In this document: one piece after another, positions 1-64,000 of the stretch | Numbering within the stretch: position 1 is the stretch's first letter | How the letters are laid out: each line of letters begins with the position of its first letter | Source: Bispira polyomma | Taxonomy: Eukaryota | DNA: 64,000 nt | Assembly (NCBI GenBank): GCA_965649765.1 | Contig: OZ287750.1 | Coordinates: 14,198,001 to 14,262,000, forward strand | Direction: 5' to 3' | Notes under the pieces: generated by a model | The model's input: only the letters and a program-made list of their open reading frames with translations | Databases searched by the model: none | Told to the model about the DNA's origin: nothing | Position numbers and translations under genes: made by a program

Positions 1-243
1 AAGGCAGTATATCAATTATTGATACATAAATTGATATATGAATTGATACACGTAATTAGGGGAAAAAGTGACAACCAGAGTAAACATACACCTATTTGTG
101 TTAATGGTACTTTCTGTTTCTGGATATTCTGGACTTCGATAATTGCAGCAGTTGGTTGATGTTTTCATCAGTGCATTATCAAGACATTAAATAATACAAG
201 AAGAAATTACTATTAAACAGGATATATAAGTGTTGTAACAGAC

Positions 244-246
<3 letters not shown>

Positions 247-283
<37 letters not shown>
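247..283. repeat. (TA)n microsatellite
   Basis: Perfect TA run. Confidence 0.95.
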
Positions 284-287
<4 letters not shown>

Positions 288-499
288 CACATTACTATTA
301 TTTCACAACATTTTTTGGATGAGTACATTTTGATGTTTTGTAGTGACAAGCCATCAAACTAGTTGTTAACATTTCTGCCTACACAAATACACAGGAGTTA
401 CTTTAATAGTGAGTACTCTATGAGACTCACTTCTTGGAGGATATTCACAACAAACACAGTGTTTCTCTAGAGGGTACAAACAAAAAAATATCTGCATCA

Positions 500-3194
500 A
501 TGAGGATGCAAGAAGGAAAGATAACAATGCTCTCAACAAATCCTACAAAGGCCAGCTTATCATACATAGAGAATGGAGGGGAGCACAAGATATCTGAGAT
601 AGATCTGGTCCAAGAAAATATCTATGAAGCATACACAAATACATCTCTCTATAAGGCTTTAAAGCCATTCTTTGTTAACCTGAAGGTGGTTGGCTTATAT
701 CACAAGAAAGAGTATCATATTGCTTGCACCAACCAAGGAAAAGCCAAAAGGATCAATGGAAGATTGTCACCTTCTCAGATTTACTCATTTATCATTTTAC
801 TTCTTGTGATTTTGAATACTCTGAGATATACCTACTCATTTAAGGATGACAACAAGTTTGGACCAGTTCTGTTTAATAAGATACTTTTTATTGGCTGGAA
901 CGTTCTGTGTACCACCAACGCCATAGCTTGTTTTAGGGCATCCCACAAATTTACATGCTTACCCGAATTTTTCCTGGAGTGGGACAAACTGCACAGAAAT
1001 GATAATGGGTGCTTCAATCTGAAATTCTGCCATAATAGGGCTTATATTTACAGTGTGATTTGCTGGCTGTTAGTGGCTTTCAATATTGCTGCAGCTGTTT
1101 ATGCTATCTATTTTACAAATGTCTATGATTCTTGGTTATCCCCATTTAACAAATCACAACACTTTATCCAGTACTGGTATATTTTTCAGACAATCATCAT
1201 CATCATTGTCACTTCCGCCTGGGTCTTCCCCATTGGCCTTCAATATATTATCTGCACACTCCTGTACATAGAATTTAAAAGGTTCAATGCATGCTTTAAG
1301 AAAATGTTGGTTGAAAATGACAACAAGATGTTTAAAGATTTTGAAGATATGAGGCAAAGGCATCAGCGTCTGTGCAAGCTTGTTGATCATGGAGATGACT
1401 TTGTGGGCTTATACAATGGTGGTGTGGTGATATTTACTTTGTTGGCTATATGCATCATCATCTTTAACCTTATATGGTCTGAAGAGGTTAGGAAAGACAC
1501 CTTCATTCTGTGTGTTCAACTGTTCTGGCTTGTTGCAGTGACAGTGGAGTTAGGATTTGTGTGTATTGGTGGAATACTTATCAATCAACAGGTAAGGGAC
1601 TTAGAAATGCTTTTATCAGGCGTGAAACTAAGAGGTGTCAGATAAATATTCGTCGGGTGCTAAGCGGGCATGAGTATATATTGGCCACATCAACGTTATT
1701 GTACACTGTGCACCACTGCCTTTTGAAAAAAAAAACAATTATTGTTATCCTCTTACCAGTAACCCTATATCAACATAACTGCAAGTAAATGTATTGCTTT
1801 ATAATAAGAAACATTAATATTTTACAAGTTTACAATATGCCAAGATATGTAAATATATGTCTACACAGAATTCAGGAAAAAAGTAAGTCCATCTAAAAGT
1901 TCAAATGTTTGAAGCGCACGTCTGAACATAGGTACATCACAACTTTAAATTAAATTGTATGCAATTATATCTATTTATCAGGCGCATGACATACATGGTT
2001 TGCTATATGATATTGATTTGAAATCTCTCAGTGCGGAACAGTATCAACAGGTAACCTCCAGTTTAAACTTTTTTTATATTAGCTTGGTTGATATACTACA
2101 GACTGGTTGATAATCTAAATCAATAATTGTAAATCAATAAAGGCAGCTAAAATCATGTATATTATTTGTAGTAATGTATAATAGCTGATTGATTAGTGTT
2201 GTGGGCTGGTATTCACATTGGTATTTATTCTTAAACTTTTTGTATAGAGAAACGTTATTCGTATGTCAAACTATTTGAACCATTCTGATTGATTAAAGCT
2301 AAGACACTTTCAAGAATAGCAGTCTAAGAGTGATTACATTATGTGTTATCTACTTACAATTAGCTTCTGAACTTGAATGGTACATCAGATAATATTATAT
2401 TGCTTTACTTTGTTTGTAACTGATTATACATACTTTTCCAGTTGCAGATGTTTATATCAAGAGTTAGCACCAGTCAAATTGGATTGACAGCGGCAAAGAT
2501 GTTTGTTATTGACAAATCGTCTACCCTTACTGTAAGAACAGTTTTAACTCTTTTTGTTACTCTTATTGTTATAATTTGAATACAAAACAATTGTGCTATT
2601 GTGTTAAGTAGGATTACAAGATTAGCATCACTTAAGATATGTAATATATGTAACAAAATTTTTTTTAACAGAATTTATTGATGTCAGGCATCTCCTTAAG
2701 CACAACAATCCTAATTGTTTATGACTAGTGCATAGTCAATTGGTAATCATCAGTAGGCAATGGTGTGTTTATATGTTGCCTAAGGAAGTTACCCCCCAAT
2801 GACCATTATGGTGTTATCAAGAGTCAAACCATGGACCTTCTGCTCAGACCAACTTCTTAACCAGAAATTGAACTAAGGGCTTTCTGATAACCAGGTTAAC
2901 TCCCCAGACCAATTCCCTAACCAGACCACAGGAGCTACAATTTAAATGTGTTTTTATACCTTATTTAATTTTTTTATAATAACTTGAGCTATGCATGTCT
3001 TCTATTCTGTTGTTTGACTATTACTGTTTCTCTTTTCCATCTGTGTGTTTCAGCTCATAGGCTTATTGATTTCTTACTTCATCATTATCGTCCAGTTCTC
3101 TACAGCCATGCCAACGTCTGTTTCTGACAACCTCTGTAACTGTACAAAGATCCTAGGCAATCAGACCATGCACTGCTTTGTGAACCCAGTCTGA
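500..3194 (+). CDS. Gustatory receptor-like (GRL/7TMIC) gene A, ~463 aa; exons 500-1591, 1982-2050, 2442-2531, 3054-3194
   Basis: Multi-TM ORF ends at CAG|GTAAGG (1591/1592). Downstream exons read AHDIHGLLYDIDLKSLSAEQYQQ, LQMFISRVSTSQIGLTAAKMFVIDKSSTLT and LIGLLISYFIIIVQFSTAMP...PV*. All introns are GT-AG, phase 0. The SYFIIIVQF TM7 motif and the three C-terminal phase-0 introns are hallmarks of the insect GR/OR superfamily. The start ATG (500) is the first in-frame ATG; an upstream exon is not excluded. Confidence 0.9.
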
Positions 3195-3419
3195 TAAGCC
3201 AGACAGCAAACGTGGGAGTGTAAGGCTAGAATCATTGGCTTCGGAATCACTGGACTCTCATCAAGATGGATTTGAATCCTGCCTATTCCTTAACGTGGAA
3301 AGTTTGTCAGGTACTTGCCACAGGGCAAGAGGTTTACAGTACTTTAAAAAACATAAACTACAACCAATTTGTTATATGTAAATTGAAGATATATGAGTAT
3401 GTGCGTCCCCCTCTCTAGC

Positions 3420-3605
3420 CTCTTTTAGAAAGCAGCTTAAAACCTACATATACACCAGGGCATACTCGCCTTAGTCTTAATCATACCCTGGCGTTCTCTG
3501 TGGTGCTTGACCTTTTTTCTGTCCCTCGATATCAAAATTAGTTCATTGTCTTGGTGCTGTTGCACAAATGGGAGATTAGGCGCTATAAAAGTCCAATTAC
3601 AATTT
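3420..3605 (+). mobile_element. L2/CR1-like LINE 3' fragment
   Basis: Reads FRKQLKTYIYTRAYSP*, a typical ORF2 C-terminus, followed by a 3' UTR ending GGCGCTATAAAAGTCCAATTACAATT. Confidence 0.5.
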
Positions 3606-4378
3606 CATGAGATATAGTTATTTTGAATTTTTTAACAGTTTTAACAGTGACTAATAAACAGGTTTTCTTATTTCAAATCTTTCCCATGTTGTTGTGAAGT
3701 AAAAGTTAATGTAAGACAACAATGGCATTGGTAATTTTGCATGTTCTTTTCTCACATACGAAGTTAAACAATTTATTCTCTGTATAGTCAAACTTTGTAA
3801 TAAAGTTTTCAAGATAGTATTTTTAGTAAGTGTGTTTGTTTTAAATTGATGTTAATGTATTTGTTTATACAATAAATGATTATACATAGTATTGGTTTGG
3901 TATTCACTTTTGTGTTCAGTTTTTTCGATAAGGTATACATTTATATATATATAGCCATACAGAGGTTCATCAGTGCTTAATTTGGAACTGTTACCACCAG
4001 TTTGAATTTTTGGTTTTGGTCAAAGTATGTAGTCAGATACACAGTGGCTCAGATGACAACTTAAAACCGTCTGTCATTTGATCCTATCACCAGTGGCAGG
4101 CTAAATAACATTGTGAAAAATATCAAACATAATTTTTACCCTATTCAGGTCTTTATAATTACTTCTCAAATAATGTTAAGATACCACTATTGCCTTCCAA
4201 GGCAGTAAACTTGCTGCATGCCAGTGGTTTGGAGTACCAAAAACCCTTGACCAACTACGTTGTACTGCCTCCCCCACGAATAAACTGCATATCAAGATAG
4301 AATGCAATATAAAGATTTTTTTGTTCCTTTACATCACTTATAAATAATCAATATTTTACATCATAAGCATACCCGTTA

Positions 4379-4619
4379 TACCCCGTTCACACTGTCCGCG
4401 TTCTCAAACAAGTTGCCGGTGCGATGTCGGAGCGTAAACGGGAGTTGAACTGCTTAGAGCTTGTGTAAAACTGCTTAAAACTTGTGTGATCTGGCCAGAA
4501 CTAGAGAGAACTTAAGAAAACGTAACCTTGGCATAAAGTGGGGTAAATGGGTCAAAAATGGGTCAAAAACGAGTAACTGGAGATGCCGGGGCGTGAATTT
4601 GGACAATGTGAATGCACCA
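4379..4619. mobile_element. Small MITE-like element (possibly PIF/Harbinger-type)
   Basis: Imperfect terminal inverted repeats CGTTCACACTGTCC / GGACAATGTGAATG with TTA/TAA-like flanks. Absent from the paralogous region near 30475. Confidence 0.45.
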
Positions 4620-4839
4620 TAAGCAAGGCACACTAAACATCTAGTGGTATTGTACCAATTCACACTCAGGACCAGTTCATGCCCACTTTGTCAATGATTG
4701 TAAATATTAGATTAGAAATAAAACAAGCACAAACTATTTTGACGAGAAATCATTCAGTATGTTGTCATTTATGGAATACTAACTTTAGTGTTAAAAATAA
4801 ACAGATTCCTTCAATCTGATTGGGCGTGAACTGCTACAG

Positions 4840-5097
4840 TTTGAATTCGAATTTGGATATTTAACGTCCACTCTAGTACCTTTTAGTAGGTTATATTGGG
4901 ACGGGTAGTTGGAAACGCTGGAGGAAACACTGCATACAGTCGGTCAAGGTTCTGCACTGAAACCAGCGGCCCACAGTAAGGAACTACCACCTTTCCCACA
5001 TAGGCATCGACGGGATTCAAACTCACTCCGCCCAGAGGTGAGAGACCAGTGATTGTGAAGCGCAATGCTTGCTAACCACTAGGCGACTGCGGCCCCT
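4840..5097 (-). mobile_element. tRNA-derived SINE
   Basis: Pol III A/B-box-like head on the minus strand and a CAAATTC-type tail. Perfect 14-bp TSD GTGAACTGCTACAG (4826-4839 / 5098-5111). Nearly identical to the copy at 47365. Confidence 0.9.
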
Positions 5098-8000
5098 GTG
5101 AACTGCTACAGACAGAGACATATTGTATTTCATTTTACTGCCACTCTCACAAATTACAACGTGACATTACAATAACAAAAACAGTGTAACAATGAGACAT
5201 AAGATTTAAGATTGATTTAGGATTGCAGCGAGTCCATATGGCCTGGGCTTATAAGGCACTTTGTGCTCCATTGGTGTTATGTGACACAATGATATAAGTC
5301 ATTCTATAATCACAAAGAAAAAAAATATATACAGTATTTATGTTACACAATTCATTCCAATAGATTAGTGCCATTTTCATCTGTAGTCCAATCCATATCC
5401 CCACAAACTGCAGGTCATGGCTTGATTTTAGTTTTGATTTTACCACCAGTCACCAGAACTGCAGTCAAGGATAGGAGTAACACATGTATTATATCGTTTT
5501 TTGTATGTATTGTAGCTAAAACCATTAAGTAAATTAAATTAAACAAAAATATTGGTAGTAATGAAAAGAGATGACGCTGAAACCATTAAGCTGGCTCAAA
5601 GTGACACAAAGTTACAATCACGACATCATTTCCATGTGCTTCACTGGAACTTAATATAGTCATTCAGCATCAAGGTCATTTGACCTGCCTTTAATAGAAT
5701 AATGGCATGGGAGTAATCCATTTATACTTTATACAATGCAGTGTTTGCACAAAAAAGCTCATGTCTTTGCTATTTCTTTCTACCCCATTTGCTTTCGACA
5801 ATTGTATTAAAGCTTACACTTCTATGTCACCAATCTCGATTTTAGGTGATTTTATATGTGCCTATCGGATAAATATTTTGTCAGACATTGGTCAATGTAT
5901 GCTTCCATGCAGCCTATATAAATGTGTTTCTGTGTTCCACATTTCATTGGAATTACGATTTAAAAATTAAAATTTCACAACAATCTGCCACATGTAACGA
6001 TTTTTCTCTCCCTGACTGAAAAACACTAAAGCTTCTGCCGACGTCTGATCACATCTTGTAGGACTGACACCAGGAATTGCCTCCACTGTAAGTATTGGGA
6101 TCGAAACAAAATTTGCCCATGTCAGCCATTATACACCTGACACATGGAAGTATCAGCTTAGTGACCTAATTGTTTTGAGGTTATTGGGTACAAATAAAGG
6201 TTTCGATGTTTCAACTGATTTTCTACCCTCTCATTAACCTTGGATGATAATGGAAGTATAATGTGTGCAGAACACCAAAAACAACAATCAGGAGAGAGCT
6301 GTATTTTTACTAAGTACACAATGTCAGCCACGCCTAAACTGGGGAGGGGTTGTTGAAATCCTTAGTCACCTTATTTAAGAGATTCCATTATAGCTGTGCA
6401 TAAAAAAAGCAATACAACCATTGATAGGACTGCTACCTAATATTTTGATTAACCAGACTGCCTTGGTTTATTCTTTTGTGGTACTAAAGAAGTAAAAAAC
6501 ATTAACATATATTAACATATATATACAAGAAGCTAGCATGTTACATAATCCTACATGATACTGCTATATATATATATATATACATCATGCACAGGAATTT
6601 TGTATGTAGTACAAAACATGTAGTACAAAAAATTGAATCTTTGACATATTACAAGATTAATTTAACACTACACATTAATTAATAATTTCATTAAACATAC
6701 AGTATACAATTTTGTGTCCTTTTTCAATGTCTTCTTTAACACGTTAGATATCCCTAAATAAAGGCTCCCATGTCTTTCAGTATTTCATAAATTTCCTTCT
6801 GGGTCCATTATTTGGAGTAGTATCATTTGTTCATAATAAATTGCTTTGAAATTCTTTGTACAATGGTTTCTTCATCATGTGAACATAATCTATTGTAACC
6901 ACGTAAGTACATATACTTTGTACTATAATTTACATAAACCTAAGTCTGTCACCAGTGTGAGGTGACCTTAACTCAAACTGCCACCCAGCTAAAGTGATCA
7001 TGACTGTAGTTTGTGTAAACCTCAAACTCAGCCACCACCATAAGGTGACCATAATTAACTATGGCCCCTTACATTGGCCCTATATTACGTTTATGATGGC
7101 GCCATAGTCACATCATACAGTGGCCTTAACCTGAGGTCAGTGTGTGAGTGAAATTACAAAAACTACAAACTCAAATCAAAATAACTCTTAAAGTCTGACA
7201 TCCAGTTTTAAAAAATTGTAGAGCTATTTATATAATGTAATTGCAGTATTTCGTAGGAACCATTTAAGGAGAATTCCCCCTGATAGCCTAAACAGATTCG
7301 GGCAGTTGATGTAATGCGAAAAGACCCTCTGTCTATATGTTTATATATTACCTTTATGTCTTGTTATAGTGGAGGATATTTTTGTATCTTTCTTTAGGAA
7401 AGTTTCTAAACTGTATTAAAGCAGCAATGTGATTAAACATAGAACATTTTATAGAGTCTTTTGTGTTGTCAAGACATTCACCTTTGCACGGCAAATATTG
7501 CCTTGTAGGGTGTATTTGCTCTTTATTGATCGTTTTGTCGTCAAACTTTTATAATCCACCAAAAAGCTTAGGGGTGTTTAAAGTGTAAAGCAGAAAGTAA
7601 AATAGATATATCATTTAAAGCAATTTAAAGTGTCAGCACAAAGTAAGTAATTTACAAAAGCAGGAGGGGGGAGGGGGGGGGGGGGTGTATGGGAAATAAA
7701 CCCCACCACAGTGCTGCTGTAAGTGAGCTTTAATGGCAGTGTCAGTGCATGTTTGCACATTGATCTAATAGGTGGCTTTATACAATGGGCTGCTACAATT
7801 AGTGTATCAATGATTTGCTGCAATTGTCTTTTAGTGATCACTGTGCTACTCAGTGTTGTATTGATGCCTTTGTGTTTGCTTAGATGGGAATAAGTTAACA
7901 AAAATATGCTTCCTGAATGATGTCCAAAGTTTTACTTTTTTGGTGGTTTATAGAAGTCACAAACTAATCTAGTAGCTGTTAATTTAACTCAATATCCTGT

Positions 8001-8361
8001 AGTTCTGATTATTTCTTTTCTGCAAATACAATTTGTATGCTGATATGATATGAATTAAATGCCTACGTCATGTACATTACTGTACTATAAAATCATTGCA
8101 TTGAAATAGGTAGTAGAGCAGTCAGTTTACCAAGCATTCTTCTATATTGGGATTTGGAGAAGCTGGTTGTATTAAGAGGTTGTAGAACAGCATATTTGAT
8201 GATTTGTTAAGTATAAACTATAAATTGATCCTCAATTGCAAGCTACTTTTCTAATAAATGAACCTTGGTTATACAATTAACTAAAAGAAATATTATTCGC
8301 TGGAAAAATCTGTGAACTTTTATTTGATTGCCACAATTTGTACAAGCCAGCATTGACAGTA

Positions 8362-10920
8362 ATGATGAAGCAAATGACAAACTATAAACGACCAAGAATG
8401 GTCACTACGCCAACAGTAAGGAGCATCAGCATATCACCTCTACCAAGCAAGGCATCTCTAGTAGATGACATGGACATCTATACTGCATACACGTCTACTG
8501 AGCTTTACAGAGCGCTGCGACCTTTCCTCACCAATCTCAGGTTCTTTGGACTTCATCATGCGAAGAAATACAATGTAAAATCACTGGAAAACTGCTCTTA
8601 TGAGAAAACAACAACAAGATTCTGGAAAGACATTACACTATCTCAGTGCTACTCATATCTGATAACTATTCTGATTATATTGAATCATCTCAGATATTAC
8701 TCAGCATTCAGTAGTGGTCCCAGTTTAAGTCTGGATTTTTTTTCAAAAATCACATTTTGTGCATGGACTTTACTATGCACTGCTAATGCTGTAGTCTGCT
8801 TAAAAGCGTCGCACAGCTATGAATGTTTGCCAGAGTTTTTCTTAGAATGGCAGAAATTTCATTCAAAGGGCAATTTTTGCCTTAGATTTTGCAACAAAAA
8901 TTCTTATGTCTATAGCATTGTATGCTGGATTTTAATCATCTGCAATATGAGTTCCACCATTTACATGTTGTGCCTCACAAATCTTTATGATACTTGGTTG
9001 ACACCTTTTGATAAGACTTCTCCTTATGTTAACATATTATATGGAGTAAATATCTTCATTCTCTTTTACTTGACTGCGGCTTGGATATTTCCTATTGCAT
9101 TGCAATATATTATCTGCAAAGTCCTTTGCACAGAATTCAAGAGATTTAACACATGCTTCAGAAAACAGCAGATTGAGAACAATTATGAACTGTTTCCAGA
9201 CTTTGAGAGTATGCGGCAAAAGCATCAACGTCTTTGCAAACTTGTTGACCATGCCGATGATTTTCTAGCTTTGTATCATGCTGGTGTTGTGATGTTTACA
9301 CTGATATCAATGTGCATTAATATTTTTAGCATTATATGGCATACAGAAGTTAGAGAAAACCTTGTTATTCTGTGTGTCCATCTCTTCTGGATTGTCTGTG
9401 TTTCCTTTAAAATGGCATTTGTCTGTGTGGGAGGAGCATTGATAAACCATCAGGTTAGATGTTTATCTATCACATTTATAATAATTCAATTCCTTAGAGT
9501 CAATCTATGATATATAATTCTGCATTTAGTAATATAGCACATGGGTAAGGCTTTGTTTTGTAGAAAATGTGTAGCCATCAATTCTAACAATAACTGAATG
9601 TAATTTATTTGTATACATCTATGTCAATGACTTGTGTTTAAATAGTGATTACTACTCCCCCACATAAATTATGTAAATACTATCAAAGAATGTATATATA
9701 ACTCATTAGTTTTAACCAATGTATATTTTATTTGTATATGTTTAAATACATATTAATTGTATATACAATCAGTGTTAATATTGTCAGATAAATAAACTGG
9801 GCATTTCAATCCAGCACAGTTATTTACTGTATACTCTATAAACAATTTTTAACTCTTTAGCTATTGAAACTCGATTTTAGACCATTAAAAAGTTCCCAGC
9901 TAATAGATATTTTTTGTAGACTATCCCTATACTATCAAATAATAAATAATGCATGTACTAATTGTATTTTGTGGTCTCTTTCAATAGGCCCATGTCATAC
10001 ATGATTGGTTACATGACTTTAAGTTGGATCGAGTTTCTCCAGATCAATTTGCACAGGTAAGCCATATTTATATTTATGATTACTACAAAAAAATATTCAT
10101 CAAGCACCACTACCTTTCAGGATTCAGTCATATTATAGCTTTTATTAAACACTATACACACACATACAAACTTTTGGCATATGTGACTTCTCAGTCTCAT
10201 ATTTATTTTAAAATTTTAAATTTTTACAACCAAAAGTTATTGGCTTTTTCTGATCAGTTGTAATTTGTTAAACATCTTGCCTGATTTTTTTGGTAGTCCA
10301 CAAAACCGACTTTGTATTGTGTTGAGTTTGTGGAAGATTTCTATTCTTAATAATGTAGTCACTGTTCTGATTTAATCATTAAATATTTTGGGTGATTTTT
10401 TCACAGCTGAAGATGTTTCAGGCACGTGTTTCATCCACTCAGATAGGACTAACTGCAATGAAGATGTTCATTATTGACAAACCAACCATACTGACAGTAA
10501 GACTTTAAACCCTTTACATGTGAAAAACTAGTGTAGTTTTGTGCTAAATATATTAAAAGGTTTATCACTTAGATATACAGTAACATTTGTAGTTATAAAT
10601 AAATACAAAAAAATAAGGTATAAATTGTTTTTGATTACTCTTGCACTAAAACTTCAACTGAAATTTAACCATTTGTTTTTTTATTATACTCCAGAATGCA
10701 ATCATATGCTATATACTATTGAACTATCTAAATACCATACTGTTCAAAGAATCGACATAATATAATATTATCTTTTTTATAATTTCAGATATTTGGTCTA
10801 CTGGTCACCTACTTTGTGATTATTGTGCAGTTTTCAACAGCAGTTCCCAGTACAGGCTTATCTAACTGTAACTGTACACAGGCCTTCTATAATGCAACAT
10901 TGCAGTGTTTTACAGTATAA
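8362..10920 (+). CDS. Gustatory receptor-like (GRL/7TMIC) gene B1, ~460 aa; exons 8362-9453, 9988-10056, 10407-10496, 10789-10920
   Basis: Open frame through four exons with canonical phase-0 GT-AG introns. The last exon, IFGLLVTYFVIIVQFSTAVPSTGLSNCNCTQAFYNATLQCFTV*, carries the TYhhhhhQF motif. Homologous to gene A throughout (e.g. CLPEFFLEW, MRQKHQRLCKLVDH). Confidence 0.92.
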
Positions 10921-12489
10921 CTTCTTACACAAAAACATAACAGACGTTTTTAAGTACAATCTCATGTGTTGTTTTTTAGTGGTTAACTTTAATTCTATTG
11001 ATAAGATCAAATATATCACTCAAATATGTATCGTGGGATAGTGTTTCAGTATGTTAGTTCTAGATCAGCTAAACATATAGCTCAGCTGATCTTTTAAAAT
11101 TTAAATTTAGCTGGGTGTTGCGTAACAGCTTAGGTCACATCGCGATGGCCAGAAAGTTGAACCGCTGATCACATTTCTGACTCAACTTTGTTTTTCATTC
11201 ACCCCTTTTGTAAATACAGACCCTGATCTTGAATGGATTAAGTTCTGCTAATATATGAGACAAGAATTAGATCAGGTGATGTTTTAAATCAAATTGATAT
11301 TCACAAGACAAGTTACAGCTGATCCAGAATGAATTTGATCCAGCTAGATCAAGTTTGACCAAAGTTACAGAAATAAAAACGCTCAAATACAAAGCATTTT
11401 TAGTTACTGGATTTAAATTGTTTTAATTTTAATATATGTTAGTATGCATCACTTTGCTGTTTGTTGTGAAAAATTGTTTTTCTGTTCTTTAAATGTCGAT
11501 GTAAAAGCCTGAGATTTAAGATGGGTTAAAAACTGGTCACTAATGATTCATAATCATACAACTACGAAACCAATCATCGTATCATGACATAATTGTTGTT
11601 GGAGCTATAATAGACTTAATAACTATCATACAAGTGCAATGTCTATGACTTTAATTATATAATTAAGTATTTATGTCAAACCTAAATGCAAATGTGAATT
11701 GCTGTATATTTCCTTCTCTATTAATTTGAAATGTTTCTTAATATTTATGTTAATGTGCTATTTCATGTAAACCATTTTCATGTTTACACATCAGTACTAA
11801 ATAAAATAAATATTAAAATATATTCATTGGCAACTTCAATTGTAATGTATTTATTTGAATAAAGAAGTTATCATCAAGTTGTACACTGTAAGGCTATAAA
11901 CTTTGACCCAGTTCTGTATACACAGCAGTGTTCGGATTAAAATTTATTCAATATTCTGACAACATCAAAAGTTATTTATTCCATATTGGAGCTTGTCACA
12001 TTTGGCACAGATCGGTTTTTCATATTCTCAGCAATACATTTGAATATCTAAGATTTCTATGTAAGGTGTTATTATTGTTTTTAGTAGGGGGATTTATATT
12101 GGGCGAGTGTCCCCTCACCTAAATTATGTAAATATTTCTAAAGAAAGTATTTATAACTCGTTAGTATTAACCAATGTATCTATTGTGTGAATGTTTTTTT
12201 TAAAATATTGTAATTGTATATAGAACTAGTGTTAATATTTGTCAGTTTAATAATCAATCTGTGTTAGTTGTTAACTTTGCAATTGTACACTATTGGCGCT
12301 GAGCAGCTATAAATATATTATATGTACATGGTTTCTCGACTCAATTTGGGTATGTGATGCTGAACCATACCATTACTTGTACATATTACTAAAATTAATA
12401 ATAAATACCTGACCTAGTAAAGTATCTCTAGCTGAATCTTGAAGTTGTTTATTACTAAGTACTAGGGCAATTTAGGAAAATGTATTGTT

Positions 12490-13633
12490 TTGTTGCAGCA
12501 AAGTAATGTCAGATAAAATCTCACAGGTTCTGTGTGATGTATAATAGATGTTGTAACATAGTAATGTCAGATAGAAATCTTACAGGTTCTGTGTGATGTA
12601 TAATAGATGTTGCAGCAAAGCAATGTCATATAAAATCTCACAGGTAATGTGTGATGTATAATAGATGTTGAAACATAGTAATGTCAGATAGAAATCTTAC
12701 AGGTTCTGTGTGATGTATAATAGATGTTGAAACATAGTAATGTCAGATAGAAATCTCACAGGTAATGTGTGATGTATAATAGATGTTGTAGCATAGTAAT
12801 GTCAGATATAAATCTCACAGGTAGTGTGTGATGTATAATAGATGTTGAAACATAGTAATGTCAGATATAAATCTCACTGGTAATGTGTGATGTATAATAG
12901 ATGTTGTAGCATAGTAATGTCAGATATGAATCTCACAGGTAATGTGTGATATATAATAGATGTTGTAACATAGTAATGTCAGATATAAATCTCACAGGTA
13001 GTGTGTGATGTATAATAGATGTTGAAACATAGTGATGTCAGATATAAATCTCACTGGTAATGTGTGATGTATAATAGATGTTGTAGCATAGTAATGTCAG
13101 ATATGAATCTCACAGGTATTGTTTTATGTATAATAGATGTTGTAACAAAGTAATGTCAGATATAAATCTCACTGGTAATGTGTGATGTATAATAGATGTT
13201 GTAGCATAGTAATGTCAGATATGAATCTCACAGGTATTGTTTTATGTATAATAGATGTTGTAACAAAGTAATGTCAGATATAAATCTCACAGGTAATGTG
13301 TGATGTATAATAGATGTTGTAGCATAGTAATGTCAGATATGAATCTCACAGGTATTGTGTTATGTATAATAGATGTTGTAACAAAGTAATGTCAGATATA
13401 AATCTCACAGGTAATGTGTGATGTATAATTTATAATGTACATTTTTTTTGTTTGTTCCTATCATGTTTGTATATTATAAAAAAAATGTCCTTTGAGTACG
13501 AATAAACTATATGAACTATATAAACTATTATAGATATTGCAGCATAGTAATGTCAGATATAAATGTAACAGTTAATGTGTGATGTATAATAGTTGTAACA
13601 TAGTGATGTCAGATATAAATATCGCAGGTACTG

Positions 13634-13635
<2 letters not shown>
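12490..13635. repeat. 59-bp minisatellite (~18 units), with a further unit at 19935-19990 beyond the inserted elements
   Basis: Unit GATGTTGTAACATAGTAATGTCAGATATAAATCTCACAGGTAATGTGTGATGTATAATA. Interrupted by a ~100-bp insert at 13430-13530. Confidence 0.95.

Positions 13636-13668
<33 letters not shown>
13635..13668. repeat. (AAT)n microsatellite
   Basis: About 11 AAT units. Confidence 0.9.
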
Positions 13669-13671
<3 letters not shown>

Positions 13672-13810
13672 GTAAATGAGTACACCTGGGTTAGGGGTGT
13701 GGTAAGAGGGTATACACACACAAATAGATTGATACCTGCAGGGTGTATGGTAGTTTATCACCATTGTTGGTGATTGTACCTAAATCATTCACATCAAGCA
13801 ACTTTATTTT

Positions 13811-14250
13811 AATAATAATAATAGTTTATTTCGGACTTATAGTACATAGTCAATACACGTATGACAAACAGACAATAAAATAGACAAAATATTTGCAACA
13901 GCACTGTATATATATATAGAAAATAAGAGGTAACTTTACATGTACAATTCAATTCAAATTTTATCTTCACATAGCTATTTTAATATAACTTTTATTTCAT
14001 AACTTGTAAATCTTGCAGTGTTATTATTCCTTAGATACAGTAAGTCCTTAATATCTATAATATTACATTCATTTCTCTCATTTGTACCATTTTTACAGGT
14101 CTTAAAAATCTGGTTATTGTAAGTCTCAAAAAGTTTATCTTTACCAATATCGACCTTTTTTGACTATTACTATTTATTTAGTAATAGTCGTTAACTCAAT
14201 ACATCTATAGATAACATCGTTTGTGCTAGAAATACAACTCTGAAAAACTT
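13811..14250 (-). mobile_element. 5'-truncated LINE 3' end
   Basis: Minus strand reads ...IIDIKDLLYLRNNNTARFTSYEIKVILK*LCEDKI*, resembling a LINE ORF2 C-terminus, followed by AATAAA and a (TAT)n tail ending near 13811. Confidence 0.5.
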
Positions 14251-14835
14251 TCGGGGGCAGTGTTAAGGCATTGCCCTTGTCAGTCCTCCACGACCTTAAA
14301 TCTATGAGGGTACCAGTCTGTTGTTAACGCAGGTAGAAACTTAAGTCAGTAAATAAACAAACCCCCTGTTGTTAAGTAAAAATGCAGGTAACTAAATCTG
14401 ATTGGTTGAAACGTAAAGGATAGGGACTTATTAAGTAAACAAGCTCAGTTTGAATTTAGCCACAGACAAGTGTGGCAGGAACTTTTCTGATTTCTTCTGT
14501 GATTTCTTGCTGATTTTATTTTACATGATTTTACAAACAGTTATTTATATTATGTGTGGATTACATACAAGGACTATTTTAGTGTTTTATGAACATTCAA
14601 CATCGACCGTGTCTTACAGCTTTCCACTCTGACAACCTCAGGCTTGAATAGCCCTCGGGCTGGGTATAAAGGGACGAAATTACTACTAATTCATGCACAG
14701 TTTATTACATTTCATTCCCGAGTTTTAGTCAGGTACTGGAGTGGTCAGATCGGAGGGCTGTGTGTCTTATTCTTGTTTTCAGTGACTATATGCAAAAAAA
14801 AAAAAATTGCAAATAAAACTTTAACAGACTAAAAA

Positions 14836-15963
14836 ATGCCTCAATCAAAGTTGCTGTGTAAGAAGTGTGGACATAGACATGTTCCCCCGACGGGAAAAAA
14901 ATGTAATTATGAAAAACATTTAGAAACTGACACTGAATTAGTGGCAGTGGAAGTTTGTGCAGTGAAGGACACTTCTAGTAATAAGCACGGGCGGCACACT
15001 CAGGCAGGGAAGAAGCTGACGGCAGAGACAGATGATGGCAACCAGGATATCCAGAAGCTCATTCTACAACAACTCCAGAGAGTAAACTTGAGGCTGGATG
15101 CAGTGGAAGACCAAGTGGCTGATTCCAGGACCAGACGCACAAAGGATAGGACAATTGGAAAGTTAAGTAGAACTGTATTAAGTCAGAATAATAATAAGTC
15201 AAGTACAAGTGAAAAGACCTCAGATTCAGATTCCTCAGACGAGGAGCAGGTCTTGCCAAATCTTTCGACTCTGAGAAGTTCCTCTTCATTTCAGCGTCGT
15301 GTTAACGATAGATTAAGAGAATTGAAAAAGGGTAGTCAGAGTGCAGGTACTGACACGTCAAGTAAAGTAAAATCAAAAAGGGGGGGGGGGCAATTGACGT
15401 TGTGGTCAAAAATAAAGTATCTTGGCCCCAAGAGGCAATTTTTAGTGGGGGTCACCAGAAACAGGTTGTCTTATGACCAATTGTCGTTAACTCAATGGGT
15501 TCAGGGTTTCTGCAAAAATATTATGGAAGAGGCAGACAGTGATAAAAAAGATAGAATGATAATGTACATGTCAGATCTCATGGAGGATGCAACCGATTTC
15601 ACATGGCAAGGGGCTAAAGCAGCTCATGCTGTATTGTTGTGTGAAATGGAACGGGGCACCCTCACATGGGAGGACAGTACTAGGATTGATCGCATTCGAA
15701 GAGCTCATGCTCAGAAGCATACAAATAATCATTTTGGCAGTGGGAAAAATTGGGAAAGAAAACAAGACGTTAGCAACAAAAAGCCTTGGTTTTGCAAATT
15801 TTTTCAAATTGGGACATGTTAGCATGCAAAAGACCACGAAATTGGTGGCAAATTACATAGACACATTTGTGCACACTGTCTGGCTACAGGTAGGACATTG
15901 TCTCATCCTGAGAAAGAGTGTTTGTTCGCCAAGAAAAATGGTCAGCAGGCAAAAAACGATTAA
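14836..15963 (+). pseudogene. YR retroelement 1 gag-like ORF
   Basis: N-terminal CKKCGHRH...C and C-terminal CKFFQIGTC*HAKDH...HICAHC...HPEKEC Cys/His motifs. One in-frame TAG at 15820. True stop TAA at 15961-15963. Confidence 0.8.
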
Positions 15964-18395
15964 AGGGCTGTCCTCAGAGTCTTAAACTGGAAGGCAGCTG
16001 GATTAGTGATAAAAATCAGTGTGTGGTTAGCAAGAGTAAGGACACAGCTGAGGGTTTTAGTATAAAGAAAAAAGCAGTAAAGATTGGTGCTGAACATAAA
16101 GGTACAGACGTTGTACGTAATGAGATGTTGTCAAAGATTGATAATTCTGTTGTTTTTAATCAGGCTAGAGAATTGAATAGTCTTAAAGGTTTTGATGCAG
16201 ACGTAAAACATTCTCAGTGCAAAGCAAAGTATAGTGATAAATATTTCTACAGTAGTAAACTGAGAAGACAAGACGTAGACAGTCTATTGGTTCGTTCTTT
16301 AAAAGATGTCTTGTGTACATTCAAGGCTATAAGTTGTGATGTCAAAGCTAAGTCATATGCTAGTGTTATAAAGACTAGACCAAAAAGAAACTGGCCACGA
16401 CAAATGACTGGGACTGAAATTATAGCGCAAAAGGTCACACAGGCCAAGGTCAAGACATGTAATGACAGTGAGAAAACCAATAAACATAAAGACAAAGTTC
16501 AAGCAAATGACGGGGTAAAGCAAACCCCTCCACCTAGGTTGGTAAAACAGGTGGAAAATGACAAGTGTAAAGCAACAAAGGGTAAAACTAAATTACTGTT
16601 TGATGTAAAAGGCTTGGACGATAAATTCATAAATTCCATTCTGTTTAATGACAAACGCAAATCGAGATCCAAACAAATGGACATAGATTGTCAGATTTTC
16701 GAACAGTTTAAAAAACAGACTCAATTTGAATTTGGCTTTATTCCTTTGAGTGATCCCATACTCCCGTACAGTGCACATAGTGTCAATAGTGGTATTGAAT
16801 GTCCAATTAAGCGACACTATGAAGTAAAAAAAAGGGGGGCACCCAACTTTATGGGGGCGCGCATACCTGTGAATTCCCAATTAAACATAGAACAATGGAA
16901 AAAATGTTATTAAGTTATTGGGATAAACAACTTCTCCAGCTACTGGAGTTTGGCTTTCCGTTAGGTTTCAATAGAAAGTGTCAACTGAAAAGTGACGTTG
17001 ATAACCACAAATCGGCTAATGAATTTGCCAAAGACGTTGATGTGTACAGTAACGAAGAAAAAAGTTATGGAGCCTTAATAGGTCCTTTTGAAAAAAATCC
17101 AATTGAGAATGGTCGCCATTCTCCATTCATGACACGTCATAAACCTAATTCCAACAATAGGCGAGTGATAATTGATTTAAGTTGGCCCAAGGGGTACTCT
17201 GTTAATGCGAGAGTTGACAAGGACAGTTACTTGGGGGCTGATTTTAAGTTAAATTTTCCCACTATTGATGATCTGACTAGGGAGCTTGTCAAGTTGGGCA
17301 GAGGTGCACACATCTATAAGCTAGACCCAATGGACTATGACCTACTTGGTTTGACTTGGCAAGGAACCTATATTGACACTTGTCTTCCCTTTGGTAGCCG
17401 TCATGGCAGTCAATTTTTTCAACGCGTTAGCGACGCTGTGCGTTACGTCATGCGTCAATGTGGTTTCAGCATTATAAATTATATAGATGATTTTTTGGGG
17501 TACGAAACGCCCACAGTAGCAAAAAATTCCTTTGAATGTCTTTACGAAATAATGGAAAAGCTAGGAGTGACTATCAGTCAAAAGAAACTGGTAAGCCCAA
17601 GTACACAAGCAGTGTGCCTTGGTATTTTGATAGACACAATAGAAGGTACGGTAGCCATACCTGAGGAAAAATTAACAAAAATTAAATACACGGTTAGCCA
17701 ATGGCAGACAAAAACGTTCTGCACCAAAAGACAGCTACAGTCCCTATTAGGACAGTTATTGTACATTCACAAATGTGTCAAGCCAGCAAGGTGCTTCCTT
17801 AATAGAATGTTAGAATTACTCAGAAGCGTTGTGAATCCAAATAAAATCGAATTGACAGAAGACTTTAAGCGTGATTTAAGATGGTTCCAAAAATTTCTTC
17901 CTGAATACAATGGAATATCCATGTTTGGTTACAAAAGGACGGATCACACATTGGAACTAGACGCTTGCTTACAGGGTCTGGGGGGTAGATGGAAGAATCT
18001 AGTATATCACCTCCATATTCCTCGTAATTTTCAAAACCTGGAAATTGTACATTTGGAAATGATAAATATTCTTGTGGCCTTGAAATTATACGTATTGGCA
18101 GGGTAAAAAAGTATTGATAAAATGTGACAATCAAGCGGTAGTTCATGTCCTTAACTCAGGTAGGGCAAGAGACCCTTACTTAGCAGCCTGCGCCCGAAAT
18201 GTGTGGTATTTGGCAGCCACTTCAGACATTGACTTACAATACGTCCATGTACTAGGTAGAAATAATAGGGCAGCAGACTTATTATCTAGGTGGACAAATT
18301 CTGTGAACAATAAAGAAGAACTCGAGACACTGGTGCCCAGTCCAGTTTGGCTAGAGACATCAATAGAGTTAACACAAATAGACAGTATGTTATAA
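15951..18395 (+). pseudogene. YR retroelement 1 pol (N-terminal extension, reverse transcriptase, RNase H), frameshifted
   Basis: RRVIIDLS, CLPFG, YIDD, LGILID (RT). LELDAC, HLEM, IKCDNQAVV, NRAADLLSR (RNase H). Frame breaks near 16900 and 18100. Confidence 0.9.
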
Positions 18396-18463
18396 TTTAT
18401 GTAAAAGGTGTAATAAGTTAGGTATAGATTAAGTAACAATGGATACTATGCTTTGTTTTGTAG

Positions 18464-19461
18464 GACCTGAAACGTTGAAAGTGCTACAGTCAGGAGCTAA
18501 CAACAGGCTTCACATGGCATTCAGGCCCAAGCCAAGGAAATGTTATCAAATCCTGTTCAGGACATTCATTGCTTTTTGTTTGTGTACTGGGCTTCTGTTA
18601 GAAGCTCTTGAAGTAAAAAGTATTATGTCTTTTCTGGAATATCTGGTAATAAATAAAGTTTCTGTCCATATGATAGCAAATTATGTGTCGGCTTTGAAGG
18701 CAATGAGTGTAGTGTATGATTTGCCATTTCAACTGTTTGATCACCCTAAAATAAAGTATTTTATAAAATCTCTCAAAATCAATAGAGCGCATGTAATTGT
18801 AAAAAGAAATGTATTGGATGTTGATACACTGGAGCAGTTAATAAGGCACTGTGCGCACATTAGCAACTCATAGGTATTCAAGGCTATATTCCTTACAGGT
18901 TTCTTTGGGTTTTTCAGGCTGTCGAATCTGGCACCACATTCTGTGAAAGAGTTTGACTCTTCACGTCATTTCACAGGTGGGGATGTGTTTTTTCAAAAAG
19001 ACACTGTAAAACTGCTGCTAAAGTGGTCTAAAACATTACAGAATCGAGACAAAATTCAAATAGTGACTCTTCCTAGGTTAAGAAAATCATTGCTATGCCC
19101 CTTTAGGGCCTTAAAAAACCTCTTTAAGCTATATAGCCCAGGAAAGAATGAGCCTTTGTTTCAATATTGTACAGTGACTGGTAGGCAGGTGGTTACAGAC
19201 TCAAGGGTAAGGAAAATTCTGGCAAGACGTAATGAAAAATTGGGCTGTCCCTCAAATTTCTATACTTTTTATTCTTTCCAACGTTCAGGTGCCACGCTAG
19301 CTTATCAAGCACAGGTCCCAATACAACACATTAAAGAGCATGGCACCTGGGCGTCAGACTGTGCGTGGACTTATATTCAAGCAAATTCAAATAGTACAGA
19401 GGTGGCCACCACCTTTCAGAAATTGTCAGGTAATGCTTCTACCCCTACTAGTTGGGCTTGA
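18464..19461 (+). pseudogene. YR retroelement 1 tyrosine recombinase
   Basis: GFFGFFRLSNL (catalytic R), LKWSKT (K), YSFQRSGAT (degenerate HxxR), HGTWASD..WTY (H/W and Y). In-frame stop at 18871. Preceded by acceptor TTTGTTTTGTAG. Confidence 0.88.
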
Positions 19462-20343
19462 GGCTTTCTTTGCGTATAATAATTTTAAATTATAAACCAT
19501 TGTAAAAGTTGAGGTCAACTGAATATAAGAATATTGGCTTTTTAAATTCACAAGTAGGTAGACTTAAACTGGGACAGTTTAAGTTTACTCTGGTGACCAC
19601 TTAAGTTAGGCTCACCCTAAACTTATTTGTTCAGGTGTTCACGTTGAAGTTAAGAGCACCTTAAATTCAGAACTCGAAATTATCTTTAAGTTAAAACTTA
19701 AAGTCAACACTAAGTTTAACCATAAACTGAAACTGGAAAGTAAACACGTGACCTCAGCTTAAGTATTGAATGTTGTAATATTTTATTATTGTATACCTTA
19801 TAAAGAATTGTACATAGCTAGTAGTTTAGAATCTATATATTTTACACAATTTTACATACATATTTTATAAAATAAAAAATATATACACCCTCATAGATTG
19901 TTATTCTTGACTTGGAAGTGGTAGGGACTGCAATAATAGATGTTGTAACATAGTAATTTTAGATATAAATTCACATTTAAAGTGTGATGAATGAGAGATC
20001 TACTAGATTAAAAGTGTTCACTGAAAAACAATCATTAGTTCTTAGTCTTACCAGTCTTATTTTCAATTGTTTTAAAGACTACAGGGTTATGGCAAATCAA
20101 CAATTTCATGATAACCATAAGTAAACACTTATTTAGAATCATATGATAGTTAATATGACTCAAGAAAAATGTAAGTATAGTATCAAAGTGTCAGCAAATA
20201 TTATGACTTCTGCGTTACATGGACAACTGTAGGTTTAGAAAGAATGCTAAAAGTAGGGTAAGTTTGAGATAGGGTCCCCCGTACTACTTTTTTAGCACCT
20301 CTTCATTCTGTCATAGTGTGACTTTGATCAAATTGTATGCAAG

Positions 20344-20830
20344 GCGCATAACGTACATGGTTTGCTGTATGGTATTCCCTTGAAAGCTCTTAGTGTGGAA
20401 CAGTATTAACAGGTAATCTTCATATACAACATTAGCCACATCAGTAAACATTACTATTAATATATAAACATATTCCACATGTGTCATGAATCCAGTTTAA
20501 ACTTTCTAGCTTGGTTCATATACTACAGACGGGTTGATATTCTAAATAATGTATATAAATAATCAATAAATGCAGCTAGAAATCCTGTATACTTTTTCTA
20601 GTAATGTATAACAACTGATTAATTGGTGTTCTGGACTTGTATTCACAATAATACTTTACACTTAAAATGTTTGTATTAAGGAAACTATTTAAAGCAATCT
20701 GATTGGTTGAAGCTAAGAAAATGACGGTGTTCCAGTGATTATATTATGTGTTATCTGCTTAGATTTAGCATTAGTTATTTATCTTCTGAACTTATATTGT
20801 ACATCAAATAATTGTATCTTGCTTCACTTT
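20344..20830 (+). pseudogene. GRL gene-A-type pseudogene remnant (orphan exon 2 plus intron 2 homology)
   Basis: 20344-20412 reads AHNVHGLLYGIPLKALSVEQY*Q|GTAATC, a copy of gene A exon 2 with a CAA>TAA stop and a deleted polypyrimidine tract. The following ~400 bp resemble gene A intron 2 (2060-2400). No exon 1, 3 or 4 was seen. Confidence 0.85.
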
Positions 20831-21109
20831 AATTGTTTAATAAACATTATTAATGATCCTAATACACAGCTAACTGGTTGTCATAAGAAGCCAAGGGTTG
20901 GTACTCTCTACTACATCTTTTCTGCACTAATTTGTTTTTTTCCTATTATAGTCAAATAGAAGGTGAGCTGTTGTCACCACTAAATGTTTTATTATTTTAA
21001 TAAGTCTTTTAATTTGTTGGGATTTGATTTTTGTAGTGGAGGCTGTTTATGACTTTCCTTCAAATGTAAGGCAACAACCAAATTTGTAATTTTGAATGTT
21101 CCCTGCTCT

Positions 21110-22346
21110 TGTAGCGTGCCTGAGGTGCAATTGGAGCTTATAGGGCAAACTAGTTGTATAGAAAGGCTATTCTATATAACAAACATTTATTTACATAATA
21201 ATATATATACATATATAGCAATGTTTTACCAGCAGTACTGGGGCTAAAGTGGTAAGCAAAGCACAATATAGGTATAGAATAGTAGTATAAATCGAATCCC
21301 TATTAATGAAACAAATAGACCATACAGTATGAAATTTATACATACACCACACTACAGAGGGAACTTACTGCCTGTCAGGCGCTTGGACCTCGAATCATAC
21401 TCTATCCTAGACAAGGACTGGTTCCATACTATACCAAATACTAAACACCACAGGATCAGATCCTCATGAAATGTAACCGACCTGAAGACCAACCTAAACT
21501 ATAAGTATTTATCCATACAAATAAGGTCTCAGTCTAAATACCATCTGACCAGGTTTCACGCTGCCTCAGAATAAATAACCAGGTCTCTCACTACAAATAA
21601 AGAAGTCAATTATATCTACATTACATTAACACAAAACCTCCATTTCTGAAATAAACGATTCACAATTATAACTCAATCATTCTCTTCCATACTTCAGGTT
21701 CTACCCTGAAATAAAGAAAATAGACGGGCTTTATCCTAAAAATTAAACCTCAGGTTTGACCCTGAAATAAAAGACCAAAAATATTATACCATATTAAACT
21801 AAACTTCAACAACATTAAAGTATTTCTTCAGGTTTCACCCTGAAAGAAATCTTAACTAACAATATAGTAAATTAATTAATCATTCTAGAAGTATCTCTTC
21901 AGGTTTTACCCTGAGAGAAATATTAACTATCTAAACTACAAAATATACAAGGTCTTACCCTGACATTTTCTATCTGAAGTGGCTGTTGATTTCCCTTGTA
22001 CCAATTCAGCAAAGAATGAGGGTTTCACCCCCTTATATACTGAATGCCCAGACAGAGGAAAACTTCTCAAACTATGTCACACCCATGTTTGACCCAAGGC
22101 ACCTGATTGATTTAAAATTTAGTATTCCCCAGATTTTGGAGAGACAACTTCCTTTACCGCGTGATGTGAAGTACTAAATACAAACACCCAAAAACCTTCA
22201 TTTCCAAGCTACAGTGACCAAAAATGATGTTATAAAGGTATGTAACTAACAATTATAACTCTTTTACAGTAATACCAAGTCAAAATATTACCAAATAAAC
22301 AAATAGATAAAATATCGTAACAGCGACGATATCGTTATGCGCTTCA
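21110..22346 (-). repeat. 3' LTR (1237 bp) of the Gypsy element
   Basis: TGTAGCG...CGCTTCA. Adjacent PPT-like GGGTTGAGGAGTAA on the minus strand. Internal CAGGTTTNACCCTGAAA repeats. Matches 28378-29089. Confidence 0.9.
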
Positions 22347-22994
22347 TTACTCCTCAACCCACCAAAAAATAGCTCGTCCCGAGCTAGAATTCCTGGGAAA
22401 ATAAAAATAACCTACACATATTAACGAAAATACAATACAATTACAGTAAATGCAACATCAGTAGGCTACAGACCAAAATAACTTCCATAACCTAGATTCA
22501 TCATATGTTGCAAATGTTAAATGCAAATATTATTATACAAAGAACAGTGTGTACATAGATAGATAGATAGAATTTTTTATTATACTGACATTATGTTGTA
22601 CAGCATTAATATAATATCAGATATATAAAATAACAGTATGCTAGATCTGACTTCCGAGTATCTTTAACCCGTTAGGCCTTTGCCGTGGTTTCAAGAACCA
22701 AGAAGACATTTGTAACGTACAATTATTATTTGAAAGTTAAGGAAATTTATATATCCAATACAATTCAAAAAAATGTTATAGCAAAATTTTGAAAAAGTTA
22801 TTCTTGACAATTTTAATCACCAAATTTTAGCACAAATTTTATTTTCAGTTATTCTATCTTTTATGCTTTCTTAATAGTCATTGACAGATTTAAACACTAT
22901 TAGAAACAGTTATAACTATATTTAAACTTATGTTCATACACAAAGTTTATGTCAGTCTTGGGTTTCTTAAAAGCTGCTCTTCAGACAAGCCCTT

Positions 22995-23661
22995 TCAAAA
23001 CAGAGGGGCTGGAAAATTAATGTCTATGTTTTTTAACTTCCATGGGCGTACATTGGAGGTTCGTATCCTGGCATCAATTACTGGCAGATCTGGTTGCTCA
23101 TCAAACAACAAGACGAAGCCCTCCTCCGGTTCACGTCTCAAGTCATCCTTCTCCTCCATGGGTGTGTAGGCTGTGACAAAATCCCGCCTGTTCAATCTAA
23201 GGGGATTGAAGTTATCCAAGACAGGTCAAAGTCTCGTGGCAGTACATAACCACCCAATCACAGGCACCAGGGGTATCACAGGTACCAATGGCGTACCAGG
23301 AACATCGACATCTAGAATCATCGCAGTCTCCGGGAGAACATCATGAACTTCGGTGCTCGGCTACACCATGGGGACCACAACCGGAACAACATCTGAAACA
23401 GCCACAGGGACATCTCTGGACTCCTCAGTGTCTGCCCCCTCTTCCTCTTAGGGATAGGTTCCCCTACATCAAATTGATAATGCACAGCCAGTACATGCTT
23501 ATCAAAAGCCTCCCAATCAAATCGAAACCAAAGTTGCAATCTAAATGGGGACAGCCTACTTATCACCATGTACCCCTTCTCTATAGACTTTAGCTTGTTC
23601 CACACCACTAATCTTGAAACCACACTTGTCACAGTTATTGGGGTACTTTACACTTTGGAAA
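22995..23661 (-). pseudogene. Degenerate extra ORF of the Gypsy element (C2H2-like and Cys-rich)
   Basis: After acceptor TTTAATTATCTTCTTTCAG, pieces in shifting frames read CDKCGFKISGVEQAKVYREGVH, CPHLDCNFGF / DWEAFDKHVLAVH and RCPCGCFRCCSGCGPH...CDDSRCRC...CDTPGACDW. Confidence 0.55.
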
Positions 23662-23870
23662 CTGAAAGAAGATAATTAAATATCTCAAATTATCTATTTA
23701 TGGTACCCTTAAAATTAACCTAATGTAAGAAAGCAAGGTTTCACCCCAGCAAGCTTAAATATTATTACTATCTTATATTGTCTACTACTGGTCTTCCTAG
23801 TCCTAACTAATAATCTTTTGAATATTCTGGCAGCTTAGTTTTTCTGCCTGTCCTGGTAGTTTGCTTTGGC

Positions 23871-26800
23871 CTAGATACGACATGATCTATAACAGAAATG
23901 TCTATCGTTTTCAGACACAGGTACAGATTGTTGCTGCTCTGACACCCCTTCTAGAACTACAAATGAAACAGAATTTTCTGATGTTTTACCATCATTTAAT
24001 TCATTCTCCTTACCAGCTTCCCACCCAGGAGTTACACAACAAGTGTCAAATGTTTCACCATTCAAGCACTCCTCTACAGTGTTAATACGTTGCCCTGAAT
24101 CCACACTATCGTCTATCCCAATCAAACCAGAATCAGTTCCGGTAGTCATATTATCATCAGGTATCTGAGAAGTTTTCAACCAATTATCAAGCTTGACATG
24201 AGCAGGTTTTAACCGGTCATGATCAATATACTTGACACCAGAACTTGGTGATTTCTGAATCTGATACACTAAATCCGATACTTTTCCCACTACTAAAAAT
24301 GACCCTGTCTAGGGAAGATGAAACTTGGAACCAGTGCTTGTCTTACGAGACAAATTATGGAGAAAAACTGTGTCACCTACTTCATAGCCCTTGAAATTTT
24401 TCCTTAAATCATGTTTTTTTTCTGTCTATCACTTGACTGGAGCATTTTTTCCCTAGCTAAATCATGCACCCTATGTAGATTCTGACTTAAATCTTTGACA
24501 TAAGATACACTAGAGCCTACACTTTGTACCTCAGAAATGCCTTTCCCTAACTATAAATCAACCGGCAACTGAATATTTCTGCCAAGCATCATTCGAATTG
24601 GGCTTTCACCAATAGACTCATGTATAGAAGATCTATAGGCCATCATGACCAATGGCAGACAATCATCCCAATTCCTATGGTTCTCATCGACTACCTTGCT
24701 CAACATATCATACATAAACATAAAGTCCTGTCAAACCTCTCAACAAGCCCATCACTCTGTGGATGATAAGGTGTAGTGCGGGTTTTCTCTATCCCAAAAA
24801 CCTTACCTAATGATTGAAACAATTTAGACTCAAACTGAGCTCCTTGGTCACTATGGATTTGGCCAGGAACTCCAAACCTTGAAATAAAACCTTGTACCAA
24901 AACATCTGCGACAGTACTAGCCTCTTGATGTGGCATACCAAAAGCTTCAACCCAACGAGTGAAATAATCACCAATGACCAGGACATATCTGTTACCACGA
25001 TAACTTTCTGGTAAAGGACCTAGGATATCCAAAGCAATGCACTCTAAAGGAGCACCCACATTGTATTGCTGCATGGGACCCCTAAATTTCTACACTGGAG
25101 CCTTTCTCCTTTGACATACTGCACAACTTTTGCACCAACCTATTATGTCCCCCTTATATCCTGTCCAGTAAAACTGACTATGCACTTTTGCAAGGGTGCG
25201 CCTAATGCCTAAATGACCAGAACTGGGTTGATTGTGTAGTTGCACTAGAACCAAATTCCTTAGAGAATCAGGTAGAACTAACTGATATAACAAGCCACTT
25301 TTCCCTGTTGTCCACCACTTTCTATACAAGACACCATCCCTCAAAACTAACCTATCCTATTGGGACCAGTACGCCTTCACAATATTACTTTGAGGTGCTA
25401 TCTGAACCCACCGTGAGCCCACCGTGAGCCAACGCAATGATCCATGATCACTTCTCACAACAAACGGAACACCATTCAGATAGATATGAAAATGCTTCAA
25501 AGCATCCACAACAGCTAAAAGTTCCCTTCTAGTGACACAATAGCGTCTCTCAGTTTTTGACAATGACCTACTGTAATACCCTATGACTCTTTTACAGCCG
25601 TCTTCCTCTTGGGATAAAACAGCACCAAGACCCACTCCACTAGCATCTGTATCTAGAATGAATTTTCCTTTAGGATCAGGGTAGGCCAAAACAGTAGCTT
25701 GCACAAGTGTTTCCTTTAACTTAGAAAAGGCTTCCTTACACTCAGAATTCCACTCAAATCTAATGTTTTTTCTCAGTGAGCCTATGTAGGGGTTTGGCTA
25801 TAGTGGAGAAATTCCAAATGAATTTCCTATAGTAGGAACACAATCCTAAAAAGCTTCTAAGTTGTTTCAGGGATTTAGGAGTTGGCCAATCTGATACCGC
25901 CTCAGTTTTCTTGGTATCAGTAGCTATCCTATCCTTTGACACGAGAAATTTACTTTCCTACAAAACAAGTGACACTTCTTAGGTGACAACTTCAAACCAG
26001 CTGCTCTTAATCTACTGAAAACCTCTCTCAAATTTTGCAGATGTTCCTCAAATGTGACACCCTTAACAATGGTATATCATCCAGATAAATAAGACAAATA
26101 TCAGGGTATAACCCCTGAAAAATCCTATCCATTAGTTTATCAAAGGTACCTGGTGCATTAGTCAACCCGAATGGTATGACACAGAACTGAAACAATCCAC
26201 TTAAACTAGCAAAAGCAGTTTTCTCACGATCCTGAGGATCCATCTCTATCTGCCAATAACCACTCTGCAAATCTAATGTAGAAAACCACCTAGATTCCCT
26301 CAGGGACTCAAGACAATCTTGCGGATGTGGTAAAGGATAAGAATCTTTTATAGCTATGTCATTTAACTGGTGATAATCTATGCAGTATCTAATTGAACCA
26401 TCCTTTTTGGTAACTAACACAACAGGGGAAGCCCAGATGACTCAATCACACCTTCCTTCAACATTCTTCCTATTTCCTTACGCTCTACATGTCTCTTAGC
26501 TAAGGGTAAATGCCTAGGCCTTTGCTTTATGGGAGGATGATTTCCAGTGTTAATTTGGTGCTTGACTAGATGAGTTTGACCTCTATCAATCTTAGACACT
26601 GCAAAAAGATCACTATAAGACATAAGGAGAGATTTTACCATACACCTCTGATCCTGATCCAAATTATCAGAACAAGCCTCAAATACTGGTCCTATATGCT
26701 CAGGTAAAATCATCTCAGCATCACTCATTGAGACTGAATCAAGTTTACAACAGTCTGTCTCAGTCACTTGCCTTACATCCTGTACATGACTACAATATCC

Positions 26801-27432
26801 TAGAACTGTTTTCCCATACAACTTGACATTGCTATCTGATAGATTCATTGCCCTTACAGAAACAACTGGAGTCTTAGTGCTAACCAAAGCTCTTGCTAGA
26901 ACTATCCCTCTCTCAAAACACTTCTCAGAGGACTCTATCAACAGACTTCCAAGCAAAACAGATTCCTCCGACTGGGAAATATAACCGGGAAGAATAATTT
27001 GTGAATTTTCTGGAATTTCTACATCTTCAACCAATCTCAACTTAAAGAGAGAATCTATTTTGCATTCTAGCACACATATAACACTCTTGCCATCTCTGTG
27101 TAAAGAACTATTGGCCACATCAATCACACAATGATTACTGGACCAGAGATATTTCCCTAGGATAACAGGTTGGTCTCAGCTACAATAAAGTTATTGGTGA
27201 AAGTACCTAAACCAGTCTCCAATGGAACTGTGACTTGCCCCAATGTCTTAATCCTCTCACCGTTTGCCAATAAAATACTCTTGCTTAGTTCCCCAAGTGA
27301 AGGCCTTTGACTTGATGACATGGAATAAAATTTCTTGGGATGAAATATGGACTTGTTTGCCCCTGTATTGATCAAACAGTTAACCTCAACTCCACCTAGT
27401 CTTGCTTTCAAATACAACCCATATTCACACAT
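23871..27432 (-). pseudogene. Gypsy pol fragments (protease, RT, RNase H, integrase)
   Basis: LINTGA (degenerate DTGA), LDLQSGYWQ, PFGLTNAP, YLDD, DTDAS, HNQPSSGHLG...CAVC, DILGP...SDQGAQF...DGLVER, HDRLK. Many frameshifts and stops. Confidence 0.93.
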
Positions 27433-27449
27433 GCTAACTCTGGGCCAAG

Positions 27450-28368
27450 TGACTGTATCAGCTGAGGTATGGACCCCTACCTCCGCTTTTTCCTTTTTAA
27501 AGAATCCTTACCACCATTCTCTGTGACCTATATTCTGTACAATCAATCATAAAATGACCCCTGTTGCCACAGAAAACACAAACTTGTGAGGAATTTTGTT
27601 GCTCATTCTGATATTTCCAGCACTTCAACATTGTATGTCCTGATCGGCCACAGAAATCACACTTAGTACTCACTGAGTTTGATATACCCTGAAAAACACC
27701 TGTTTTACCAGATGTCTACTAAGTTCACCACACAAATAACACTTCTTTAAAGATCTTCCCTTAAAGGACACACAATCTGGCTTTCTACTCTTAAAAGCCG
27801 GCTTAGGGGAATCCCTAGGATCAGACTTAACAAGTCTGAGGGATTCTAACTGATTTTCTAACTCGGTTACCTTACCCTGTAAAGTATTATAATTGTCCTT
27901 TCTACTCTTAGAAGCTGGCTTAGGGGAATCCCTATGAGACTTAACAAGTCTGAGGGATTCTAACTGTTTTTCTAACTCGGTTACCTTACCCTGTAAAGTA
28001 TTATAATTGTCCTCTTCATTTTGACTAATGCATTCTATAATATTGTCTAGAGTTCTCTTTTGCCTAGTGAACCTAAATTCCTCAAACTCAATTGCAACCT
28101 TAACTGCTTCTTGAAGAGACTTTGCATGACTCTGAAACACAGCTAATTCTAAGTCTTTGTCACCTAATGCTTCTATAAAAGCGTCCTTAGCAATTCCTTC
28201 CCTTAATAAACTTGGAAGCTCACTATATGCATTCCTCACTAGTCTATTAATGTCCTGTGCTAACTCTGGTATACTTTCATTATTCTTCCTAATCCTGCTC
28301 TTAAGCTGAGCCTTATAAATCTGCTCTTGATTCTCAAGATCAAACCTATTCTCTAAAGCTTGCTTCAA
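27450..28368 (-). pseudogene. Gypsy gag (capsid region plus CCHC knuckles)
   Basis: ALENRF...KAQLKSR...ESIPELAQDI...AKDAFIEAL. Knuckles CYLCGE, CDFCGRSGHTMLKC and CVFCGNRGHFMIDC. Internal ~38-aa tandem duplication at 27781-28011. Confidence 0.85.
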
Positions 28369-28377
28369 AGTGGGGTA

Positions 28378-29089
28378 ATATCTACATTACATTAACACAA
28401 AACCTCCATTCCTGAAATAAAAGATTCACAATTATAACTCAATCATTCCCTTCCATATATCAGGTTCTACCCTGAAATAAAAAAGATAGCCGGGCTTTAC
28501 CCTACAAATTAAACCTCAGGTTTGACCCTGAAATAAAAAACCAAAAATATTATACTATATTAAACTAAACTTCAAAAACATTAAAGTATTTCTTCAGGTT
28601 TCACCCTGAAAGAAATCTCAACTAACAATATAGTAAATTAATTATTCATTCTAGAAGTATTTCTTCAGCTTTTTTCCTGAGAGAAATCTTAACTATCTTA
28701 ACTACAAAATATACCAGGTCTTACCCTGACATTTTCTATCTCAAGTGGCTGTTGGTTTTCACCCCCCTTATATACTGAATGCCCAGACAGAGGAAAACTA
28801 CTCAAACTCTGTCACACCCATGTTTGACCCAAGGCACCTGATTGGTTTAAAATTTAGTTTTCCCCAGATTTTGGAGAGACAACTTCCTTTACCATGTGAT
28901 ATGAAGTACTAAATACAAACACCCAAAAACCTTCATTTACAAGCTAAATTGACAACTTATAATGTTATAAAGGTATGTAACTAACAATTATAAGTCTTTT
29001 ACAGTAATACCAAGCCAAAATATTACCAAGCCAAAATATTACTAAATAGATAAATTATCGTAACAGCGACGATACTGTCGTACACTTCA
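28378..29089 (-). repeat. Truncated 5' LTR of the Gypsy element
   Basis: Direct repeat of 21612-22346. The inner ~500 bp of LTR, the PBS and the gag start are deleted, so it abuts gag directly. Confidence 0.88.
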
Positions 29090-29599
29090 CTCTCATATAA
29101 AGTTAAACATTTCATTCTCTGTATAGTCATAAATTAGTAATGAACTTTTTAAGATAGTGTGTTTGTTTTGATTTGATATTAATGTATTTTGTTCAACTAA
29201 ATATTATACATGGTATTGGTTTGATATTGGTCACACACTTATGTGTTCAGGTTAATAGGTCAGGCATAAGGTCAGGTATATATATATATATATGTATATA
29301 TAAAGCCAGTCAGGGTTTATCAGTGCATATAATCTGGAACTATTTACTACCATTTTGAATATGACGTTATACAAAGAAATAAAAAGTTGATAAGAGCTTA
29401 TAATTGTGCACCAGGGTTGCTCTACGATATTATCTGTCTGTATTTATTATGTTTAGAATTCGTGGGTTTAGTTTAATTATTAAAGAGGTCTAGTTGGTCT
29501 TGTACAAAATTATTGTAAAAATAAAGTCCACAATGAAATTTAATCGGCAAATAATGGACAGCACTTCAGGTAGAAGGAAGTGAAGGATTTAATTTTTCT

Positions 29600-30010
29600 T
29601 ACAAGGACTGTTTAATATGGTATTGTATTTTGCAATTTTAACCTTCCTGATTGTTACAAGGCATTTTCTATAGCGCAACAATAGAATCAATATACCAGTC
29701 CAAAAGTAAAAAAAACAAAACAACGTTGCCAATGTCTCACAGAAGGATGTGGGGGTGTACAGGGGGCATAAGCAAGTTTGAAGAGATAGGTTTTAAGTTT
29801 TCTCGTAAAATAAAATATTGTTTGTAGTGATCTAAGCTCAACTGGGAGAATATTCCAAAACTGCATTTCGTTAAATTTCACTCTGTCATTACTGGACAAA
29901 ATGTTTGAAATTTGAGACTATCTTCCTGAGTGCTGCCATCTTGGCATCTATTATTCTCCTTGTGCACTGTCTGGATTTCTATTCGATACCCCATGAAAGG
30001 TCTTTAGAAT
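29600..30010 (-). mobile_element. L2/CR1-like LINE 3' fragment (paralogous copy at ~46400-46790)
   Basis: WNILPVELRSLQTIFYFTRKLKTYLFKLAY, a classic L2/CR1 ORF2 C-terminal motif. Confidence 0.7.
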
Positions 30011-31724
30011 TTGTTTTCCTGTTGAGATTTTGTTTATTTAACAATTTTGACCCAAAAATACATTACAAACATAACACAGTTAAACAAAGATAAAACACAA
30101 TTAATAATATATATTACAACACACAATCGCCTACATGATCGACATAAAAAATATTTGTTTATACAATGTTTTTTTTTTTTTAAATATTTGTTGCTATTTA
30201 TAAGTCTTTATAATTACTTCTGAAGAAAAGAGTAATGAATCGCATCAATTTGCAATGACATTTGTTGTCTATCGCTTTCTAGCACAAATAATGTAAAGGT
30301 ACCACTTTTATATCCCAAGGCAGTAGACTGACTGCATTCCAGTGGTTTGAAGTGCCAAACCTTGTACTGCCTCCTCACACCACCAATAAACTGCATGTCA
30401 TGATAGAGTGCAAAATCATCCCTTTTTGGGTTCTCCTTACATCACTAGAATTAATATTTTGCCTCATAAACCTACTTATTCTAGTGGTACTGTAGCAGTT
30501 CACGCCTGGAATCAGCTCACTTCACAATATAAATGATTGTAAATATTAGTTTACCAAAAATAGCAAGCACAAACAATTTGGACGAGAAACTACTTAGTCA
30601 TTTATGGAATCCTCACACTAGTGTTGAAAATAACTTAACCAACAAGAAAATATTGAATCTTTCAATCTGGATGGCCGTGACCTGGAACTTTACCATTTAA
30701 AAGAGAAGAAATCAAGTTGAAAGCAGGCTCAGCATTACACAAAGGCACAATCAAGACACAATTTGCATACGTTTTACTGGAAAAAAGTAACATAGTTATT
30801 CAGCACCAAGGTCATTGCCTTTAACAGATTAATGGCACCGGAGTAATAAATGTATACTCTATACATTGCAGTGTTTCACAAAAAGCTCATGTCTTTGCAA
30901 ATTCCTTCTACCCCATTTGCTTTTGACAATTGTATTAAAGCTTACACTTCCATGTCACGATGTCGGTCAATTTTTTCATGTGCCGATCGGATATGTATTT
31001 TGTCAAACATATGCCGATTTAGGCTTCCATGCAGCCGATAATAATATGTTTTTGTGTGTCACATTTTATTGGAATCACAATTTGAAAATGAATATTCTAC
31101 TAAACGATACACCTAGCAATCTCCATATGTACCACTTTTTGTCTCCGTGACTGAAACAAACTGAAGCTTCTGCCCAGATCTGATTATATCTTTGTTCATC
31201 TAAAACATGGAAGTGCTTAGTAAATCTTGGGTTAAATAAGCGGTTGATATCAGCCGTTATACATCTGACTCATGGAAGCTTAAGCTTAGTGACCTAATCG
31301 TTTTGTAGTCATTTGGGTACAATAAAGGTTTTGATGTTTCAACTGATTTTCTACTTTGTTATTAACCCTGGATGATAATGACATTATTATAAGTGCAGGG
31401 AACCAAAACAGTAATTAAGAGGAGTTGTATTTGCACTTCACTATACAATGTCAGTCATGCCTTAATTGTTGTTGGTCATAAAATGCTTAGTCACCTTATA
31501 TGAGAGATTTTACTACAGCTGTACATAAAAAAAACACCTTTAGTGGGAATGCTACCTACCATTTTGATTGACCTGATTCTGTCTGTTATATACTAAAAAT
31601 GGCAGAAACTTCTATGGTAAATATCAACGTTCTACTTATATAGCGCCACAATGGTTGACCAGGCATCCTGCATGGCGCACATGCAATCCAATATGCAAAA
31701 GAAAAGTCCAATAGGATTGCAATT

Positions 31725-31957
31725 TAAATTTAAATTTAGTTGGGTTTTACATTGTATTCAACAGCTTAGTTCATATAACAACGGTCAGATTCAATGGTGC
31801 AAGAAATCAGTGCTGAAGCAATGTAAACTATCAACCCACAACAAGTACCCGACAAACTTTTCCACTTAAATAAAGCAACAGCATTTGAACTCACATTGGT
31901 AAGAGGTCAATTATTGTAAAGCAGGTGCTTCTAACCACTGGGCCACCACAGCCCCCA
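31725..31957 (-). mobile_element. Older degenerate tRNA-derived SINE
   Basis: Reverse complement begins GGGGCTGTGGTGGCCCAGTGGTTAG and contains GTGGAAAAGTTTGTCGGGTACTTG. Related fragments lie at ~3240-3360, ~11110-11165, ~48555-48680 and ~53810-53915. Confidence 0.6.
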
Positions 31958-32463
31958 GGAGTTTGATAAGTGGAAAAGTTTGTCATATGAGATAAATTGA
32001 GACAAGATTAATTTGAGATATCATTAATATAACATTTCCTGCCTGAAACCTATAGGTGGCCTGAGGCAATGCAATTTTAACTATATCTGCAGTCACCCAT
32101 AAGGGTACTGCCAGGCTTCTATTTTTGCATGAAATTCATGCCCAGTCATTGTTATGAGGCGATTTTTTTCTCAAATAAAAGTGGGCGACTGCCTTGATTT
32201 AGTCATTTCGTCTAAATAAGGAGATTAAGAGTCAGGTTGACAAAGCCTTTCTCTGTATGGGTGTGTTATAGAAACGGGTGGATAAAGAAGATCTTAAATC
32301 AGCATCTTTCATGATTTATAGGAAAAAATTACAAATTAATCCTCAATTACAGGTTACTTATTTAAATAAATGAACCCTGCTTATAATGAAATGAAAGAAG
32401 GGAAAAATCTGTGAACAAATATTTGATTACCACAATTTGTACAAGCCAGTATTGAAAGCAACG

Positions 32464-35079
32464 ATGAAGCAAGTAGAGAACCTCAAACGGTCAGGAATGT
32501 TCACTACACCAGCAGTAAGGAGCATCAGTGTATTACCTCTACAAAGCAAGGCATCTCTAGTAGATGACATGGACATCTATACAGCATACACATCTACAGA
32601 CCTTTACAGAGCGCTGCAACCTTTCCTTATCAATCTCAGGCTCTTTGGACTTCATCATGCGAAGAAATACAATGTAAGATTACAGGAAAACGGCTGCAAT
32701 AAGAAACCGTCAAAACATTTCTGGAAAGATATTACACTATCTCAGTGCTACTCTTATCTGATAACTCTTCTGATAATATTGAATCATCTCAGATATTACT
32801 CAGCATTTAGTAGTGGTCCAAGTTTAAGCCTGGATTTTTTCACTAAAATCCTATTTTGTGCATGGACTTTACTGTGTGCAACCAATGCTGTAGTCTGCTT
32901 AAAGGCATCGCACAGCTATGAATGTTTGCCAGAGTTTTTCTTAGAATGGCAGAAATTTCATTCAAGCGGAAATTTTTGTCTAAAATTCTGCCGCAAAAAT
33001 GCTTATGTCTATAGTGTTGTATGTTGGCTTTTAGTCATCTGCAATATGAGTTCCACTATTTACATGCTGTTCCTCACAAATCTTTATGATACTTGGTTGA
33101 CACCTTTTGATAAGTCTTCTCCTTATGTTAACGTATTATACGGAGTAAATATCTTCATTCTCTTTTACTTGACTGCTGCTTGGATATTTCCTATTGCATT
33201 GCAATATATCATCTGCAAAGTCCTTTACACAGAATTTAAGAGATTTAACACATGCTTCAGAAAACAGCAGATTGAGAACAAATATGAACTGTTTCCAGAC
33301 TTTGAGAGTATGCGGCAAAAGCACCAACGTCTTTGCAAAATTGTTGACCATGCTGATGATTTTCTGGCTTTGTATCATGCTGGTGTTGTGATGTTTACAC
33401 TGATATCAATGTGCATTAATATTTTTAGCATTATATGGCATACAGAAGTTAGAGAAAATCTTGTTATTCTGTGTGTCCATCTCTTCTGGATTAGCTGTGT
33501 TTTATTTAAAATGGCATTTGTCTGTGTGGGAGGAGCATTGATAAACCATCAGGTAAGGTTGTTAAAATTTAGTTTATCTAGTACAGTTGTCATGCTACAT
33601 TTGAAAATCTATATTTAAGCCTTTTTAAAAAATATATCCAAGACTTAAAAATTCTTTTTGCATTTGAAATGATAAAAAAGCAACAAAATACAGCAAACTC
33701 ATCTTCTAATTATTTAATTACTTCCTAGAGTAAATCTATGATGTATAATTCTGCTTTTAGTGATATAGTCCATGGTTAAGGCTTTATTTGTAGAAATATC
33801 TGGCAATCATGTTATCAGTAAATGCTAACAAGAAACAGATTATAGTTTATTAGTATACATCTATGCCAATGGCTGGTGTCTAAATAAGGATTGCTAGTCT
33901 GTCCCACCTAAGTTATGTAAATACAATTAAAGAATGTACATATTGTGTGTTTATGTTAAATATATTTTATTTGTATATATATTTAGTGTTAATATTTTCA
34001 GCTTCACAAACTGGCCATTTGAATCATTCACAGATGTTTACTTTAGTAATTATATACTCAGAGCACTGGGCAGCTATAAAACAATTTATTATTTTTTGAA
34101 ACCGGGTTTTAGACCATTCAGAAGTTTATTGCCAAGAGATATTTTCTTTGTAGACTATCCCTTCACTATCAAATAATAAACAATACTAATTGTATTTTGT
34201 GGTCTCTTTTAACAGGCCCATATCATACATGATTGGTTGTATGACTTTAACTTGGACCGAGTTTCTCCGGATCAATTTGCACAGGTAAACCATACTTATA
34301 TCTATAATTAATATAACCGATTTATATTCATCAAACAGCCACTACCATTCAAGATCCAGTTATATTTTTGGTTTTATTAAACACAATACATGTAAATAAT
34401 AAACTAAAAATGATTGGCATATCTGACTAGTTGTAATTTGTTCACTTATCTCACAAAAGCCCGCCATGCCTTTTAGACCTTATTCTATAACGGGAGATGT
34501 CTAGGCTCAATGGTAACATCATCTATGCTTGTTCCGATTTGTTTATTTAATATTTTGTGTGACCTTTTCACAGCTGAAGATATTTCAGGCACGTGTTTCG
34601 TCCGCTCAGATAGGACTAACGGCAATGAAGATGTTTATTATTGACAAACCAACCATACTAACAGTAAGACTTAAAACCTTTTTAAAAAACTATTGTGCCA
34701 TAATATATTGTGCCAAATGTTTATCACTTAGATGTTCAGTTACACTTGTAGGTATAAATACAAAACAAATCAGGTATAAAAAATTCTCAATTATTTTTGC
34801 ACAAAAACTTCAACTGAAATTTTACCAATTTTACTTTTATTGTACTTCAGAATGCAATCATATGCTTTATACAATTAAACATCTTAGATACCATATTGTA
34901 CAAATAATCGACACTGGTAAATGATATAAAATATGTTATAATTTCAGATATTTGGTCTACTGATTACCTACTTTGTGATTATTGTGCAGTTTTCAACAGC
35001 AGTTCCCAGTACGGGTGTTTATAACTGTAACTGTACATACGCCTTCTATAATGCAACATTGCAGTGTTTTACAGCATGA
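32464..35079 (+). CDS. Gustatory receptor-like (GRL/7TMIC) gene B2, ~459 aa; exons 32464-33552, 34216-34284, 34574-34663, 34948-35079
   Basis: Close paralog of B1 with the same internal and terminal exon sizes (69/90/132 nt), intact splice sites, TYFVIIVQF motif and no stops seen. Confidence 0.92.
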
Positions 35080-35935
35080 GTTTTTACACAAATACATAAC
35101 AGAGGTACAATCTCAGGTGTTGCTTGTTTTGGTGGTTGGCTTACATTGTATTGGCCAGACAAATAAATCACTTGTATATTTGGCTGTAGCCTGGGCTGGT
35201 GTTGCGGTTCAGTTGGATCAAGGTCAGCTAAAAATATAGCTTAAAGATATTCACAAGACAAGTCACAGCTAATCAAGAATTTGATCAAGCTGGATTAGGT
35301 TTTACCGAAGTTACAGCAAGTTACAAAGCATTTTAGTTGCCGACTTTGAATTGTTTTAAATGTAAGGTGTGTTGGTGTCCATCACTTCGCTGTTTGTTGT
35401 TAGAAATTATGTTTCTGTTCATTAAATGTTGATACAAAAACTTCAGCCAAACGTTCATGTTAATGCTTGAGATTGGTTAAACAAGAGCAGAATGGCCTAG
35501 CGGCCATATCATGATAATGCCCCTACAAAAAGTCCCAAAATAGTGAACCAGTCGCTAGATAGTGGTCGAGATTGACAAGGACACAGTCGCTACAGGGTTG
35601 ATTTTTAGTGGGCGATAATACAAATAAAATGATCAGAGAATGCTGTCAACGTTTTCGTCCTCATTTTAATTTTTTCTAAATCCCAAAATAAGAGATTTGC
35701 TAGCAAAACTGATGTCCATTAACAGGAAACGTACGCTAACAGGACGTTTGACGATAACATATTCTTTCGACCAACTTGAAGGTTGTATCTGTACATATTT
35801 TACTGCATATTATTGGACAAACTTCAAATATATAAGTTTCCAATTTGATGTTTTAAATAATGTGGATTGTTTTTATTTGCCCTATTTCGGAGTGGCTTTA
35901 CCCCTGTGTAACAGGGATTTAGTATTGAATTCTAA

Positions 35936-36155
35936 TTCCCCGTTCCAAAGTAAATAATTAAATTAAATTATACTTGTATATCATTAAATATGTCAGCGAG
36001 TTTTGTCGGCGGGTTCATTTGTCAATGACCTGCATGTAATTTATCTATTATTTTATATATTAGAAATCATTATTTGTGCGCGAGTTTTGGGTTAACATAA
36101 TTGTAATAATTAACAGAAAACCATAAAAAGCATTAATTTATTATGGAACGGGGAA
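35936..36155. mobile_element. Small MITE-like inverted-repeat element
   Basis: TTCCCCGTTCCAAAGTAAAT ... ATTTATTATGGAACGGGGAA. Confidence 0.4.
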
Positions 36156-38460
36156 ATAGTTTCGCCCTTTTTATTTTGCCTTTCGTTCTGATTATGGATC
36201 GTTCAGTATACCCAGATTTCTTGCGACAATAAAATATCTAATGACTGCCAAATAGATTTCACAGTAAAATATGTATGTATGATATAAAGACAGTCAATAT
36301 TCAAATTTTATTCTGTAAAATGGGTCAGAAAGTATATCAATTACTCTTTCATGTTATATAAATCTTAAAATTTTAGCTTAAGTAATTACATAGAAATCAT
36401 AATTTGATCAATGCCTAATTATCTTAATTTTTTTTAGATTTTTACAACGATTTCTGTACAAAGCTCAACTAATATTCAATGGATCTGAAAACTGTTTGGA
36501 CTGTTAAAAAGCACAGAATAATAGCTTTCTGTTGATATAAAAACGAAAATTTAGGGTTAAACATTAAAAAAGGTACTGCCATTCAATGCAGTAAATATTA
36601 AGTAAAATTCTATTTTTTTGCAGGATATTTTCGCGATACCAATTCATCATTGGTTTTAGCAACTTCTTGTGTGCTACTCTTCAAAGGCAGGCTTGAAATC
36701 CAGCCTTATTTTCATTGACTGGGTTTGCGTTCTCTGATTGGCCATAGAAATACTCTTTACTACACCCCATTCATAAAAACGGACACACGATCGTATTTCA
36801 GCCAAATCTGCGGGATAGACCCACAGGGGCTAGCTAGATCAGTGCTGCAAGTAATTTGTTTAGTCCAGGATCTTATCCCCTGAGCTAATTGGTGAACTTT
36901 GCACTAATTGACCCCTGTCTTCTCGCCATTTTTGTGGGGATATCACTTTTAGTATTGAAGTCCAAAGGGCGACAGCGCCATTTTTATTTTTTACTTTATT
37001 TTGTTTGTGATTTTAATTTTCGTTAAGTCTCTGGAACTATTCATGTTGTGCTATATAACTATATTTGGGATTGATCACACAGACGTTCTGGACACTATAG
37101 ACGAAGTCACGACTACAGTGGTGTTTTGTACTCATACTTTGAGTCTTGTGTATATGCTTGCCTGAAATCTGATAAAGGGACGTATCCCCTCATTATACTA
37201 TCATATTAAGATCTAATCTACTAATATATCTCTACATCTAAATTAATAGTCAATAGTATATACACAGGTATCAAAGCGCGAGTGTTCTTATATTATTCAG
37301 AGAAAAACAAATGGCTCCAAGAAAAACATATGATTGCCTTAAATGTGGCACAAACCATCAGAAACCTATCGATAGTAACTGTAAATGAGCAGCTAGACTG
37401 CTTGCTGACGACGAGGATGTGCCGAACTCTGCTTCGACTAGTGAAAGTCAAAGTCCTGGTGATATTAATATCCAGATACTAAATGAACTACGTGCTCTAA
37501 GTGGTCGAATGTAAAAATGATAAAACAATGAACAATGAACTTTGTACTGAGAGGTATAGTGAAAAACAATTTCATGGTAGAATTGTATATAACACTTTTG
37601 CTAACATTCAAGCCAGTGCGCACTGGAGGACAGACTGGGCTTGGTTCAAAAAGAAATCCTACGCGGACATTTTAAAAAAAAGTGGAACGCCAGGTAATTC
37701 ACAGTCAGCATGGAGCCCCGACTTCTCCAAGTCGGGGGACATCTGTAACGACCAGTCCTGCACCCCGACCTGCTGCACTGCTGCCTGATCCAGAAGATGT
37801 CCTCGTACCCACCATGGACACACTTAGATCCTCATAGAGCCTACAGACTGCTGTGGACACACGTCTCAAGGAGTTAGCTATGATAAATGAGACAGGTACG
37901 TTCAAGTCCCAGAGGGGGGGTAGTGATACGGTCTGGGTGAGGGAACAGGTCCCTTGGCCACAGAACTTTATTCTAGGTGGACATAGTAAATCTAGACTCT
38001 CGTATGATTCATTAACAATGCCCTAATGGGTCGCTGGTTTTTCAAACATCATTAGAAAAGAAAGCAATGTTGCAACCAAAAATTTAATGTTAGAGTACTT
38101 ATCGGACCTCATGGAGGACGCTCATGACTTCTCCTGGAGTGCGGCTAAGGGAAGTCATGCAGTTCTATCCTGTAAAATGGAATAGGGGAAGGTGTCATGG
38201 GACGAGTCCCGTAAACTCGACAGAATTAGGTGGGCTCATGCCCAGAGGGCAATTAATTCCAGCCAAAACTCTAGTCAAACACAAGGCCCCTCCAGGAAAA
38301 GTCATGACAAGGGTACTCCGTGCAGGTTCTTCCAAAAGGGTACTTTCCCCCCAAAAGGGGACCATGAAACTAAAGGAACTACTTATCTGCATGTGTGTAG
38401 TACTTGTATATTGAATGGGCGGTCGTTTTCCCACCCTGCAAAGGATTGCAGAAAAAATGC

Positions 38461-38495
38461 AAAAAAGGAGTAAGGCACTGCAGCAATGCAGTGCC
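38461..38495 (+). promoter_or_regulatory. Putative -1 ribosomal frameshift signal
   Basis: In-frame A_AAA_AAG, 6-nt spacer containing the gag stop, and perfect hairpin GGCACTGCA-GCAA-TGCAGTGCC. Equivalent A_AAA_AAC at 15951-15957 in copy 1. Confidence 0.6.
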
Positions 38496-40594
38496 CTTAT
38501 CAAGTCATAGTGATCAAGGTTATTCTGACAAAAGTACTAGGTGGAGTGAAAACATAGTTTTCAATGATACAAAAAAGTATTAACCATGCATGTTTTACCA
38601 ACCTTTCAGGACAGTCTGACAGCTCTGTCAGCAAACAGGTAACCAAAGTGATTGCTAGGGGTAAATCACGTACCATTGTCCCTTCCCCTAGAATTGATGT
38701 GAAACCTGTCAGTAGGGGAAAAGCAACAAAAACTCGCAGTAATGGGGATGGGGGAAAAGGTGTGAAAACACACTATTATACAAAGCCTCCTCCTCTTTCA
38801 CACCTGCGAGAAGGTGCCAAAGATTTTGTCCCCACATACAATAGGTTCTCCCCTCTTTCTGTGGGTCATGGTGTAATTGACAATGGGACTATTCCCATAA
38901 CAAAACCTCTTGATACTGGGAAAGAAACAAAAGGCCTCAGCGAATGCAAAAGTAAGGGCTCACCCAAAACTGCCATAGGTAAAACAAGTACACTGGAGGC
39001 TGACAAATATGATCTAGAACTCCAACTTAGACGTAAACACAGGGACCTTATAAGGGATGCCCATAATGTCCCCATATTCCAGCAATGGAATTCACAGACA
39101 ACAGACAAGTATGGCTTTGTTCCATTAGGTGAAATTAAGGTCCCTCCGTCAGATAAAAGGGTTGCCTCACAGGCTACATTAATTGAGTTACATACTATTA
39201 TTAGTGCAGCTAAGTGTCCCAACTTTATAGGCCCTCAAATTGAGATTAAGTCAGAACTTAAACCAGATGTCTGGGAAAAATACCTCAAAAAGTATAATTA
39301 TTGGGATTCCCAACTACCCTTTTTAGTCAGATATGGTTTCCCCATGGACTTTAAGCGGGACAGTCCTCTCACCCATGTAGAACAAAACCACAGCTAAGCG
39401 GTAGATTTCCCTAGTGACATTGAGGCCTATTTGAAAGAGGAAATTAAATTTTGGGCTATGTTAGGACCGTTTGATAATGCTCCCATACAGAACCTCCATG
39501 TATCCCCATTTATGACGAGGGAAAAACCGGGGGCCCCTCACAGGCGTGTTATTATTGAATTAAGTTATCCACATGGTGAGTCAGTTAACACTTCTGTAGC
39601 AAAGGACAGATATTTAAACACACCTTTTGTACTCACACTTTCCATGATTGACACAGTAACCAGCAAAATTCAGCGCCTGGGTTGTGGTACTCACATATAT
39701 AAGATTGACGTTAGTCGGGCGTTCCGTCACGTAAAGATGGACCCCGCTGACTATCACATGCTAGGCCTCAAATTTGACAAATACTATGTAGACTCTTGCC
39801 TCCCCTTCGGATTTTGTCATGGGAGCGCCATTTTTCAATGCCTCAGCGACGGTGTCAGATACATTATGAAATCCCAGGGTTATGACGTCACTAACTACAT
39901 AGACGACGTAATCGGTTACGGTAACACTCAAGAGAGCAGACGTTCATTTGATACATTGTACCACTTGCACCAAGTTGTACCAAACGGGAACTCCAATCAC
40001 TTCTAGGTAAACTACTGTACGTTTCAAAGTGTGTCAGAGTATCATGTGTCTTCATAAACCGTATGTTAGACGTCCTTAGAGTAGCAGGTAATAGCAAAAA
40101 AATCACAGTCACAACTGAATTTAGACAAGATATCAACTGGTTTAATAAATTTCTGCCTGTGTTCAATGGCACTGCATTCTTCGACCATGACCCTACCACT
40201 GACTGCATCCAATTGGCTGCTTGTCTGGAAGGACTCTGGGGCAGGTGTAATGACCAAGTATATGAGTACTCCCTTCCCCTGGGCTACCTTGACCTTACTA
40301 TTGTGCATTTATAAATGCTCGACATATTAGTAGCTGTACGGGTCTGGAAGTCCCTATGGGCAGGCAAAAGACCAGTAATTCAGTGCGATTGCGTCTGGAA
40401 ATATATAACCCAAGACCATAATGCCTTGGTTTTCCAGACCCTCCTTTCACACTCCACTACCACCTAGTTGGGCTTATTTACATTTATTCCTTACTATATA
40501 TTATACAACTGTGAAATGTCTAAATAATAAATGTGTGGGGCCACCTTACCACTCTACTTTTAAACCTTGAACTTAATTCACAACTTGTTATCAA

Positions 40595-40790
40595 ATCTTA
40601 AGGATAACCTTAACAAAAAGTTGAGGTCACCTTAAATTCAAAATCTTACACACTTTAAGGTAGCCTCATTGTAATGTTAAGGCTACCTCACTTTTTCCAA
40701 AATTTTATGGTCACCTTAAGTTGTTCACAATTTAAGGTCACCTTATCTTTAACTTAACTTCTCGGTGCCTTAATTTAAGGTCACCTTATC
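40595..40790. repeat. Array of ~8 degenerate 13-bp palindromes (TAAGGTCACCTTA)
   Basis: Copies at ~40599, 40622, 40656, 40678, 40706, 40733, 40762 and 40776. Confidence 0.8.
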
Positions 40791-42759
40791 TCATCCACTT
40801 AAACTTGTAGTGCTAGGGTGGCCCCTTTACTCAGTATATGAATAAATGTTAGAGATTAATATAGTCATTAAAACTAATATCCCCACTTTGCCTCTTTTAT
40901 TGTGTTCCAAATCAACTCCCAACTTCACTGGTAGGGCACTGTGCCATTTTTTATATATTTTGAAACAGTATTTTAAAATGTGTACATCTCAGTAAGTATG
41001 GGACGGAATTTAATTTTGTGAACAGTTTCAGAAATTTTATAATTTACTCTTTATAGTCAAATGAATCTTAACATTTTAGCTTCCATAAAATGACATATAC
41101 TTGTCTTCAGCAAAAAGATGTAAAGCAGTATAATGTACGCATATAGTGCGAAGATATTTTCGTTCACGGCTTTATAATTTTAAAATATTACCTTAAATAA
41201 ACAGTTCTTTTAGAAATGTTATTTTCGTGTTTTCCTATTCATCCTTTTATATAATGTGATCTTTCATTTTGAACCCAGAAGCAAAAATGCAGGGTTTCAA
41301 AGTAGTAAACTGCCATTTAGCAGAAAAGATTATACCTTCAAAGGCAGACAATGGAATGACCTTACTGGACGTTGCAAGTTTGTGTGCAATTTCGGGATTA
41401 CAAAATTAAGCTCTTCTTTAACCCTAAAACTATAAATATTCCTTAATTATTTAATAATTTGCATTTAATATGTTAACTACTCACAATAGCTCAAATATGA
41501 AAGCATATATTCTGAAGCAAATGTATGTTATCGCTTTACTTATTTAGAACTACTAGCATTTTAAAATTGCATACTGCCATTCCTGGTTTTCTGTTTTAAT
41601 CAGTACATTTATCTCCAGTATACGTCTTTGTGGAAATAAATTAGCAAGAAGTATTGATCGTTTCACTGCGCATGCTTGGAAGATCATGTGACCTTACTAT
41701 GTACTCCAAGTTTCATTCACAAAAACAACGAAAACTATCCATGAATGAACCAGCTGATGAAATTGTTCTAGAAACCGAGAAACCGGAAAAGGGCAGTAAT
41801 AGACCCTTCAATCAAAGCTCACGATCCCTAAACAGAAAATGACTATTTCTCACTTATTTCTAGCTATATTGACACCAAATTAAAAATGGACCGTCACTGG
41901 AACATACGCCATATGTATGCCAAATATAAAAGCTGTAATCCTTACGAGTTCGGAGATTACCCTGTACATATATTTGCCATGTGTAACTAAGGGTTTACCC
42001 CTATATGTCCCCCTTTTTCCCCAGGAAAGCACGATTATACCAATAATCATGCAAAAACTGGTCACTTTTGTTGATGATTCATGATCATACAAGTATGAAA
42101 ACAGTTATCACATTATGATTCTAAATATTTATGTTAAAGTCCTATGTAAACCTTCTGTGCTGTGTATCTTAAGTTCGAAATCAGATAAGATAAATATATT
42201 AAAATATATTCCTTAAGAACTTTACTTGTAATATATTTTTTAGAATTGTCACGTTATCACTAAATTTTATACTGTAAGACTGTAAGAAGAAGTTATTCAT
42301 TCCATATTGGGGATCGTTCGTATTTAGCACAGATGGGTCTTTCAGATTCTGATGAATATATTAGAATACCTAAGATTTATTACATAAGATGTTGTTATTG
42401 TTTCTCGTGGGGGATACCTTGCTCATTTTGGCGAGTGAAACTCTACCTAAATTATGTAAAAATTATTAAAGAATGTAATTATAACATTAATATTTTTCAG
42501 TTTAATAAATTGGCTATTCAGTTTGTCACAGTTATTTGTGAACTCTTGTAAGTATATACTCTGGAACTCTGAATAGCTCTAAATATATTATATGTACATG
42601 GGTTTGTGACACAATTCATGTGTGTGATGCTAAATCACATCATCACATGTGCATAGTATTGAAATCTGTCATAAATAACTGACCTAGTAAAATATATCTG
42701 ACTGACTCTTAAGTAGTTGATTACTAAGTACTTGGTCAAATTGATGAAAGTATAATTGC

Positions 42760-43070
42760 TTGTTGTAACATAATAATGTCAGATATAAATCTCACAGGTA
42801 ACGTGTGATGTATAATAGATGTTACAGCATAGTAATGTGAGATATAAATGTCACAAGTATTGTGTGATGTATAATAGATGTTGTAACATAGTAATGTCAG
42901 ATATAAATCTCGCAGTTAATGTGTGATGTATAATAGATGTTGTAACATAGTAATGTCAGATATAAATCTCACAGTTAATGTGTGATGTAGAATAGATGTT
43001 GTAACATAGTAATGCCAGATATATATCTCACAGTTAATGTGTGATGTATAATAAACGTTGTAACATAGTA
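42760..43070. repeat. 59-bp minisatellite, paralogous array (~5 units)
   Basis: Same unit as 12490-13635. Upstream flank 42360-42760 is homologous to 12040-12490. Confidence 0.93.
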
Positions 43071-43902
43071 TGGTATTCACAGCACCAGAAATAAGCACTC
43101 ATAGAAGAAGGCACATACTCTTTGCTACTGACAAGATGCTGCAACTGCTGGCCACTTGAAAATATTGGTTCCATTTTGACAATCCTTGTTTTCATAAAAA
43201 GTGATTGGGATATCAAGCAAGTGCCCATGTTGTTTGCCATTATGTCTGGTAAAAAGACTATCACACTCTACTCAAATCAGTCAAGTAGCTTCTCCCAGAG
43301 GTCATTTTAATCAAAAGGGTTATAATTGACCCTATACAGTCCGACACGTGTTTCATAATATTGACATCAAAGGGTCCAACTTTTACTAGAATCAGACAAA
43401 TTCATATTTTTATGATGATCCCACATATATTTATTGCAGGGAGTTAATTGCCCTGGCTCTGATTCCAGCTAAAAATATCAATCCAATGTTCAACACCATC
43501 CAAAAATGGCTGTCACAGAGACTTCTGTCAGAGAAAATTGTGTCAGTACATCCGAAACACATGGATTGACAGCTTAGTTTGACCCAGCTACTGGATTGTA
43601 TTCCTTGAAAGAACCAGGACGAATAATGACTAAGAGGGCTGACACAACAGACTGAAATCTGCAATTGAATTATTGATTGAACAATTGTTCAAAGAGGCAA
43701 AATGTCTTACTATCTAGGCTAAACAGATAGGCCAAACATGGAAATCTGTGATTGAACTATTGATTACACTATTGTTCAAAACAGGCATGATTCGTTACCA
43801 TCCAGGCAAAACTGGCTTCTCAAAATAAACTCAAGAGGTAACAGACCAAGAAATATACTCATCACTGGAAAATAAAATTTTTCTTCTGAATAGGAAAAAT
43901 TT

Positions 43903-44990
43903 AACAAGAGGAAAATGGCCTGGCGGCAATATCATGATAATGCCATTACAAAGCAAGTTAATGACGAGTCTGGAGATAGTGAACCAGTCACTAGTCTGCG
44001 GTCAAAATGGATTTCCAGAACCATCTACTGTGGGTACCCAGTTAGGTAAACCAAAGGCAAAATTCAAAGTAAAATCTAAAACATATGTATAAACAACCTA
44101 ATTGCATTAAAAGATGTTCTGATAACTTATTTGTCACATGAGTTTGCTTTAAACCTGATAAAAACGATTTTTTATATATTTTGGTAGCTCACATAACTTG
44201 GTTTGTTTACCTACAAAATTATCGGGTTTTTCGACAGCTCTCGAAACGACCGAACCATAATCAATTTTTTTGTTTTAATTTTCAGCTGTAAGAGCTTGAA
44301 AACATCCAAAATTAGTCCGGAGATAGCGAACCACTAGTTAGCAGTCAAATGCATTCTGTCTTCAGTGGGCGGTAATAGATATCAGCGGTGATAGTAAAGA
44401 AATTAAAATGTAGTTTATCCTGAAAAAAAGCTGGTATAACTTAAAATAAGTAAAACTAGACCTAGCGCATTGGAAAACCGATGCATATTTGTATCCACCA
44501 GAAAGACGAAGCACCCTAGGTACGAAGCACCCTAGCTAGCACCAAAGCTATAGCTACCCTCATTTGACCTTTAAGGAGAGGCCTAAGGGTAAATATGACC
44601 AGATTAGAAGATTCCCAGCCCGTGATTACCTATAGGTTGCTTTGACATTGCAAACCTCTAGGACCAATAATAAGTGAGTTATAAGCACTTTTAAGTTTGG
44701 CTATTCTCGTTTGACTTTGAATGAGGGGCACAACGTCAAACCTGACCACATCAGAAGATTCCCAGCTCATAATTTTCTACAGGTTGGCTTCACATGCCAA
44801 ACCTCTAGGACCACACCCCAAACCTGTAGGAGCAATAATAAGCGAGTTATAAGCACTTTTAAATTTGACTACCCTTGTTTGACCTTGAAGGAGGGGCCCA
44901 AGGTTAAATGTGACCACATTAGAAGATTTCCAGCCAATGATTTCCTTAGGTTGGTTTGCAATTAGCCCATATGGTTTATTTATATTGTGA
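43903..44990. mobile_element. Non-autonomous repeat (possibly Helitron/Helentron-associated) with an internal ~147-bp tandem repeat
   Basis: Start AACAAGAGGAAAATGGCCTGGCGGCAATATCATGATAATGCC is shared with ~35480-35570. About 2.6 tandem units start TTTGACCTT at 44563, 44710 and 44878. Confidence 0.45.
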
Positions 44991-47364
44991 CACATATAGC
45001 TTCTGTAATTTTTATCCTTTAAAATACTCCAGTTAACCTGTATGCAATATATTGGGTTTACCCTATTTTTTTTCTGAGCTTCATACAGTAAGGAATCTAA
45101 AATTTGCTCCTGTATCTAAATTTCACCATCCCTAAAATTAAAGCCAAATATATAAAAAACTGGCTAAAATAATTGGTAAGGAAGGCAAATTAGTCATAAA
45201 AATATCAATTAAAGCAAGATATTACCCACAATTTCACACAAAACACAACATTTTCTAGGTGGCAAATTCAGATGGTGGCAAATTTTATATTCCTTACAGC
45301 CACAACCACCCATCAACCAAAGCATGTATATATATATATGTTATATATCTTCCCAAACCGAATGTTTGTCATTTATATATATTCCTTTTGAAATGGGTGG
45401 TAATGGACCCTTCAATCAAATCTGAAGATCCCAATATTTAAAACTTGGATAACTTCTACTATACCGCATACAATCACCCCAAAATAATTTTGGACCAACC
45501 AGATACAAAAGAGTGTATATATACCAAATTTAAGAACACAACTCCATACAGATTCAGAGATTACCCTGTTGACAGGATGTTGCCATGTGTAACCAAGGTT
45601 CTACCCCTATATTCACCAACCTCTTTCTCCAGGATAGCATGATTATGCCAATAAGCATTAGCATAATCATGCAAAAACAGAGAAAATACATTAAAACAGA
45701 TACACTTGTTTACTATAATGCCCCCATTATAAATAGCATGTGTGAACATTTACTAACAGGTGAAAATCATGCTGGCTCAAATGAGAGTAACCCAGAGTGA
45801 GATGCTATATGTAAACTGATTCAATCAACTAAAACATTTTGTGTTGGTGTTGCTGTGATTAAGTATTTTTATATATCTTCAATAAATAAATATTCGCCAT
45901 TTCTTTAAAGATATTGAATTACCTCAATATCAATTCGTCTTTTAGGTGAAGTGAACAAGTACTAATCAGCCTCGATGGCAATTCATTGTGGCCGCCCATC
46001 AACATTTTTTCGAAAAAAAAACAGATAGTCCCACCTTCGGTGAAACATTCTCCAAACCAGGAAAAGAGCTGTGACATAGTTGGCTTTGAGTTTCATTTAT
46101 TTTAATGGGTGAAAAAGAGTGAAAAGATTCTCTAGACAAGGAAATTCTCTAAGAGCAACAAAAAACCAATCAGGTTTGAGTTCTATCTTTTTTATAAAGG
46201 CAAAAAGTTTCCCAACTGTATAGGGTGAATCTTGGCTTACTAGTTTATGCTGAAAGCGTGCTGAATATGGCTCATTCAGAAGAAAGTGGAATCATACATA
46301 GACAATATTTTGTTAAAATAAAGTCCAGAATACACATACTTTTTTAGGTGAATGATGGACAGCACTTCCAGCAGAAGGAAGTACAGGCTTATATTTCTAT
46401 TACAAGGACAATATGGTACTGTAATGTATTTTTTATTTATAACGTTCCTTATTGATGTAAGGCATCTTCTAAAGTGCAACAACAGAATCATTAAACCAAT
46501 TGAGAAGTCCAAAAAATCACAAGGAAGGATGTGAGGGTGTACAGGGAAGAAACTCAGAGGGTAAGTGAATTTGAAGAGGTCGTTTTTAGGTTTTCTGTAT
46601 TTAAACTGTATTTCCTTAAATGTCACACTCTTGGTACCACACAAAAATGTTTTTCTTTAGTTTGGAGGCTATTTTCTATCTTGTTTTGCCATCTTGGCAT
46701 CCATTATTCTCCCAAACAATGTTCTGGTAGAACGTGCACACAATTTGGATTTTCTTCAAGATTTACTATTTTTATTCTTACACATTTTATCACTGAGCAA
46801 TTTTAACAAAAAATACAATAAACAAATAATACACACAAATATCACAATTAAACAAAGGAACAAACACAATAGATGATACAAATTTTAACATGACACGGCT
46901 GTGTCCACGATTCTGATGGGTCGACAGCCTCGCTATAATTCTACACATTATCATGGCTGTTCTATCAGTTCAACTGCAAACGTAATTAAGATGTAACAGC
47001 TTATGTTTATCACCAAAATATATGTTCATTTAAAAAAATTGAAGGCACGTTTCCCTTGAATCATGGTAAAATTCCGTGTATACCATGCTTTCTGGAGTGT
47101 TATTCCTATATTACAGCACACACTTGCCGTTTTATTTTTGAAACAATGTGATGTTAGAAATATTCAATTATTTTTATATATGTCTTTATAATTACTTCTG
47201 TAGAGTACAGCTGCATTAATATTTTTTTAGCACAAATAATGTACTTCCAGGGCAGTAGACTTGTTGCAGGCCAGTGGTTTGCAGTGCCGAAAAAAACTGG
47301 ACCAACTACATTGTACTGCCTTCCCCCACCAATAAACTTCCTGTCACGATAGAGTGCAAAATCA

Positions 47365-47616
47365 GGGGCCACGGTGGCCTAGTGGTTAGCAAGCATTGCG
47401 CTTCACAATCACTGGTGTCTCACCTCTAGGCGGCGTGAGTTCGAATCCTGTCAATGCCTATGTGGGAAAGGTGGTAGTTCCTTACTGTCAGCCGATGTTT
47501 CAGTGCAGAACCTTGACCGACTGTATGCAGTGTTTCCTCCAGCGTTTCCAACTACCCGTCCCAATATAACCTACTAAAAGGTACTAGAGTGGACGTTAAA
47601 TATCCAAATTCAAATC
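47365..47616 (+). mobile_element. tRNA-derived SINE (same family as 4840-5097)
   Basis: A box TGGCCTAGTGG, B box GTTCGAATCC, tail CAAATTCAAATC. 14-bp TSD AGAGTG(C/T)AAAATCA (47351-47364 / 47617-47630). Empty paralogous site at ~30404. Confidence 0.9.
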
Positions 47617-50600
47617 AGAGTGTAAAATCATATTTGTTCCCTTTACGTCATTCATACAATCAATATTTTGCCTGATGAACCTACCTATAAAACAAGGTAT
47701 CTACAATGAGAAAAGATGAAGGTAAAACAGCACAGAGGCTTAAACTCACACAAAGGCATCATCACTACACAATTTGCACGTTTTTTTCTGGGACACAGAT
47801 ATATAGTCATTCAGCACTAATGTCATTATACCTGCAATTAATGGGCTAAATGGCATCAGAATAATAAATTTATACCCCCTCAATGCAGTGTTTGCGCACA
47901 AAAGCTCATGTTTTTGCAATTTTCGTTCTACAATTTATTTCCCATTATTGTATTAAAGCTTACGCTTCCATGTTACTGGTGATATATGTGCCGATCATAT
48001 AAATAATTTGTCACACAACGGCTGATTTATGCTTTCATGCAGCAGATAAAAACTATGTTTCTGTCAAGTTTCATTAGAATCACACTTTGAAAATAAATAT
48101 TTCAGACCACAAAACTTGCCAGATGTACCGATTATTTGCTCCCTGACCGTAAAAATCTGAAGTGTCTGCATTGCAACTATTGGGATAAAAATAAATTGTC
48201 TGTTATACATCTGACACATGGAAGTGTAGGCTTAGTGAACTAATTGGGTACAATAAATGTTTTTATGTTTCAACTGATTCTTCACTCTTATTAATCCTGT
48301 ATGATAATTGTAGTATCATGTGTGTAGTGGACCAACAACTCGGTCAGTCAGGTGTAAACAGCTGAGAAGGTCGTTAAAATACTTTATCACCACCTAATAG
48401 AGATTCTACTATAGCTGAACATAAAAAAACCAAACACCACCATTGGTAGAAATGCTACCTATTATATTATTTTAATGAACTATACTCTCTGCATTACTCT
48501 AATGGCAGAACCTTTACAAAAAGAATAGTCTGATAGGATTTGTAATTATATGTACTTCGGTTTTACGTCATTTAGCAACCGTTTAGGTAATATAACAAGA
48601 AGCCAGATTTAATGGCGGAAGAAACCAGTAAATCACCGACCTTGCCTTAAAGCATGGACTGCTAAAGACTAGGCCACTGATATGAGGAAAGGTTCGTTGT
48701 ACGAGAAAAATTAAGATGAGATAAATTAGAGATATCATTAATGTGACATTTTATAGACTGAAACCATGGATGCCCTGCAGAGATGCCAATTTAACAATAT
48801 TTGCAGTCACTCATTAGGAGTACTACCAGACTTCTATTTTCACATGGAATTTATGCCTTGTCATTGTTATGGGGCGATATTTTTCTCTCAGATAATAGTG
48901 GTTGACTGCTTTAATTTATTCTTTGCATTTAAATCACAATTAACACTAAACTAAAGTTTTAGCAATGCCATTAAGACTAGATAAAAAGCTCAGATCAAGA
49001 TGTTACAGTTTACAATAAGACTTAGCTAGGATCTTTCGTGCATATCACCCAGGCTGAAGTATTTTGCAATTAACTATACATAAAAGTATATATGTAGATA
49101 TGTTTGAGAAGGATTTGGAATGTAAATAAATGTATATATACTTTAGTCAAGACAACCACTGGAAGCCCCCACCCCACCAAGTCCAAGGATATATCGTAAA
49201 AAGGCATGCATGCGGTTACTGTTTTATTATATATTCAGCACCTGCTGAATGGAATAGTTTCCCAGCCAGTCTTCGTTCTGAGACAAGGATTATAGGTTTT
49301 CCCAATACCCCTTATCTGTATCAACTATCTGAAGAGAGAGATTTGAGGATGACCATTTATTAATGTCCCTAAAGATCTTTTGACTATCACCTGGGATATG
49401 ACCTAATGACAGTTGGCAGTCATTTTAAGTGGTCATTCGAGCCACTAAGCAACCATGTGTACACCATGCTTAAGGATGTTATCCCACAAATAAAACTATT
49501 GGTCAGTATCAGGATTTGAACCCAAAACCTTCTGATCACCAGACCAACTCCACAGGGGATATACACCACTGAAGATCGTAAGTTACATAATACTACATAC
49601 TACTGCTATATATTTACACATCATGCACAGTTACACAGGGTTATACATGCTCTTTATTATAATTTACATTTAGACTCTTTTTTAAGTTTCTATTTTCTAT
49701 AATGTTTTTTCTTTTTGTTTATTTTTTTCCATGACATATACATTAGCACAATTCACAAAAACACACTGTTACAATACAATGAAGACAAAAAACAAATAAA
49801 ACAAGATACAAAGACCCCCTTCCCCCCAAAAAAATACAACACCCCCCACACACACACCTGACACTTGGACAAACTGTATATATTTTCTATAATGTTATTT
49901 ACAATAGCAGTATACAAAATAATCTGATACATAACAATACACAAAACTAAAGATTACAAAATACACAAAAGTACAGTCACAAATACACACAAATTATATT
50001 TTAGTAAACCTTAAACTTAGCCACCATTATAAGGTGACCTTAATGAAGTATGAGATTACTTTAGCACTATATTAAATATTTAACACCAGTCACATTCTTA
50101 CGGTGACCCTGACCACAAGTCTGTGTGTGTGATGTTTAAAATTAGACTAACAACGATACATTTGAAAAGACATTACAAATGTTCATCAAAATAATTCTCA
50201 AAGCATGACAACCAATTTCAATAAATTCTGGTGTAGTTATTTAGAAATGTAATTGTAAAAGTGTGTATGTATCACTTAAAGAGTTGACCTATTGAAGCAG
50301 CAAGAACATGTTGAGACTTTTGTGTTATCCAGACATTACACCTTTGCGAGACAATCACTGTCTTATGGGTGTATTTGTTTCTTTATCGTCAGACTTTAAT
50401 GATGCACCAAAAGGCTCCGGGTAGGGATAAGGTGGGTAAGCAATATGGGAAAAATAATTTTTCATTTTGCTCAAAAAAGATTGAAGTATCTTCGAGGAAT
50501 TTAACTGCTGTATTTTAACGTTAATGTCAGTGTTAGAGTACATATTTGCACATTGGTACGTGACTTTTTACAATGGTCTGCTATAACTAATTCATTAATG

Positions 50601-51157
50601 ATTGGCTGCAATTGTCTTTTTGGGATCAATGTTCTACTCAGGGTTGTATTCATCCCTTCGTGTTTGCAGAGGGGAGAGTAAGGTAACCAAAATATGCTTT
50701 CTGAATGAAGTCCATTTTTGTTAAATTTTACCTTTATTTGGTGGTTTATAAAGGTCATGATGTAATCTAGTTGCAGTTAATTTTACTCAATATACTGTAG
50801 TTCTAGTAAGGGTTTTTCTACAAATACAACTGGTATGGTGATGTATGAATTAAAGGCTTAAGTCATGTACACTACCGTACAAAAAAAGTCATTGCATCAA
50901 AAGAGGGAGTATAACAGCCACTTTACAAAGCTTTTCTCTTTGTTAGTGTGTTAGGGAAGCCGGAATGTAGTAAAGGGATGTAAAATCAGTATATTTGATG
51001 ATTGTTAAGTATAAATTATACATTGATCCTCAATCGCAGGCTACATAGTTTAATAAATAAACTGTAGTTTTAATAAACTGAATGGAATATTACTCGTGGG
51101 GAAATCTGTGAACATTTATTTGATTACCACAATTTGTACAAGCCAGTATTGAAAGCA

Positions 51158-53633
51158 ATGATGAAGCAAGTAGAGAACCTCAAACGGCCAGGAATGTTCA
51201 CTATACCAGCAGTAAAAACCATCAGCGTAATACCTTTACCAAGCAAGGCATCGCTAGTAGATGACATAGACATCTATACAGCATACACATCTACAGATAT
51301 TTATAGAGCGCTGCGACCTTTCCTCATCAATCTTAGGCTCTTTGGACTTCATCATGTGAAGAAATACAATGTAATATCACCAGAAAACCATGGCAATAAG
51401 AAACCAACAAAAAGATTCTGGAAAGATATTACACTATCTCAGTGCTACTCATATCTGATAACTCTTCTGATTATATTAAACCATCTCAGATATTACTCAG
51501 CATTTAGCAGTGGTCCAAGTTTAAGCCTGGATTTTTTTTCTAAAATCCTATTTTGTGCATGGACTTTACTATGCGCAAACAATGCTATAGTCTGCTTAAA
51601 TGCATCACACAGCTATAAATGTTTGCCAGAGTTTTTCTTGGAATGGCAGAAATTCCATTCAAGTGGCAATTTTTGCCTGAAATTCTGTCGCAAAAATGCT
51701 TATGCCTATAGCATTGTATGCTGGATTTTAATCATCTGCAATGTGAGTTCTGGCATTTACATGTTGTGCCTCACAAATGTTTATGATACTTGGTTGACAC
51801 CTTTTGATAAGTCTTCTCCTCACATTAATGTATTGTACGCAGTAAATATCTTTGTTTTCTTTTACTTGAGTGCGACCTGGATATTTCCTATTGCATTGCA
51901 ATATATTACCTGCAAACTCCTTTACACAGAATTTAAGAGATTCAACACATGCTTCAGAAAACAGCAGATTAAGAACAACTATGAACTGTTTCCAGACTTT
52001 GAGAGTATGCGGCAAAAACATCAACGTCTTTGCAAACTTGTGGACCAAGCAGATGATTTTCTGGCTTTGTATCATGCTGGTGTGGTGGTGTTTATACTGA
52101 TATCAATGTGCATTAATATTTTCAGCATTATATGGCATACGGAAGTTAGAGAAAACCTTGTTATTCTATGTGTCCATCTCTTCTGGATTGTTAGTGCTTT
52201 TATTAAAATGGCATTTGTCTGTGTGGGAGGAGCATTAATAAACCATCAGGTAAGGATGTGAAAATTTAGTTTCTCTGGCATAGTTATCATGCTACACTTG
52301 AATCTATAATCAAGCTTTGTTTTACAATATACATTGATGTATTTGAAATGATAAAAATGACCAAATACAGAAATATTTCCTCAAATTAATTCCTCTAAGT
52401 AATTGTGTGATATATATAATTCCGCATTTAGTAATACAGCACATGGATAAGACTTAGTTTTGTAGAAATATATATCAACTCTGTTCTTAATGCTAACTAG
52501 AAACTACTTTGTTTGTATACATCTGACTTTGTTAATGTCTAGTGTGTTAAAATAATTCGAATTATTTATTATTGAAACAAGGTTTTAAAACATTCAAAGT
52601 TCTTTGCCAACAGATAATTCTTGTAGTCTAATCCTTCACTGTCAAATAATAAACAATACTAATTGTATTTTGTGGTCTCTTTCAACAGGCCCACCTCATA
52701 CATGATTGGTTACATGACTTTAACTTGGATCAAGTTTCTCCGGATCAATTTGCACAGGTAAACCATACTTATATGTTTGTAATCTTTTTTGAAAATATTA
52801 TTATTCATCAAACAACCACTACCAGTGAGGATCCAGCCATATCTTATAGCTTTTATTAAACACAATACCACTATATTAAACTGGTGGCATATCTGATTGT
52901 CTGATATTTTACAATTTACAAATATACATCGTTTGCATATTCTGATTAGTAGTAATTTTGCATCTTCAGCATCTTACCTGGTTTTTTTGGTAGATCACAA
53001 AAGCCTTTTAAAATAAATAAACTTTTTTATGAGGCAACCCTATGCATTCTAGACTTAATTGTGTTGAGTCGGAGGATATTTCTAGGCTTAATAATGACTC
53101 ACCGTTGTTCTTATTTAATCATTAAATATTTTGGGTGATCTTTTCACAGCTGCAGATGTTTCGGGCACGTGTTTCGTCTACTCAGATAGGACTAACTGCA
53201 ATGAAGATGTTTATTATTGACAAACCAACCATACTGACAGTAAGACTAAAGACCTTTTACATGTGAAAAACTGGTGTATTTTTATGTTAAATATATTGAA
53301 AGGTTTACCACTTAGATGTTCAGTTACACGTGTAGGTATAAATAAATACAAAAGAGATAAGGTATAACAAAAATTCTAAATTACACTTGCACCAAAACTT
53401 CAGAATGCAATCATATGGTATAAACACTTAAACTGCTTAAATATCATACTGTCCAAATGATCGACATATAATATATACAATTAGGTATATTATAATTTCA
53501 GATATTTGGTCTACTGATTACCTACTTTGTGATTATTGTGCAGTTTTCAACAGCAGTTCCCAGTACAGGTGTTTATGATTGTAACTGTACACAGGCCTTC
53601 TATAATGCAACATTGCAGTGTTTTACAGCATGA
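51158..53633 (+). CDS. Gustatory receptor-like (GRL/7TMIC) gene B3, ~460 aa; exons 51158-52249, 52689-52757, 53150-53239, 53502-53633
   Basis: Close paralog of B1/B2 with intact phase-0 GT-AG introns. Terminal exon IFGLLITYFVIIVQFSTAVPSTGVYDCNCTQAFYNATLQCFTA*. Confidence 0.92.
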
Positions 53634-55894
53634 CTTTTTCACTAATACATAACAGAGGTTCTCAAGTACAATCTGTTGGTGGTTGGCATTATTGGCCAGA
53701 CAAATAAATTATTCATACATTTGGTTGTATCCTAGACTGGTGTTCCAATAAGATGAGTCAAGATCAGCTAAAAATATAGCTCAGCTGATCCTTTGGAATT
53801 TAAATTTAGCTGGGTGTTATGTATCTTTCAACAGCTTAGGTCTTATCATGGCGGTCAGATTCAAAGGAGGAAGATACCACCAACCTACAGAAAGTACCTG
53901 GCAAACTTTCGGACACAAAAGAATAAATGGGATTTGTAGTCATAAGGCTAATCCAGAATTTAAGTCATAAGTATAACAAACAATTAGCTTAATTGTTTAG
54001 GAATACCAGCTTGAGCTTATCCGGAAATTTGAGCCACTGATCACATTTCTGACTCAACTTAAGTTGGTTTTTAATTTAACCCTTTTGTGGATACAAACCC
54101 CTCTGGGATAGATAAGGTTCTTCTCGTATCTGAGAAAAAAAGAGATCGGCTGATGCTTTTGATCAAATTGATATCCACAAGACAAGTCACAGGTAGTCCA
54201 GAATTTGATCCAGCTGGACCAGGTTTGACTAAAGTTTCAGAACTCAAAAAACTTAAATTACAAAGCATTTTTAGTTGCTGACTTTGAATAGTTTTTAAGT
54301 TAACTTAGATGTAGTTAAATATAGCTAGCAGCTTACTATTGTTACCTTTTTAAAAATATGTTTTGACGAAAATGCTCATACATGTAACATGTATATCATA
54401 TTTACAGTAACCATAGTAATACTTAAGTGTTCATAGCTAAATATTGTATATCACTGCACTTAGGCCCAATTCCCACATATATTCAAGCTCAAACTCAACT
54501 CCACTGTAGGCCCTCGGAGGTTTTTGTACATGGAAATAACCATTCATTTTAATAGAGATTTCTGTGCTAAATTGAAAAATGCAGCCACCTTTTACTTAAT
54601 ATAACTCTTTAAGTCAAAGAAACGGGAACCACAGCTTTGAGTCTTAGTCAAACTTAGTATTGTTTGATAATGCATTCACTGTACTGCAATTCCTTAAAGG
54701 AAATAAGAACAACTCACCTGTCAATCACACCATCATACTTTCTCCCGACCAGACAACCGGGAGGGATCCGGATATCTATCTGGACCACTGCAAAACCTCT
54801 TCCCTTAAGCACATTCACATTTCTTGCACATCTTGCAGCTATGGGTTTCAGGGGTCACATAGGCACAGCTCTTGTCCCTGATCTCAGGACAAGGCTACAC
54901 ATAGCGACATTCACCTTGGTCCAACAACCTTTGACCCGATACTTCCAGATCTGCTCACGACATTTGTAGGGATCACCCTGGAAGATTTCATGATTCTTCT
55001 ACATTTCACACAACTACAAGATGAAGATTGTATAGTGGGGCCTCGTATTCTCAAAAGACACTCAAGTTCAAACTCAAGACTCAACTTAAATGAGGGCTAT
55101 ATGGAAGTTTATTAATGTGAAATTAACCTTGACTTCTGACCATTCATTTTATTGGAGCTATTTCAAATATGCATTCCGAATTTATTTAACTTCACTCTAC
55201 CCAGAAATAGGGAGATCTGGGATTTAAGTTTGATTCTGAGTTGAGCTTTAGATTTTTAAGAGAATACAGTTACAGAAGCTCTATTATCTGACTTTCTCCT
55301 ATCAATTAATTATACAGAACAATTATAGAATTCGCTGGATAGGACACACACATATTCGATTTTGGCTTATCAATATGAATTGTTTAGACAAAATTAATTT
55401 TCATGAAGAAATACTTAATATGATAGAATTAGGGTTGAGTTCCCATATTTACTATCTCAGCATTACGGTTTAGTGTTATCCTTAAGATTTAAATTTTTAT
55501 TTCTAAACAATGTACATGCATACTTAAAACTAAAATCCAACATGACTGTGCTCTGTCGAGTAAATTCTAGAATCGTCCCCCACAAATGAAACCCTAGATG
55601 GTCTAACCTGTTACAGTAACAAATAAGCCAGACAAAAGGTCCCGTTATTGGATCGCAGGTATTGGCTGGGTAGGTGTCGGGACAGGGATAGAAGATATAC
55701 ATCTCCCTACTTGGTCACATCCTCCAGCATAAGGTCAGATAACTTATCAAAGCTTTTGGAGACTTCTCAAAAAATACAAAATATTGTCTATGTAGGAGTG
55801 CACTTTCCTCTGAGAGAGCCATATTCAGCATGCTGTCAGCATGAACTAATAAGCCAAGACTCACCAATGCAGTGGAGGAGCTCCAAATTCAAAT

Positions 55895-56420
55895 TCAAGC
55901 TCCAAATTCAATCCATCTCTCAAGGTAATTGGCTAGCCTATCAACAAACTGGGTTGGTGTCTCACCTATTTCTATTCTGGACATCCTAAACTTTGCTCTA
56001 AAGCCCTCCTCAGTTAGCTCATATCTTTTGAGAAGTGCTTTTTTTAGTTTATCAAAGCTGTCACTGTCATCTTTCCCTAGCCTACGATAAACTTCTAATG
56101 CTGTTCCTGAAAGTAGTGCACTACGACTCATTGCCCAATCTTCAGGTTTTAAACTTGGAACTGCAGCATACTTCTAAAAACGAAATAGAAAGGAATCCAT
56201 ATCGTCCTTATTTTTTAAAAAAAAGGGAAAGTTTAGGGAAGCTGGCTCTTTACCTGGTCTAACCTGGGAAGTAGAATTAAGTCTAGCTATCTGCAACTCT
56301 GCATCCTTAAGTACTTTCTCCTATTCCCTTCTATCTAATCTTTCCGCCCTCTTCCTATCTTGCTGTTCTAACACGAACATTTGTAAGGACTTCCTTTCTA
56401 AACCCATCTGTTTACCTACT
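55895..56420 (-). pseudogene. Gypsy gag remnant (Gmr1/SCAN-related type)
   Basis: SALLSGTALEVY...LKKALLKRYELTEEGFRAKFR...GETPTQFVDRLANYLERW, with upstream LPKL...DDMDSFL. Confidence 0.75.
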
Positions 56421-56940
56421 TTTCTATTTTTTAACCTTTTCACAAATAAAGGAGACAGACCAAGCTACCTGAATTACAAACTACCCAACAGACCACATTT
56501 ACAGAATTTACAACTATTAGTTACTACTATAGTTCAGTAAACTAACCTTGTCTACACATTGGCTTTTCCAACCAATACCCTTTACAACACAGATTGCACT
56601 GGTTTACTAACCAGTACAGTGATAAACCCTTGATATCACAAATTACCCTGAAGTCTAACATCTTAGTACCACCAGCTCATTTACCCTTACTCGAGATGGT
56701 AAACCAGATGTATACTAAATAATACTACTTCAGTTTCCGTGGGAATCACACAGAAATGCAACACGCCCTACTACATACCAAAGACTCAAAGCGAACTTTA
56801 GAACTACCCTGCCTTTAGGCTTTAATTTTTAAACATTAGTCTGTACGATAGTATCTATAAAAATAAAAAAAACATAACAAAGGAAGAGCCACATATTATT
56901 TCTTCTAAAATAAGTTAATCAAATAAACTATGTACAAATA

Positions 56941-56958
56941 ATTCTGGTCATGGCACCA
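56941..56958 (-). promoter_or_regulatory. Primer binding site (tRNA-His-like) of the Gypsy remnant; LTR begins at 56961
   Basis: Minus strand TGGTGCCATGACCAGAAT lies 2 nt from a CA LTR end and upstream of the gag remnant. Confidence 0.65.
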
Positions 56959-57876
56959 AATGATACTCTTTGATTGTATAGTGGTTTGAAGATAGTGAGA
57001 TACTAAAAGTAAACTTTACTAAGCTTATTGCTATTTATTCAAAATTACAATGGTAAAACAATTTAACATGTGGCTCACATAATGTGTGTTCAATCTTAAA
57101 CTTCAACTCTCTTTGCACCATAGGTTCAAAATTAGATTATTACCAAATTATTCTCACCAAGGATACACTTTTAATAGTTTTACAATACCATAGTTCACAA
57201 AGTTCCTGACTATCGTTCTCCTGATGAAATATCTGTCAAGCTGTTAGCTGTATTACAGTAATATGTTGTTCTCAGTTCATAGTTCAACTAAAGATCTTAT
57301 GCAGTCATAACTCACAGTCCCAGTGAAGAATTGTGCGGAGTCCACATAACATGCTGAATCTTGCCTAAATCACCATACATGGTTGCTCTGTGTGACCAAC
57401 AAGACAAATGATACCACCAGACTTAATGATTCAGCCATAAAGGGCACACTGCCACCACCAGTGTTTGAAAAGTAAAGAATTAAGTGTCCTTACTATACTA
57501 TTCATACAAGTGTATCCTTGTTCATGAAATATACACAATATTCACTATCATTCTACATGTTTACCATTGAACGTTGCACATAATAGTTTGTAATTTTACA
57601 TGTCACCTATATGCATAAATTATATATAACTCTAAAGTGCTTTCAGTATTCTATCATAAAAGTATGAACCCCTCACTAATCACACCTTTAATAAGTGACA
57701 TACATACATACATAGGCTGTTCTAATACCATAAACTTTTAGTTACTACATATTTGAAGTAACTCATTACATATACATACTACCACAATGAAATATTCATA
57801 AAGTAAATTATAATAAAGTAAATTAATTTTACTTACAAACACTCCTGTAGTATAACGGTGATATTTCTTTTACCGG

Positions 57877-59400
57877 TAGAAGCGTTTATCAAATGATGAT
57901 CCTAATTTAGGCATATTTTGGACTTTGAACCTCTATAACTCCACCAGTTTTCAACATTTTTTAAATGTTAGTGGCTCAACTAATAGGTATAGCATTTATT
58001 TATGATTCCACCAAATATTATGGCCATTATATGTATAGAAATATTTAATATGTTTATTTTTCCTTCTGTGATTGGGCTAAACCCAGCAATCAAACTATGA
58101 TCCTATTTGTGGCCAAGTGACAGTGTGAACTTTTCACTGCTTGCATTTTATATGTTATGCCAAATATGGGACAATATTGCCAATTCAGTATTATATATAT
58201 ACAGAAAGGGGAGGGAAGAAATACAAAAATGGAAAAAACATGTACTCTAAATAATTCTACTATTGATGTATACATAGCATATTGTATACAATGGCAGATT
58301 TATTTTTGTCATTGTAAATTTTGTAGCCCAACTTACAATTTGGCCAACCTTAAGATGAGCTATAGCCCTACTTAGGATTATAAGTTTGCCAGCCTATCTT
58401 AAGATGGACCACCAGCCCATCTTACTTGCTAATCTTAAGATTGGCCAGGAAAACTAGCAATACTTGAGATTGGATTAAAATTTAAAACTAGCCCAACTTA
58501 AGATTTAATATGCAAGCCGTTCTGTCCCTTTTCGTGAGTCCGTCAACATATCAGCAAGGAATCTCGCTAAATAGGGACAGATTATTCGATCTATACCTTA
58601 TGGTAAAGTCCAATAAAGAAATTGAATTGTAATTGCTAATTGTAATTATGACTTTGTGCTGTCTATATAAATCAAACCCTACAGTATTATACCCTACAAG
58701 TCAAGATGGCTACTTGTAAAGTTAAAAACTATTTTATGTTCCTGCGTATTATGTTCCAATCTCAAGTTGGGCTAGTTTTCAATGTTAATCCAATCTTAAG
58801 TATTGCTAGTTTTCCTGGCCAATCTTAAGATTAGCAAGTAAGGTCTGGTGGGCTGGTGGTCCATCTTAAGATAGGCTGGCAAACTTATAATCCTAAGTTG
58901 GGCTATAGCTCATCTTAAGGTTGGCCAAATTGTAAGTTGGGCTACAAAATTTACAATGACAAAAATAAATCTGCCATTGTATACAATATGCTATGTATAC
59001 ATCATTCTAGAATTATTTAGAATACATGTTTTTTCCATTTTTGTCTTTCTTCCCTCCCCTTTCTGTACATACAATATTATATATAATACTGAATTGGCAA
59101 TATTGTCCCATATTTGGCATAACATATAAAATGCAAACAGTGAAAAGTTCACACTGTCACTTGGCCACAAATAGGATCATAGTTTGATCGCTGGGTTTAG
59201 CCCAATCACAGAAGGAAAAATAAACATATTAAATATTTCTATACATATAATGGCCATAATATTTGGTGGAATCATAAATAAATGCTATACCTATTAGTTG
59301 AGCCACTAACATTTAAAAAATGTTGAAAACTGGTGGAGTTATAGAGGTTCAAAGTCCAAAATATGCCTAAATTAGGATTATCATTTGGTAAACGCTTCTA
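57877..59400. mobile_element. Foldback / long-TIR non-autonomous DNA element
   Basis: Arms 57877-58505 and 58758-59400 are near-perfect inverted copies around a 252-bp spacer. TA at both outer ends. Inner arms carry CCCAACTTAAGATT-like subrepeats. Confidence 0.9.
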
Positions 59401-60289
59401 TTACTACCACACTGGCTGCTAAAACTCCACTGATTTTAAAATAAACTATATACCTGTGTCAAAACCGCTCAACAGAATACCAAGACTATGTTGTATTAAA
59501 GTTTCTGAACAGAGCATAGCTTAAGCTCAATGTACACTGTGTAGAATCATTTCCGAGTGATAAACAACAATGTTTAATATATACTACTAAATTCTAAATT
59601 ACATGTAATAGTAACCCTCATAATTAGGTACAACTGATAAATAACATGTTTAAAAATCATAACTACTCCTCAACAACATATTACCAATAATGCATAGTGC
59701 ATCAGCGTATGTGTGATTGGAACCTAAAATTTTATAACTGACAGTTCTCTGACAATATTGTACCCAATACATATCAGCTGATACACCTTAAGTTTGTACA
59801 CCAAATATGACATTTTAAACACACATAAACTAAATAAACTACATAAGAATATCCACATACAGAATACCTTATGTCCTGGTCACACCTATACGTTCTAAAG
59901 CTACGTTTGTATCACCTTGTGTTAATTTGAGAAACGTTTTGAAACTTAGTAGGAAGAGAGGATCCCTGGTGTGTTCATTCCGAGATGTTGATTAACAGAT
60001 GGTATCTTTCCGGAAACATCTCTATTTCATCTTTTGCGTGTAGTGTTTCAAACTGTTTGAAATACTACAGTCACAGCTCCTATTTCCTTCCGTTTCTCTG
60101 TTCATCCCTGAACGTTTCTGAAATTAGCATAGTCGTATCAGTAAGTAGCTATATGTAGTAGTAGGTAGCGAGGAAGTCCCAGTAAGTAGTAAGATCGTCT
60201 CCGTCAGTCGAGAAAGTTTCACTAAGTAGCAGAAGGCAGCAAAACGCAGCCGTAAGTAGCAGTACATTAACTCTACGTAGTAATATGTA

Positions 60290-63200
60290 GTGATATCCTA
60301 CCAGTGGAGGGTCCATTTTTTATGCCCTCTTCGTGTGTACAAGTACCAACATCGTCACAGAGCGTCATGAAACGTCACAATCGACTGCATCTTTATGGAA
60401 ATGACATCACTTTAATACAAAACTGCCGCGCTTTCCGTGTATATTGTTTAGGTATGTTGGGCGATGTTAGCATGCGTAGGTGTGACCAGGCCATAACCAG
60501 TAACAAAACATGTAACTCAAATTTTAACACACCCTACGTATCTTACACTACTACAATGGTATATGGACTTTGTATGAATTTTCTGTCTAAACTGTGATGT
60601 TGAAAGTAGTTTATTCATTTGTCCATGTATCATACAATTTACATTTATTAAATTATAGCTTGTATTGTACAACCAATAAAATGTTAACACACACTGATGC
60701 CTGCTGATAATACTATTTTGTTAGACTATCTGGTATTAGACAATATGTGCCTTACAGGATAACTGCATCTATTTCGGCTCCATATAAATACTTCACAATT
60801 TAAGCTGGAAGATGAATTTCACTAATTAACAATATTTAAGAAATTCACTTTTCTTAATTTTCACTTTTGGCCAATTTTTAGTTAAAAGATTAAATTTAAA
60901 TTTGAGATTTAATTTTCAATTTTGTCTAAGCTCAATCGCTAAAATAGCTAAAAAGTTAAAATAATTACTTATACCGTAAGGTAAATCAAAATGAAATATA
61001 CTCAGTACAAGTAACCAACCTTTATCTATCTATCTATCTCCTTTCCTCAGGTATTTGCATAGACAATTGTGTGACTGAGGGATCTCACAAATGGAGTTAA
61101 TTTGCCTGTAAGAAGGGCAAGCCTAAACGTTGTAGCAAAGAAGGTTGTCCCAATATGTATTTAAAGCCTAGTGAGATTAAGATGGAGGTCAGTGGCTGCT
61201 GGAGGATGTGTCCAAGTAGGGAGATGTGTATCTTTTTCTATTTTAGTCCTGACACCTACTCAGCCAATACCTACAAACCAATTGCGGGACCTTTTGTCTG
61301 GCCTACTTCTTACTGTAACAGGTTAGACCACCTTGGGTTTCATTTGTGGAACGATTCTAGAATTTACTGGACAGAGCACAATCATGTTGGATTTCAGTTT
61401 TCCTTTTGCAAAACAAAGTGTCACCCGACTATTGTCCGACCCAAGTCAGACCCCAGCAATACCATCCCCCACAAAGGCAAAACTAGTGGGGGGGGGGAAC
61501 AGGTTAGACCACCTTGAGTTTCATTGTGGGAGTATTTTAGAATTTACTGGACAGAGCACAGTCATGTTGGATTTCAGTTTTCCTTTTGCCAAACAAAGTG
61601 TCACCCAACTTTTGTCCGACCCGGGTCAGACCCCAGCAATACCACCCCTCACAAAGGCAAAACTAGTGGGGGGAAGCATTGTTAGGGGCGAGGCTGGGTT
61701 CAGTTATGGTATGGGTACAAAGGCTCAGAGAAATTTGGATGACACTGAAAATCAATTAAAGTTATACAACAGGTTACAAGCTTTAGCCTTGCCAGACTTA
61801 ATCCATACTATGGTTAGTAATGACGTGAATCAGACAGTGCAAAGGGGTACTGAGTGGCGACCAAACACGCTTCGATACAGTGGGTACTAAAATTACTAAG
61901 AAGCTTGTCAATAAATGCCAGGCCAGTAGTGTTGAAACAAAAAGTTTCAGCACTGACGACAGTCTGGGTAATGATAAGTATGCCTTGGAACTTAAACAGA
62001 AGGTCAACAATAAAGAATTGCTAAGTAAAGCGTGAAATAACACAACTCACTGTGAATGGCATCACCAGAACAAGGTTGAGTATGGTTTCATTCCATTATC
62101 TGACTTAGCGTGTAGGCTTTGGGACAGTAAGGCCTCGAATTACAGCTCTGACATTGTGCAAATGCACCATAATTGAGAAAAAATGGGGGGCAACATTTTA
62201 AAGGTTTACAGATTCCAGTAGAATCACAATTAAATCCTGAAAAATGGTCTCAATATTTAGAATCCTACTAGGATTGGCAACTTCCCTTTCTGGTGAAGTA
62301 CGGTTTTTCCCTTAGCTGTGAATCGAGAGAATATTGGCCAGTAATTGGATGGCAGTAATCATAAGTCAGCTACTGAATTTTCAAACGACAGGGATACATA
62401 CTTGAGTGAGGAATGTAAGCATGGCACCATCTTGGGGCCGTTTAATAGTCCACCTATAGAAAATATGCACTTTTCTCCCATGATGACTCGTAATAAATCA
62501 AGTTCTAGTAACAGGCTGGTTATTGTCAATCTGAGTTGGCCAGTTGGGCAGTCAGTCAATTCTGGGGCTTCATCCACTAAATACCTTGGTTCGGATTTCT
62601 TATTCTTATACCCGTCTGTTCACAATCTAACTAGTGAGGTCTCCAAATTTGGCAGAGGCTGCCATATATTTAAGGTTGACATAAGCCGCGCATTTAGGCA
62701 TGTGCCTATTGATCTGGACAGATGCCTCCCCTTCGGTTATCAGAACGGATCAACTATTTTTCAGCGAATTTCTGATGTCGTGAGATATATAATGGCCCAG
62801 GAAGGCTTCCATATATACGCGTACATTGACAACTATCTATGTGTGGCGTTACCTAGTAAAATAACCAAAATTTATGACAGATTACAGGCTCTCCTAGCCG
62901 GAACGGTTAGCCCCAAGAAACTCGTTTCCCCTAGTACTGAGGTAATATGCCTAGGGATTTTAATAAATACAGTGGATTTTACCATTTCCATTTCTTTGGA
63001 GAAAATCGGGGAAATTATAGCATTATGTCAAATGTGGGAGGGGAAGCAAACTTGCACCAAGAGAGAACTACAATCACTGCTTGGGTCCCTCTTATAAGTA
63101 TCCAAATGTATAAGATATGCTCGCGTATATCTAAACAGAATGTTGGCATTGCTAAGAGATAATCATATTAAGAAAAGGTTTTCAGTAACAGTTGAATTCA

Positions 63201-64000
63201 AGGGACCTCCACTGGCTTACAACACCTTCATGCAACAATTCAATGATACCAGTTTCTTTGCCCATAAGCCCATAGACGCTCAGATAGAGCTTGATGCATG
63301 TCTTACTGGGAGGTGAAGATATCTGCTGGTCAAGTTTATAAGTTGGCTGTGCCTGATTGCATAACATTGCCTCTTTGGAAATGAATAATATCCTGGTCGC
63401 TCTGAAACTCTGGGCTTAGATGTGGCAAGGCAAAAGAGTCTTTTTTTAAATGTGACTATGGGGGTCAAAAATAAAGTGGCTGATTTGCTTTCTAAGTGGG
63501 ATAAAACGAAGAATAATTCTTCATTGTTGCATGATTGGGTGGGACCTGTCAGATGGTTGCCCACTGATTTAACCCTTCTTGACGTGGATAACAGTATTTA
63601 ATTGGTGTACTTTACCTTTGTATTTCAGGTGCTAATCCATTTGAAACCCTCCACACTAGTATGGCTTGTCGAAGAATGCACACTGCTCTGGCTTCTTCAA
63701 CCACTTCTGCTTACAACAGCATGTTCAGGTTGTTTCTGGTCTTTAGTATTTTCATGAACTGGATAGAGTCTCAGGTGAATGTCTTTCAGTTGTTATCTTA
63801 CTTAGGATTTCTAAGCTTCAACAGTGTGTCTCCTTCTCAAATTGCCAATCATTTATCTGCCATTGAAGCAAAATGTACATTGTTTCACATTAGAGTGGAC
63901 ATTTTCTTAGATCTAAGGGTCTCGTACTATACCAGGGCGCTACTAGTCAAGAGACCCCTCCAGGTTAAATTAAAGAGTGTATTTGATATAACACTCATGT
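60290..64000 (+). mobile_element. Tyrosine-recombinase retrotransposon copy 3 (runs off the window)
   Basis: DKYALELK / YGFIPLSDL pre-RT segment. RT with KVDISRAFRH, CLPFG, YIDN. RNase H IELDAC...NKVADLLSKW. Open YR N-terminus from 63629 (GANPFETL...YNSMFRLF...IANHLSAI). gag not recognisable; left boundary uncertain. Confidence 0.85.
61197..61675 (+). repeat. Dispersed repeat with a ~180-bp tandem duplication; inverted copy at ~55530-55730
   Basis: AACAGGTTAGACCACCTTG...AAAACTAGTGGGGGG occurs twice. Reverse-complement homology to 55530-55730. Confidence 0.8.

What the first reader, a model, noticed from the sequence alone, without database searches (positions are those of the whole stretch)
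14836..19461. Conserved splice sites predict a Gag-tyrosine recombinase fusion in YR retroelements
Seen: copy 1 has a donor-like CAG|GTACTG at 15346/15347 (phase 1, Gly codon shortly before KSKRGG). Divergent copy 2 has CAG|GTACGT at 37895/37896, at the homologous position before KSQRGG and also phase 1. Just upstream of the YR coding region, copy 1 has TTTGTTTTGTAG|GA (18463) and copy 3 has TTTACCTTTGTATTTCAG|GT (63628), both phase 1, and YR homology between the two starts at the acceptor. Splicing 15347-18463 (3117 nt) would remove the gag C-terminus and all of pol, fusing 170 gag residues (CxxC..H..C motif plus a likely coiled coil) in frame to YR (~502 aa ignoring the decay stop). Inference: the recombinase is made from a spliced subgenomic mRNA, retrovirus-style. 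I am not aware of this being described for DIRS/Ngaro elements. Caveats: no single site is seen in all three copies, and in-frame ATGs near the acceptors (18439, 63661) could serve instead.
Basis: partly seen in the sequence, partly recalled or inferred. Interest (0 to 1): 0.82.

Follow-up and report, generated by a model that had tools for sequence, protein, structure and literature searches.

The report
Retrotransposon splices Gag onto recombinase
A jumping gene in this animal genome keeps, across most of its copies and in distant relatives, splice signals that would join the front half of its Gag protein to its recombinase, and in one lineage the acceptor also carries a stretch that matches the cell's U2 splicing RNA and likely limits how often the splice happens; no RNA was available to show the splice directly.

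Summary
Coordinates confirmed. The element is an Ngaro-like tyrosine-recombinase (YR) retrotransposon. A phase-1 AG opens the YR in 115 of 119 genome copies (one hand correction). A phase-1 AG|GT donor sits in the Gag linker in 86 of 92 copies, against 5 of 212 control Gly codons. Nine of 9 distant metagenome families also have the acceptor. The published guess for Ngaro, a pol-to-YR frameshift, fails: overlap in 36 of 86 copies, variable frame, no slippery site. New here: in copy 1's lineage the 14-18 nt before the acceptor are complementary to the host U2 snRNA branch-recognition region with no bulged A (307 Watson-Crick, 52 G-U, 5 mismatches in 26 subfamilies). The motif recurs in other assemblies. 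No RNA run was available, so splicing is inferred. The scan already noted gag-to-YR splicing in Ngaro-like elements of other genomes; the U2 match was not found in its notes or in my paper searches.

The parts
14250..19930 (+). Copy 1: decayed, full-length (about 5.7 kb) Ngaro-like YR retrotransposon, order gag - RT/RNase H - YR, no methyltransferase
   Evidence: Ends from sister copy L020 and loose ends at 14249; Pfam RVT_1, RVT_3, Phage_int_SAM_5, weak; tblastn to intact relatives
14251..14312 (+). 5' terminal hairpin and short segments complementary to the 3' terminus (19887-19930)
   Evidence: function inferred
14401..14450 (+). Likely promoter: reverse CCAAT box (14401-14405) and initiator-like TCAGTT (14445-14450)
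   Evidence: Initiator-like motif in 15 of 17 and ATTGG 44-45 nt upstream in 14 of 17 clade-1 copies examined; motif names recalled
14836..15346 (+). Predicted exon 1: Gag residues 1-170 (CxxC-H-C knuckle, coiled coil, acidic linker, conserved helix)
   Evidence: coiled coil of relative L072 modelled as a trimer
15344..15352 (+). Phase-1 splice donor CAG|GTACTG, at the end of the N-terminal module and before the Gag core
   Evidence: 86 of 92 copies, control 5 of 212; linker position in model
15951..16000 (+). Gag-pol slippery heptamer (15951-15957) followed by a stem-loop: likely -1 frameshift that makes Gag-Pol
   Evidence: Heptamer in gag frame in 58 of 65 readable gag ends, 20 of 22 groups; hairpins
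15958..18395 (+). pol (RT/RNase H), frameshifted in this copy; lies wholly inside the predicted intron 15347-18463
18438..18461 (+). Non-coding stretch complementary to host U2 snRNA nt 28-45 (extendable to about nt 20), no bulged A; overlaps the pyrimidine tract
18462..18463 (+). Phase-1 splice acceptor AG
   Evidence: 115 of 119 copies
18464..19461 (+). Predicted exon 2: tyrosine recombinase (decay stop at codon 136; catalytic motif partly decayed)
37311..40470 (+). Copy 2: divergent decayed copy with donor at 37895/37896 (clade-2 position); deletion removes acceptor and almost all YR
61850..64000 (+). Copy 3: clade-2 copy without gag; canonical pyrimidine-rich acceptor at 63627-63628, no U2-complementary stretch

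Best explanation
This Ngaro-like retrotransposon likely makes three proteins from one transcript: Gag, Gag-Pol by a likely -1 ribosomal frameshift, and a Gag(N-terminal half)-recombinase fusion by a predicted splice from a conserved donor in the Gag linker to a conserved acceptor in front of YR. Shown: the sites, their shared phase 1, their conservation, the missing conserved start codon, the failure of a pol-YR frameshift, and, in clade 1, a 14-18 nt unbulged complement to the U2 branch-recognition region over the acceptor. Inferred: that splicing occurs; that the retained coiled coil lets the fusion join Gag assemblies and so reach the cDNA; and that U2 bound in the unbulged register is a dead end that masks the pyrimidine tract and the neighbouring branch point, keeping most RNA unspliced as genome and Gag/Pol message. 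Odds: splice and fusion about 0.87; functional U2 pairing about 0.8; pairing that dampens rather than boosts splicing about 0.55.
For: Acceptor: AG at the phase-1 position in 115 of 119 copies, 35 of 36 clusters at 85% identity; 9 of 9 distant metagenome families; 52 of 54 YR proteins of other assemblies have a residue with a G-starting codon at the split codon. Donor: 86 of 92 copies plus one GC donor, no out-of-phase AGGT within 40 nt, control 5 of 212; same place in distant L129 and L141. Donor lies in a low-confidence linker after helix 144-163. U2: 307 WC, 52 G-U, 5 mismatches of 364; duplex -21.4 versus -8.8 kcal/mol for shuffles; best U2-pairing 40-mer of 280 in 69 of 79 elements; best site on whole U2 covers nt 34-39 in 25 of 26; 1.8 changes per column versus 9.5 at YR third positions, 16 pair-keeping versus 5 pair-breaking transitions, p=0.013; the motif sits in different frames relative to YR, so the constraint is not on protein; 250 genome matches versus 4 control, 17 of 20 new ones followed by YR; peptides of other assemblies fit the U2 complement 14/14 in 18 of 36, control 0 of 1439. 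Gag 54-98 of L072 as trimer: score 0.70, best control 0.07, runs agree in at least 93% of contacts, pLDDT at least 78; mark reached by 21 of 30 solved pairs and 0 of 23 single chains in microbes, 17 of 29 and 0 of 30 in eukaryotes, but only 1 of 7 without an older solved relative; three copies is unlike the calibration and coiled coils may pass by likeness.
Against: The splice was not observed in RNA. 19 of 26 clade-1 subfamilies, including the young intact ones, do have an in-frame ATG just upstream of the acceptor. Clade-1 donors are modest matches (mostly AG|GTA followed by variable bases). The U2 match is absent in 8 of 10 clade-2 representatives, so it is not required by the family. A conventional branch point next to the motif was seen in only 17 of 26 (control 89 of 416). 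Copies share ancestry, so counts overstate independence; p=0.013 rests on 21 changes. Two of 4 distant gags examined (L133, L135) show no clearly homologous donor. Copies were hand-picked from the top 150 hits of two searches (80 and 40 taken).
Confidence: 0.82

Rival explanations
1. YR is translated by a programmed -1 frameshift from the end of pol, the route proposed for Ngaro in Poulter and Butler 2015 (as quoted in PMC13003380).
For: Published expectation; -1 is the commonest frame relation (15 of 31 groups) and some young copies overlap by 7 nt.
Against: YR frame overlaps pol in only 36 of 86 copies and 13 of 31 groups, by at most 20 nt; frame relation is +1 in 8 and 0 in 8 groups; no slippery heptamer in any overlap; intact families L042 and L061 have an in-frame stop between. 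The real gag-pol site, by contrast, keeps its heptamer in 58 of 65.
Confidence: 0.03
2. YR starts at its own ATG next to the 'acceptor', by reinitiation after pol or from an internal promoter; the conserved motif is a promoter or initiation signal.
For: In-frame ATG in 19 of 26 clade-1 representatives; pol stop lies only 22-78 nt upstream in most copies.
Against: ATG absent in 7 of 26 and 8 of 10 representatives and in 6 of 9 distant families, and where present it is mostly part of the U2-matching motif; G-U-tolerant changes on the sense strand point to RNA pairing; does not explain the conserved in-phase donor.
Confidence: 0.07
3. The splice is real, but the U2 match is an unusually strong positive branch site, or a relic of a captured antisense U2 fragment that happened to supply an acceptor, not an attenuator.
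For: Antisense U2 itself ends in ...TTAG at the matching place; extended U2 pairing accompanies normal branch points in human (10.1101/185868, passages); stronger pairing generally helps splicing (recalled).
Against: No bulged A in any of 26 representatives, whereas host introns in the window show TACTAAT with the extra A in 3 of 5 sites printed; the helix ends 6-9 nt from the exon, over the pyrimidine tract; purine-rich part of the match is conserved too, which a mere relic would not keep.
Confidence: 0.35
4. The acceptor is used by a different donor (a non-coding 5' leader), or both sites are cryptic by-products.
For: A conserved CAGGTA near the 5' end and acceptor-like TTTCAG before gag exist.
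Against: The CAGGTA lies upstream of the likely transcription start and no donor is conserved between it and gag; no conserved ATG follows the acceptor; phase is fixed.
Confidence: 0.05

Closest known systems
Ngaro retrotransposons (order DIRS; definitions read in PMC9210276, PMC3783388, PMC7192593, passages)
   Same: gag - RT/RNase H - YR order, no methyltransferase, A1...B1-A2-B2 repeats in a minority of copies.
   Different: YR does not overlap pol consistently and is predicted to come from a spliced Gag fusion, not a frameshift; most copies lack the second A-B block and show a short hairpin and end complementarity; no hydrolase ORF in the copies of this genome.
Spliced subgenomic mRNAs of LTR retroelements: Arabidopsis EVD/Ty1-copia short gag RNA (PMC5580714, abstract), retroviral env and foamy virus pol
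   Same: One transcript serves as genome and, partly spliced, as message for one protein.
   Different: There the splice yields Gag alone, Env or Pol; here it would remove pol and fuse half of Gag to the integration enzyme.
Foamy virus purine-rich C element (PMC5294762, passages)
   Same: A cis element overlapping the branch point represses a strong acceptor so that unspliced RNA survives.
   Different: It acts by blocking SF1 binding; here the element is a direct antisense match to U2 snRNA.
Extended U2 pairing at ordinary branch points (10.1101/185868, passages)
   Same: Pairing with U2 beyond the core branch helix.
   Different: There a weak statistical signature upstream of a bulged A; here a 14-18 bp continuous helix on both sides with no bulge.

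Membership tests
Ngaro-like YR retrotransposon | gag, RT/RNase H and YR in that order | tested here: met
Ngaro-like YR retrotransposon | No methyltransferase after RNase H | tested here: met
   pol ends about 35 residues after the RNase H motif in 7 of 7 copies printed; no Dam hit
Ngaro-like YR retrotransposon | Split direct repeats A1...B1-A2-B2 | tested here: inconclusive
   Present in L006 and L075 with a spacer; a 5' repeat after YR in 16 of 72 near-full-length copies, one of them a flanking tandem repeat; absent in copy 1 and most others
Ngaro-like YR retrotransposon | RT or YR phylogeny grouping with named Ngaro elements | not tested
Ngaro-like YR retrotransposon | YR ORF overlapping pol in the -1 frame (review statement) | tested here: not met
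   25 of 86 copies only; PMC3783388 notes the frame varies in fungal Ngaro, so this is not a strict criterion
DIRS1-like / PAT-like | Methyltransferase domain; inverted terminal repeats with ICR (DIRS1) | tested here: not met
   no MT, no long inverted repeats
U2-type spliceosomal intron | GT...AG ends, pyrimidine tract, matching phase | tested here: met
U2-type spliceosomal intron | Branch point with bulged A | tested here: inconclusive
   candidate in 17 of 26 versus 89 of 416 control windows
U2-type spliceosomal intron | Removal seen in RNA | not testable with these tools
   no RNA holder listed

The most novel reading that the evidence does not exclude
A lineage of animal retrotransposons sets the ratio of genome RNA to recombinase message with a built-in antisense copy of U2 snRNA: a branch site without a branch nucleotide that traps U2 over its own acceptor, possibly gained by capturing a U2 fragment; the spliced product is a Gag-recombinase fusion that co-assembles with Gag through a shared trimeric coiled coil.
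Probability: 0.42. Interest if true: 0.9.

Novelty: new variant of a known kind. Interest (0 to 1): 0.78.

Why it matters
How YR retrotransposons express their recombinase is an open question; the stated guess for Ngaro is frameshifting (PMC13003380 quoting Poulter and Butler 2015). This family gives a precise, testable alternative with predicted junctions and implies that YR ORFs as annotated lack about 150-190 N-terminal residues. The unbulged U2 complement is a natural, evolution-tested RNA element at a 3' splice site that splicing specialists can assay directly; it could show a new way to tune partial splicing.

Tried and rejected
RNA evidence: no RNA holder listed. The three runs offered behave like DNA contigs (many different flanks at 14249), and no 15346-to-18464 joint is among the 15 of 104 joints shown; no evidence either way. 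Intron-less genomic retrocopies: junction pattern gave 5 hits versus 3 control, none resembling a junction by the printed sequence; none of 41 matches to a stretch across the L072 acceptor starts at the acceptor. Annotated Gag-YR fusion proteins: none among longer YR relatives, longer Gag-N relatives or the top 150 of 644 Gag-N hits; these collections are mostly gene calls on DNA, so the blank is weak. A 5' leader intron: considered and dropped because the donor-like CAGGTA lies upstream of the likely start. Viral contigs: no relative; single-protein metagenome scan: none. Gag fold search in PDB: no match at E<=0.001. Rfam: nothing credible. A search with copy 2's gag was not run (one search failed on a stop codon). 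[quoted passage not shown] No supplements were read.
Full report
Observation. Intron 3117 nt and fusion 502 aa follow from coordinates. The window's three copies are decayed: copy 2 has lost the acceptor and nearly all of YR, copy 3 has no gag. So the window alone could not decide the question.

The family. A search of the window's genome (1.04 Gb) with the YR scored 150 of 10,560 candidates; I fetched 80, choosing the closest relatives and copies with long open frames (clade 1). A search with copy 3's YR gave another 150, of which I fetched 40 (clade 2). Intact copies are about 5.7 kb, with gag (about 375 aa), pol (about 815-890 aa) and YR (about 335 aa). There is no methyltransferase. Most copies have only a 5' hairpin and short end complementarity; 16 of 72 near-full-length copies repeat their 5' part after YR, and L006 and L075 show A1-body-B1-A2-spacer-B2. 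By the definitions in PMC9210276 and PMC3783388 (passages) this works like Ngaro; membership was not tested by phylogeny.

Acceptor. Aligning on the YR frame, AG lies exactly at the phase-1 position in 116 of 119 copies by script and 115 after removing L039, where my +/-3 nt refinement slid to a neighbouring AG. L009 and L017 were dropped for lack of N-terminal homology; offsets of L055 and L110 were corrected by hand. 35 of 36 clusters (85% identity) keep it. Exon bases after it vary freely. An in-frame ATG upstream exists in 19 of 26 clade-1 and 2 of 10 clade-2 representatives. Of 16 metagenome loci (26-45% identity), 9 non-redundant ones had a readable YR start; all 9 have a phase-1 YAG 50-59 nt before the first conserved motif and 6 have no Met before it. 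Of 120 listed YR proteins from other assemblies (51-65% identical to this genome's), 54 extend past the site and 52 have G, D, E or V at the split codon.

Donor. Of 122 sequences, 92 had a readable gag anchor; 87 scored a phase-1 AG|GT, 86 after noting that L078 has GC at the homologous site; 28 of 31 groups; no out-of-phase AGGT within 40 nt. Only 5 of 212 other gag Gly codons have the same A-GGT-A context. Clade 1 uses a site 7-8 codons before K-S-K-R-G-G, clade 2 and copy 2 a site 3 codons before. Distant L129 and L141 have AG|GTAAT at the same place; L133 and L135 have unlike gags without a clear counterpart. Both sites are intact in 83 of 90 copies (L039 removed). In the Gag model the donor falls right after helix 144-163, in a low-confidence linker before the helical core, so the fusion keeps a zinc knuckle, a coiled coil and two helices and drops the core and C-terminal knuckles.

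The published route fails. PMC13003380 (passages) quotes Poulter and Butler 2015 that Ngaro YR is probably made by a -1 frameshift where it overlaps pol. Here the YR frame overlaps pol in 36 of 86 copies with a readable pol end, the frame relation is -1, +1 and 0 in 15, 8 and 8 groups, and no overlap holds a slippery heptamer. The gag-pol junction, in contrast, keeps an in-frame heptamer in 58 of 65 readable ends followed by a hairpin, so pol is likely made by frameshifting.

An unexpected feature. In clade 1 a non-coding motif just before the AG is conserved. I fetched the genome's own U2 genes and found the motif complementary to U2 nt 28-45, the branch-recognition region. Over nt 28-41 in 26 subfamily representatives there are 307 Watson-Crick pairs, 52 G-U pairs and 5 mismatches, with no bulge; mean duplex energy is -21.4 against -8.8 for shuffles (22 of 26 beat all 200 shuffles) and -10.6 for 19 other acceptor-like sites in the same elements. 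It is the best U2-pairing window of 280 in 69 of 79 elements and second in the other 10. On a tree of 79 copies it changes 1.8 times per column, less than YR second positions (2.4) and far less than third positions (9.5); transitions number 16 where they keep a pair and 5 where they break it (p=0.013). It ends 6, 8 or 9 nt before the exon, so it falls in different frames. The pattern has 250 genome matches (some double-counted) against 4 for the control, and 17 of 20 hand-picked new matches are followed by YR: it marks these elements, not host introns in general. Host chemoreceptor introns in the window show an ordinary TACTAAT branch site in 3 of 5 sites printed. In 36 proteins of other assemblies with enough upstream residues, 18 can encode a full 14/14 match and 26 at least 13, against 0 and 8 of 1439 control peptides; all three frames occur (the window included the split residue). 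Clade 2 mostly lacks the match (8 of 10) and has conventional acceptors and stronger donors.

Mechanism. Shown: sites, phase, conservation, complementarity. Inferred: a minority of transcripts is spliced to give Gag-N-YR. The kept coiled coil would tie the recombinase to Gag assemblies; residues 54-98 of L072 model as a trimer (0.70, best control 0.07, with the caveats given under evidence). U2 bound without a bulged A should be unable to branch (established model of branch selection, recalled) and would cover the pyrimidine tract and the adjacent candidate branch point (17 of 26), dampening the splice. That parallels the foamy virus C element, which represses a branch point to preserve unspliced RNA (PMC5294762, passages). 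The opposite reading, a strong positive site or a captured U2 relic, stays open; extended U2 pairing accompanies normal human branch points (10.1101/185868, passages).

What is missing. No RNA run was listed; see Tried and rejected for this and the other blanks.

What is known. Spliced subgenomic messages are known in LTR elements (PMC5580714, abstract). Passages of PMC7192593, PMC6681497, PMC9341512, PMC8547959 and PMC12477816 say nothing of natural splicing in YR elements. Ten searches listed no such report; key reviews were not available. The scan's own notes describe similar splicing in Ngaro-like elements of other genomes, two with partial RNA support (unchecked AI notes); none mentions U2 complementarity and no look-alike stretch was indexed.

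Verdict. Real, well supported by comparison, unproven in RNA. A new variant of a known kind; interest 0.78, raised by the contradiction of the published guess and by the U2-complementary acceptor.

Noticed in passing
window 21612-29046, - strand: Decayed LTR retrotransposon (rve, RT, RNase H, integrase C-terminal hits; terminal repeats 91-94% alike).
   Followed up: no
window 413-1645, 8281-9510, 32395-33618, 51077-52261: Cluster of paralogous ORFs of about 400 aa; the first hits Pfam 7tm_7 (chemosensory receptor). Downstream introns of three paralogs have TACTAAT branch sites.
   Followed up: partly
window 12491-13429, 42761-43070 and about 19933-20000: 59-bp satellite arrays; one unit lies right after the 3' end of copy 1.
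   Followed up: no
window 57877-59400: Nested inverted repeat, arms up to 99% complementary, like a fold-back element.
   Followed up: no
window 14100-14500 and 19326-19928; L006 and L075 about 7357-8420: Element ends are covered several times deeper than the interior in the contigs, and about 1-kb A-spacer-B units follow some copies: abundant non-autonomous derivatives are likely. Most full copies lack long repeats, so how their ends are restored is unexplained.
   Followed up: partly
window 14330-14335 and 14770-14782: Conserved CAGGTA upstream of the likely start (probably a promoter element) and a conserved acceptor-like TTTCAG 35-55 nt before the gag ATG without a conserved donor; the clade-1 leader has 2-8 upstream ATGs.
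   Followed up: partly
G000:C11:29.51-29.65 Mb: Tandem array of U2 snRNA genes with a unit of about 1.29 kb.
   Followed up: no
L094 and L111 subfamilies, 20-45 nt before the acceptor: Two clade-2 subfamilies pair with U2 better than all 200 shuffles, more weakly and further upstream than clade 1.
   Followed up: no
clade-1 motif, position opposite U2 G34 (window 18449): Always T (G-U pair) in 79 of 79 copies of this genome, whereas peptides of other assemblies fit C there. Unexplained.
   Followed up: partly
L133 4139-4813 and L131, L139 downstream ORFs: Some distant elements carry an extra ORF after YR; that of L133 looks like the SGNH hydrolase of some Ngaro elements (by eye).
   Followed up: no
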